Source of the DNA: a bacterium | GTDB lineage: Bacteria > Ratteibacteria > UBA8468 | Direction: 5' to 3' | Assembly (NCBI GenBank): GCA_030637775.1 | Contig: DAOWFY010000140.1 | Span: 1-28,088 of the forward strand | Length of the DNA stretch: 28,088 nt | Part shown: piece after piece, positions 1 through 28,088 of the stretch | Layout: the number at the start of each line of letters is the position of its first letter | Position numbering within the stretch: position 1 is the first letter of the stretch | Program-made: the position numbers and the translations under genes | The notes under the pieces: model-generated | Seen by the model: only the letters and a program-made list of their open reading frames with translations | Told to the model about the DNA's origin: nothing | Database searches by the model: none

Positions 1-1
1 A

Positions 2-862
2 AGGATACCCTTTATATTAAATGTGCAGGACCTTTTTCCTCAAAACGCCATTGACTTAGGAATTCTTAAAAATCGTTTGCTCATCCGTTTTTTTAAGGGC
101 TTAGAGCGGTTCTCCTATAAAAGAGCTAATCATATCACTGTCCATTCCCCGGGAAACCAAAAATATGTTATAGAAAATGGTGTCATTTCTGATAAGGTAA
201 CAGTATTACCTAATTGGGTAGATACGGATTTTATTAGACCCGGGGAACGAATAAACAATTTCCGCAAGGAACACAATTTAGGAGATAAATTCGTTATTTC
301 CTTTGCCGGGATACTTGGATATTCACAGGATTTGGATGTTATCCTGAAGTCAGCTAAACATCTCCAACAATATAAGGAGATACTTTTTCTTATAGTAGGC
401 AATGGAACAAAAAAAATAGATTTAGAAAAGGAGGTAAAGATACAAGCGCTTACGAATATTAAACTCCTACCTATGCAACCTAGGGACCGCTACCCTTCAA
501 TTTTACGTGCTTCCGACATCTCTTTGGCTACTTTACGGAAAGAGGTGATTACGCCGACAGTCCCCTCAAAGATTCTTAGCATTATGGCGTCAGGCCGCCC
601 GGTTATTATCTGTATGAACTTAAATGGTGATGCACCACGAATTATTAACGAGGCACGATGTGGCTATGCTCTCCCGCCAGAAGATTCGCAAAAATTAACC
701 GAAGCCATCTTAAAACTATACCATTCACCTGAATTGCGAGAAGAGTTCGGCCGTAATGGAAGAGACTATTGCCAGCACCATTTCTCCTTGGATAAATCTG
801 CTGAAAGATATGTAAATTTAATAAGAAAGATAATGATATTCGATAAAGTGATAAAAAAATAA
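2..862 (+). CDS. Glycosyltransferase family 4 (WbuB/WbjE-like), 5'-truncated by the window edge
   Basis: Frame is open from nt 2 (RIPFILNVQDLFPQNAID), so the GTG at 23 is internal. GT-B C-terminal motifs NWVD, YAG-like FAGILG and PSKILSIMASGRPVI are present. Confidence 0.85.
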   Translation, partial: RIPFILNVQDLFPQNAIDLGILKNRLLIRFFKGLERFSYKRANHITVHSPGNQKYVIENGVISDKVTVLPNWVDTDFIRPGERINNFRKEHNLGDKFVISFAGILGYSQDLDVILKSAKHLQQYKEILFLIVGNGTKKIDLEKEVKIQALTNIKLLPMQPRDRYPSILRASDISLATLRKEVITPTVPSKILSIMASGRPVIICMNLNGDAPRIINEARCGYALPPEDSQKLTEAILKLYHSPELREEFGRNGRDYCQHHFSLDKSAERYVNLIRKIMIFDKVIKK

Positions 863-901
863 TCCATAATGTACATAAAACTTAGCAAAAGGCAAATTTC
901 T

Positions 902-930
902 TTGATAGAGTATCAAGAAAAAAGTATAAT
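902..930 (+). promoter_or_regulatory. sigma70-type promoter, probably leaderless, with a palindrome over the -35
   Basis: TTGATA (902-907), 17-nt spacer, TATAAT (925-930). ATG lies 7 nt after the -10 with no SD. Palindrome TTGATA-gag-TATCAA at 902-916. Confidence 0.65.
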
Positions 931-936
931 AAGAAG

Positions 937-1866
937 ATGAGAGTATTGGTAACTGGCGGTGCTGGATTTATAGGATCTAATGTAGTAAAATTACTGGATA
1001 GTAAAGGGTATGATATTATTGTATATGATAATTTATCTACGGGGTATGAAAAAAATTTAGCTCCTTACCCTCATGTACAATTAATAAAAGGTGACGTCAG
1101 AGATAAGGACAAATTGTGTGAGGCTGGAAGGAAATGCGAAATAATTTTTCATCTCGCAGCAAGTGTTGGTAATATAAAATCTTTAAAGAACCCCCGGGAA
1201 GATTCTGAGATCAACGTTACCGGGACACTCAATGTATTGGAATGTGCATCTAAAAATAAAATAAAGAAAGTTATTTACTCTTCCTCAGCTGCACTCTTCG
1301 GTGAACCACAATACTCGCCTATTGATGAGAAACATCCTTCAGAACCTGATTCTCCATATGGGGTTAGCAAGATGGCCGGAGAGAAGCATGTGCTCTGTTT
1401 TGGGCAGATTTATGATATTAGCGTAGTTTCTCTCAGATATTTCAATGTCTACGGTACCAACCAGAGATATGACGCTTACGGAAATGTAATTCCAATTTTT
1501 GCTACGTTACTTTTAGATAGTAAATCTATTACCGTTTATGGTGATGGAAACCAAACTCGTGACTTTGTTGACGTTGAGGATGTCGCAGTAGCAAATGTGC
1601 TGACAGCAGAAAAAAAGGGACTATCAGGAAAATTCAACATTGGCTCGGGAAAATCTATTACTATCAATGAATTAGTTGATATGTTCAAACATGTTTTTCC
1701 TGCTGCAAAGGTTAACTATTCTCCTCCGCGAAGAGGGGAAGTAATTCACAGTTTAGCTAAGATTGACCTGGCAAAGCAAAATTTCGGTTATAACCCTACC
1801 AAAATCAATACCAAAAAAATAGAGAAATATATTATTTGGTTAAAAAGTGAGACTGCTAAAAAATAA
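937..1866 (+). CDS. NAD-dependent nucleotide-sugar epimerase/dehydratase (extended SDR, UDP-hexose/HexNAc 4-epimerase-like)
   Basis: TGGAGFIG Rossmann motif, YGVSK (YxxxK), SSSAA, LRYFNVYG, GDGNQTRDF. Confidence 0.9.
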   Translation: MRVLVTGGAGFIGSNVVKLLDSKGYDIIVYDNLSTGYEKNLAPYPHVQLIKGDVRDKDKLCEAGRKCEIIFHLAASVGNIKSLKNPREDSEINVTGTLNVLECASKNKIKKVIYSSSAALFGEPQYSPIDEKHPSEPDSPYGVSKMAGEKHVLCFGQIYDISVVSLRYFNVYGTNQRYDAYGNVIPIFATLLLDSKSITVYGDGNQTRDFVDVEDVAVANVLTAEKKGLSGKFNIGSGKSITINELVDMFKHVFPAAKVNYSPPRRGEVIHSLAKIDLAKQNFGYNPTKINTKKIEKYIIWLKSETAKK

Positions 1867-2750
1867 TGAAAGTTTTAATATTGGGCGGGTCTGGGATGCT
1901 TGGGCATAAGATGTATGAGGTGCTTGCTGAAGATTTTGATACCTGGGTTACTTTTCGTCAAGAACCTATAACTTTTTATCGCTATGGCATATTTGATAGA
2001 AATAAAATTATCTATCCTGTAGACGCATTTAATCTTGCTTCAGTTAAAGATGCCATAGAAAAAGTTAAACCGGATGTGGTGATTAACTGTATTGGCATTA
2101 TCAAACAGATTAAAGAGGCAAAAGAGCCTCTTATCAGTATTGAAATAAATTCTCTTTTCCCTCATAGATTGTATAAGTATTGTTCAGCGATGGGAATTGA
2201 GGTAATTCACATAAGTACCGATTGCGTCTTTTCTGGTAAAAAGGGAATGTACAAAGAAGGTAATTTCTCCGATGCAGAAGACCTCTATGGAAGGACAAAG
2301 TATCTGGGCGAAATTCAGGGGAAGGGAGCTTTGACCGTTCGCACCTCAATTATCGGAAGAGAGCTGAAAACTACTAATGGGCTTTTAGAATGGCTCTTTA
2401 GCCAGGAGGGAAGAACCATCAAGGGGTATAAAAATGTTATCTTTGCAGGTTATACCGCTATTGGATTTGCTAAAATTATTGCCAGATGCATCAAGGAATT
2501 TACATTCTTAGAGGGAATATACCATATCGCCTCCAACCCAATCAGTAAGTTTGACTTGTTGATGAAATTTAAAAGAGCATTAAATCTTAATATTGAGATT
2601 GAGCCTTCTGAAGCTGAAAGAATTGATAGGAGCCTTGATAATACAAAATTTGTGCAAGCTACACACTACCAGGTTCCCAATTGGGATGAACTTGTGGAAG
2701 AATTTGCTTTGAAAGAATATAGCAAATATAAAAATTGGAGAAAATTATGA
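1866..2750 (+). CDS. RmlD-like SDR reductase (NDP-4-keto-6-deoxyhexose reductase; L-QuiNAc/L-FucNAc pathway type by context)
   Basis: GGSGMLG, HISTDCVF and YGRTK motifs; lies directly upstream of a FnlC-like 2-epimerase. Confidence 0.8.
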   Translation: MKVLILGGSGMLGHKMYEVLAEDFDTWVTFRQEPITFYRYGIFDRNKIIYPVDAFNLASVKDAIEKVKPDVVINCIGIIKQIKEAKEPLISIEINSLFPHRLYKYCSAMGIEVIHISTDCVFSGKKGMYKEGNFSDAEDLYGRTKYLGEIQGKGALTVRTSIIGRELKTTNGLLEWLFSQEGRTIKGYKNVIFAGYTAIGFAKIIARCIKEFTFLEGIYHIASNPISKFDLLMKFKRALNLNIEIEPSEAERIDRSLDNTKFVQATHYQVPNWDELVEEFALKEYSKYKNWRKL

Positions 2751-3832
2751 AAGTAATGACTATTCTCGGGACAAGACCTGAAATAATCAGGCTGAGCCTT
2801 ATTATAAAAAGGTTGGATGAAGTTAGGATAAAAAATATCGTTGTCTATACCGGTCAGAATTATCACCCCCGACTTTCTACAATCTTTTTTAAAGAACTGA
2901 AAATAAGAAAGCCTGATATCTACCTTAATGTAAAGGAAAAAAGAGTAGGGAGTCAGATAGCCAGGATAATTGAAAGAAGCGAAGAGGTTCTTCTAAAAGA
3001 GAAACCTGACTTACTTCTGGTATTAGGGGATACCAACAGCGGACTTTCCTCAATTGCTGCTACCAGACATTTCATTCCTATTTTGCATATGGAGGCGGGC
3101 AACCGATGTTTCGATTGGCGCGTTCCGGAAGAGAAAAATCGCAAAATCATAGACCATATTAGTGACTGGTTATTCCCTTATACCGCCAACTCACGGGAAA
3201 ATCTAATTCGGGAGGGTATAGCTCCCACAAAGATAATCGTCAGCGGAAACCCCATTAGCGAAATTTTAAGATACTACCAGGACAGTTTTGAAAAGAGTAA
3301 GATATTAGAAAAACTAAAACTTAAAGCAAAAAACTATTTTCTAATAACGGTACATCGGGAAGAAAATGTTGATAACCCCCTTAACCTTGAAAACGTTCTT
3401 CAGGGAATAAGATTGGTTAGCCGGAAATATAAGAAAAGGCTAATTTGGAGTGTTCATCCCAGAACTAAAAAGAAACTGGAAGAATTACCTTCTCAATCCA
3501 GAGAAATAGGTGAATTCTGCCTGCCTTTTGGATTTTATGACTTCTTAAAGTTAGAGAAAAATGCCTTAGGTGTTATTACTGATAGTGGCACTGTCCAGGA
3601 GGAATGTTCTCTTTTCCATGTGCCCACGGCAACGGTCAGGAATTCCACTGAGCGTCCTGAAACGGTAGAATGTGGCTCTAACATAGTCACCGGTACCGAG
3701 GACCCATACCGGATATTATCCTGTGTAGATATTATGATAAAATCTTCCCGAAATTGGGTTTCTCCCTATGAAGATGACTTTAATGTCTCGGAAAAGATAG
3801 TTAAATTTATAGTGAATTGTAAGCTAAGGTAA
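2747..3832 (+). CDS. Non-hydrolysing UDP-N-acetylhexosamine 2-epimerase (WecB family, FnlC/WbjD-like)
   Basis: GTRPEIIR, TGQNY, GDTNS, HMEAGNR, HREENVD, DSGTVQEE, TERPE motifs. Start moved to ATG 2747 (GGAG SD at 2737-2740; ATGA overlap with the upstream stop). Confidence 0.9.
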   Translation: MKVMTILGTRPEIIRLSLIIKRLDEVRIKNIVVYTGQNYHPRLSTIFFKELKIRKPDIYLNVKEKRVGSQIARIIERSEEVLLKEKPDLLLVLGDTNSGLSSIAATRHFIPILHMEAGNRCFDWRVPEEKNRKIIDHISDWLFPYTANSRENLIREGIAPTKIIVSGNPISEILRYYQDSFEKSKILEKLKLKAKNYFLITVHREENVDNPLNLENVLQGIRLVSRKYKKRLIWSVHPRTKKKLEELPSQSREIGEFCLPFGFYDFLKLEKNALGVITDSGTVQEECSLFHVPTATVRNSTERPETVECGSNIVTGTEDPYRILSCVDIMIKSSRNWVSPYEDDFNVSEKIVKFIVNCKLR

Positions 3833-3855
3833 GAAGACGTTAATTAGACATTAGC

Positions 3856-5196
3856 ATGAATACTAAATTCAGGAAAATAACTTTTATTATTGTTGACATT
3901 GTCCTGGTTAATGTTGCTCTTCTCCTGGCGACTTTGATTAGATGTAAGGGGCATTTCCTGCCTTTACCGATAGAGAAGATAATAGGGATTCATCTGATTT
4001 CTACCTTTATCTGGCTTATTTCTTTTTATCTTTGTGGATTATACAATTATGCCAGATATTCTTTTTTCTATATTTTCTGGGCAGTTCTTTTAGGTTGGGT
4101 GGGAATTATTGTAACCGTATTTTTTGTGCGTGAGTATATCTTTTCTCGGGGAGTAATTATATGCTCCTTGCCCCTGAATCTTCTATTTATTGGGGGGTGG
4201 CGAGGCAGCATCAGAAGAATTCAGCAATTAAGACAACGGAAGAAAAAAGGTAAAATTAGAACATTGATTGTAGGTACCGGGGCTGAAGCAAAAAATATTC
4301 TTGATGAGTTGCAAAAGTCTCCATTGAATTATGAAATTGTCGGTCTCCTTGGTGAGAGAACCAAGGATAAGAATATTTACGGTCTGCCTGTTTTGGGCAG
4401 AGAAAAAGATGTTCTCATGATTATCAAAGAGGAAAGAATAGAGGAAGTCATTCTTGCCCTTCCTTCTTTGGATATGGAAATCTGGAATCTCGTTAGCCGG
4501 TGCAATGAACTGGATATAAGAATTAAAGCGGTATTAGAGCTATACGATAGACTGGTGGGCAAGGTAAAGATTGATTATGTGGAGGGAATTCCTTTGTTTG
4601 AAATCGGTCAAGGACCTTTTCCCAATCCCTATCAATTGGTAAAGAGAGCAATAGATGTTGTTATTTCTCTTGTAGGGCTCCTGTTGCTTTCTCCGCTAAT
4701 CTTGATTATTTCCCTTTTGATAAAGTTGACCTCTCCCGGCTCAGTCTTTTATCGCCAGGAAAGGGTGGGTTTAGATAGAAAGCACTTCACACTTTACAAA
4801 TTTCGCTCGATGGTTATGGATGCAGAGAAGGATACCGGGCCTATCTGGGCAAGGGAAAAGGATGGTCGGGTTACCCGGATAGGAAGGATGTTGCGTCGGA
4901 GAAGCCTGGATGAAATTCCCCAGTTATGGAATATCTTAAAAGGTGAAATGAGTCTGATTGGTCCCCGGCCGGAGAGAAGATTTTTTATAGAAAAACATGG
5001 GGAATTACAGGGTAAAAGGCTCAATGTCAGACCAGGCATTACAGGCTTAGCTCAGATAAATGGCCGCTATAATCTCACTCCCCGCCAGAAGGCAAAATAT
5101 GATTATCTCTATCTAAAGAGCCAATCCTTTATCTTAGACCTGAAGATTCTCTTTAAGACAATATGGATAGTCTTGCGAGGGTATGGAGTTAGATAG
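3856..5196 (+). CDS. Polyprenyl-phosphate glycosylphosphotransferase (WcaJ/WbaP-type initiating sugar transferase)
   Basis: Four N-terminal hydrophobic segments, a Rossmann-like middle part (IVGTG), and a Bac_transf domain (KRAID, YKFRSM, DEIPQLWNILKGEMSLIGPRPE, PGITG). Confidence 0.9.
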   Translation: MNTKFRKITFIIVDIVLVNVALLLATLIRCKGHFLPLPIEKIIGIHLISTFIWLISFYLCGLYNYARYSFFYIFWAVLLGWVGIIVTVFFVREYIFSRGVIICSLPLNLLFIGGWRGSIRRIQQLRQRKKKGKIRTLIVGTGAEAKNILDELQKSPLNYEIVGLLGERTKDKNIYGLPVLGREKDVLMIIKEERIEEVILALPSLDMEIWNLVSRCNELDIRIKAVLELYDRLVGKVKIDYVEGIPLFEIGQGPFPNPYQLVKRAIDVVISLVGLLLLSPLILIISLLIKLTSPGSVFYRQERVGLDRKHFTLYKFRSMVMDAEKDTGPIWAREKDGRVTRIGRMLRRRSLDEIPQLWNILKGEMSLIGPRPERRFFIEKHGELQGKRLNVRPGITGLAQINGRYNLTPRQKAKYDYLYLKSQSFILDLKILFKTIWIVLRGYGVR

Positions 5197-5296
5197 AGAG
5201 GTCATCACGAATAGGATTCTGTGGCAAGTGCCATCCTGCCAAAGCCAGTCTATCGCAGAGCAATTAATTGGCTCAGGCAATAAAGTATAAAAATCC

Positions 5297-5325
5297 TTGA
5301 CTTTCTACCCAGTATGTGTTAAGTT
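5297..5325 (+). promoter_or_regulatory. sigma70-type promoter of the AAA ATPase gene
   Basis: TTGACT (5297-5302), 17-nt spacer, TG-n-TAAGTT extended -10 (5320-5325). Confidence 0.6.
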
Positions 5326-5331
5326 ATAACG

Positions 5332-5358
5332 AACTTATTACATTAATTGTAATAAGTT
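5332..5358. promoter_or_regulatory. Perfect 11-bp inverted repeat (operator-like or leader hairpin)
   Basis: AACTTATTACA-ttaat-TGTAATAAGTT, between the predicted start site and the ATG at 5369. Confidence 0.6.
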
Positions 5359-5368
5359 AGGGGATAAT

Positions 5369-6709
5369 ATGTTTAGCCGAAGGATTATTAATTATTTGAT
5401 TGACTGGAAGGATAGAGAAACTAGGAAACCTTTAATTCTCCGAGGAGCGAGGCAGGTTGGAAAGACATCGGCTGTTTTGATGTTTGCCCGGAAATATTTT
5501 AAAAATGTAGTTTATTTGAATCTGGAAAAATCTGAACATTCAACTCTTTTTAGAGAAGAACTTTCCCTGGAAGACTTTGAGAAGATTATTCAAATTAAGT
5601 TCCATCAAAGAATTATTCCCGGAGAAACATTGATTTTTATCGATGAGATTCAAAATTCCCCTTCCTTAATTAAACTTTTAAGGTTTTTCTATGAGGAGAG
5701 GCCAGATATTCACGTTATTGGAGCAGGCTCTTTACTTCAGGCAAAGATTGAAAGAGAAGGACTATCCTTGCCTGTAGGGAGGGTAGAGTATGCATACCTT
5801 TATCCTCTGGATTTTTTTGAATATTTAGAGGCGAAGAAAGAAACTGAACTTTTACATTTTTTAAGAAATGTCTCTGTACGGGAACACATTCCTCAAGGTA
5901 TTCATGAGCTTGCTTTAAAACTTTTTTACGAGTATACAATGGTTGGGGGGATGCCGGAGATAGTAAAACTATTTTTAGAAAAAAAGAGCCTTGAAGAACT
6001 TAAGAATATCTATTCATCCCTTTTTACCGGTTATGCTGAAGATGTTTACAAATATTCCTCTTTAGCCAACGCCAAATATTTAACCTACGTTATTGAAAAA
6101 GGACCTCTTTTTGCCGGGACCAATATTACTTATGAAAAATTTGGGGGTTCAAACTTTAGAAGCAGAGAAATGGGGGCGACGTTTGATATCTTAGAAAAGG
6201 TAATGCTTCTTTATCAGGTTCAAGCAACAAAATCCAGAGAACTTCCTTTAATCCCACAGAGAAAAAGGCCTAAAAAACTTTTATTTTTAGATGTCGGTTT
6301 AGTAAACTATCAAATGGGAATTCAAGAAGACTTTTTAAATCTTGGTGACCTTGATGATTTTTATAGAGGGAGAATTGCTGAACAGGTAGTTGGGCAGAAT
6401 ATTTTAGCTCAGTTTATAGATTCCTCTCCACGAGTTTTTTATTGGGCAAGGGAAAAGCCCAAAGGATCTGCCGAGGTTGATTTTTGTTTAAATAAAAAGG
6501 GGAGGATTTTAGGAATAGAAGCAAAATCGGGAAGGTCCAAAAAATTAAAATCCCTTTTTAGTTTTGGCAGTTTGGTAAAAGATAATCACCTTGTTCGGGT
6601 ATATAGCGGAGAGTTAAGAAGAGAGAGGGTTAAAATTAATGATAAAGGTTTTAGTTTAATTTCCCTTCCTTTCTATTTAGTGCCGCGAATTTTAGAGGAG
6701 TTTGGTTGA
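5369..6709 (+). CDS. AAA_14 ATPase with C-terminal DUF4143 and nuclease-like tail
   Basis: Walker A GARQVGKT, Walker B IFIDEIQ, GGMPE, KKLLFLDVGL, and C-terminal EVDF...IEAKSG (PD-(D/E)xK-like). Confidence 0.85.
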   Translation: MFSRRIINYLIDWKDRETRKPLILRGARQVGKTSAVLMFARKYFKNVVYLNLEKSEHSTLFREELSLEDFEKIIQIKFHQRIIPGETLIFIDEIQNSPSLIKLLRFFYEERPDIHVIGAGSLLQAKIEREGLSLPVGRVEYAYLYPLDFFEYLEAKKETELLHFLRNVSVREHIPQGIHELALKLFYEYTMVGGMPEIVKLFLEKKSLEELKNIYSSLFTGYAEDVYKYSSLANAKYLTYVIEKGPLFAGTNITYEKFGGSNFRSREMGATFDILEKVMLLYQVQATKSRELPLIPQRKRPKKLLFLDVGLVNYQMGIQEDFLNLGDLDDFYRGRIAEQVVGQNILAQFIDSSPRVFYWAREKPKGSAEVDFCLNKKGRILGIEAKSGRSKKLKSLFSFGSLVKDNHLVRVYSGELRRERVKINDKGFSLISLPFYLVPRILEEFG

Positions 6710-6744
6710 AAGTTGCTCAATTCAGGCAATGAAGGAGGTTAATT

Positions 6745-8664
6745 ATTAAGCTTTTATTCTTCATCATCACCTATCTTTTCTCCGGGTTTATTCTCAGCAC
6801 CTTCTTTAAGACGATTTTAAAGAAATATAAAGAGATAATAAGTCCGGGAGAAATTTATATCCTTGGCTTTGGGTTGGGGCCAATAGTTATCTCTTTGATT
6901 CTCTGTCTTCTATTCCTATTTTTACCCAATAAAGCGAATCTATTCTATATTCTTATTGTCAGCGTTATTTTTCTCTTAATACTTTTTATTGGCAGAAAAG
7001 ATATTCTTAAGGGAAAGGAATTTTTAGAATGGCTTAAAGGAATAAGGAATATAGAGAAGGACATTGTCTTGATTGTTGCTATCGTCTCCATCGTAATGCT
7101 CTATATCTTTATCCAGGGGATTAACTTTCCGATTGTTGCCAATGATGCTTCAATCTATGCTTTTAATGGCAAGCATCTTTGCCAGGAAAGAAACCTTGCC
7201 AATTACCCAATGGTAATCAATAAAAAAACCGGAGCCTCTCTTCCAGTTCATCATCCCCCAGGACTCCCTTTGATGTATACCTGGTTCTATCTACTGCAAG
7301 GGGATACCGATTCCGATATATTACCCCGAACTGTAGCTCCAATGTATGCTTTATATCTAATCATTCTATTGTGGATTATCCTGAGAACAAGAAAAAATAA
7401 ATACTGTAGCGCCTTCGGGATTCTATTGATGGCTTTAACCCCCCTGTTTATTCAACAGTCATCCGGTAATACAGTTGATCCGGTAAGAATCTTTCTTATT
7501 TTCCTTTCTTTAATCTGCTTAGTTAGATTCATAGAATCTGAATCATTTATTCTGTTTTTGCTTACCGGTATAATTACTGGTTCTTGCATATATATACATT
7601 CGGGGAGCGTTTTAGCTGTGGCAGTGATAATCGCTCTTTATCTATTACTTTATTTCTTGTTCTCCGGGAAAAGTATTAAGAGGAGATTATTCTTTACATT
7701 TTTGCTTGTGCTTGTAATTGGAGGCGGTATATATGGGGCTAAACATACCAGATTGGGTCATACTATTGAACCCGCTTATCTTTCTCTTTCTGCCCTTAAA
7801 CCTCCTGAACCCTCGCATTTCGTAAAAATAGCCCACTTTGGCAAGAGAAGAGCTGAAATTAGCCGAGAACCGGGGAGACGGCTAAAAAGGATTTTTTACG
7901 AAAGATGTCAGGTGTTTTCAACACCAAAGTTTTTTGGTCTTTCCTACTATATTTTTTTGCTCGCTCTTTTTTATTGGATAAGGTATATTCATAAAAAAAG
8001 ATTGGACATCATTTTACTCCTGGGGGCTATTCTTTATGGAGTTCCGGTAATCTATAAGTACTGGATTAACAACCGCTATATCTTCACCATCCATCCCGTA
8101 ATCGCCTATTTTGGAGGTTTAGCAATAGGTTCAGTCTATGGCCGGCTAAGAAACAATAGGTTACGGAGGTTATGGCCGGTAGTTTTAGTTCCTTTAATTG
8201 TCATCATTGGGTGGCATGCCCCTAATTCCATGTTTAACGAAAATTATGTAAAATTTGGGCCCATTAAGAAAGTAGCAAAATATATGTTTGCCAACCAAAA
8301 GGAGAAGTTCCGCAATTCAAATGAGATTCTCCAGGCAATTGAATTTATTAACACGCAAACCCCCGGGGATTCTATTGTCTTAATGTTTAGACGTGCGGAA
8401 TACTTTTACCATAGCGAAAGGAAGGGAATCTGGTATTGTGACCAGAGACTGAAAGCGTTTTATAGGTTACGTAATACAGAAAAAGCATATCGGTATCTAT
8501 TAAATTTAGGTATAGATTACATTATGGTTGATCCCCGTTATGAGCAATGTCGCGCTTTTGAAGGGTCAGAACTTAAAAATATCCTAAAGGATGAAAAAAT
8601 GTCCAAATTAGTATACGAAAATTGGGCAATGGTCTACGAAATTAAAAATGAAACCGACATTTAA
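6745..8664 (+). CDS. Multi-pass GT-C fold glycosyltransferase (PMT/ArnT-like, GT39-type); probable ATT start
   Basis: Many hydrophobic segments; NDASIY first-loop acidic motif; HHPPGLP; C-terminal LGIDYIMVD. Frame is open back to the TGA at 6730-6732; strong SD AAGGAGGT (6732-6739) precedes ATT 6745. The ORF track start (TTG 6874) lies mid-helix. Confidence 0.65.
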   Translation: MKLLFFIITYLFSGFILSTFFKTILKKYKEIISPGEIYILGFGLGPIVISLILCLLFLFLPNKANLFYILIVSVIFLLILFIGRKDILKGKEFLEWLKGIRNIEKDIVLIVAIVSIVMLYIFIQGINFPIVANDASIYAFNGKHLCQERNLANYPMVINKKTGASLPVHHPPGLPLMYTWFYLLQGDTDSDILPRTVAPMYALYLIILLWIILRTRKNKYCSAFGILLMALTPLFIQQSSGNTVDPVRIFLIFLSLICLVRFIESESFILFLLTGIITGSCIYIHSGSVLAVAVIIALYLLLYFLFSGKSIKRRLFFTFLLVLVIGGGIYGAKHTRLGHTIEPAYLSLSALKPPEPSHFVKIAHFGKRRAEISREPGRRLKRIFYERCQVFSTPKFFGLSYYIFLLALFYWIRYIHKKRLDIILLLGAILYGVPVIYKYWINNRYIFTIHPVIAYFGGLAIGSVYGRLRNNRLRRLWPVVLVPLIVIIGWHAPNSMFNENYVKFGPIKKVAKYMFANQKEKFRNSNEILQAIEFINTQTPGDSIVLMFRRAEYFYHSERKGIWYCDQRLKAFYRLRNTEKAYRYLLNLGIDYIMVDPRYEQCRAFEGSELKNILKDEKMSKLVYENWAMVYEIKNETDI

Positions 8665-10114
8665 GGGTATTTCTCAGACTTTCGTTACGGAAACAATAGT
8701 TTTGGCAGGTTTCATCTTTATTTACCGCTTGATCGCCAAAAATTTTGGTCCCGAAGGGGTGGGGGAGTATTCCCTAATCAGAAGAGTGGTTAGTTTTATT
8801 CAACCTTTATTGATTTTAGGTTTAGGGATAGGGCTGCCGAGATATATTGCGATGAGTAGGGATAAAGACCAAAGAATTTCATATATAAAAGCAGGCTTTT
8901 TAGTTATAACAGTTTTTACATCACTTTTTTTGATTGTTATAAATCTATTCAGAGTCTATTTTGCCAGAACATTCTTTGGCAATATTGCTTATACCGATCT
9001 GGTTCTGCCTTTTTCATTTCTTCTGATGGGCTTAGTTTTACACATTTTAATCTATTCCTATTTTCGCGGACGATTATTTGTAAAAACCTTTAATTCTCTC
9101 CAAGTAATAAATTTATCTTTGGTCCCGATTATTATTCTTATTTTTTTCAGAAATATTACGATCTCAAAGTTAATAATTTTAGTAGGCAGTAACACTTTTA
9201 TAATTGCTTTTCTTTTTTCTTTACCCTTTATTAAAGACCTCTTTGCTCCTCTTAAAAAACTACAACTTAAAAATTCATTAAAGGAACTGTTTCGTTATAG
9301 TCTACCTCGCGTTCCCGGTGATTTTGCTCTTGCCGGTCTTTTTTCCTTAGGTCCCATCTTTGCGGCCCATTTTACCCCTATTGAAGAGGTAGGTTATCTT
9401 TCCGTAAGCCAGAGCCTGTTGATTGGAATGTGTGGAATGGTTGCTCCAATAGGCATAATTCTTCTTCCCAGGGTCAGTCTTTTAATCGCTCAAGGGGAGC
9501 AAGAAACAATAAAGAAAAATTTGGATTTGTTTATTGCTGCTATTTTCCAGTGTTCCATCTTTGTGTGTGCTCAACTGATAATATTCACCGAGAGCATCAT
9601 AAAGTACTGGTTGGGTCCTGAATTCTCTGGCGCTATTCCCGTAATGCGTATCGCCCTCCTTTCCACAATTTTTTATACTTTCTATATCGGGATGAGAACT
9701 ATTTTGGATGCCACAAAAGTTAAACCTCTAAATACAATAAACATTTCTATCTCCCTGGGTACTTTTTTGTTAATTGCCGGAATGCTATTGTTCATCTTTA
9801 AGTTCTTTACCCCGGTTATTAGTTTAAGCATCGCCTTTAGTTCGGGATTAATGTCTTTGGGAATTTTAACCTATATTTCCCTGAGAAAGATATATCCGGA
9901 AAACCTGAAAAAGGATTTGAAACATTTCGGGATAGCTACGGTTATTAATCTTTTATTAGCAGGCATCGCGATGTCAACAAAGCCCTTTATAACTTCAAAA
10001 CTTTACTACTTGATTATCTTTGAAATTTTCTTGGGAATAGTTTACTTATCAATTCTATGGTTACTGAAAATGGATTGGCTGAGACAAATCCCTGAAAGAA
10101 TGTTAATAAAATGA
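8648..10114 (+). CDS. wzx: Oligosaccharide flippase (Wzx, MOP superfamily)
   Basis: About 490 aa, hydrophobic throughout, with FGPEGVGEYS...LGLGIGLPRYIA N-terminal pattern, inside a glycan locus. Confidence 0.75.
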   Translation: MKPTFKGISQTFVTETIVLAGFIFIYRLIAKNFGPEGVGEYSLIRRVVSFIQPLLILGLGIGLPRYIAMSRDKDQRISYIKAGFLVITVFTSLFLIVINLFRVYFARTFFGNIAYTDLVLPFSFLLMGLVLHILIYSYFRGRLFVKTFNSLQVINLSLVPIIILIFFRNITISKLIILVGSNTFIIAFLFSLPFIKDLFAPLKKLQLKNSLKELFRYSLPRVPGDFALAGLFSLGPIFAAHFTPIEEVGYLSVSQSLLIGMCGMVAPIGIILLPRVSLLIAQGEQETIKKNLDLFIAAIFQCSIFVCAQLIIFTESIIKYWLGPEFSGAIPVMRIALLSTIFYTFYIGMRTILDATKVKPLNTINISISLGTFLLIAGMLLFIFKFFTPVISLSIAFSSGLMSLGILTYISLRKIYPENLKKDLKHFGIATVINLLLAGIAMSTKPFITSKLYYLIIFEIFLGIVYLSILWLLKMDWLRQIPERMLIK

Positions 10115-11328
10115 TTTTAGTAATAATTTTTGCCATATTCCTTATTCCTACCAAATACACAGCCTTATCTGAGAGGTTGCATTTGCCATCCTTTCTAAAT
10201 CCAGTATTCTGGTTGTTCGCCATTATTTTCACGGTGATTATTATCAATATTCTAATAAGGCAAAAAGTTCCTAAAGTTCCCAAAAGGCTTCTTCTCCCAT
10301 ATATTGGTTTTGAAGGTTTGATGCTCTTAAGCCTTACCTACACGCCAAATTTAATATACGGGGTAGCTAAGTGTCTTGAGTTTATTACCTATACTACCTT
10401 CGCATGTTTTGCTCCTTTTTTCCTATTTCGGAGTAAATTCATCCTTGAGCGATTTTTTTATACATTAATTGCGATGGGCATCTTCCTCGCGATGGCTGTC
10501 TTTATTACTAACCCTCCGTATCTTTCCTCCCCGATTAAATTCCACACCGTATTTGGCACTAATTACTTAGCAATCCAGCAGATTGTGGGAATGGGGGCCT
10601 TAGTAATCCTTTATTACTCCTTATTTAAAAATCGCTCCAGAAAACAGGTAGGTCGGCTTATCCTCCTATTAATAATGCTTATTGGCGCTCTTTTTTATGC
10701 AGGAGGCAAGGGCGCTGTTCTCAGCTTTTTCATCACAATAATTTTTATGTCAATCGCCTCTATTAAATTTGAGAATAAGTTTAAAAAGATATTAATCAAT
10801 AAGCGGATATTAATTTTTTCCTTTTTGGTGATTTTTGCCGGAGGTTCATTATTATTTTCGAGAATGAGTAAGGCTTTTCTTGCGCGCACCAAGTTTTTAT
10901 TATTGGCTGGGTCCTATGCTCAGGTAGAAAGGTTAGAAAATGCAAAGGTTGCTTTAGAATTAGCTTATTGCCATCCTCTCTCTGGAGTAGGAGTAGGTGG
11001 ATTTAGTGATTTTTCTATTCAGATGAAGGATATAGAAAGATTTAAATACCCGCATAATATATTTTTAGAGGTTATTTCTGAATTGGGCCTGATTGGTTTC
11101 ATATTTTTTGTTCTGATAATCGCCTTTGCTTTTAAACAGCTTCTTTATTTACAAAGCAAATATCGACATTCAGAGTTATATCCCTTGCCCAATGTAATTC
11201 TTGGCCTCTTTATCTTTTCTTTCTTAAATTCTTTAGCTTCGGGTGATATCAATAACCATTTACTTTTTGCCTGGATTGGCAGCGCATATGCCATTGAACA
11301 GGTTTTAAAATCAAATTTTGACATTTAA
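10111..11328 (+). CDS. O-antigen polymerase/ligase family membrane protein (Wzy_C)
   Basis: Multi-pass; HPLSGVGVGGF and YPHNIFLEVISELGLIG motifs. Position after wzx suggests a polymerase. Confidence 0.8.
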   Translation: MILVIIFAIFLIPTKYTALSERLHLPSFLNPVFWLFAIIFTVIIINILIRQKVPKVPKRLLLPYIGFEGLMLLSLTYTPNLIYGVAKCLEFITYTTFACFAPFFLFRSKFILERFFYTLIAMGIFLAMAVFITNPPYLSSPIKFHTVFGTNYLAIQQIVGMGALVILYYSLFKNRSRKQVGRLILLLIMLIGALFYAGGKGAVLSFFITIIFMSIASIKFENKFKKILINKRILIFSFLVIFAGGSLLFSRMSKAFLARTKFLLLAGSYAQVERLENAKVALELAYCHPLSGVGVGGFSDFSIQMKDIERFKYPHNIFLEVISELGLIGFIFFVLIIAFAFKQLLYLQSKYRHSELYPLPNVILGLFIFSFLNSLASGDINNHLLFAWIGSAYAIEQVLKSNFDI

Positions 11329-11330
11329 AG

Positions 11331-11447
11331 TTGCTGCGAGGATTGTCTGGAAGTGTAATCTATTCGCATATTTGCTACTAAAGTAGGCTGATAGTATAAT
11401 GTCGCAATTCCCTACTAAAGATGGTATAATTAATTAGTAGCGGAATT
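11331..11447 (+). repeat. Dispersed promoter-like palindromic element, copy A
   Basis: Aligns by eye with 22553-22705 (+) and 23164-23245 (-). Core CTATYCGCATATT-GCTACTRAAGTAG-CTGATAGTA...TCGCAATTCCCTACT...AGTAGCGGAATT. Confidence 0.85.
11372..11430 (+). promoter_or_regulatory. Tandem sigma70-like promoters within copy A, upstream of the MNT-HEPN pair
   Basis: P1: TTGCTA (11372-77), 17 nt, TATAAT (11395-400). P2: TCGCAA (11402-07), 17 nt, TG-g-TATAAT (11425-30). Confidence 0.65.
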
Positions 11448-11470
11448 TATTTCGAATATTATAGAATTAT

Positions 11471-11767
11471 ATGAAGAAAATTTCAGAAAACCCAGAAAAG
11501 GAAATTAAGAATATTATCTTTCAGTTTTTGGACCCTAAGGAATATCAAGTTTTCATTTTTGGCTCAAGGGTTACTGGAAAAGCACAAAAATATAGCGATT
11601 ACGATGTAGGAATTCGGGGCAAAAAATCTTTACCTTCCAAGATTAAAGTTTTGATTGAAGAAGCATTGGAAGAATCTGATTTGCCTTACAAGGTTGATAT
11701 TATTGATTTTTCTTTGGTCTCTCCCAACTTTAAAAAAGTGGCTTTATCAAAAATTAAAAAATTATGA
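11471..11767 (+). CDS. mntA: Minimal nucleotidyltransferase (MNT) antitoxin
   Basis: 98 aa; GS-X10-DXD motif (GSRVTGKAQKYSDYD); VDII; ATGA overlap with the HEPN gene. Confidence 0.85.
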   Translation: MKKISENPEKEIKNIIFQFLDPKEYQVFIFGSRVTGKAQKYSDYDVGIRGKKSLPSKIKVLIEEALEESDLPYKVDIIDFSLVSPNFKKVALSKIKKL

Positions 11768-12135
11768 CTAAGTCAGAAAGTTTGATTAAAGATCTCAAAA
11801 AGGCTAATCAAAGATTAAAAGAAGCAACTGAAGCTAAACCGACAAGGATGAATAGAGATGCAACCATTCAAAGATTTGAATTCACTTTTGAACTTGCCTG
11901 GAAGACAATTCAAGAATATGTCCGAGACCAGGGTCTTGATTGCAAAAGTCCTAAAAATTGTATTCGAGAAGGAGGTCGGCTGGAATTAATCGAGAATGTC
12001 GAAAAATGGTTTAAGTTTTTAGATAATAGAAACCTTATTGCTCACACCTATAATGAGAAATTAGCCAACAAAGTTTATCGTAAGGCCTTGAAGTTTCCCC
12101 AGGAAATAGATGGTTTATTGGAAAGCCTTGGTTAG
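11764..12135 (+). CDS. hepT: HEPN-domain RNase toxin (HI0074 / nucleotidyltransferase substrate-binding family)
   Basis: RDATIQRFEFTFELAWK and RX4HXY motif RNLIAHTY; immediately downstream of the MNT gene. Confidence 0.85.
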   Translation: MTKSESLIKDLKKANQRLKEATEAKPTRMNRDATIQRFEFTFELAWKTIQEYVRDQGLDCKSPKNCIREGGRLELIENVEKWFKFLDNRNLIAHTYNEKLANKVYRKALKFPQEIDGLLESLG

Positions 12136-12207
12136 ACTGACCGTACCCTTCCAACAGAGCCGGCAACCCTTTTCTAAATAAGAAGAAAGGTTTTAGCTAA
12201 TATTTAA

Positions 12208-13224
12208 ATGGACAATTTACCTTTGGTTTCAATAATTATTCCCTGCCGCAATGAGGAAAAATTCATTGAGAAATGTCTTGATTCCATTGTCTTACAGGAT
12301 TATCCCAAGGAGAGCTTAGAGGTTTTGGTTGTCGATGGGATGAGTGGGGATGGGACAAGAGATATTATAAGAAGCTATGCGCAAGAGCATTCCTTTATCG
12401 GGCTTCTGGATAACCCAAAGAAAATCACTCCTTGTGGATTAAATACAGGCATTAAAAATGCAAAGGGAGAAATTATTTTATGGATGAGTGCCCACAACAG
12501 ATATAAGAAGGATTATATATCAAAATGCATTAAGTATCAGAAAGAATATAATGCCGATAATGTGGGTGGGAGGATGGTAACTCTACCCAGGAATGACACC
12601 TTTATCGGCAAAGCTATAGTTAATGTCTTATCTCATCCTTTTGGCGTTGGCAATTCCATTTTCAGAATAGGCGCAAAGAAACCGAGATGGGTGGATACCG
12701 TGTTTGGTGGCTGCTATAAAAAAGAGGTTTTTGATAAAATTGGGCTTTTCAACGAGAATCTTGCCCGAGGTCAGGATATGGAATTTAATTTAAGGTTAAA
12801 AAGAGCGGGACTGAAAACTTTATTAGTCCCTGAGATTGTAAGTTATTATTATGCCCGCTCTGACTTTAAGTCATTTTATAAGTATAATTTTGTAAATGGG
12901 TTCTGGGCTATTCTTCCTTTTAAATTTACCAAGATAATGCCTGTTTCCTTAAGGCATTTGATTCCTTTTATATTTGTTCTTAGTTTAATGGGGAGTGGAA
13001 TTCTCTCCTTCTTTCTTCCTCTCTTTCGCCGGATATTTTTGCTTATTGTTGGTCTATATTTCTTGACCAATATCTATTTTTCCCTTAAAATTGCCTTAAA
13101 AAAGAAAAATATAAAATACCTGTTTATGATGCCGATAGTATTTGCATCACTTCATACAGGATATGGTTTAGGTTCAATCTGGGGGGCGATAAAATTGTTG
13201 TTGCCGGGCAAAAAGAAGGATTAA
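12208..13224 (+). CDS. Glycosyltransferase family 2 (ExoA-like)
   Basis: VSIIIPCRNEE, VVDGMSGDGT, FNENLARGQDMEFNLRL, and C-terminal hydrophobic helices. Confidence 0.9.
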   Translation: MDNLPLVSIIIPCRNEEKFIEKCLDSIVLQDYPKESLEVLVVDGMSGDGTRDIIRSYAQEHSFIGLLDNPKKITPCGLNTGIKNAKGEIILWMSAHNRYKKDYISKCIKYQKEYNADNVGGRMVTLPRNDTFIGKAIVNVLSHPFGVGNSIFRIGAKKPRWVDTVFGGCYKKEVFDKIGLFNENLARGQDMEFNLRLKRAGLKTLLVPEIVSYYYARSDFKSFYKYNFVNGFWAILPFKFTKIMPVSLRHLIPFIFVLSLMGSGILSFFLPLFRRIFLLIVGLYFLTNIYFSLKIALKKKNIKYLFMMPIVFASLHTGYGLGSIWGAIKLLLPGKKKD

Positions 13225-13233
13225 GATAAAAAA

Positions 13234-13262
13234 TTGTCTCTAGAGGAATTTTGTGGTAAAAT
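13234..13262 (+). promoter_or_regulatory. sigma70-type promoter of the RelE-type TA pair
   Basis: TTGTCT (13234-39), 17 nt, TG-g-TAAAAT (13257-62); SD GGAGGT at 13270-75. Short palindromes CTCTAGAG (13238-45) and AATTTT-gtggt-AAAATT (13247-63) overlap the promoter. Confidence 0.65.
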
Positions 13263-13283
13263 TTATAATGGAGGTGAGGGTTA

Positions 13284-13475
13284 ATGGGCAATAAAACAGT
13301 AAATATTCCAGTAAGAACTATTCATAAACTTCAAGAGGTTTTAACAGAATTAGAAAAGGCAATTTCTCCCTATAAAGCCAAATTTCTGGCAAGAATGTAT
13401 CGAGCCAGAGCCTCTGATTTGGAGGGAAAGGGAAAGAATTTGCCAGAAATTAAAAAACGATTCGGGAAGGATTGA
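13284..13475 (+). CDS. Putative type II antitoxin (63 aa)
   Basis: Good SD; TGATG overlap with a RelE/ParE-like gene; C-terminal pattern RARASDLEGKGKNLPEIKKRFG resembles antitoxin tails. The call rests mainly on position. Confidence 0.6.
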   Translation: MGNKTVNIPVRTIHKLQEVLTELEKAISPYKAKFLARMYRARASDLEGKGKNLPEIKKRFGKD

Positions 13476-13756
13476 TGGGCTCTCGCTATGAAGTTATTTT
13501 TCTCCCCGAGGCAGAGGAAGACTTAGAAGATTTAGATCCTTCCATCCGTAAAAGGTGTTTAACCAAAATCGAATGGTTATCTTTGCATCCTGAAGTTCTC
13601 GGCAAGAAACCTCTCCAAAGTTTACCATCTTCCCTAAAAGGTCTTAACAGTTATGTAGTCGGTAATTGGCGAATTCTTTATTGGGTATACCCATCGCAAA
13701 AGTGCATCAAAATATATGGCATTCAGCATCGTTCTTCCATATACAAACATCTTTAA
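13475..13756 (+). CDS. RelE/ParE family toxin
   Basis: 93 aa; YEVIFLPEAEEDLEDLD...VGNWRILY...GIQHRSSIY matches the RelE/ParE layout. Confidence 0.8.
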   Translation: MGSRYEVIFLPEAEEDLEDLDPSIRKRCLTKIEWLSLHPEVLGKKPLQSLPSSLKGLNSYVVGNWRILYWVYPSQKCIKIYGIQHRSSIYKHL

Positions 13757-14358
13757 TGTTAAAGCGATTGTTTGATATTGTTTTTTCTTTTATCGGGCTT
13801 GTAGTTCTATCTCCCCTTTTTCTTCTTGTCTCCATTTTAATAAAGTTAGATTCGAAGGGTCCAGTCTTTTATCGGGGAGTAAGGATTGGCAGATTTGGTA
13901 AATCATTCAGGATATATAAATTCAGAACGCTGGTGGCCAATGCCGATAAGATTGGGGGTCCTTCTACCGCTGATGATGACCCAAGAATTACTAAAATTGG
14001 CAGACTTATCAGAAAGTATAAATTGGATGAATTCCCCCAACTTATTAATGTCCTTTTTGGCAAGATGAGCCTTGTGGGTCCCAGGCCTCAAGTTCCGGAG
14101 GATGTTGCGCTCTATACCAAAGAGGAAAGGGCTATTCTGAATGTGCTCCCCGGGATAACGGACTACGCATCGATCAAGTTCAGTAACGAGGGAAAAATCC
14201 TTCGTGGCAGTACCGATACGGATAAGGTCTATGTAGAAAAGATAAGGTCTGAAAAACTCAGGCTTGAGCTGGTATATGCCAGAAATCACTCGCTTGGGAT
14301 TGATTTCAAAATCCTGTTGAAAACTTTAAGAACCCTGTTTGATAGAGGAAGAGACTGA
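13756..14358 (+). CDS. Small phosphoglycosyl transferase (Bac_transf, PglC-like)
   Basis: MLKRLFD, YKFRTL, LDEFPQLINVLFGKMSLVGPRP, PGITD. Start set at ATG 13756 (TAATG overlap with the toxin stop). Confidence 0.9.
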   Translation: MLKRLFDIVFSFIGLVVLSPLFLLVSILIKLDSKGPVFYRGVRIGRFGKSFRIYKFRTLVANADKIGGPSTADDDPRITKIGRLIRKYKLDEFPQLINVLFGKMSLVGPRPQVPEDVALYTKEERAILNVLPGITDYASIKFSNEGKILRGSTDTDKVYVEKIRSEKLRLELVYARNHSLGIDFKILLKTLRTLFDRGRD

Positions 14359-15188
14359 TGGCTCAGTTATATAAAGAGGAAATTAATGAGTATAGAGAGA
14401 TTGCTAAGCAAATTAGAAGAGAAATACTTAGTATGGCCTATAAATCAAAAAGCCCGCATATTGGATCATCCCTTTCTATCGTTGAGATATTGGTAGCATT
14501 ATACTTCAAGTGTCTTTCGATTTCCCCCGATGCGCCTCAGGATGAAGGTAGAGACAGGTTCATTTTAAGCAAGGGGCATGGCTGCCCGGCATTATATGCT
14601 ACCCTTGCCTATAGAGGAGTCTTTAGCAAAGAGATTTTATCTGGATTTGCTGTCAATGGAGGTACGTTAGAGCAACATCCAAGTCGTGATATTAAGCGAG
14701 GGATTGAGGTTTCCACCGGTTCTTTGGGCCATGGGCTTTCAATCGGCGTGGGAATGGCTCTTGCCGCAAAGTATAACAGAGCAAACTATAGAGTAATTGC
14801 GCTTTTAAGTGACGGAGAAATGAACGAGGGCTCAGTTTGGGAAGCGGCGATGTTCGCTGCTCACCATAAACTTGACAACCTGATTGCAATCGTTGACTAT
14901 AATGAGCTTCAAGCATTAGGGAGAACAAATGAGGTGGTCAATTTAGAACCACTTGCTGGGAAATGGCATTCCTTTGGATGGGGGGTCCAGGAAATTGATG
15001 GACATAGTTTCAAAGAGATCATAAATATTTTTCAAAAAATTCCATTTCGGCAACAAAAACCAAGTGTTATTATCGCTCATACTATAAAAGGGAAAGGCGT
15101 CTCGTTTATGGAGGGCAAACTTCTCTGGCATTACCGACATCCAGATGACGAAGAATACAAAAGAGCATTAGAGGAGCTTTCTCGATAG
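14358..15188 (+). CDS. Transketolase-like ThDP enzyme, N-terminal subunit
   Basis: HIGSSLS, DRFILSKGH, GSLGHG, GDG-like SDGEMNEG ThDP motif, TIKGKG. Confidence 0.9.
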   Translation: MAQLYKEEINEYREIAKQIRREILSMAYKSKSPHIGSSLSIVEILVALYFKCLSISPDAPQDEGRDRFILSKGHGCPALYATLAYRGVFSKEILSGFAVNGGTLEQHPSRDIKRGIEVSTGSLGHGLSIGVGMALAAKYNRANYRVIALLSDGEMNEGSVWEAAMFAAHHKLDNLIAIVDYNELQALGRTNEVVNLEPLAGKWHSFGWGVQEIDGHSFKEIINIFQKIPFRQQKPSVIIAHTIKGKGVSFMEGKLLWHYRHPDDEEYKRALEELSR

Positions 15189-15193
15189 AACAT

Positions 15194-16117
15194 ATGAGAA
15201 CTACTTTCATAAAGACACTGGAAAAGGTCGCCGCGCGCGATGATAGTATCTTTTTGCTTACAGCAGATTTAGGCTTCAAATTATTTGATAGATTTAGGGA
15301 CGCCTATTCTGAAAGATTCATAAATGTTGGCGTTGCCGAAGCAAATATGATCGGTATTGCCGCAGGATTGGCCCTATCAGGGAAAAATGTTTATTGCTAT
15401 TCGATCGCTCCATTTTTGACGATGCGCTGTCTTGAACAGATTCGAATTGACCTCTGCTATCAAAACCTCAATGTAAAGTTGTTGGGCATTGGCGGAGGAT
15501 TGGTTTATGGCCTCGAAGGTACAACCCATCACGCAGTGGAGGATCTGGCCATTATGCGCTCATTGCCTAATATGACAGTGGTTGCTCCCGGGGATAAACG
15601 AGAAGCCGAAGCTTTAGCAAACGAATCGGTTCGGTACCAGGGTCCGATCTATATCCGGCTAAGCAAAGAGGGGGGAATCCAGGTTCATAAAACTACTCCC
15701 GGTCTTAAGATTGGCAAAGGATTCATTGTTAAGGAAGGAGCCGGTCTCACCATTATTACTGCCGGCAACCTTCTCTTTACCTCAAAATCGGTCTCGGATA
15801 TCCTGGAAAGCAAAAATGTAAAGACGACATTAATCAGCATGCATACAATAAAGCCTTTAGATATCAAACTTCTTGAAAGATGCCTCAAGACGAGTAAGGC
15901 AATATTTACCATAGAGGAACATAGTATTGTTGGAGGACTGGGTTCGGCGGTTGCCGAAGTTTTATTGGAGTTAGGTTACAAAGGAATATTTCGTCGCTTC
16001 GGACTTCCGGATAGGTATGGACCATATATTGGAAAAACCGAATATCTCCGTAAGAAATATCGCCTCACTCCAAAAGCGATTGCAAATTCCATTTTAAGAG
16101 TTTTAAATTACAAATAG
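15194..16117 (+). CDS. Transketolase-like ThDP enzyme, pyrimidine-binding/C-terminal subunit
   Basis: NVGVAEANM, THHAVED, MHTIKPLD, EEHSIVGGLGSAVAE. Confidence 0.9.
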   Translation: MRTTFIKTLEKVAARDDSIFLLTADLGFKLFDRFRDAYSERFINVGVAEANMIGIAAGLALSGKNVYCYSIAPFLTMRCLEQIRIDLCYQNLNVKLLGIGGGLVYGLEGTTHHAVEDLAIMRSLPNMTVVAPGDKREAEALANESVRYQGPIYIRLSKEGGIQVHKTTPGLKIGKGFIVKEGAGLTIITAGNLLFTSKSVSDILESKNVKTTLISMHTIKPLDIKLLERCLKTSKAIFTIEEHSIVGGLGSAVAEVLLELGYKGIFRRFGLPDRYGPYIGKTEYLRKKYRLTPKAIANSILRVLNYK

Positions 16118-16133
16118 CGAGGAGGGTTATGAT

Positions 16134-16889
16134 ATGAAATCCAAGATTAAGCCCGAAGGTGGTCTTAGGACAAAAGCGGAAAGAGAAGTGGGTAAAAAAC
16201 TGGAAAGGATTTTTCTTGATTGCCCCGAGAGCATCGAGGCAAAGTTGGAAAACTTTACAAAATATGTAAAACGGCAAAAAGTCACACGTTTTTTAGCGCT
16301 ATACGAAATTTTTAAAAAAGTTTTACCCATTAAAGGCTCGATCATCGAGTGCGGTGTCTATCGAGGTTTTGGACTTATGGCCTGGGCCCAGATGAGCGCT
16401 GTTTTGGAACCAGCAAATCTAACCAGGCGAATATATGGATTTGATACCTTCGAGGGGTTCTCTTCGGTGACAAAAGAAGACAAAAGCAAACATTGTCAGG
16501 TAAAACCCGGCGGTCTTTCTTCTAATTCATTTAATGAGTTGAACAAGTTAATCAAAGCGTATGATTCAAACAGGTTTTTGGGTCATATAAGCAAGGTTCA
16601 ATTAATAAAGGGGAATGCCACCAAAACCATTCCAGAATTTATTAAAAATAACAAACACCTTGTTGTAAGTCTGTTATTTTTAGATTTTGATTTATTTGAA
16701 CCAACCAGGGTCGCAATTGAAAACTTCTACCCCAGGATGCCAAAAGGCTCAATCATCGCCTTTGATGAATTAGATAACCCTATTTGGCCAGGGGAGTCGA
16801 TGGCTCTTCTTAAAACGATAGGGATAAACAGGTTAAAAATAGAGAGGATTGAATTTGATCCCTATATCGGTTATGCCGTTATCAATTAA
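16134..16889 (+). CDS. TylF/MycF-related O-methyltransferase
   Basis: GSIIECGVYRG, IYGFDTFEGF, DFDLFEPT, GSIIAFDE; SD AGGAGG at 16120-16125. Confidence 0.75.
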   Translation: MKSKIKPEGGLRTKAEREVGKKLERIFLDCPESIEAKLENFTKYVKRQKVTRFLALYEIFKKVLPIKGSIIECGVYRGFGLMAWAQMSAVLEPANLTRRIYGFDTFEGFSSVTKEDKSKHCQVKPGGLSSNSFNELNKLIKAYDSNRFLGHISKVQLIKGNATKTIPEFIKNNKHLVVSLLFLDFDLFEPTRVAIENFYPRMPKGSIIAFDELDNPIWPGESMALLKTIGINRLKIERIEFDPYIGYAVIN

Positions 16890-16904
16890 AAGAACTTAAA
16901 TAAT

Positions 16905-18014
16905 ATGACTTATAAAGTTCCTTTTGTGAATTATCCCGCCCACTATCGGAGTATGGAAAGGGAAATAGATACGGTTATAAAGGAGGTTCTGTCTAAGGGA
17001 GACCTGATTCTCCGTTCCGATGTACGGGATTTTGAAGATAATATGGCCAATTTTCTGGAAGTAAAGTATGCAGTGGGTGTTAACAGCTGCACCGATGCGA
17101 TGACACTTTCTTTAGTAGCTGCCGGAATAAAAAGGAATGATGAAGTTATCACCGTCGCCCATACCTTTGTGGCTACAATATCGGCTATTGTCCATTGTGG
17201 TGCTACCCCTGTTCTAATAGATGTTGGAGAAGATTTTAATATGGATATGGAAAAATTAGAGCCGGCCATAACCCCTAAAACAAGGGCGATTATCCCGGTT
17301 CATCTTAATGGTCATCTTTGTGATATGGAAAGGTTAGTCTCTATTGCAAATAAGCATAATTTAATCGTGATCGAGGATTCGGCTCAGGCGTTAGGTGCAA
17401 CATTTAATAAAAAAAAGGGAGGGGCATTTGGCCTGGCTGGCTGTTTTAGTTTCTACCCCGCAAAAATTCTGGGAGCAGCAGGAGATGCCGGACTGGTATC
17501 TACGAACGACAAAAATTTTGCAGAAAAAATTCGCCTTCTTAGAGATCATGGGCGGCGAGGCAAAAATGAGATAGCCTGCTATGGTTTCACCAGTCGTTTA
17601 GACAACCTTCAGGCAGCTATCCTCAATATTAAGTTAAAATATGTGCCAAATTGGATTCAAAGAAGACGGGAAATCGTTGACCTTTACAACGAGGGGCTTT
17701 CTAACGTCCCCGGCATAAAACTACCGCCTCCACCAAATTCCGATACTCGATTCTTCGATGTGTATCAAAATTATGTTTTGAGGGTTTCTAAAAGAGACAC
17801 CCTCGCCTTACATTTAAAGGAGAGGGGAATTGAAACTATAATTTCAAACCCTATACCCCTCCACCATCAGAAGGCTTTGGGGCTTTTGCATTTCAATCTT
17901 CCAAACACTGAGCAATTTGCAAAAAAGGTTATCTCTCTTCCAAATGTGCCCGAGCTAACTGACGAACAGATTGAATATGTAATCCAATCAATTCGTAGTT
18001 TATATACGGAATAA
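16905..18014 (+). CDS. DegT/DnrJ/EryC1/StrS PLP-dependent sugar aminotransferase
   Basis: VNSCTDA, IEDSAQA, FSFYPAKILG with the PLP lysine, SRLDNLQAA. Confidence 0.92.
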   Translation: MTYKVPFVNYPAHYRSMEREIDTVIKEVLSKGDLILRSDVRDFEDNMANFLEVKYAVGVNSCTDAMTLSLVAAGIKRNDEVITVAHTFVATISAIVHCGATPVLIDVGEDFNMDMEKLEPAITPKTRAIIPVHLNGHLCDMERLVSIANKHNLIVIEDSAQALGATFNKKKGGAFGLAGCFSFYPAKILGAAGDAGLVSTNDKNFAEKIRLLRDHGRRGKNEIACYGFTSRLDNLQAAILNIKLKYVPNWIQRRREIVDLYNEGLSNVPGIKLPPPPNSDTRFFDVYQNYVLRVSKRDTLALHLKERGIETIISNPIPLHHQKALGLLHFNLPNTEQFAKKVISLPNVPELTDEQIEYVIQSIRSLYTE

Positions 18015-18015
18015 T

Positions 18016-18795
18016 ATGAGAACCGATTATTCTACAGTAACAGAAATACCGGGAAGCAAGATAACAGGCGAGCAATTAACCAGAATTTATCAACGTTATT
18101 TCTTTGCTGCGCAATTCTGTCAGGGAAAGGATGTATTGGAGGTTGCCTGTGGGGCGGGAATAGGGTTGGGTTATCTGGCAAAATTTGCAAAAAGGGTGGT
18201 TGCTGGGGATATTGATAAAAACATTTTAAGATATGCCCAGGAGCATTATCAAGGAAGAGACAATATTGAACTTCAATTGCTTGATGCTCATCAGTTACCT
18301 TTTGAAAATGGTAGCTTTGACGTGGTACTCTTGTATGAGGCAATCTACTATCTTGCTCAACCCAAAAAATTTGTTGAGGAAGCCCATCGGGTGCTAAGAG
18401 AAGACGGAACACTTATCACCTGTACAGTAAACAAGGATTGGTCCGATTTTAACACTTCTCCATTCAGCACTAAATATTTTTCTGCTTCCGAGCTCTTTTT
18501 GTTGCTTAATCGGAGGTTTTCCAAGGTAGAGATTTATGGAGCATTCCCTACCTCTGCCAATTCAATAAAGGACAAGATAATATCTTCAATCAAGAGAACT
18601 GCCGTCACCCTTCACCTGATGCCAAAAACGATGAAAGGTAAAGAGTTTCTTAAAAGAATCTTCTTTGGTCAACTATTGAGACTGCCCGCAGAAATAAAGG
18701 AGAAAATGACCGAATATTCTTTTCCTCTTCCCATTTCACCTACCTCCCCTAATCCTTGCTATAAGATCTTGTTTGCTGTAGCTCGGCCCCACTGA
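18016..18795 (+). CDS. Class I SAM-dependent methyltransferase
   Basis: Motif I VLEVACGAGIG, GDID, DAHQLPF, SFDVV, VLREDG. Confidence 0.85.
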   Translation: MRTDYSTVTEIPGSKITGEQLTRIYQRYFFAAQFCQGKDVLEVACGAGIGLGYLAKFAKRVVAGDIDKNILRYAQEHYQGRDNIELQLLDAHQLPFENGSFDVVLLYEAIYYLAQPKKFVEEAHRVLREDGTLITCTVNKDWSDFNTSPFSTKYFSASELFLLLNRRFSKVEIYGAFPTSANSIKDKIISSIKRTAVTLHLMPKTMKGKEFLKRIFFGQLLRLPAEIKEKMTEYSFPLPISPTSPNPCYKILFAVARPH

Positions 18796-18803
18796 GAATC
18801 TTC

Positions 18804-18832
18804 TTTACTTTTGACCATAAAACTGGTAAAAT
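18804..18832 (+). promoter_or_regulatory. sigma70-type promoter overlapping the first ATG of an (ATG)4 run
   Basis: TTTACT (18804-09), 17 nt, TG-g-TAAAAT (18827-32); no SD present. Confidence 0.5.
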
Positions 18833-20642
18833 GATGATGATGAAAAAGGGAATTTTTTTTCTATTAATCGCCGATATCATCCTTATTTATTCGGCAACAA
18901 TCTTAGCCTTCTGTATCCGCTTTCCTGACTTTCTGACCACACCTAACTTTCAGGCATACCAACCGATTGCTGTCTTTCTTGTAGTCATTAAACTTATTGT
19001 TTATTTGCTCTTTGGTCTCTACGGTGGAATCTGGAGGTACGCCAGCATTAATGAAGCCTTCTCTATATTTAAGGCAGTAACTGTAGCCTCCTTAGCAACG
19101 ATCGGTTTTGTCTTCTTTGTCCGGGTTCTTTCCTTTCCCCGTTCAGTCCTTCTGCTTGATTGGTTTTTCAATCTCCTTTTTATCGGTGGGGTAAGGTTTG
19201 CTCTCCGGTTGCGTAAAGAATTTCGAAAGCGTCAAGTGGCTCCCAACAAGCGGTTACTCATTATGGGAGCCGGCGATGCCGGGGAGATGGTCTTGCGTGA
19301 GATTCAGAAACACCCCGAGTTAGGTTATAAGGTTGTAGGCTTTATCGATGATGACTTAAAAAAGGTGGGAAGAAGAATCCATAATTTAGGGGTTTTAGGA
19401 ACAAGAAGGGAAATTGCCAGAATCGTTTCCCAGAAGAATGTTAATGAAATTGTTATCGCCATCCCTTCTGCCTCGGGGAAGACGATTAGAGAAATTGTCA
19501 GTTATTGCGAAAGGACAAGGGCAAAGTTAAAGATTCTACCCGGAATGTATAAGGTCATTAAGGGAGATGTGACTATCTCCCAGATCAGGGAGGTAAAACC
19601 AGAGGATCTTTTGGGCAGAGAGACGATTGAGATAAACTTAGAGGAGATCTCTCAATATTTAAGGGATAAATCTGTACTTGTCACCGGAGCAGCCGGCTCC
19701 ATCGGTTGCGAACTTTCCCGTCAAGTTATGAAATTTAACCCTAAGAAACTTCTCCTTTTGGATAATAATGAAAACGAGACCTATTTCCTGCAGATGGAGT
19801 TAAAGAAAAAGGAACATTCATTCCCGATCATTTTTCTTGTCAATGATATCAAAGAGAAGCAAGTCTTAGAGGCGATCTGGAAAGAGCACCAGCCAGAGGT
19901 AGTTTTCCACGCCGCCGCACACAAGCATGTTCCCTTGATGGAGGAAAATGTTGTTGGGGCAGTGAGAAATAACGTCCTGGGAACAAAAAATTTAATGGAG
20001 GCAGCAAAAAAAACGGAGAGGTTCATTCTTATCTCCACCGATAAGGCGGTGAATCCAAAAAGTATTATGGGGGCAACCAAAAGAATTACTGAATTAATGA
20101 TGCAACTCTCTACAAATGAAACAAAATTCTGTGCGGTGAGATTCGGCAATGTCCTGGGAAGTAAAGGAAGTGTAATTCCCCTCTTTAAAAAACAGATTGC
20201 CGAAGGTGGTCCGGTAACCGTAACCCATCCGGAAATAAAGCGCTACTTTATGAGTGCCCGGGAGGCGGTCAGCCTCATCATTCAGGCCGGAGCAATGAGT
20301 AAAGGTGGGGAGGTCTTTATTCTCGATATGGGAGAGCCGATAAAGATTATTGATTTAGCAAAAGACCTCATCACCCTCTCTGGTCTTCAACCGGAGACCG
20401 ATATTCCTGTTAAGATTATTGGTCTTCGTCCGGGAGAGAAGCTCAACGAGGAACTACTGACCGCCGAGGAGGGTATAAAAGCTACCAAGCATAAGAAGAT
20501 CTTTGTTGCCAGACCGGATACTGTTAATCCAGAAGAGTTACTAAAAGACCTCGATGATTTAGAAAGACTTACTCTCTCCGGAGAAAGAGATTCGATCGTC
20601 AAAAGGCTTCAGAAGATGAGGGTATTGCGAGGAGATGAATGA
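18831..20642 (+). CDS. Membrane-bound UDP-GlcNAc 4,6-dehydratase (PglF/CapD/WbpM type)
   Basis: N-terminal TM helices; two Rossmann motifs (GAGDAG; TGAAGSIG); HAAAHKHVP; STDKAV; MGATK; VRFGNVLGS. The real start may be ATG 18837 or 18840. Confidence 0.92.
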   Translation: MMMMKKGIFFLLIADIILIYSATILAFCIRFPDFLTTPNFQAYQPIAVFLVVIKLIVYLLFGLYGGIWRYASINEAFSIFKAVTVASLATIGFVFFVRVLSFPRSVLLLDWFFNLLFIGGVRFALRLRKEFRKRQVAPNKRLLIMGAGDAGEMVLREIQKHPELGYKVVGFIDDDLKKVGRRIHNLGVLGTRREIARIVSQKNVNEIVIAIPSASGKTIREIVSYCERTRAKLKILPGMYKVIKGDVTISQIREVKPEDLLGRETIEINLEEISQYLRDKSVLVTGAAGSIGCELSRQVMKFNPKKLLLLDNNENETYFLQMELKKKEHSFPIIFLVNDIKEKQVLEAIWKEHQPEVVFHAAAHKHVPLMEENVVGAVRNNVLGTKNLMEAAKKTERFILISTDKAVNPKSIMGATKRITELMMQLSTNETKFCAVRFGNVLGSKGSVIPLFKKQIAEGGPVTVTHPEIKRYFMSAREAVSLIIQAGAMSKGGEVFILDMGEPIKIIDLAKDLITLSGLQPETDIPVKIIGLRPGEKLNEELLTAEEGIKATKHKKIFVARPDTVNPEELLKDLDDLERLTLSGERDSIVKRLQKMRVLRGDE

Positions 20643-21844
20643 ATGCCCGAGAAAAATTGGTGAACCACTTAGAAAATATTGTAGAAATCTTTTTTCTCCT
20701 CTCGGTCTTCTGCATCCCTGCCGGTCCCGTCCTAAAGTATATCTTCCAGGGCGTTCTTCTTTTTACCTGGATTGTTAAACTTATCGTAAAAAGAGGAATA
20801 GAATTTAACCCTACCTCTCTGGATTACCCCATCCTTCTTTTCGTTATTCTTGGTTTTGCCTCTGTCGTCATAAATTATACGACATTTTATCAAGCCGGGA
20901 AGGGCTTTTCCAATCTCTTGGAATGGTTCTTTGCCTTTTACATTATCGTCCATCTTATCAGAAGAAAGGAACAGCTTAAAAGATTTACCAAGGTCTGGCT
21001 TTTCTCCGCCCTTACCGTTACCTTATATGGTATTTATCAAATTATAAGAGAACCAGGAGGTGCTGTAATCAGCTCCTTTTTCACTCTTAACTCCTATCTG
21101 GCTCAATACCTTGTCCTTATTATGCCGGTAATCCTTGCGCTCCTTCTCTTTAAAAAAACAAAAAAGGAGGGCTCCCGTCCGGTGGACGGGATGGGGAGAA
21201 TCTTTTTGGGAATAATCCTTCTTTTAACCTGGTTTCTCCTTGGCTTAACTATGGAAAGAGGTCCCTGGTTAGGAATCATAGTTGGACTTCTGATGATGGG
21301 GATAGTTCTTCGGGATAAGCGCATCCTTATCGGAATCCCCCTTCTCCTTATGTTGAGCTTCTTTATCTCTCCTCCATCCATCAGAATAAGAGCCATCTCT
21401 ATCTTCCAGCCACGCTGGAGTTTAGAAAGGCTTTACTGCTGGAGGTCTTGTCTCTCAATGACTAAAGACCATCCCTTCTTTGGGGTGGGATTGGGCAACT
21501 TCCGTTATGTTTACCCAAAATATATGCTCGGCGCAGCAAAGGTGAAGTTCCTGCATGCCCATAATATCTTCTTCCAGATTGCTACCGAAATGGGAATCCC
21601 GGGACTGCTTGTTTTCCTCTGGCTATTGTTTAATTTCTTTAAAGCCACCCTTTCTCACATTCAGAAAGACAAATACTTAAGAGCCCTGAATGTAGGTTTT
21701 TCCGCGGGAATCATTGCGATATTGGTCACCAGCCTTTTCCATGATATCTTTCATAGCCGGCAGATTGCCACTTTAACCTGGTATATTATCGGAATGGCGA
21801 TAGCCTCTCATAAGCTGAAAGATCAAGAGACCCCCGGCGATTAA
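20639..21844 (+). CDS. O-antigen ligase family protein (WaaL/Wzy_C)
   Basis: Multi-pass; ERGPW, HPFFGVGLGNF, HAHNIFFQIATEMGIPG. Confidence 0.82.
   Translation: MNAREKLVNHLENIVEIFFLLSVFCIPAGPVLKYIFQGVLLFTWIVKLIVKRGIEFNPTSLDYPILLFVILGFASVVINYTTFYQAGKGFSNLLEWFFAFYIIVHLIRRKEQLKRFTKVWLFSALTVTLYGIYQIIREPGGAVISSFFTLNSYLAQYLVLIMPVILALLLFKKTKKEGSRPVDGMGRIFLGIILLLTWFLLGLTMERGPWLGIIVGLLMMGIVLRDKRILIGIPLLLMLSFFISPPSIRIRAISIFQPRWSLERLYCWRSCLSMTKDHPFFGVGLGNFRYVYPKYMLGAAKVKFLHAHNIFFQIATEMGIPGLLVFLWLLFNFFKATLSHIQKDKYLRALNVGFSAGIIAILVTSLFHDIFHSRQIATLTWYIIGMAIASHKLKDQETPGD
21164..21194 (+). repeat. 31-bp SD-hairpin-ATG element, copy 1 (in-frame in the ligase gene)
   Basis: AAGGAGGGCTCCCGT-ccggtgg-ACGGGATGG; 27/31 identical to 26531-26561 (-). 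Confidence 0.8.
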
Positions 21845-22552
21845 AAAGATGAAAAAGGAGATGACCTGGGTAGGATAAAGGGAAAAGAAAACCGGATTTA
21901 AGTTACCTCTGAGAAAATCTATACTATATCGAGATATGGAATAGAGGAGGAAATAGAAAATTACAATATTTCCATCTTTTGCCCAAGGAGAAAGACTCTT
22001 TTTCTGTTTGCAAAGAAAGAGCAAAATTAAAAAAATTGAAAAATTACTCAAGCTATAGTACAGTTGTGTTGGATGTCGGGATATACCGTCGAAGGGAAAC
22101 CTTGCCCCCCAGAAAAAATCCGTTTCTTTGCCATAGCAGCAGCCGTTAAGGAAGCAGCCAATCCTTCCTATTGCTTGCGCCAAAGGGAGGTAGAGCCCAA
22201 AGTAATCCAATACCCTTAGGGTTGGCAGGCCTGTTCTGCGCAGAAAGAATATTGCCGCGAATAGACCAAAGATGAGGCCTCCTTGAGCCGCCATTCCTCC
22301 GTGGCGGATGGCAATGACTTCGGCAGGATGATGAAGATAGTAGGAGAAATGAACAAGGATATGCAGTAACCTTGCCCCAAAAAGCCCGATGATAACAACC
22401 AGAAAGACAATATTTAAGAGAGCTTCTTCATTCAGTCCTTCCTTTCTTCCGCGGCGTAGCACCAGGAAGCTAACCCAGAGGACTGAAAAAGCAATGACCA
22501 CACCATAGGAATAGATAGCAAAATTACCAATCTTAAAGAGGACGGGATGCAT
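21773..22552 (-). CDS. lgt: Prolipoprotein diacylglyceryl transferase
   Basis: MHPVLF, YSYG, GARL, GRIGCFLNGCCYG, HPTQLY, RYSIDFLR. Confidence 0.9.
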   Translation of the reverse strand: MHPVLFKIGNFAIYSYGVVIAFSVLWVSFLVLRRGRKEGLNEEALLNIVFLVVIIGLFGARLLHILVHFSYYLHHPAEVIAIRHGGMAAQGGLIFGLFAAIFFLRRTGLPTLRVLDYFGLYLPLAQAIGRIGCFLNGCCYGKETDFFWGARFPFDGISRHPTQLYYSLSNFSIFLILLFLCKQKKSLSPWAKDGNIVIFYFLLYSISRYSIDFLRGNLNPVFFSLYPTQVISFFIFLIAGGLLIFQLMRGYRHSDNIPG

Positions 22553-22705
22553 TTGCTGTGAGAATTATCTGAAAGTTAATCTATCCGCATATTTGCTACA
22601 AGATTAATTTGAAAGTTAACTTTCGCATATTGCTACTGAAGTAGCCTGATAGTACAGTCTCGCAATTCCCTACTGAAGACAACTTGATTAGGAAGTAGCG
22701 GAATT
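22553..22705 (+). repeat. Dispersed promoter-like palindromic element, copy B (with internal tandem duplication)
   Basis: Homologous to 11331-11447. A unit of about 35 nt is duplicated (22563-22599 and 22603-22636). Abuts the lgt ATG and contains the lspA stop. Confidence 0.85.
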
Positions 22706-23128
22706 TTTTATCTCATGAATTAACAGAATTATAATTCCAATTGTGATGCCACTATCGGCTAAATTAAAGATCGGCCAAACCCTGAAATCAAGGAAATCAA
22801 TCACCGCCCCAAATCTTACCCGGTCGATAAGGTTTCCCAAAATTCCTCCTGTGATAAGTCCGGTTGCTATCCTTTGAGCTCGATTCCTTCTTGCTCTTCG
22901 CAAGAAAAATATAAGCATACCTATTGCTAAGAGAGATAGGACCAGATAAAATAAAAGGGGGATTTTCCCTTTGAAGAGGCCAAAGGAGATCCCAGGATTT
23001 TTAATGTAGGTAAGATACAAAAGATGAGGGATAAGCACAACCGATTGACCCTGGTATAGAGAAAGTCTGACCAAATATTTTGTCAGCTGGTCAAAAAAAA
23101 GGACAATAATCCCAACCCAAATGGACAT
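22688..23128 (-). CDS. lspA: Lipoprotein signal peptidase II
   Basis: DQLTK, NPGISFG, GNLIDR, VIDFL, FNLAD (both catalytic Asp). Start set at ATG 23128; the upstream ATG 23155 lies inside an inverted repeat. Confidence 0.93.
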   Translation of the reverse strand: MSIWVGIIVLFFDQLTKYLVRLSLYQGQSVVLIPHLLYLTYIKNPGISFGLFKGKIPLLFYLVLSLLAIGMLIFFLRRARRNRAQRIATGLITGGILGNLIDRVRFGAVIDFLDFRVWPIFNLADSGITIGIIILLIHEIKNSATS

Positions 23129-23163
23129 ATGGACATGGGGGTCAGGTCTCAACATTTGACAAA

Positions 23164-23245
23164 CTTACGACACCATACTTTCTGCTTACTTTAGTAGTAA
23201 TATGCGGATAGCCCCTGATTAAATCAGGGGTACTCACAGCAAATG
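23164..23245 (-). repeat. Dispersed promoter-like element, copy C (inverted, partial, nested in the 146-bp element)
   Basis: Minus strand reads CATTTGCTGTGAG...CTATCCGCATATTACTACTAAAGTAAGCAGAAAGTATGGTGTCG. The first 13 nt are identical to copy B. Confidence 0.8.
23212..23230. repeat. Perfect 9-bp-stem palindrome inside copy C
   Basis: CCCCTGATT-A-AATCAGGGG; replaces an unrelated segment of about 18 nt present in copies A and B. Confidence 0.8.
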
Positions 23246-23261
23246 TTTATTTGGTAAATTG

Positions 23262-23639
23262 TCAAATGTTGAGACCTGACCCCTCATCTTTCTTCTGGCA
23301 GGCAATGCAAAGTCTGGCATAAGGAAGAGCGCGCAGCCTCTTTTTGCCAATCTTTTTACGGCATTCCTCGCAAATCCCAAATAATTTTTTTTCAAGTTTT
23401 GCCAGAGCATTATTAATTTCTACGATCAGTTTACCTTCGGAAGAGGCAAGATCCAGGTCCAAATTTTTCTCAAAGTTATCACTGGCCAACTCAGCCAAGT
23501 GTGTTGGAATACCTGGATTCTCGCCTTCTACCTGTCTCAACTCCAAACTACCCTTCTGGAGAGCTCCAATCGCCTCTAAAATTCTAATCTTTTCCTTGAT
23601 CAGCAATTTTTTGTATTTCTCCCTTTCCTTTTTATTCAT
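23262..23639 (-). CDS. TraR/DksA C4-type zinc-finger protein
   Basis: Coiled coil with tip THLAELASD; CEEC...RLRALPYARLCIAC. Second Met chosen because a purine-rich SD precedes it (alternative start 23654). Stop lies within the 25-bp inverted repeat. Confidence 0.85.
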   Translation of the reverse strand: MNKKEREKYKKLLIKEKIRILEAIGALQKGSLELRQVEGENPGIPTHLAELASDNFEKNLDLDLASSEGKLIVEINNALAKLEKKLFGICEECRKKIGKKRLRALPYARLCIACQKKDEGSGLNI

Positions 23640-23650
23640 TTTCCTTCCCC

Positions 23651-24115
23651 TCATAAATCAAAGATAATTCTTGTTTGCCAGAGATTTGGCTTTTTCTGTA
23701 ATACTTTCAGGTTATGGTAAGTAGCAGCTTTTATCTCCCTTTTTGGGATTTGGCTATTTTTTTTAATCTTTCCCTTCAGGCAAAATCTATTTTTTATCTT
23801 TCCAATCTTAATTTTGAATTGAGCAAAAATTGCTTTTTCCTTCTCCGCAAGATAGAGCAGTTCGTTAAGGAAACTTACCAAAAGTTCCTCCAAGGTTTTT
23901 GCTGTAACCTTAATTTTGAATTCAATACCATAGGAATTTCCTTTGTAGGGGCTTGATTTATCAAGCCCGCGGGTCGGATGAATCCGACCCCTACACAGTT
24001 TTCCTCCCGCGATGATGCTAAACATCCCGGCTGCGCTCTCTGTAAAGAGTTCCTCCTTGCTCTTCCCTTCGATCAAAAGTCCAATATCTGCCGTATGGTC
24101 AATGACCCGAAACAT
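23651..24115 (-). CDS. Archease (RtcB activator family)
   Basis: [27 protein letters not shown]-terminal IFDL; SD GGAGGG inside the gyrA 3' end. Confidence 0.9.
23944..23995. repeat. GTAG-type REP doublet (REPIN-like) inserted in-frame in archease
   Basis: TGTAGGGG...CCCCTACA ends enclosing two perfect 9-bp stems: GGGCTTGAT-tt-ATCAAGCCC and GGGTCGGAT-ga-ATCCGACCC. Confidence 0.85.
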
Positions 24116-26591
24116 TACCCTCCTCCATCAGGATAACGGAGATATCGCCAATGAAGTCCCCTTTATCTAAGTTAATCAGTTTTACGCCCTGAGTGTTTCT
24201 TCCGATGGGACGGATATCCTTCACGGGAAGGCGAATAATTATCCCTCTTGTGGTAATCAGCATAATCTCATCATCAACGCTTACACTCTTGATGCCCACA
24301 ACATCTCCATTCCTCCCCTTGGTCTTGATATCAATAATTCCCTTGCCACCCCTCTTCTGTTTCCGGTAAAGTTTAACCTTGCTGCGCTTTCCAAAGCCAT
24401 TGGCCGTGACGGTAAGCAGGGAATAATCTTCTTCGGCCACCTCGGCTCCTTTTACCAAATCGCCCTTGGACAGTCTAATTCCACGCACCCCTCTTGCGGT
24501 CCTCCCCATCGGCCGGACATCCTCTTCAGAAAAGTGAATCGATTTACCCTCTCTGGTGGAGAGAATAAGGTCCTTTTTTCCATCGGTAAGTTTTACCTCA
24601 ATCAACTCATCATCCTTTTTCAGGGTAAGAGCGATGATTCCCCCGCGCCTTTGGTGGCTATAGGCAGAAACAGCGGTCTTCTTCACCATTCCCTTCCTGG
24701 TTGCCATCAGCAGAAACAGATTGGCAGAATATTCCTTAATGGGAATAACGGCGGTAACTACCTCCTCGGTGCTAATCTTAAGAAGATTGATGATTGCCTT
24801 TCCCTTTGACTGTCGACTGGCTTCCGGAATCTGATAGGTGGGGAGCCAGTAGACCCGGCCCTTATTGGTGAAGAATAAAAGGGTATCATGGGTAGAGGCA
24901 ATAAAGAAATGCTTGATGTAGTCCTCATCCTTGGTTCTTGCCCCAATGATCCCTTTTCCTCCTCGGTGTTGCCTGCGGTAGGTATCTACCGGAACCCGTT
25001 TCACATAACCGGAGGCAGAAATCGTAATGGCAACATCCTCCTTTTTCACTAAATCAATCTCGGAAAGATCCTCTATTGCCCCAATAATCTTTGTCCTGCG
25101 CTGATCACCAAATCGCTTTTTCAAAGCCGCTAAATCATCCCTAATTACACCGGAAATCTTTTTTTCGCTGGCAAGAATAGACTTCAGTCGCTGAATCTCT
25201 TTTGTCAGTGCTTTGTGTTCCTCATCTATTTTTTCCCGCTCCAATTTAGTCAGACGAGAAAGGGGCATCGCGAGGATGCTGTCGGCCTGAATGGAAGAAA
25301 GTTTAAATGTTTTTATCAGAGAGGATTTAGCTGCTTCCACACTACTGCTCTTTTTGATGAGCTTTATCACCCGATCGATATGCAGGAGAGCAATCTTCAA
25401 ACCAGCAAGGATATGGGCTCGATTCTCTGCTCTCTTCAACTCAAATTGGGTGCGCCGCCTCACCACCTCTCTTCTGTGCTCTAAATAGTGAATCAGCAGT
25501 TCCCGAAGGGGGAGTATTCTTGGTCGATTTTTGACAAGAGCGAGATTAATAATGCCAAAACTGGTGCGCAATGCGGTATGCTTATAGAGTTGATTAAGGA
25601 TAACGTCGGGGTTTTCCCCTGATTTTAGTTCAATGCAGATCCTCATCCCCTCCTTATCGGACTCATCGCGGATTGTGCTGATTCCTTCAATTTTCCTTTC
25701 CTGGGCAAGTGTCGCAATATTTTCGATGAGAGCGCTCTTGTTTACTTCATAGGGGAGTTCCGTAACAATTAAAGCGGCTCTTCCCCTTTCCAACTCCTCT
25801 CCTTTTACCTTGCTCTGTAAGGTAATGATGCCCCTTCCCGTGCGGTAAGCCTCCAGGATTCCTTTTCTTCCGCAGATAAAGCCCCCGGTGGGGAAGTCCG
25901 GTCCGGACAAGACCTTCATCAATTCTTCCAGGTTGCTATCCGGTTTCTCAATCAGAAGAGTAAGGGCATCGATTACCTCATTAATGTTATGGGGAGGGAT
26001 GTTGGTTGCCATGCCCACGGCAATGCCTGAACTGCCATTAAGAAGAAGATTGGGGAGGGAGGAAGGAAGAATGGTTGGCTCGGCCAATGTCCCATCGAAA
26101 TTTGGCGCAAAATTGACCGTTTCCTTATCGATATCGGAGAGAAGAGAAGAGGCAACAGGGGAAAGCCTTGCTTCGGTATACCTCATTGCTGCCGGAGGGT
26201 CTCCATCAACCGAGCCAAAATTTCCCTGACCATCAATAAGAGGGTATCTCAAGGAAAAATCCTGACACATCCGGGTAATGGTGTCATAGATCGCCGCATC
26301 CCCATGGGGGTGATATTTTCCCATCACCTCACCAACAATTCTGGCACTCTTCTTGTAAGGCTTGCCGACAGTTACCCCTAATTCAGACATTCCGTAGAGA
26401 ATTCTCCGGTGCACCGGTTTTAGACCGTCCCTGACATCGGGAAGAGCCCTTCCCACAATAACGCTCATCGCATAGTCAATGTAGGAAGATTTCATCTCCC
26501 TCTCAATCTCTACCGGAACTACCCTCTTCTCCATCCCGTGCACAACACGGGAGCCCTCCTTAACTATCACCTCTTTTTCTTTCTTCACCAT
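24099..26591 (-). CDS. gyrA: DNA gyrase subunit A
   Basis: [26 protein letters not shown] catalytic Tyr, GyrA-box-like QHRGGKG, C-terminal pinwheel blades. Alternative start at 26534. Confidence 0.97.
26531..26561 (-). repeat. 31-bp SD-hairpin-ATG element, copy 2 (5' end of gyrA)
   Basis: Minus strand AAGGAGGGCTCCCGT-gttgtgc-ACGGGATGG. Confidence 0.8.
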
Positions 26592-26635
26592 TTTATTTTT
26601 TATTGGTTTTTATTGTTTTTTCTTTCTCCCGAGAG

Positions 26636-26728
26636 ATGACTGAAGTTTGTGAGCGAGTTGGCGGTTATGCTCCCAGAGCACGATAGTGCCGAGGAATAAG
26701 AAAGCCCGAGCGAACAAACTTTAGTCAT
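26636..26728. repeat. 93-bp element with 15-bp terminal inverted repeats, copy 1
   Basis: ATGACTGAAGTTTGT ... ACAAACTTTAGTCAT (14/15 match); internal mini-hairpins GCTC-cca-GAGC and GCAC-gata-GTGC; contains the ATPase stop codon. Confidence 0.85.
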
Positions 26729-27978
26729 TTCTTATCACTTTTTGTCATTCTCAGAACATCAGGAAGAGCAACAATTCCCAAGACGCTCTTCTTCATTCCA
26801 TCCTCGCGAAGAGTCTGCATTCCCGCTTTTCGAGCCCCCTCCTTGACTCCCTCGGTGGGAGCTTTCTCCAGGATTAATCCTCTAATCTCTTCATTGGTAA
26901 CCATCAATTCAAATAGTCCGGTCCTTCCCTTATATCCCGTGCCATTGCATTCGTTGCATCCCTCCCCGCGACAAAAGAAGGAAGCCTCTTCCCCCCTCTC
27001 CTCAATCCTCCCCCCTTGAGGGGGAGAAGATAGGTGGGGGGGTAAATTCAGTTCTGCAAGTACTTCCGGTGAAGGTTGGTACTGCTTTTTGCAGGAATCA
27101 CACAGGGTGCGTACCAATGTTTGTGAAAGAACACCGATGACCGAGGAGGCAATCAGGAAGGGTTCAACCCCCATATCAATCAGCCGGGTAACAGCTCCAG
27201 GGGCGGTATTGGTATGCAAAGTGGCAAAGACAAGCTGGCCGGTCTGGGCTACCTGAAAAGAGATGGAAGCGGTCTCTGCATCCCTAATCTCGCCGACCAT
27301 AACCACATCCGGGTCCTGTCGTAAAATTGAGCGAAGCCCCGTGGCAAAGTTCATCCCGGCCTTAGGATTGATTTGGGCCTGAACAAGGCCGGGGATATGG
27401 TATTCCACCGGATCCTCAATGGTAATGATATGGGTTCGGGCCGATTTAATCTTGTTAAGGGAACTATAAAGGGTAGTGCTTTTTCCCCCGCCGGTAGGAC
27501 CGGCAACCAAAATGATGCCGTAGGGCTCTTCCAAAATCTTCTGGTAGCGGGCAAGAGTCGGAGGCTGAAATCCTAACTGGTCAAAACCTAAAAGAATATT
27601 GCGCTTATCCAGGATTCTAATCGCCACCGCCTCACCAAAGATGGTAGGATAGGTGGAGATACGCAGATGCACCCCTCCACCCTTAACCGTGGCTTTGTAG
27701 GCTCCACTCTGGGGAATGCGTCTTTCTGCAATATCCAAATTTGCCAGGACCTTGATTCTGGTAACAATCGCCTGATAAAATTCTCTCGGTGGGGGGTCGA
27801 AGTTATAGAGAAGTCCATTGATTCTAAAACGAAGGGAGGTGGTCTCCTCGGTCTCTAAATGGACATCGGTGGCCTTCTGCTCCACCGCCTGAGAGAGAAT
27901 AGAATCGACAATGGCGGTAGCCGAGGAATATTCCGTTTCCGAAATTTTAGCTTTAGTAAAATCAAGTCTCTCCACCAT
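26725..27978 (-). CDS. GspE/PilB family secretion/pilus ATPase, lacking the usual N-terminal domain
   Basis: ATDVHLE, LDIAERRIPQ, Walker A GPTGGGKST, TIEDPVE, LRQDPDVVMVGEIRD, TLHTN, CDSC...CNEC, GYKGR. ATG 27978 preferred over TTG 28014. Confidence 0.9.
   Translation of the reverse strand: MVERLDFTKAKISETEYSSATAIVDSILSQAVEQKATDVHLETEETTSLRFRINGLLYNFDPPPREFYQAIVTRIKVLANLDIAERRIPQSGAYKATVKGGGVHLRISTYPTIFGEAVAIRILDKRNILLGFDQLGFQPPTLARYQKILEEPYGIILVAGPTGGGKSTTLYSSLNKIKSARTHIITIEDPVEYHIPGLVQAQINPKAGMNFATGLRSILRQDPDVVMVGEIRDAETASISFQVAQTGQLVFATLHTNTAPGAVTRLIDMGVEPFLIASSVIGVLSQTLVRTLCDSCKKQYQPSPEVLAELNLPPHLSSPPQGGRIEERGEEASFFCRGEGCNECNGTGYKGRTGLFELMVTNEEIRGLILEKAPTEGVKEGARKAGMQTLREDGMKKSVLGIVALPDVLRMTKSDKK
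26991..27042. repeat. C/G-rich imperfect palindrome inserted in-frame in the ATPase zinc-binding loop
   Basis: CCCCCC...CTCCCCC-cttga-GGGGGAG...GGGGGGG; encodes PPHLSSPPQGGRIEERG. Confidence 0.7.
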
Positions 27979-28031
27979 AATATATACACACAGACAATGG
28001 TCGTTGCGCAGCAATCATTAAGTAATTACAG

Positions 28032-28088
28032 GAGATGACTGGGGTTTGGAAGCGAGTTGGCGGTTATGCTCCCAGAGCACGATAGTGC
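28032..28088. repeat. 93-bp element, copy 2 (cut by the window end)
   Basis: 53/57 identical to 26633-26689, same orientation; the last 38 nt are identical. Confidence 0.9.

Follow-up and report, generated by a model that had tools for sequence, protein, structure and literature searches.

A split transketolase pair in a PglC-linked glycan cassette: a candidate pathway for an unusual branched sugar

Several ThDP-dependent enzymes are described that attach carbon branches to nucleotide-activated sugars (PMC12247030). YerE of Yersinia pseudotuberculosis and its relatives ErwE and MMAR_2332 branch a nucleotide-activated 4-keto-6-deoxy sugar, and the two-subunit enzymes AviB1/B2, that of aldgamycin and KbDH-alpha/beta give NDP-keto sugars a C2 branch, with KbDH shown to accept ketones (PMC12247030). 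In the miharamycin and amipurimycin pathways of Streptomyces, split-gene transketolases (TKs) have been proposed to convert a keto sugar into a tertiary alcohol by adding a hydroxyacetyl group (PMC12247030); Krug et al. 2024, as summarised there, add 13 further putative split-gene cases, all from Streptomycetes. In the open literature, ketol transfer to a keto sugar by a TK has been proposed only for Streptomyces nucleoside antibiotics.

The locus described here comes from a genome of the Ratteibacteria (UBA8468) and lies in a window of 28,088 nucleotides, the whole stretch of DNA that was analysed. Genes were assigned by Pfam, NCBIfam and PDB matches; the relevant ones are:

11471-11767: MNT half of a toxin-antitoxin pair (nucleotidyltransferase-fold)
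12208-13224, + strand: GT2 glycosyltransferase (Glycos_transf_2, 1.7e-25)
13756-14358, + strand: PglC-like phosphoglycosyl transferase (Bac_transf, 4.8e-60)
14358-15188, + strand: TK-N, the transketolase N subunit with the ThDP diphosphate-binding domain (Transketolase_N, 6e-40)
15194-16117, + strand: TK-C, the transketolase C subunit with the pyrimidine-binding and C-terminal domains (Transket_pyr, 7.6e-32; Transketolase_C, 3.2e-21)
16134-16889, + strand: CalS11/TylF-like O-methyltransferase (TylF, 2.6e-12)
16905-18014, + strand: DegT-family PLP aminotransferase (DegT, 9.4e-105)
18016-18795, + strand: class I SAM methyltransferase (Methyltransf_11, 1.2e-23)
18831-20642, + strand: putative PglF/WbpM-like membrane-anchored UDP-GlcNAc 4,6-dehydratase (Polysacc_synt_2, 1.9e-113; CoA_binding_3)
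20639-21844, + strand: Wzy_C-family protein, polymerase or ligase-like (Wzy_C, 5.8e-23), the final gene of the operon

The five genes from TK-N to the class I methyltransferase had been picked out in a sequence-only reading, whose boundaries coincide exactly with the ORFs and whose family assignments are confirmed. The same reading placed a UDP-GlcNAc 4,6-dehydratase beside them, in agreement with the PglF-like Polysacc_synt_2 gene, and saw no dedicated nucleotidyltransferase: among window ORFs of at least 80 aa a sugar-1-phosphate nucleotidyltransferase is indeed absent, the MNT half being the sole gene with that fold. The genes run in the order PglC-like, TK-N, TK-C, CalS11/TylF-like, DegT, class I methyltransferase, PglF-like and Wzy_C, overlapping or separated by gaps of 0-35 bases. 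This tight spacing, together with a consensus scan that revealed no enrichment of promoter-like or terminator-like sequences, is consistent with a single operon. The PglC-like ORF is listed from a TTG at 13666, but its start is most likely the ATG at 13756, which overlaps the ParE stop codon and gives the usual form of ~200 aa (N-terminus MLKRLFDIVFS). A similar grouping of PglF-like, DegT-family and small PglC-like enzymes makes the reducing-end sugar from UDP-GlcNAc in the Pgl bacillosamine module of Campylobacter and Neisseria (PglF, PglE, PglD, PglC); in contrast to this module, the cassette has a TK pair between PglC and DegT, and no PglD acetyltransferase.

A TK in such a position might simply be a normal pentose-phosphate enzyme that boosts a sugar-phosphate precursor, for example sedoheptulose-7-phosphate for heptoses, or a passenger. 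Both subunits do match curated transketolase models, albeit below the model cut-offs, and their catalytic residues are all intact. However, the pair is not the only TK of the genome; the sequence-only reading had named a sole TK as what would count against a special role. Contig C137 carries another split TK, directly adjoining a gene of the fructose-6-phosphate aldolase/transaldolase family. This second TK scores 364 and 322 bits with the curated models, where the cluster pair reaches 280 and 166. Cluster and housekeeping subunits are 50% (TK-N) and 41% (TK-C) identical. Nor does the pair group with housekeeping split TKs, which would likewise have counted against a special role. In a TK-C tree of 51 cluster-type sequences, the housekeeping TK and TK/DXS-type genes from five cassette-carrying genomes (such other genes were present in all five genomes tested), the cluster-type sequences form one clade (SH-aLRT 99), which excludes both the housekeeping TK of this genome and the other TK/DXS-type genes. 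The heptose-pathway genes GmhA, GmhB and HldE were not found by Pfam scans of window ORFs of at least 80 aa, and a position between PglC and DegT that is fixed across phyla, with gene fusions, is unexpected for a supply enzyme. A role in ordinary metabolism thus appears highly improbable; the cluster pair is an extra, specialised copy.

The nearest structures to TK-N and TK-C are 6YAK (1.9e-78) and 6YAJ (5e-58), which represent the housekeeping split TK of Carboxydothermus hydrogenoformans. The cluster pair has the two-gene architecture, the fold and the catalytic His, Glu and metal residues in common with this enzyme, whereas in the alignment its pocket residues His, Asp and Ser are replaced by Gly, Glu and Lys in the cassette TKs, which form a clade of their own in glycan loci. 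In TK-N, His26, His66, His100, Asp155, Asn185 and His261 (E. coli numbering) do not vary among 49 members of the clade, and clade-specific changes occur at GSLG-H-G, QALG and WHY; in TK-C, Glu411 and His473 are invariant. Since all catalytic histidines, metal ligands and the cofactor glutamate are retained, the cassette TK is predicted to be competent for ThDP chemistry. The substrate pocket, judged by its residues, is remodelled, not lost: His461 is Gly in 51/51 TK-C sequences, Asp469 is Glu in 49/51 and Ser385 is Lys or Arg in 39/51. Arg358 stays Arg or Lys in 49/51, and position 520 (Arg520) is relaxed with a basic residue in 38/51, so that the pocket may still take a phosphorylated small substrate.

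The pair also differs from the ThDP enzymes described for sugar branching. The alpha-keto acid dehydrogenase-2 type E1 alpha/beta pairs have folds homologous to those of TK-N and TK-C; AviB1/B2-type pairs, however, are E1-type, use pyruvate and belong to actinomycete antibiotic pathways, whereas the cluster pair scores as a TK (for TK-N, Transketolase_N at 6e-40 versus E1_dh at 2.3e-7). YerE and YerE-like lyases share with the proposed route the context of a surface polysaccharide and the subsequent processing of the branch ketone, but YerE is a single chain of the decarboxylase (acetolactate-synthase-like) ThDP superfamily, in contrast to the two chains of TK fold, and acts with 2-oxo acids on CDP-3,6-dideoxy-4-keto-glucose rather than in a UDP-HexNAc context. 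Compared by description, the miharamycin and amipurimycin TKs are likewise two-subunit TK-type ThDP enzymes inside sugar-tailoring clusters; they serve a nucleoside-sugar core in antibiotic pathways, as opposed to a surface glycan with UDP-GlcNAc and a PglC-like starter. Enzymes of that type are all from Streptomycetes, whereas the cassette extends across about a dozen mostly uncultured phyla.

The comparison set comprised 50 related loci, all in metagenome-assembled genomes, which span about a dozen phyla (Chloroflexota, Aminicenantes/Acidobacteriota, Patescibacteria, Nitrospirota, Desulfobacterota-type groups, Actinomycetota, Elusimicrobia, a planctomycete (Jettenia) and others). Its recurrent core is PglC, TK-N, TK-C and DegT, often with PglF. 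DegT directly follows TK-C in 35 of the 50 loci, a PglC-like gene lies at most five genes from the TK in 33, and PglF is found downstream in 22 of the 33 loci whose downstream flank is 5 kb or longer (window included). Of the five genes grouped by the sequence-only reading, TK-N, TK-C and DegT belong to this core, whereas the methyltransferases do not: a CalS11/TylF-like gene occurs in 15/50 loci, before TK-N or after TK-C, and a class I methyltransferase in 14/50, mostly just after DegT. Both are optional accessories outside the conserved core. The GT2 gene is a recurrent upstream partner, with tblastn copies in 13 related loci (46-62% identical except for two weaker ones at 27-28%), upstream of PglC in 11 of them; family clustering places it at most five genes from TK-C in nine loci. 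A Wzy_C homologue follows PglF in locus L036, as do Wzy_C+TPR proteins in Saccharibacteria-type loci.

Core genes are also fused in relatives: TK-C to DegT (P0121, 70% identical to the cluster TK-C, P0129 and P0153), DegT to TK-N (P0244, P0245) and PglC-like to TK-N (P0247, P0248, P0251); SDR::TK-N and TK-C::SDR fusions exist as well. Conserved order and fusions, both directly observed, link the TK pair with DegT, with the PglC-like transferase and with sugar dehydratases. For both subunits there are, in addition, relatives fused to kinases, radical SAM enzymes, FkbM methyltransferases, PhyH and other tailoring enzymes, a variety suggesting that the family at large probably acts on various substrates. 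The TK might accordingly form its glycan C-C bond elsewhere than at C-4 of a UDP-4-keto sugar, extending another carbonyl or supplying a small keto compound which, once aminated by DegT, would be attached to the glycan as a substituent. The partly retained basic pocket residues would suit such an acceptor, and PglF is undetected within 10 kb in ~1/3 of the loci with enough sequence, which counts against a keto-sugar substrate. On the other hand, two PglF-less loci (L011, L028) have a GDP_Man_Dehyd-type SDR (4,6-dehydratase-type) directly upstream of TK-N, which counts in favour of a keto sugar; the PglC-like transferase and DegT are the tightest partners by adjacency and fusion, and the loci have no conserved ligase or transferase that would attach a separate substituent. 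A different acceptor is thus considered unlikely.

The DegT protein carries its PLP lysine in the motif SFYPAK. Among solved structures it comes closest to the C-3 aminotransferases DesV, QdtB, WlaRG and WbpE (about e-63 to e-78), the match to PglE being weaker (3e-33), so that it resembles C-3 enzymes more than PglE-type C-4 enzymes or PseC. No 3,4-ketoisomerase was found among six small unassigned ORFs sampled from related loci; together, these observations fit an unusual ketone. Alternatively, DegT could make a UDP-4-amino-4,6-dideoxy-HexNAc (bacillosamine or AAT type), and the TK-bound C2 unit, after phosphoketolase-like dehydration to acetyl-ThDP or after oxidation, would become the N-acetyl or N-glycolyl group on the amine, substituting for the missing PglD-type acetyltransferase. 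The core indeed has no N-acetyltransferase (of the 50 loci, only some 4-6 have a GNAT), and DegT adjoins the TK subunits and in some relatives is fused to them. This route seems distinctly improbable given the C-3-like DegT, the lack of a conserved lipoyl, ACP, CoA or redox partner, and the six loci with an aldo-keto reductase: all six keep the TK while five have no DegT next to it, a pattern that counts for a branch ketone. Direct aminolysis of an acyl-ThDP is not known for a TK-type enzyme.

The operon most likely makes, as far as its genes allow prediction, the modified first sugar of a cell-surface glycan. Addition of a C2 unit to a UDP-4-keto sugar by the TK pair, followed by amination of the new ketone, is given a slightly better than even chance; paralogy, separate clade, gene order and fusions favour the sequence-only proposal of a pathway for an unusual branched sugar. 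We infer acceptor, donor, attacked position and order of steps, which may be as follows: The PglF-like dehydratase, by its family membership, would convert UDP-GlcNAc to UDP-2-acetamido-2,6-dideoxy-hexos-4-ulose. The split TK would form the usual ThDP-bound C2 carbanion, most likely from a ketose phosphate or hydroxypyruvate; because the histidines holding the donor's C1 hydroxyl are retained, the unit is read as glycolaldehyde. In the key step, the carbanion would attack the C-4 ketone of the UDP-sugar in place of an aldose phosphate, giving a tertiary alcohol that bears a hydroxyacetyl (or acetyl) side chain. To our knowledge, no transketolase has been demonstrated to accept a ketone. DegT would then aminate the branch ketone, although we know of no precedent for its action on a ketone outside the ring; in some variant loci the aldo-keto reductase may reduce this ketone instead. 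The core has one ketone-making enzyme and two ketone users, which is self-consistent since ketol transfer uses up one ketone and makes another. In this genome, O-methylation of the nucleotide sugar probably falls to the CalS11-like enzyme, whose nearest structure is the TDP-rhamnose 3'-O-methyltransferase CalS11 (PDB 4GF5/3TOS, 6e-42), and methylation of the new amine probably to the class I methyltransferase, for which structure comparison gave no specific solved relative. The PglC-like transferase would load the finished sugar-1-phosphate onto undecaprenyl phosphate, and the GT2 and Wzy_C proteins would extend and deliver the glycan. If true, this would place C2 branching by a transketolase, a reaction so far proposed and never demonstrated, in a surface-glycan cassette.

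The transketolase of the window is encoded by two adjacent genes, for an N-terminal subunit (TK-N) and a C-terminal subunit (TK-C), within a glycan cassette on the forward strand:

13756-14358, + strand, small PglC-like phosphoglycosyl transferase, upstream flank of TK-N
14358-15188, + strand, TK-N (Transketolase_N, 6e-40)
15194-16117, + strand, TK-C (Transket_pyr and Transketolase_C)
16134-16889, + strand, TylF-like methyltransferase (nearest solved protein CalS11, 6e-42)
16905-18014, + strand, DegT aminotransferase (DegT, 9.4e-105; PLP lysine present)
18016-18795, + strand, class I methyltransferase (Methyltransf_11)
18831-20642, + strand, PglF-like UDP-GlcNAc 4,6-dehydratase, downstream flank
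20639-21844, + strand, Wzy_C protein, downstream of the PglF-like gene

The five genes from TK-N to the second methyltransferase were described in the sequence-only reading, and all are open reading frames (ORFs) with exactly the coordinates and strand reported there; matches in Pfam, NCBIfam and PDB agree with their assignments. The reading had also noted the lack of a dedicated nucleotidyltransferase, and Pfam and NCBIfam scans indeed found none for sugars among window ORFs of at least 80 aa. Intergenic spacing across the cluster is 0-35 bases, or genes overlap, and a consensus scan detected no excess of promoter- or terminator-like sites. The true start of the PglC-like gene is most likely the ATG at 13756, which overlaps the stop codon of a ParE-type toxin gene (TAATG at 13753-13758). 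The TylF-like protein passes the TylF Pfam cut-off (47 bits vs 23) and matches CalS11 across residues 15-238; judged by these matches, it is a member of the CalS11/TylF-type sugar O-methyltransferase family. CalS11, a TDP-rhamnose 3'-O-methyltransferase, methylates its nucleotide sugar ahead of glycosyl transfer.

The window comprises two glycan modules (1-11328 and 12208-21844), each with its own Wzy_C protein and its own starter transferase, a large WbaP-like enzyme at 3856-5196 in the upstream module and the small PglC-like enzyme in the transketolase module. Two toxin-antitoxin pairs are embedded in the glycan locus in the same orientation, at 11471-12135 (MNT/HEPN) and 13234-13756 (ParE/RelE type). 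The GC content rises from 0.33-0.40 in the upstream module to 0.38-0.44 in the transketolase cassette and 0.46-0.50 in the housekeeping genes that follow, and the Wzy_C gene and the convergent lgt gene share ~72 bases at their 3' ends (21773-21844).

A split transketolase may simply serve the pentose phosphate pathway, and the sequence-only reading counted it as refuting its idea if the pair proved to be the only transketolase of its genome and to group with housekeeping split transketolases. Neither is the case. The window's genome, a 1.4-Mb assembly that is 83.5% complete, has a further split transketolase, encoded on contig C137 next to a gene of the fructose-6-P aldolase/transaldolase family, and a pyruvate dehydrogenase E1/E2 set on contig C99. 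A curated transketolase model gives bit scores of 364 and 322 for the C137 pair vs 280 and 166 for the cluster pair, and the two pairs share 50% (N) and 41% (C) identity. Neither cluster subunit reaches the NCBIfam transketolase cut-offs; the Pfam models Transketolase_N, Transket_pyr and Transketolase_C are all above cut-off in the cluster pair. The best 120 database matches of TK-C are 57-90% identical to it, all well above the 41% seen for the housekeeping copy. A maximum-likelihood tree places the 51 cluster-type TK-C sequences together in a single clade (SH-aLRT 99), which excludes the housekeeping transketolase of the window's genome as well as the remaining TK/DXS-type genes of five cassette genomes, all five of which carry such genes. 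A role in supplying heptose precursors was also considered and rejected, given that no heptose genes occur among the Pfam-scanned window ORFs of at least 80 aa and that a housekeeping transketolase is encoded elsewhere in the genome.

Residues were mapped via HMMER alignments to the C. hydrogenoformans split transketolase (6YAK/6YAJ) and to human transketolase, and are numbered as in the E. coli enzyme; the Ser385 position was taken as the fourth residue after a conserved Asp, according to the human alignment. His26, His66, His100, Asp155, Asn185 and His261 are invariant across 49 TK-N sequences of the clade, as are Glu411 and His473 across 51 TK-C sequences. Asp155 and Asn185 represent the ThDP/metal motif (G/S-D-G ... 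N) of the PP domain and Glu411 the cofactor-activating Glu of the Pyr domain; the five His residues are those catalyzing cleavage of the donor ketol and binding its C1 hydroxyl. As far as alignment can tell, the clade is part of the transketolase superfamily and keeps all residues for ThDP chemistry and donor cleavage. The positions that form the sugar-phosphate pocket (Arg358, Ser385, His461 and Arg520) and to contact the acceptor C2 hydroxyl (Asp469) show a different pattern: His461 is replaced by Gly in 51/51 TK-C sequences, Asp469 by Glu in 49 and Ser385 by Lys or Arg in 39, with Ser kept in just one; position 520 is Arg or Lys in just 38 of the 51. Since His461, Asp469 and Ser385 are replaced and position 520 is relaxed, with Arg358 kept as Arg or Lys in 49/51, the acceptor pocket is, by prediction, remodelled, that is, roomier and still basic, and not merely lost. 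Such a pocket would suit a nucleotide-diphosphate sugar, without proving one. The TK-N subunits of the clade are marked by GSLG-H-G, by QALG replacing QIDG and by WHY replacing WHG. With a changed substrate pocket and a separate clade, and with a higher-scoring split transketolase beside the transaldolase-family gene on C137, the cluster pair does not appear to be a housekeeping pentose-phosphate transketolase.

A pattern scan with one genome per species yielded 58 related loci, of which the 50 with a callable TK-C were used for counts. Carriers include Chloroflexota, Aminicenantes/Acidobacteriota, Patescibacteria (including Saccharibacteria), Nitrospirota, Desulfobacterota-type bacteria, Actinomycetota, Elusimicrobia, a planctomycete (Jettenia) and others. 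The sequence-only reading had proposed to search for the five-gene neighbourhood and link it to solved glycan structures. The core of the cassette recurs: TK-N adjoins TK-C in 46/50 loci, DegT directly follows TK-C in 35 and lies at most five genes away in 39, and a PglC-like gene is found within five genes of the transketolase in 33. Where at least 5 kb of downstream sequence is available, which holds for 33 loci including the window, 22 have PglF. Both methyltransferases are optional (TylF-like in 15/50 loci, Methyltransf_11 in 14/50). All 58 loci stem from metagenome-assembled genomes; there is no cultured carrier among them, and hence no solved glycan structure was found.

Two loci devoid of PglF (L011 and L028) have, immediately upstream of TK-N, an SDR gene of the NDP-sugar 4,6-dehydratase type. 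In six loci (L012, L020, L039, L047, L055 and L057), an aldo-keto reductase of ~317 aa adjoins the PglC-like gene; in five of the six, DegT is missing beside the transketolase, and their sugar may therefore be of a hydroxy instead of an amino type. The transketolase pair is encoded together with an NDP-sugar 4,6-dehydratase and an enzyme for processing a branch ketone, DegT or aldo-keto reductase. DegT has a class III or class I/II aminotransferase as its immediate downstream neighbour in L009 (12982-14337), L024 (12181-13341), L026, L029, L037, L039, L049 and L060, which may point to a second amination or to recycling of the amino donor. In the Saccharibacteria-type loci L014-L018, L034, L040 and L056, PglF is followed by a Wzy_C+TPR protein of ~690-760 aa; this may be a PglL-like oligosaccharyltransferase, and the branched sugar could then anchor a protein-linked glycan. 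In one 0.7-Mb Saccharibacteria-type assembly, the whole cassette occurs twice in nearly identical form, on separate contigs (L017 and L018), reflecting either true duplication or redundant assembly.

The TK-C tree is at odds with the phyla, the window copy grouping with those of Chloroflexota, Aminicenantes and Desantisbacteria. Among 40 relatives of the window's genome no copy above 53% identity was found, and a genome of the same genus holds the housekeeping type only. Because the tree ignores phyla and these relatives have no copy above that identity, horizontal spread of the cassette is suggested.

Natural fusions were sought among longer relatives of the transketolase subunits, with domains confirmed by Pfam. 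TK-C is fused to DegT in P0121, P0129 and P0153, the first of which is 70% identical to the window TK-C and has the same GxG...LEGxTHH motif. DegT precedes TK-N in P0244 and P0245, a PglC-like domain precedes TK-N in P0247, P0248 and P0251, and an SDR is fused to TK-N in P0246 and follows TK-C in P0127 and P0229; further partners are GT2 and several kinds of methyltransferase. An equivalent of His461 is absent also from the fused relatives examined. The fusions independently link the transketolase with three kinds of partner: aminotransferase, starter transferase and keto-sugar-forming enzymes. Other relatives (P0123, P0126, P0124, P0130, P0249-P0255, P0257 and P0262) are fused to radical SAM/SPASM, zinc alcohol dehydrogenase, FkbM methyltransferase, PhyH dioxygenase and kinase domains. 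Since relatives of both subunits are joined to such varied domains, the sugar-tailoring transketolase family looks much broader than the cassette.

The DegT protein resembles C-3 aminotransferases (DesV 2.1e-78, QdtB 3.6e-74, WlaRG 5.6e-73, WbpE 8.6e-63) far more closely than it does the C-4 enzyme PglE (3.1e-33) or PseC (1.5e-35); which position is aminated does not follow from such resemblance. The normal substrate of a C-3 aminotransferase is supplied by a 3,4-ketoisomerase. Neither this enzyme nor any cupin was found among six small unassigned ORFs sampled from related loci, which encode VanZ (two), RDD, HEPN, PIN and SAM decarboxylase. The likeness of DegT and the lack of a 3,4-ketoisomerase among the sampled ORFs would fit amination of an unusual ketone, without proof. 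In the bacillosamine (Pgl) pathway, a PglD-type N-acetyltransferase acts on the 4-amino sugar, whereas the window cassette has no PglD-type gene: neither a hexapeptide nor a GNAT acetyltransferase occurs among the Pfam-scanned window ORFs of at least 80 aa, and GNAT proteins are seen in just ~4-6/50 related loci.

The core cassette comprises one ketone-making enzyme, the dehydratase, and two ketone users, the carboligase and the aminotransferase or reductase. This set is self-consistent, because ketol transfer to a ketone uses up one carbonyl while the branch gains a new one. The enzymes could act in the following manner: The PglF-like dehydratase would generate a ketone, onto which the transketolase would transfer a ketol (C2) unit, placing a new ketone in the branch. 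DegT, or in some variants possibly the aldo-keto reductase, would act on this branch ketone. Optional methylations would follow, and the PglC-like enzyme would finally transfer the sugar to the lipid carrier. We consider C2 branching somewhat more probable than its absence; the order of the steps, the acceptor and the regiochemistry are inferred. Retention of the two His residues that hold the donor C1 hydroxyl favours glycolaldehyde as the presumable donor unit, giving a hydroxyacetyl branch; alternatively, the branch may be an acetyl group derived from pyruvate. Sugar-branching ThDP enzymes with ketone acceptors (YerE-like, alpha-KADH2 and the proposed transketolases) ligate their unit onto the carbonyl of an NDP-keto sugar, which yields a tertiary alcohol. 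The branched sugar proposed in the sequence-only reading gains support from the extra, specialised transketolase pair, the conserved gene order and the fusions, the reaction itself being read from context. More tentatively, and with the balance somewhat against so specific a scheme, the clade might be the first transketolase family with a ketone acceptor, converting UDP-4-keto-6-deoxy-HexNAc to a new class of C-4 branched sugars such as 4-C-(1-amino-2-hydroxyethyl)-6-deoxy-HexNAc, here also methylated. In many uncultured phyla, the tiny-genome Patescibacteria among them, such a sugar would then be the residue at the reducing end of surface glycans or of glycans attached to proteins.

Related chemistry has been proposed for miharamycin and amipurimycin biosynthesis, where split-gene transketolases would move a hydroxyacetyl group to a keto sugar, which was not shown in vitro (PMC12247030, a 2025 review). 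Thirteen further putative sugar-branching split transketolases are all from Streptomycetes (PMC12247030). YerE-type and E1-type enzymes, built on other ThDP folds, are established catalysts of analogous nucleotide-sugar branching. By their descriptions, the miharamycin and amipurimycin enzymes belong to Streptomyces antibiotic pathways, whereas the clade described here resides in surface-glycan loci. A literature search retrieved no paper tying transketolase to PglF/PglC-type surface-glycan loci, O-antigen, bacillosamine, 4-keto-6-deoxy sugars, Leptospira rfb or capsule clusters. Branching of the YerE and E1 types being known, the novelty would lie in ThDP-dependent sugar branching by a transketolase-type enzyme in a UDP-HexNAc surface-glycan cassette.

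The transketolase clade is large and well delimited, with Gly for His461, Glu for Asp469 and Lys for Ser385 as its diagnostic signature, and clues to the substrate come from its constant partners and natural fusions. Surface-glycan loci with the clade are spread over about a dozen phyla, the majority of which have no cultured members. Hydroxyacetyl addition to a ketone by a transketolase is now directly testable, as the substrate chain from UDP-GlcNAc is simple and commercially accessible. If the proposal is true, it would provide a biocatalytic route to functionalised tertiary alcohols and an annotation rule separating cassette transketolase genes from housekeeping ones, and an undescribed family of branched amino sugars would lie at the base of bacterial glycans.

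Follow-up and report, generated by a model that had tools for sequence, protein, structure and literature searches.

The stretch of DNA analysed here (the window) is 28,088 nucleotides long and contains two genes that share a short sequence. One encodes an O-antigen ligase family protein (WaaL/Wzy_C) of 401 amino acids, lies on the forward strand at 20639–21844 and specifies a Wzy_C domain at residues 193–327. The other, gyrA, encodes the 830-residue DNA gyrase subunit A on the reverse strand (24099–26591). An initial annotation proposed that the same 31-bp unit is embedded in both genes. This has been corroborated. The motif pair is at 21164–21194 on the forward strand and 26531–26561 on the reverse, both copies are in frame with the host ORF, and their common core, AAGGAGGGCTCCCGT-N7-ACGGGATGG, matches twice in the window against 0.00 times expected (100 shuffles). 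The peptide encoded by the WaaL copy is KEGSRPVDGMG. On rechecking, the two copies differ at four positions, all of them within N7. Between the WaaL and gyrA copies stem pair 7 changes from C-G to G-C, a swap that also belonged to the original description, and pair 8 from C-G to U.G. Each copy has the GGAGG, originally described as a Shine–Dalgarno (SD) sequence, and the ATG whose A closes the stem.

Empty sites in orthologous genes show that the unit proper is 27 nt long, spanning 21166–21192 (+) in waaL and 26559–26533 (-) in gyrA. The WaaL copy is an exact match to the family consensus, with the head GGAGGGC at 21166–21172, a stem formed by 21173–21180 with 21184–21191, the loop GGT at 21181–21183 and the ATG at 21191–21193. 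The gyrA copy (head 26559–26553, stem 26552–26545 with 26541–26534, loop TGT 26544–26542, ATG 26534–26532) is diverged and is read as older. In WaaL the insert makes up residues 177–185 and sits in a hydrophilic, Lys-rich loop with a hydrophobic segment on either side. The GyrA insert is in the N-terminal tail, ahead of the DNA_topoisoIV domain.

Architecture of the Element

The family consensus, GGAGGGCTCCCGTCCGGTGGACGGGAT, opens with the G-rich head GGAGGGC (7 nt), continues as a stem of 8 bp (TCCCGTCC/GGACGGGA) around a loop of 3 nt, and closes with a single T. All six of its frames are free of stop codons. The stem is kept via compensatory changes, one of them at an orthologous site. Across the copies 98.8% of stem cells are paired, and there are double changes at three stem pairs. 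One pair is G-C in 22 cases and A-U in nine, with zero half-changed cells. The orthologous site is in PheT, where the copies of genomes G000 and G001 differ by this same compensatory pair (G-C versus A-T). One-sided stem changes also occur; read on the sense strand they are U.G pairs, and on the opposite strand they would be C.A.

Family Size and Distribution

How large is the family? A mismatch scan of the 1.4-Mb genome G000, a fragmented MAG (177 contigs, 83.5% complete) whose host is an uncultured cold-seep bacterium, finds about 22 copies. Nine are exact 29-mers, three have one mismatch and the others have three to seven. A reversed-sequence control in the same genome gives no matches at up to eight mismatches. 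About twenty housekeeping genes carry an in-frame copy, each of which would lengthen the product by nine amino acids. Host genes include gyrA, polA, dnaX, ftsK, recJ, pheT and waaL, in addition to those encoding ArgD and aspartate kinase. Within its Ratteibacteria-like GTDB family the element is found in each of the three remaining genomes, and a search of 37 other genomes of the class did not find it. Scans of public genomes and metagenomes return real matches solely from Ratteibacteria-type contigs with a GC content of 0.40–0.46. Public matches of high GC content (L045, L055, L057, L065, L067, and L068) were discarded as chance; their arms are unpaired and the GGAGGG head is missing. A search of RNA runs found none containing the locus.

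The window pair was originally suspected of belonging to a tiny intragenic repeat family, and it does. The genome-wide pattern search yields further copies, the tally of strand and frame is biased (20 copies are sense in ORFs, with frames unevenly used), and alignment of the WaaL and GyrA orthologues reveals the peptide to be a nine-codon insertion.

Filled and Empty Sites

Orthologues with empty sites lack exactly the 27 nt (nine codons), and the insertion is clean and located 5′ of a GG-purine run. Such nine-codon gaps occur in WaaL, GyrA, ArgD, aspartate kinase (two sites) and C20/L048, among others. The WaaL site is filled in G000 and empty by exactly nine codons in G001, which is of the same genus, and in G002. 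At the gyrA site G000 has the insert, and G002 and G003 do not. ArgD and site 2 of aspartate kinase are filled in G000 only, and a site filled in G003 is empty on contig C20 of G000. At site 1 of aspartate kinase the insert is shared by G000 and G002 but missing from G001, although G001 is the closer of the two to G000. This requires that the insert was lost precisely or that one site was hit repeatedly.

Nine copies in G000 are identical, yet host genes are just 82–87% identical to those of the same-genus genome, which is empty at four of four sites of identical copies. Judging from these comparisons, the element probably is, or recently was, being copied to new sites. In dnaX an exact copy lies directly 5′ of a diverged copy, and the GGGGAG head of the latter conforms to the target. 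The element is nested within another palindromic insert in two genes, polA and a PilM-like one; a looser regular expression finds 10 copies of that insert and a stricter one none. One copy is shortened by 9 nt, again a multiple of three.

The target can be described from 33 distinct sites. Position +1 is G in 32 and +2 is G in 31, positions +3 to +6 are purines in at least 30, and position -2 is A in 23. The target is thus roughly A-D^GGRGRR, with insertion immediately 5′ of the GG-purine run and a junction ambiguity of at most 2–3 nt (GG/GGA). A target-site duplication of 4–6 nt was considered and rejected, since the 3′ flank varies next to an unvarying head and, at ArgD and at site 2 of aspartate kinase, nothing longer than GG(A) is duplicated. 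WaaL alone had suggested that GGAG is part of the target, but it is absent from the empty sites of ArgD, aspartate kinase site 2 and C20.

Orientation and Reading Frame

In G000, 20 copies are in the sense orientation within ORFs, one is antisense (PheT) and one lies between two tRNA genes. This puts 21 of 22 in coding sequence. The coding density of the genome is 90%, so genes are not avoided. They would also stay unbroken, because the element is 27 nt without a stop codon in any frame. Sense orientation accounts for 20 of 21 copies in G000 and 25 of 28 over all sites. The target motif was considered as the sole cause, but it predicts only about 70% on the sense strand (P ~0.006 for G000 and ~0.016 for all sites). 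A further factor, be it mechanism or selection, contributes.

The insert peptide is GGLPSGGRD in frame 0 and EGSRPVDGM in frame 1, and inserts are located in linkers, tails or loops of the host proteins. For ArgD, the AlphaFold2 model (from a six-sequence alignment) is poor, with a mean pLDDT of 53.8, and was used solely for local secondary structure near the insert. We infer that the insert is translated as nine residues.

Relationship to Known Repeats

The element adds a new case to an already known type of small mobile repeat. Intragenic REPs and RPEs that are in frame have been documented, notably in replication and repair genes (PMC3733652). The element shares several features with GTAG/CGTC-tagged REPs and with RPE-4, RPE-6, and RPE-1 (Di Nocera et al., 2013; PMC3733652): a stem-loop of 20–40 bp whose stem has 8 bp and whose tail has 3 nt, a dispersed and lineage-specific distribution, and some copies in frame in genes for known proteins, for example of replication and repair (here gyrA, polA, dnaX, ftsK, and recJ). 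Both are regarded as neutral additions to loops. In size and shape the element matches a REP (27 nt, 8-bp stem, 3-nt loop, about 22 copies), and like an RPE it is in frame in ORFs for conserved proteins and absent from their orthologues.

However, the fit is not complete. Classified REPs bear an unpaired GTAG or CGTC (TGTC/CCTC) tag at one stem end (PMC3733652), whereas the element has no GTAG, has CGTC within the stem only, and has GGAGGGC as its unpaired head. REPs are mostly extragenic and often form inverted, head-to-head dimers (REPINs), whereas 21 of 22 copies of the element are in ORFs, and its copies stand alone or as direct tandems, never as inverted pairs. In a REPtron, REPs flank a RAYT (Y1) gene, whereas the element adjoins none. 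Its exact length of 27 nt, stop-free six frames, purine-run target and strong sense bias also distinguish it from REPs and RPEs. Rickettsia RPE-1 is about 100–150 bp and the element is 27 nt and confined to one Ratteibacteria-like family, a distinction drawn from length and distribution. MITEs are 70–300 bp with terminal inverted repeats of 15–30 bp and a target-site duplication, in contrast to 27 nt and a junction ambiguity of at most 2–3 nt.

Insertion resembles that of IS200/IS605-type hairpin elements (PATEs) and the REP/RAYT "peel-and-paste" process. Common features are the hairpin, strand-specific insertion at a short fixed motif, lack of clear target duplication, seamless empty sites and an orientation bias, and there are Y1 genes in G000. 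However, a single 27-nt hairpin is far smaller than a PATE, no Y1 gene ends in the element hairpin, and mobilisation by Y1 is putative.

The cyanobacterial small dispersed repeats SDR1–8, reportedly described by Elhai et al. in 2008, are repeats of 21–27 nt whose mobility was deduced from orthologous presence and absence. They are said to be often nested in other repeats or hairpins, and mainly intergenic or within other repeats. They are not known to have an enzyme of their own. They share with the element tiny size, presence or absence at orthologous sites and nesting. They differ in sequence and phylum and are reportedly not found systematically in frame in housekeeping genes.

Finally, T4 gene 60 and the mitochondrial byps of Magnusiomyces (27–55 nt) are also short, hairpin-forming mobile inserts in coding sequence, in sense orientation. 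Such bypass inserts interrupt the frame, through a stop or a length that is not a multiple of three, have matched take-off and landing codons and need hopping, whereas the element needs no bypass because the frame is preserved and there is no stop.

Interpretation and Mobilisation

One idea, raised by the initial annotation, is that the element donates a translation start. It would be kept since its SD-hairpin-ATG makes internal or new starts, the folded stem bringing GGAGG to a workable spacing from the ATG as in split ribosome-binding sites. GGAGG is 20 nt from the ATG, a spacing that an 8-bp stem closed by the A would effectively cut, and the ATG is in frame in nine of the 20 sense ORF copies, including those in gyrA, waaL, and dnaX. 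However, it is out of frame in the other 11 (10 in frame 0, one in frame 2), where it opens frames of just 15–38 codons, and this split is about that expected from the codon phase of the GG-purine target sites. Nor do copies cluster at gene starts. They range from residue 17 to residue 645 of their hosts, and gyrA alone has one near the N-terminus. Even there, the upstream start and the MKKEKE... N-terminus are common to relatives without the insert, which makes the gyrA unit an insert after about codon 12 rather than a start. One copy lies between two tRNA genes, a place without translation. As far as the sequences can tell, the role of start donor is not supported, and we regard it as very unlikely. 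What if the hairpin, as RNA or DNA, has some other local role and mobility was only its route of arrival? Ribosome pausing at the SD-like GGAGG and stem, mRNA stability or protein binding as in some REPs can be imagined. The compensatory difference between the PheT copies, the U.G form of one-sided changes and the excess of sense orientation over target expectation are all consistent with this. However, both changed PheT positions are CpG transitions and copies of the A-T subfamily occur elsewhere, so that what looks like a change in place could also come from gene conversion or repeated insertion. In addition, the host genes are unrelated and the sites have no common position, most copies are missing from the closest relative with no visible consequence, and an Rfam search with the element gave no match. 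Selection in place is therefore an unlikely explanation.

Perhaps the insert is never translated, being hopped over as in T4 gene 60 and the byps or cut from the RNA, so that the proteins lack the nine residues. Its size falls in the byps range of 27–55 nt (bioRxiv 10.1101/2022.08.31.505936), it has a hairpin, an SD-like motif and nearly always the sense orientation, and matching GGA codons bracket some frame-0 copies. But nothing forces a bypass: there is no stop or frameshift and no slow codon past the take-off site. Flanking codons do not match in many copies, WaaL included (GAG versus GGG). The length is an exact multiple of three with all frames open, and the 9-nt loss in the shortened copy leaves the frame intact, which is expected only for an insert that is read. 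Non-translation is thus extremely improbable. Coincidence, or an artefact of assembly or sequencing, is effectively refuted. It is true that the MAG is fragmented and that unitigs break at the repeat. However, zero chance matches are expected, the element recurs in assemblies made independently in other studies and from other habitats, contigs of two other studies contain the WaaL copy's left junction, and the pattern is in-frame, strand-biased and covarying. Coincidence in particular fails because further copies exist and the orthologues have nine-codon gaps.

The likely explanation is that the element is a 27-nt REP-like, non-coding miniature mobile element, which ribosomes read through as a nine-residue loop. 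It would be copied to sites immediately 5′ of a GG-purine run (A-D^GGRGRR) and, once read through, would persist as a hydrophilic loop. The hairpin may be required by the copying machinery or by some constraint in place, and we propose that this is why compensatory change has kept it. The SD-like GGAGG and the ATG would be by-products of the element sequence. Mobilisation may be in trans by a single-strand-DNA enzyme, for example one of the genome's HUH/Y1 transposases. Viewed on the other strand, the element, which itself ends in CTCC there, would be inserted on the 3′ side of a YYCYCC motif. The sense bias may then reflect two things together, a target rich in purines and the targeting of single strands during replication or transcription.

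Y1 transposase genes do exist in G000, as two ORFs (on C119 and C86). Neither has the element at its ends; they are flanked by a different, 47-copy repeat, GGGGTCAGGTCT... Y1 genes are also present in 19 of the 37 relatives without the element. A link by co-occurrence was considered and rejected, with Y1 genes in 22 of 41 genomes versus the element in four of 41.

A bolder combination, and a distinctly unlikely one, is that the 27-mer is the minimal substrate of single-strand (HUH/Y1-type or other) transposition targeting exposed sense-strand purine runs and that its hairpin is also selected in place, SD-hairpin-ATG pausing ribosomes or starting internal translation. If this were true, a selfish 27-mer would rewire the expression of gyrA, dnaX, waaL, and other core genes, and would be among the smallest autonomous-looking mobile units known.

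The likely explanation, a REP-like element that is read through, has its own implications. The sites provide clean before-and-after views of a 27-nt mobile unit, close to the smallest size reported for mobile DNA, in Ratteibacteria, a candidate phylum without cultured members. They show how a repeat can spread via essential genes (gyrA, polA, dnaX, ftsK, pheT, and recJ) without killing the host when its length is divisible by three and all six frames are free of stops. With a target so well defined (5′ of GGRGRR) and a strand bias, the mechanism of copying is open to experiment. The nine-residue inserts are lineage markers, and they call for caution in annotating and aligning such MAGs.

Two Members of a Probably Mobile Repeat Family

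The two window copies of the hairpin lie at 21164-21194 (+), in frame within a Wzy_C/O-antigen-ligase (WaaL) ORF (20639-21844), and at 26531-26561 (-), in frame within gyrA (24099-26591). Both match AAGGAGGGCTCCCGT-N7-ACGGGATGG, a pattern that has zero matches in 100 shuffles. The initial annotation was right about these positions and frames. It was also right that all four differences between the copies fall within the seven central bases (N7) and that stem pair 7 changes from C-G in WaaL to G-C in gyrA. Stem pair 8 changes as well, from C-G to U.G. The suspected intragenic repeat family is real: a pattern search of the source genome (G000; 177 contigs totalling 1.40 Mb, completeness 83.5%, GC 41.8%) gave 12 strict matches. 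At up to 7 mismatches to a 29-nt consensus there are 22 copies, nine of them exact and three with one mismatch, and their flanks are unrelated to each other. The reversed consensus, used as a control, had no match in this genome up to 8 mismatches.

The element is present in all three other genomes of the GTDB family, and a search of 37 further genomes from the class found no copy. Among 185,579 species genomes and the JGI metagenomes scanned, true copies occur only in Candidatus Ratteibacteria-type MAGs and in contigs of GC 0.40-0.46. Matches in high-GC sequence are due to chance, with the arms unpaired and the head missing. The element is not an artefact; the window comes from a cold-seep metagenome, and contigs of two other studies also contain the WaaL copy's left junction.

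Empty Sites and Target

Empty and filled sites were defined by codon alignment with orthologues. The ArgD site (TAT^GGA...) and aspartate kinase site 2 (AAA^GGA...) are filled in G000 and empty in five relatives. The WaaL site is empty in the same-genus genome G001 and in G002, a relative from the same family. The GyrA site is empty in G002 and in another family member, G003, and GyrA of G000 has one additional Lys codon near the insert. Conversely, a site on contig C20 (locus L048) is filled in G003 and empty in G000. Each of these differences is a seamless 27 nt, or nine codons. Therefore, the peptides are insertions and the unit is GGAGGGCTCCCGTCCGGTGGACGGGAT. Junctions are ambiguous by 2-3 nt (GG/GGA), and the alignments revealed no duplication longer than that.

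Two further sites are less simple. Site 1 of aspartate kinase carries a copy in G000 and in G002, which is more distant, but G001 and G003 lack it there. In the G000 copy, 9 nt are missing between GGACGGGAT of the element and the native GGACGGGAA. At C117:10206-10219 G000 is without the element, whereas the corresponding metagenome locus (L056) is filled. Here G000 has six extra bases (ATGCCG) between repeated GAGAG, perhaps a footprint, perhaps an indel of other origin.

The target is well defined. Across 33 distinct sites, the first base of the 3' flank is G in 32 and the second is G in 31, each of the next four positions is a purine in at least 30, and position -2 is A in 23. The element's own head matches this motif. 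This explains a direct tandem in dnaX, with an exact copy 5' of a diverged one, as well as nesting in polA and a PilM-like ORF, where the 27-mer sits in the loop of a C-rich/G-rich palindromic insert of about 55 nt. The latter is a second in-frame family of approximately ten copies, composed of a C-rich arm, a CTCGAG-like centre and a G-rich arm, and the 27-mer uses it as a landing site. It is found at C167:2315-2420 (polA), at two sites on C127 (the PilM-like ORF) and on C13, C34, C61, C73, and C75, and gives PolA and the PilM-like protein about 17 extra residues (SPS..PPLEGG..RGGG).

Conservation of the Hairpin

The stem folds the same as RNA or DNA and on either strand. Across 31 distinct sequences 98.8% of cells are paired, compared with 37-61% in slid controls. 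Three pairs change on both sides. The G-C/A-U pair is G-C in 22 of these sequences and A-U in 9, with zero half-changed cells, and where just one side of a pair has changed the result is U.G on the sense strand. An antisense copy in PheT is orthologous in G000 and G001, which share its flanks and a rare loop T, and differs between them by this same pair (G-C/A-T). This could be compensation in place. Both changes, however, are transitions at CpG, and copies of the A-T type exist at other sites, which means that gene conversion or a repeated hit could also account for the difference.

Host Genes and Orientation

Ten sense copies lie in frame 0 (GGLPSGGRD), in FtsK, TPR-SPOR, PyrK-like, PolA, Sir2, ARMT1-like, ArgD, aspartate kinase (two copies), and LplA. 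Nine lie in frame 1 (EGSRPVDGM), in WaaL, DnaX and PilM-like (two copies each), PCMT-nitroreductase, RecJ, GyrA, and RseP. PMT_2 has the only sense copy in frame 2, and PheT the only antisense copy. The remaining copy is diverged and intergenic (C93:9961-9989; L087:404-430, minus strand). It takes up the 29 nt separating tRNA-Arg(GCG) from tRNA-Ser(CGA), co-oriented with both. Since it reaches exactly to the first base of tRNA-Ser, it would belong to the RNase P leader.

Genes are not avoided by the element: at 90% coding density, random placement would put as many copies in ORFs as the 21 of 22 seen. None of the six frames of the 27-mer contains a stop, which is true of about 52% of random 27-mers matching it in composition but of only 3% of those with the composition of the genome. 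The frame split agrees with the codon positions of GG-purine runs (about 0.37/0.43/0.20). The target motif accounts for only part of the sense bias, since it is approximately 70% on the sense strand, whereas 20/21 copies in G000 (P ~0.006) and 25/28 over all sites (P ~0.016) are sense.

Inserts are found in linkers, tails or loops of the host proteins. WaaL carries its insert in a Lys-rich hydrophilic loop flanked by hydrophobic segments and GyrA in an N-terminal tail ahead of the first conserved motif. In FtsK, DnaX, TPR-SPOR, and aspartate kinase (site 2) it lies between Pfam domains. The ArgD insert corresponds to a gap in 2ord, the solved enzyme of Thermotoga. Because the AlphaFold2 model of ArgD was poor, local secondary structure alone was used, which puts the insert between a predicted helix and strand.

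Two hosts are unusual. The Sir2-family gene (C168:3883-4700), with the 27-mer inside an FRG-xx-GLW loop, looks broken by a frame shift with about 50 conserved-core residues seemingly gone, and could be a pseudogene or reflect a collapsed assembly. C165:366-1712 is one 449-aa ORF with protein-L-isoaspartate O-methyltransferase and nitroreductase domains, the 27-mer being in the nitroreductase part.

A Probable Miniature Mobile Element

What does the element do? The initial annotation saw a portable translation start in its SD and ATG. These sequence features are real, but nothing favours a role in starting translation. Eleven of the 20 sense ORF copies have an out-of-frame ATG, which opens 15-38 codons. 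Furthermore, copies are scattered along their host genes, one is located between tRNA genes, and gyrA retains an upstream start common to insert-free relatives. Another idea is that the nine residues are missing from the protein because the insert is bypassed or excised, as for the byps and gene 60 bypass inserts (bioRxiv 10.1101/2022.08.31.505936). This is unlikely because nothing in the insert forces bypass. The insert is probably translated, given a length divisible by three, the absence of stops from every frame, and a shortened copy that preserves the frame.

A selfish or neutral miniature mobile element fits these observations and is the most likely explanation. Signs of mobility are that young copies are identical, that the closest relative is empty at orthologous sites, and that the element has a defined target, targets itself and nests. 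The hairpin would be required for copying, and the element would survive inside genes because ribosomes read through it as nine hydrophilic residues. A single-strand HUH/Y1 mechanism is an attractive candidate for moving it. HUH/Y1 enzymes of the IS200/IS605 family need a hairpin, insert beside a short motif without duplication and excise seamlessly, and strand bias would arise if they act on the lagging-strand template or on an exposed non-template strand. The element itself could not be tied to any enzyme. In G000 a different repeat, of 47 copies, bounds both 320-aa Y1 ORFs. Its end, GGGGTCAG, fits the GGGGWSAS ends of Y1 genes associated with TIRs (PMC3733652). Among relatives that lack the element, Y1 genes are common too.

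An Rfam search gave no match to the element. Elhai reportedly described very small mobile repeats, of 21-27 nt, in cyanobacteria in 2008. In-frame intragenic REPs and RPEs are documented and enriched in replication and repair genes (PMC3733652). The 27-mer family works in like manner to classified REPs but departs from them in tag, dimer arrangement, extragenic location, and REPtron association. It extends this kind of repeat to a new phylum. What sets it apart is the exact 27-nt unit, the purine-run target, the near-exclusive sense orientation, and what could be a compensatory change at an orthologous site.

G000 is unusually rich in miniature repeats for 1.4 Mb, according to a genome-wide 14-mer census. 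The most abundant (GGGGTCAGGTCTCAACATTTGACA..., about 47 copies by 14-mer count) forms an inverted pair in the window at 23138-23153 (+) and 23268-23283 (-), and is the repeat that bounds both Y1_Tnp ORFs (C119:11448-12431, minus strand, and C86:1980-2942, plus strand). Y1-associated GGGGTCAGGTCT ends and other gene-decorating palindromic repeats in the window are consistent with the miniature-mobile-element picture. The census also contains a GTAG-headed hairpin family (GTAGGGGTCGGATTCATCCGACCC, about 13 copies) and several further small repeat families of 15-22 copies.

Follow-up and report, generated by a model that had tools for sequence, protein, structure and literature searches.

Palindromic repeats of several kinds crowd positions 21164-28088 of the window, the whole 28,088-nt stretch of DNA analysed here, and lie both at gene ends and within reading frames. 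The question raised by this locus is whether the repeats form an organised kit of portable expression signals and peptide modules, or whether the 7 kb are a typical sample of a genome colonised by mobile DNA. The source genome (G000) is that of an uncultured cold-seep bacterium, with an assembly of 1.4 Mb in 177 contigs that is 83.5% complete. Gene models were ORF-based calls made without a trained gene finder, and sister-genome comparisons used G001, from the same genus, together with G002 and G003. Six repeat families, named A to F, were sampled from the 7-kb stretch, with the following copies:

21166..21194, plus strand: family A copy 1, a 27-nt hairpin made up of GGAGG, a stem of 7 bp and ATGG, which keeps the reading frame of the Wzy/O-antigen ligase gene (20639-21844)
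22553..22706, plus strand: family B array, which fills the lgt-lspA spacer with modular AT-rich units bearing CTAC...GTAG palindromes
23138..23283, unstranded: family C doublet, perfect 25-nt inverted ends (23138-23162 and 23259-23283) beginning GGGGTCAG
23945..23994, unstranded: family D, a GTAG-tagged REP doublet whose two hairpins are enclosed by GTAGGGG and CCCCTAC; it keeps the reading frame of archease (23651-24115, minus strand)
26530..26559, minus strand: family A copy 2, in frame in gyrA (24099-26591, minus strand) within the part that encodes the N-terminal tail; variant loop, compensated stem
26631..26731, plus strand: family E copy 1, a rod-like palindrome, roughly 100 nt long with inverted ends of 18-20 nt, in the spacer that separates gyrA from the ATPase gene
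26993..27042, unstranded: family F, a palindrome rich in G and C, about 50 nt long, that keeps the frame of a T2SSE-type ATPase gene (26725-28014, minus strand) and is read as PPHLSSPPQGGRIEERG
28032..28088, plus strand: family E copy 2, truncated where the contig stops
11331..11447, plus strand: a further family B copy, outside the 7-kb range

The earlier note on this DNA had placed the stop codons of lspA, the dksA-like gene and the ATPase gene inside repeats, and all three were found there. For lspA the stop (22688-22690) falls within the terminal unit of the B array, for the dksA-like gene the TGA (23262-23264) belongs to the right C end, whose translation is GSGLNI followed by the stop, and the ATPase TGA (26725-26727) is supplied by the last 7 nt of family E copy 1, which is antisense to both the ATPase gene and gyrA. 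The start of lgt and the stop of the wzy-like gene had also been said to adjoin repeats; the lgt ATG (22550-22552) does sit next to the B array, whereas no family matched at the wzy-like stop (21842-21844) even at E<=100. The C doublet encloses a B-core module (23165-23242, minus strand), and the first ATG of the lspA reading frame falls within the doublet and is probably not the true start.

Translation of repeats had been proposed for archease, the ATPase, the ligase and possibly GyrA, and was seen in all four proteins (families D, F, A and A, respectively), with sister orthologues lacking the segments. Family A copy 1 adds GSRPVDGMG to a Lys-rich loop of the ligase; its 27-nt segment is missing from the G001 and G002 orthologues, and the exact 29-mer occurs nine times in the genome. 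The gyrA segment (27-30 nt) is missing from G002 and G003, where the upstream MKKEKE start is kept. The D copy with its GGAAATTCC extension (to about 23930) is translated as 17 residues of archease and is missing from G002 archease; the region that bears it is approximately 19 residues longer than PDB 4n2p, between residues 39 and 51. The F insert of the ATPase, shared by G000 and G001 and missing from G002 and G003, forms a 15-residue gap against EpsE (4ksr) between the two CxxC pairs. The archease and ATPase inserts fall at alignment gaps relative to solved structures, and the gyrA copy lies in the N-terminal tail. Between genes, family E copy 1, with a folding energy of about -43 kcal/mol, is missing from the 64-nt spacer of G002, and the lgt-lspA spacer is 20 nt in G002 and holds other palindromes in G001 and G003.

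Searches of the whole genome showed that none of these types is limited to the 7-kb stretch. Each recurs at 23-58 loci in the 1.4-Mb assembly (A 23, D 25, E 29, F 39, B core 58 by nhmmer, C ends 56-58 half-sites), confirming that the repeats reported in the window are real. Their description as at least five unrelated types holds for their existence and goes too far on their independence, as B modules are cargo both in the window C doublet and in the leader of a C-bounded transposase gene. Further families exist beyond the six, the largest with 63 segments, and repeated DNA makes up 7.3% of the assembly in 689 intervals. The repeat families are also present in three other genomes of the family, and the A, D and F elements are confined to families f1 and f2 of the phylum.

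Empty orthologous sites were found in sister genomes for A (twice), F, D, E, B and C. Because the corresponding sites in sister genomes are without the inserts, the repeats are insertions, and this presence/absence comparison agreed with the proposal that several non-autonomous palindromic families are or were mobile. At one intergenic gap, three sister genomes each have a different palindrome and a fourth has no palindrome at all. Family A has 14 near-exact copies in G000 compared to 1-4 in relatives. No target-site duplication was definable in the repeat flanks, those of family E included.

The placement of copies relative to genes was strongly non-random. Random 50-nt placements gave a baseline of 5.6% intergenic and 78% deep in genes, whereas 22 of 29 E copies, 36 of 58 B copies and 32 of 58 C copies were intergenic; these three families lie between genes and overlap gene ends. 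Families A, D and F were deep in ORFs in 21/23, 16/25 and 21/39 cases, respectively. Requiring a same-frame coding signal of at least 30 codons on either side gave 55 well-supported in-frame insertions of A, D and F in about 48 genes, approximately 3% of the genes of the genome. The hosts include gyrA, topA, polA, dnaX, ftsK, recJ, uvrA and uvrC, and Pfam domains were found in 38 of 40 host proteins tested. Two loci have an A copy nested inside an F copy. The number of stop-free frames out of six is 5.8 for A, 3.8 for F, 2.9 for D, 1.3 for E and 0.7 for B. Whether a family is found within genes can be predicted from this number, as would be expected if selfish DNA inserted first and purifying selection then acted on the copies. 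The in-gene copies use differing frames and orientations, so that no single conserved peptide is encoded.

An enzyme could be assigned to family C. The 25-nt C ends occur as inverted pairs bounding two intact Y1-HTH (TIRYT) transposase genes:

C119, 11445-12383: Y1-HTH gene 1, with inverted C ends at 11441-11465 and 12600-12624
C86, 2001-2945: Y1-HTH gene 2, with inverted C ends at about 1941-1965 and 2924-2949

The two proteins (approximately 313 aa) are 56% identical to each other and both contain HYH at 60-62 and YIHLNP at 119. Both match Y1_Tnp (E=1e-15), score 68-75 bits against the REP-associated tyrosine transposase model (REP_Tyr_transpos; cut-off 80) and match Bac_DnaA_C over residues 249-277 at E=6e-7, under the Pfam gathering score; their homologues combine PF08299 with PF01797. 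One of the two genes has B modules in its leader, and the gene-and-end layout recurs on contig C157 of G001. Elsewhere the 56 half-sites form 18 inward pairs and 20 solo copies, with a doublet filling that varies from 2 to 153 nt and sometimes consists of B modules; G001 and G002 have 39-51 half-sites. The C end, with its GGGGTCAG start, agrees with GGGGWSAS, the motif published for TIRYT (PMC3733652, PMC6006769). Judged by these sequence features, family C appears to be the repeat family of a TIRtron. Mobilisation in trans, as the earlier note proposed, is supported for C by these genes elsewhere in the same genome, and for D only through RAYT genes of related genomes.

Each D half consists of GTAG and a GGG-stem-loop-CCC, and the GTAGGGG...CCCCTAC doublet has the tagged stem-loop and inverted-dimer arrangement of REPs. 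A search of 65 genomes of the phylum gave the D pattern in 8, with an identical 50-mer in two families and 117 matches in G012. D arrays lie on both sides of a RAYT of about 150 aa in G012 (contig C47) and in G020 (contig C186), from a sister family. No RAYT flanked by D was found in the 83.5% complete G000, where the only Y1 genes found are the two bounded by C. The D copies are not mainly extragenic, as 16 of 25 loci lie deep in ORFs, 14 of them with strong coding support.

The window contig gave no match for Y1, DDE_Tnp_1, rve, IS110 or TnpB, in line with the statement that it has no transposase as far as these five families are concerned. Of the enzymes suggested as flanked by repeats, Y1 genes were indeed found at C ends, while the five DDE/IS110 transposase genes of the assembly are not flanked by A, E or F, for which no enzyme was found. 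Family E has the size, ends and copy number of a MITE (about 100 nt, 18-20-nt ends, 29 loci, 1.3 of six frames open), and none of the transposase genes of the same five families in G000 is bounded by E ends.

Families A and E are in addition strictly polar. Gene-internal A copies are in the sense orientation in 21 of 22 cases though all six frames are open, compared with only about 70% of purine-rich targets on the sense strand. E copies are antisense in 24 of 24 cases (19/19 in G000 and 5/5 in G001-G003), located 0-20 nt past the upstream stop codon between co-directional genes. A selection filter alone does not explain this polarity. A speculative and rather unlikely account is that both families are locked to the direction of transcription, their hairpins entering single-stranded DNA exposed by transcription or their copies acting as RNA, with A a recent burst favouring DNA replication and repair genes. 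If so, the 27-nt frame-neutral A would be the smallest known mobile peptide-inserting element.

Another explanation, which we consider unlikely, is that E, and perhaps A, is kept for its RNA structure, E serving either as a hairpin between the cistrons of operon mRNAs that governs their processing or stability, or as a set of small antisense RNAs. The invariable antisense placement of E after stop codons is consistent with this, as is the way in which orientation flips with gene direction within a single contig (C53 for E, C12 for A), and ERIC and Correia elements behave in the same manner (PMC10969869). The asymmetric folding of E through G-U pairs (-42.7 against -33.7 kcal/mol) also counts in its favour, but it is the weaker-folding strand that the mRNA carries. 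Compensatory changes in the apical hairpin (GCAC/GTGC, GTAT/ATAC, ATAC/GTAT) count for it too but are predicted equally by a DNA hairpin recognised by a transposase. No Rfam match was obtained at E<=1, no promoter or terminator was evident, and copies are missing from orthologous spacers.

The proposal that the repeats are a domesticated kit, retained for promoters, ribosome binding sites, stops or terminators and useful peptide loops, is quite improbable. Three stop codons of the window do come from repeats, A and E are strictly polar relative to genes, and Correia elements contain working promoters (PMC10969869). The C end contains TTGACA, followed 16 nt on by TATATA upstream of the transposase gene in the C119 TIRtron, and the B consensus contains TTGCTA-17-TATAGT; however, relative to the Y1 gene the B motif points in the opposite direction, and it runs antisense to lspA. 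The claim that one repeat looks like a promoter was not borne out by a sigma70 consensus scan, which gave no site of at least 9/12 inside the window B, C or E copies. Another repeat had been likened to a ribosome binding site: the likeness goes no further than the GGAGG string of A; of 22 A copies just 10 have the ATG in frame, and these lie mid-gene. Neither B (16 same, 18 opposite) nor C (25/19) shows an orientation preference relative to neighbouring genes. The peptides vary with frame, so that none is conserved, close relatives lack the inserts at every site examined, and the single spacer occupied by three unrelated palindromes in three genomes argues against a retained function. The notion of a kit of portable expression signals is not supported.

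Misassembly or chimeric binning of this metagenome-assembled genome as the source of the repeats and in-frame inserts is extremely improbable: the assembly is in 177 contigs that often end in E (5 E copies lie at contig edges by one count and 7 by another, several on contigs other than that of the window) and every repeat interrupts the Logan contigs of the source run, but GCA_023128075.1 is 100% identical over 2561 nt with A, B and C included, G001 has F and D at the same codon positions, the inserts keep the frame with continuous coding signal on either side, and three further genomes of the family contain the same repeat families.

The 7-kb stretch therefore probably typifies a genome in which numerous families of short, hairpin-forming, non-autonomous mobile repeats have spread, and is no organised system. 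This reading draws on repeat membership, placement, insertion polymorphism and the link to transposase genes, each observed directly; the mobility of several families, an enzyme encoded elsewhere in the genome for at least one of them and strongly non-random placement are supported, and the expression-signal kit is not. The C ends would be the terminal inverted repeats of TIRtrons, the same ends being scattered solo or as inward doublets, D would be a classical REP/RAYT-type GTAG REP doublet, E a MITE-like rod of about 100 nt, and A and F small G/C-rich palindromes. Copies may insert more or less anywhere, for C and D probably as single-stranded hairpins handled by HUH enzymes, and selection would then purge those that break genes. 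B and E, with stops in nearly all frames, would survive only between genes, often against a gene end to which they donate the stop codon. A, F and D, G/C-rich with open frames and lengths that are multiples of three, would survive in genes as Gly/Pro/Ser/Arg-rich loop insertions, as Rickettsia palindromic elements do, and we infer that the inserted peptides are neutral.

All parts of this pattern belong to known kinds of element. Very small dispersed repeats (SDRs) of cyanobacteria, 21-27 nt long, were reportedly described by Elhai and colleagues in 2008. Family A resembles them by analogy only, as a mobile hairpin of 24-27 nt that also enters other repeats (A nested in F), and differs in being nearly all intragenic and strand-locked to the coding strand. 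The TIRtrons (TIRYT; Di Nocera et al. 2013, PMC3733652; TnpAREP subclass 2.1, Quentin et al. 2018, PMC6006769) share with family C a Y1 HUH transposase with a DnaA-C-like HTH tail, a gene bounded by long inverted GGGGWSAS repeats and a family scattered as single copies and dimers. TIR families were published as only moderately abundant and rare; unlike the published TIRtrons, C has about 56 half-sites in 1.4 Mb, highly variable doublet fillings (2-153 nt), some of GTAG-bearing B modules, and two diverged TIRtrons in one small genome. Family D resembles the GTAG REPs, REPINs and RAYTs (Bertels and Rainey 2011, PMC3116915; Di Nocera 2013) in its GTAG stem-loop, inverted doublets and flanked RAYT (G012, G020). 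It differs in that about two thirds of D loci in this genome are inside genes, with no cognate RAYT found in the assembly. REPs whose ends provide stop codons have been described, as have REPs located within genes, especially those for replication and repair (PMC3733652). Family E resembles the Correia/NEMIS and ERIC MITEs (PMC10969869), being non-coding, about 100 nt long with inverted ends and a long hairpin, and located in transcribed spacers at 3' gene ends, and no transposase is assigned to either E or the Correia elements. Its one-way orientation (24/24) sets it apart, as does the lack of a visible TA or other target duplication and of an identified promoter or IHF site.

The closest parallel for A, D and F is given by the Rickettsia palindromic elements (RPE; PMC10969869, PMC3733652), which are likewise in-frame palindromes in unrelated housekeeping genes, missing from orthologues, translated as extra surface peptides and present as several families per small genome. 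RPEs are 100-150 nt long with a conserved peptide, whereas A, D and F are 27-50 nt, unrelated in sequence, read in several frames and found in another phylum, in a cold-seep and perhaps free-living organism; A, D and F are best regarded as analogues of RPEs, not as members. REPs, TIR repeats, MITEs and RPEs have all been described (PMC3733652, PMC10969869), and the families found here are new members of these known kinds (REP/RAYT, TIRYT, MITE, RPE-like). The in-frame repeats are thus a known kind of selfish DNA, much as in Rickettsia, rather than a toolkit of expression signals.

The 7-kb stretch at positions 21164-28088 was compared with the rest of its assembly (GCA_030637775.1, here G000; 1.40 Mb in 177 contigs, 83.5% complete), in which the window is one entire contig, C12. 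The public run that matched the window best was a cold-seep metagenome, and the GTDB phylum holds 65 species genomes in all. A BLAST search of the genome with the stretch as query picked out seven discrete segments that match elsewhere, with 8-48 other hits each. Since repeats are nested, single-linkage clustering of the self-BLAST intervals collapsed into a single cluster and was dropped in favour of iterated profile searches for each family, which defined six families.

Palindromic repeat families of the stretch
Family A: 27-29-nt hairpin, 23 loci
Family B: AT-rich modules with CTAC...GTAG palindromes, 58 cores
Family C: 25-nt inverted ends, beginning GGGGTCAG, 56-58 half-sites
Family D: 50-nt GTAG doublet, 25 loci
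Family E: rod of about 100 nt, 29 loci
Family F: G/C-rich palindrome of about 50 nt, 39 loci

The earlier note had described at least five unrelated repeat types reshaping gene ends and protein loops within this stretch; the repeats are real, and that observation was essentially right and understated. Self-comparison placed 7.3% of the assembly in repeated DNA (689 intervals), and many other families were left once A-F were removed. The largest of these comprises 63 segments, each about 150 nt long, is G/C-rich with palindromic ends and is absent from the window (for example C175:3830-3987, C165:9626-9770 and C134:1299-1471); beyond it there are at least a dozen more small families in G000. 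An Rfam search of positions 20500-28088 at E<=1 gave two chance hits only, so the repeats do not belong to any described RNA family. Outside the four genomes of one taxonomic family, f1 (G000 and the sister genomes G001-G003), families A, C, E and F are essentially missing. In genomes of f4, another family of the same phylum, C and F each or together have one or two weak near-matches with 2-3 mismatches, and D is present letter for letter in a further family, f2, with 117 hits in G012, a genome of the sister family.

The genes of the stretch, assigned with Pfam, are as follows.

20639-21844, plus strand: Wzy_C O-antigen ligase (wzy)
21773-22552, minus strand: lgt
22688-23155, minus strand: lspA
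23262-23654, minus strand: DksA-type zinc-finger protein
23651-24115, minus strand: archease
24099-26591, minus strand: gyrA
26725-28014, minus strand: T2SSE-type ATPase

Sequence reading and protein alignments confirmed that three stop codons lie inside repeats, that of lspA in B, that of the dksA-like gene in C and that of the ATPase gene in E, and the C-terminal residues of the three products are unlike those in the sister genomes. The ATG of lgt adjoins B, as had been read from the sequence. The stop of wzy had also been said to abut a repeat, a claim that fell since no family matches there. The convergent wzy and lgt genes overlap by 72 nt (21773-21844), and the overlap and both C-termini are kept in G001 and G002. 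The suggestion that GyrA translates repeat DNA held: an A copy is read, and the MKKEKE start upstream of it is kept in G002 and G003, both of which lack the 27-30-nt segment. Conservation of this upstream start ruled out a gyrA start at the ATG within A. The first ATG of the lspA frame falls in the left C end, and the true start is probably elsewhere.

Gene calls were ORF-based (1507 genes, 92% coding), and random 50-nt placements were used as the baseline, with 5.6% intergenic and 78% deep in genes. Families E (22/29), B (36/58) and C (32/58) were strongly intergenic, and copies deep in ORFs made up 21 of 23 for A, 16 of 25 for D and 21 of 39 for F. The in-gene copies use several frames, and both orientations for D and F, so that one DNA is read as different peptides, which excludes a conserved protein motif. 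A same-frame coding signal of at least 30 codons on each side was found for 55 in-gene copies, and 38 of the 40 host proteins tested contained clear Pfam domains. Hosts include GyrA, TopA, PolA, DnaX, FtsK, RecJ, UvrA, UvrC, PheT, AlaRS, Asd, aspartate kinase and RibD.

Coordinates of hosts of A, D and F copies
gyrA: window 24099-26591
polA: C167:394-2934
dnaX: C93:4658-6280
recJ: C53:920-2764
uvrA: C3:2-2365
uvrC: C25:11497-12948
topA: C84:3327-5411
ftsK: C47:2179-4179

By a rough estimate, gene length would lead one to expect roughly 3 of the 55 in-frame insertions in genes of DNA replication, repair and topology, and about 12 lie there; the same remark on replication and repair genes was made for intragenic REPs (Di Nocera et al., 2013; PMC3733652). 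At two loci (C127:2101-2129 and C167:2329-2357) an A copy is nested within an F copy, in its central loop, and dnaX contains a tandem pair of A copies (C93:5117-5171). The ATPase insert falls at a 15-residue gap of EpsE, between its two CxxC pairs, and the archease insert was placed between residues 39 and 51 of 4n2p. A near-palindromic motif, TATAGGAATTTCC, lies beside D in 9 of 22 copies and beside F in 2-3, the window copy (23930-23944) being read as KGNSY in archease, and probably belongs to a D unit longer than the doublet.

Orthologous loci were compared in G001, of the same genus, and in G002 and G003, of the same family. The A copy in wzy is a clean 27-nt gain in G000 alone, and that in gyrA is also unique to G000. 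The F copy in the ATPase gene is common to G000 and G001 and is not in G002 or G003; the D copy in archease is common to G000 and G001 and is not in G002, which also has a 64-nt spacer without E. The lgt-lspA spacer (22553-22706) is occupied by B in G000 and by two other palindromes in G001 and G003, and is just 20 nt long in G002; with three unrelated palindromes across three sister genomes, it is an insertion hot spot. G000 and G001 share the junction at which the C doublet lies, with different filling in each. Judged from these alignments, the copies compared are insertions and not ancestral sequence.

At about 1358-1410 of contig C15 in G002 (locus L010), orthologous to window 23130-23290, there is only a 27-nt hairpin, compared to the full C doublet in G000 and G001. 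This hairpin combines the 10 outermost nucleotides of both C ends, GGGTTAGGTC-aaaaa-CCTGACCC, and could be an excision footprint or an ancestral hairpin. Contig C124 of G001 (locus L009) has a 38-nt palindrome nested in the D copy of archease, and two other inserts in wzy, one of them D-like and ending ...APTKGNSYTV. The DksA-like protein has a 14-residue insert in G001 and a 5-residue insert at the same position in G002. Contigs of four public runs were aligned to the stretch and none skips an in-gene insert; they break at repeats and are therefore uninformative on polymorphism within the population. Target-site duplications were sought for A (possibly GGA/GGAG) and E, and none was definable as the flanks were too ambiguous or diverged.

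The genome contains two Y1 transposase genes, C119:11445-12383 and C86:2001-2945. Both proteins are about 313 aa, combine Y1_Tnp with a DnaA-C-like HTH, have the REP-associated tyrosine transposase as best NCBIfam model and retain intact HUH and Tyr motifs. Inverted C ends bound each gene, with the same layout in G001, and four B modules lie in the leader of the C119 gene. More than 8000 homologues, many of them labelled RayT, make the protein family very large; one labelled candidate division WS2 is 60% identical, and a scan of named genomes for relatives of the Y1 protein gave two loci only. The C ends form 18 inward pairs (filling 2-153 nt), one 1134-nt TIRtron and 20 solo copies, a TIRtron being a Y1-HTH tyrosine transposase (TIRYT) gene between inverted ends. 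Over the joints 23161 to 23260 many contigs, from the source run and two other environmental runs of different studies (one sediment metagenome), join both C ends via varied 30-36-nt fillings, TAA... to ...TTA. These differing fillings indicate that constant ends bear highly variable cargo in nature, and depth spikes at D in the same runs that D-type REPs are common there. The sister-family genomes G012 and G020 have a small RAYT, a REP-associated enzyme, with D arrays on both sides; no RAYT flanked by D was found in this 83.5% complete assembly. No enzyme in the genome could be linked to A, E or F in a search that covered, besides Y1, the families DDE_Tnp_1 (2 genes), rve (2), IS110 (1) and TnpB (0), none of which was flanked by them. 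The half of the earlier reading in which the elements are mobile, non-autonomous and served in trans is accepted.

Its other half, in which the repeats act as a kit of portable expression signals and peptide modules, is in our judgement quite unlikely, because B and C have no orientation preference, a promoter scan puts nothing inside B, C or E copies, and the GGAGG-hairpin-ATG of A sits mid-gene with its ATG out of frame in half of the copies. A terminator scan gave a number of hits equal to the shuffled expectation; of the terminator-like hits, 21173-21196 is the A hairpin itself in wzy and another, on the minus strand at 26998-26978, overlaps F at its edge. Averaged over copies, the frames free of stops, out of six, number 5.8 for A, 3.8 for F, 2.9 for D, 1.3 for E and 0.7 for B. 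A process in which copies insert irrespective of genes and the disruptive ones are then lost reproduces the split between in-gene and intergenic families, and accounts for intergenic copies often touching gene ends and donating stops. The repeats are selfish elements shaped by selection and not a kit.

Of the 22 gene-internal copies of family A, 21 have the coding-strand orientation (p=1e-5), though every frame is open. A purine-rich target preference was rejected as the cause, the motifs being only 68-72% sense, which cannot account for 21/22. Family E is antisense to co-directional neighbours in 19 of 19 cases here and 5 of 5 in relatives, situated 0-20 nt past the upstream stop. Orientation switches with gene direction on C12 for A and on C53 for E, one contig each, which argues for a link to transcription over replication. 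E folds with -42.7 kcal/mol on the non-mRNA strand compared to -33.7 on the mRNA strand, a difference caused by G-U pairs, and its apical hairpin shows compensatory changes. The polarity could arise because very stable hairpins are selected against in operon mRNAs, because single-stranded hairpins integrate in a strand-specific way, or because the copies have a role as RNA. A short E variant (C37:2572-2682 and C63:10291-10354) lacks the inner ~45 nt and keeps both ends; it shares with many full copies an 18-nt 5' extension, CTAAGGACAAGAAATTGC, so the full length of E may exceed 100 nt, or the element may favour a particular target.

In this small genome of an uncultured cold-seep phylum, housekeeping genes (gyrase, topoisomerase I, Pol I, clamp loader, UvrA/UvrC, tRNA synthetases) are colonised in frame at a scale similar to that in Rickettsia, the main known case, with about 3% of genes affected. 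The several families side by side make the lineage a natural test of the intergenic versus in-gene fate of repeats. The repeats also break assemblies, lengthen or shorten predicted ORFs (lspA start; dksA, lspA and ATPase ends) and put spurious low-complexity peptides into protein databases.

REP ends have been described as donating stop codons, and REPs as lying within genes of replication and repair (PMC3733652); descriptions also exist of MITE promoters, of RNase III sites and of RPE fusions (PMC10969869). The Y1 genes between C ends have the same arrangement as TIRtron/TIRYT (PMC3733652; subclass 2.1 in PMC6006769), including the GGGGWSAS start of the ends. TIRYT genes paired with abundant ends are described in the literature as uncommon and untested, and the genome is a clear case, with intact TIRYT genes and an abundant family of their ends together. 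All the kinds of repeat are thus already known, and what is new are the sequences, the lineage and the density.
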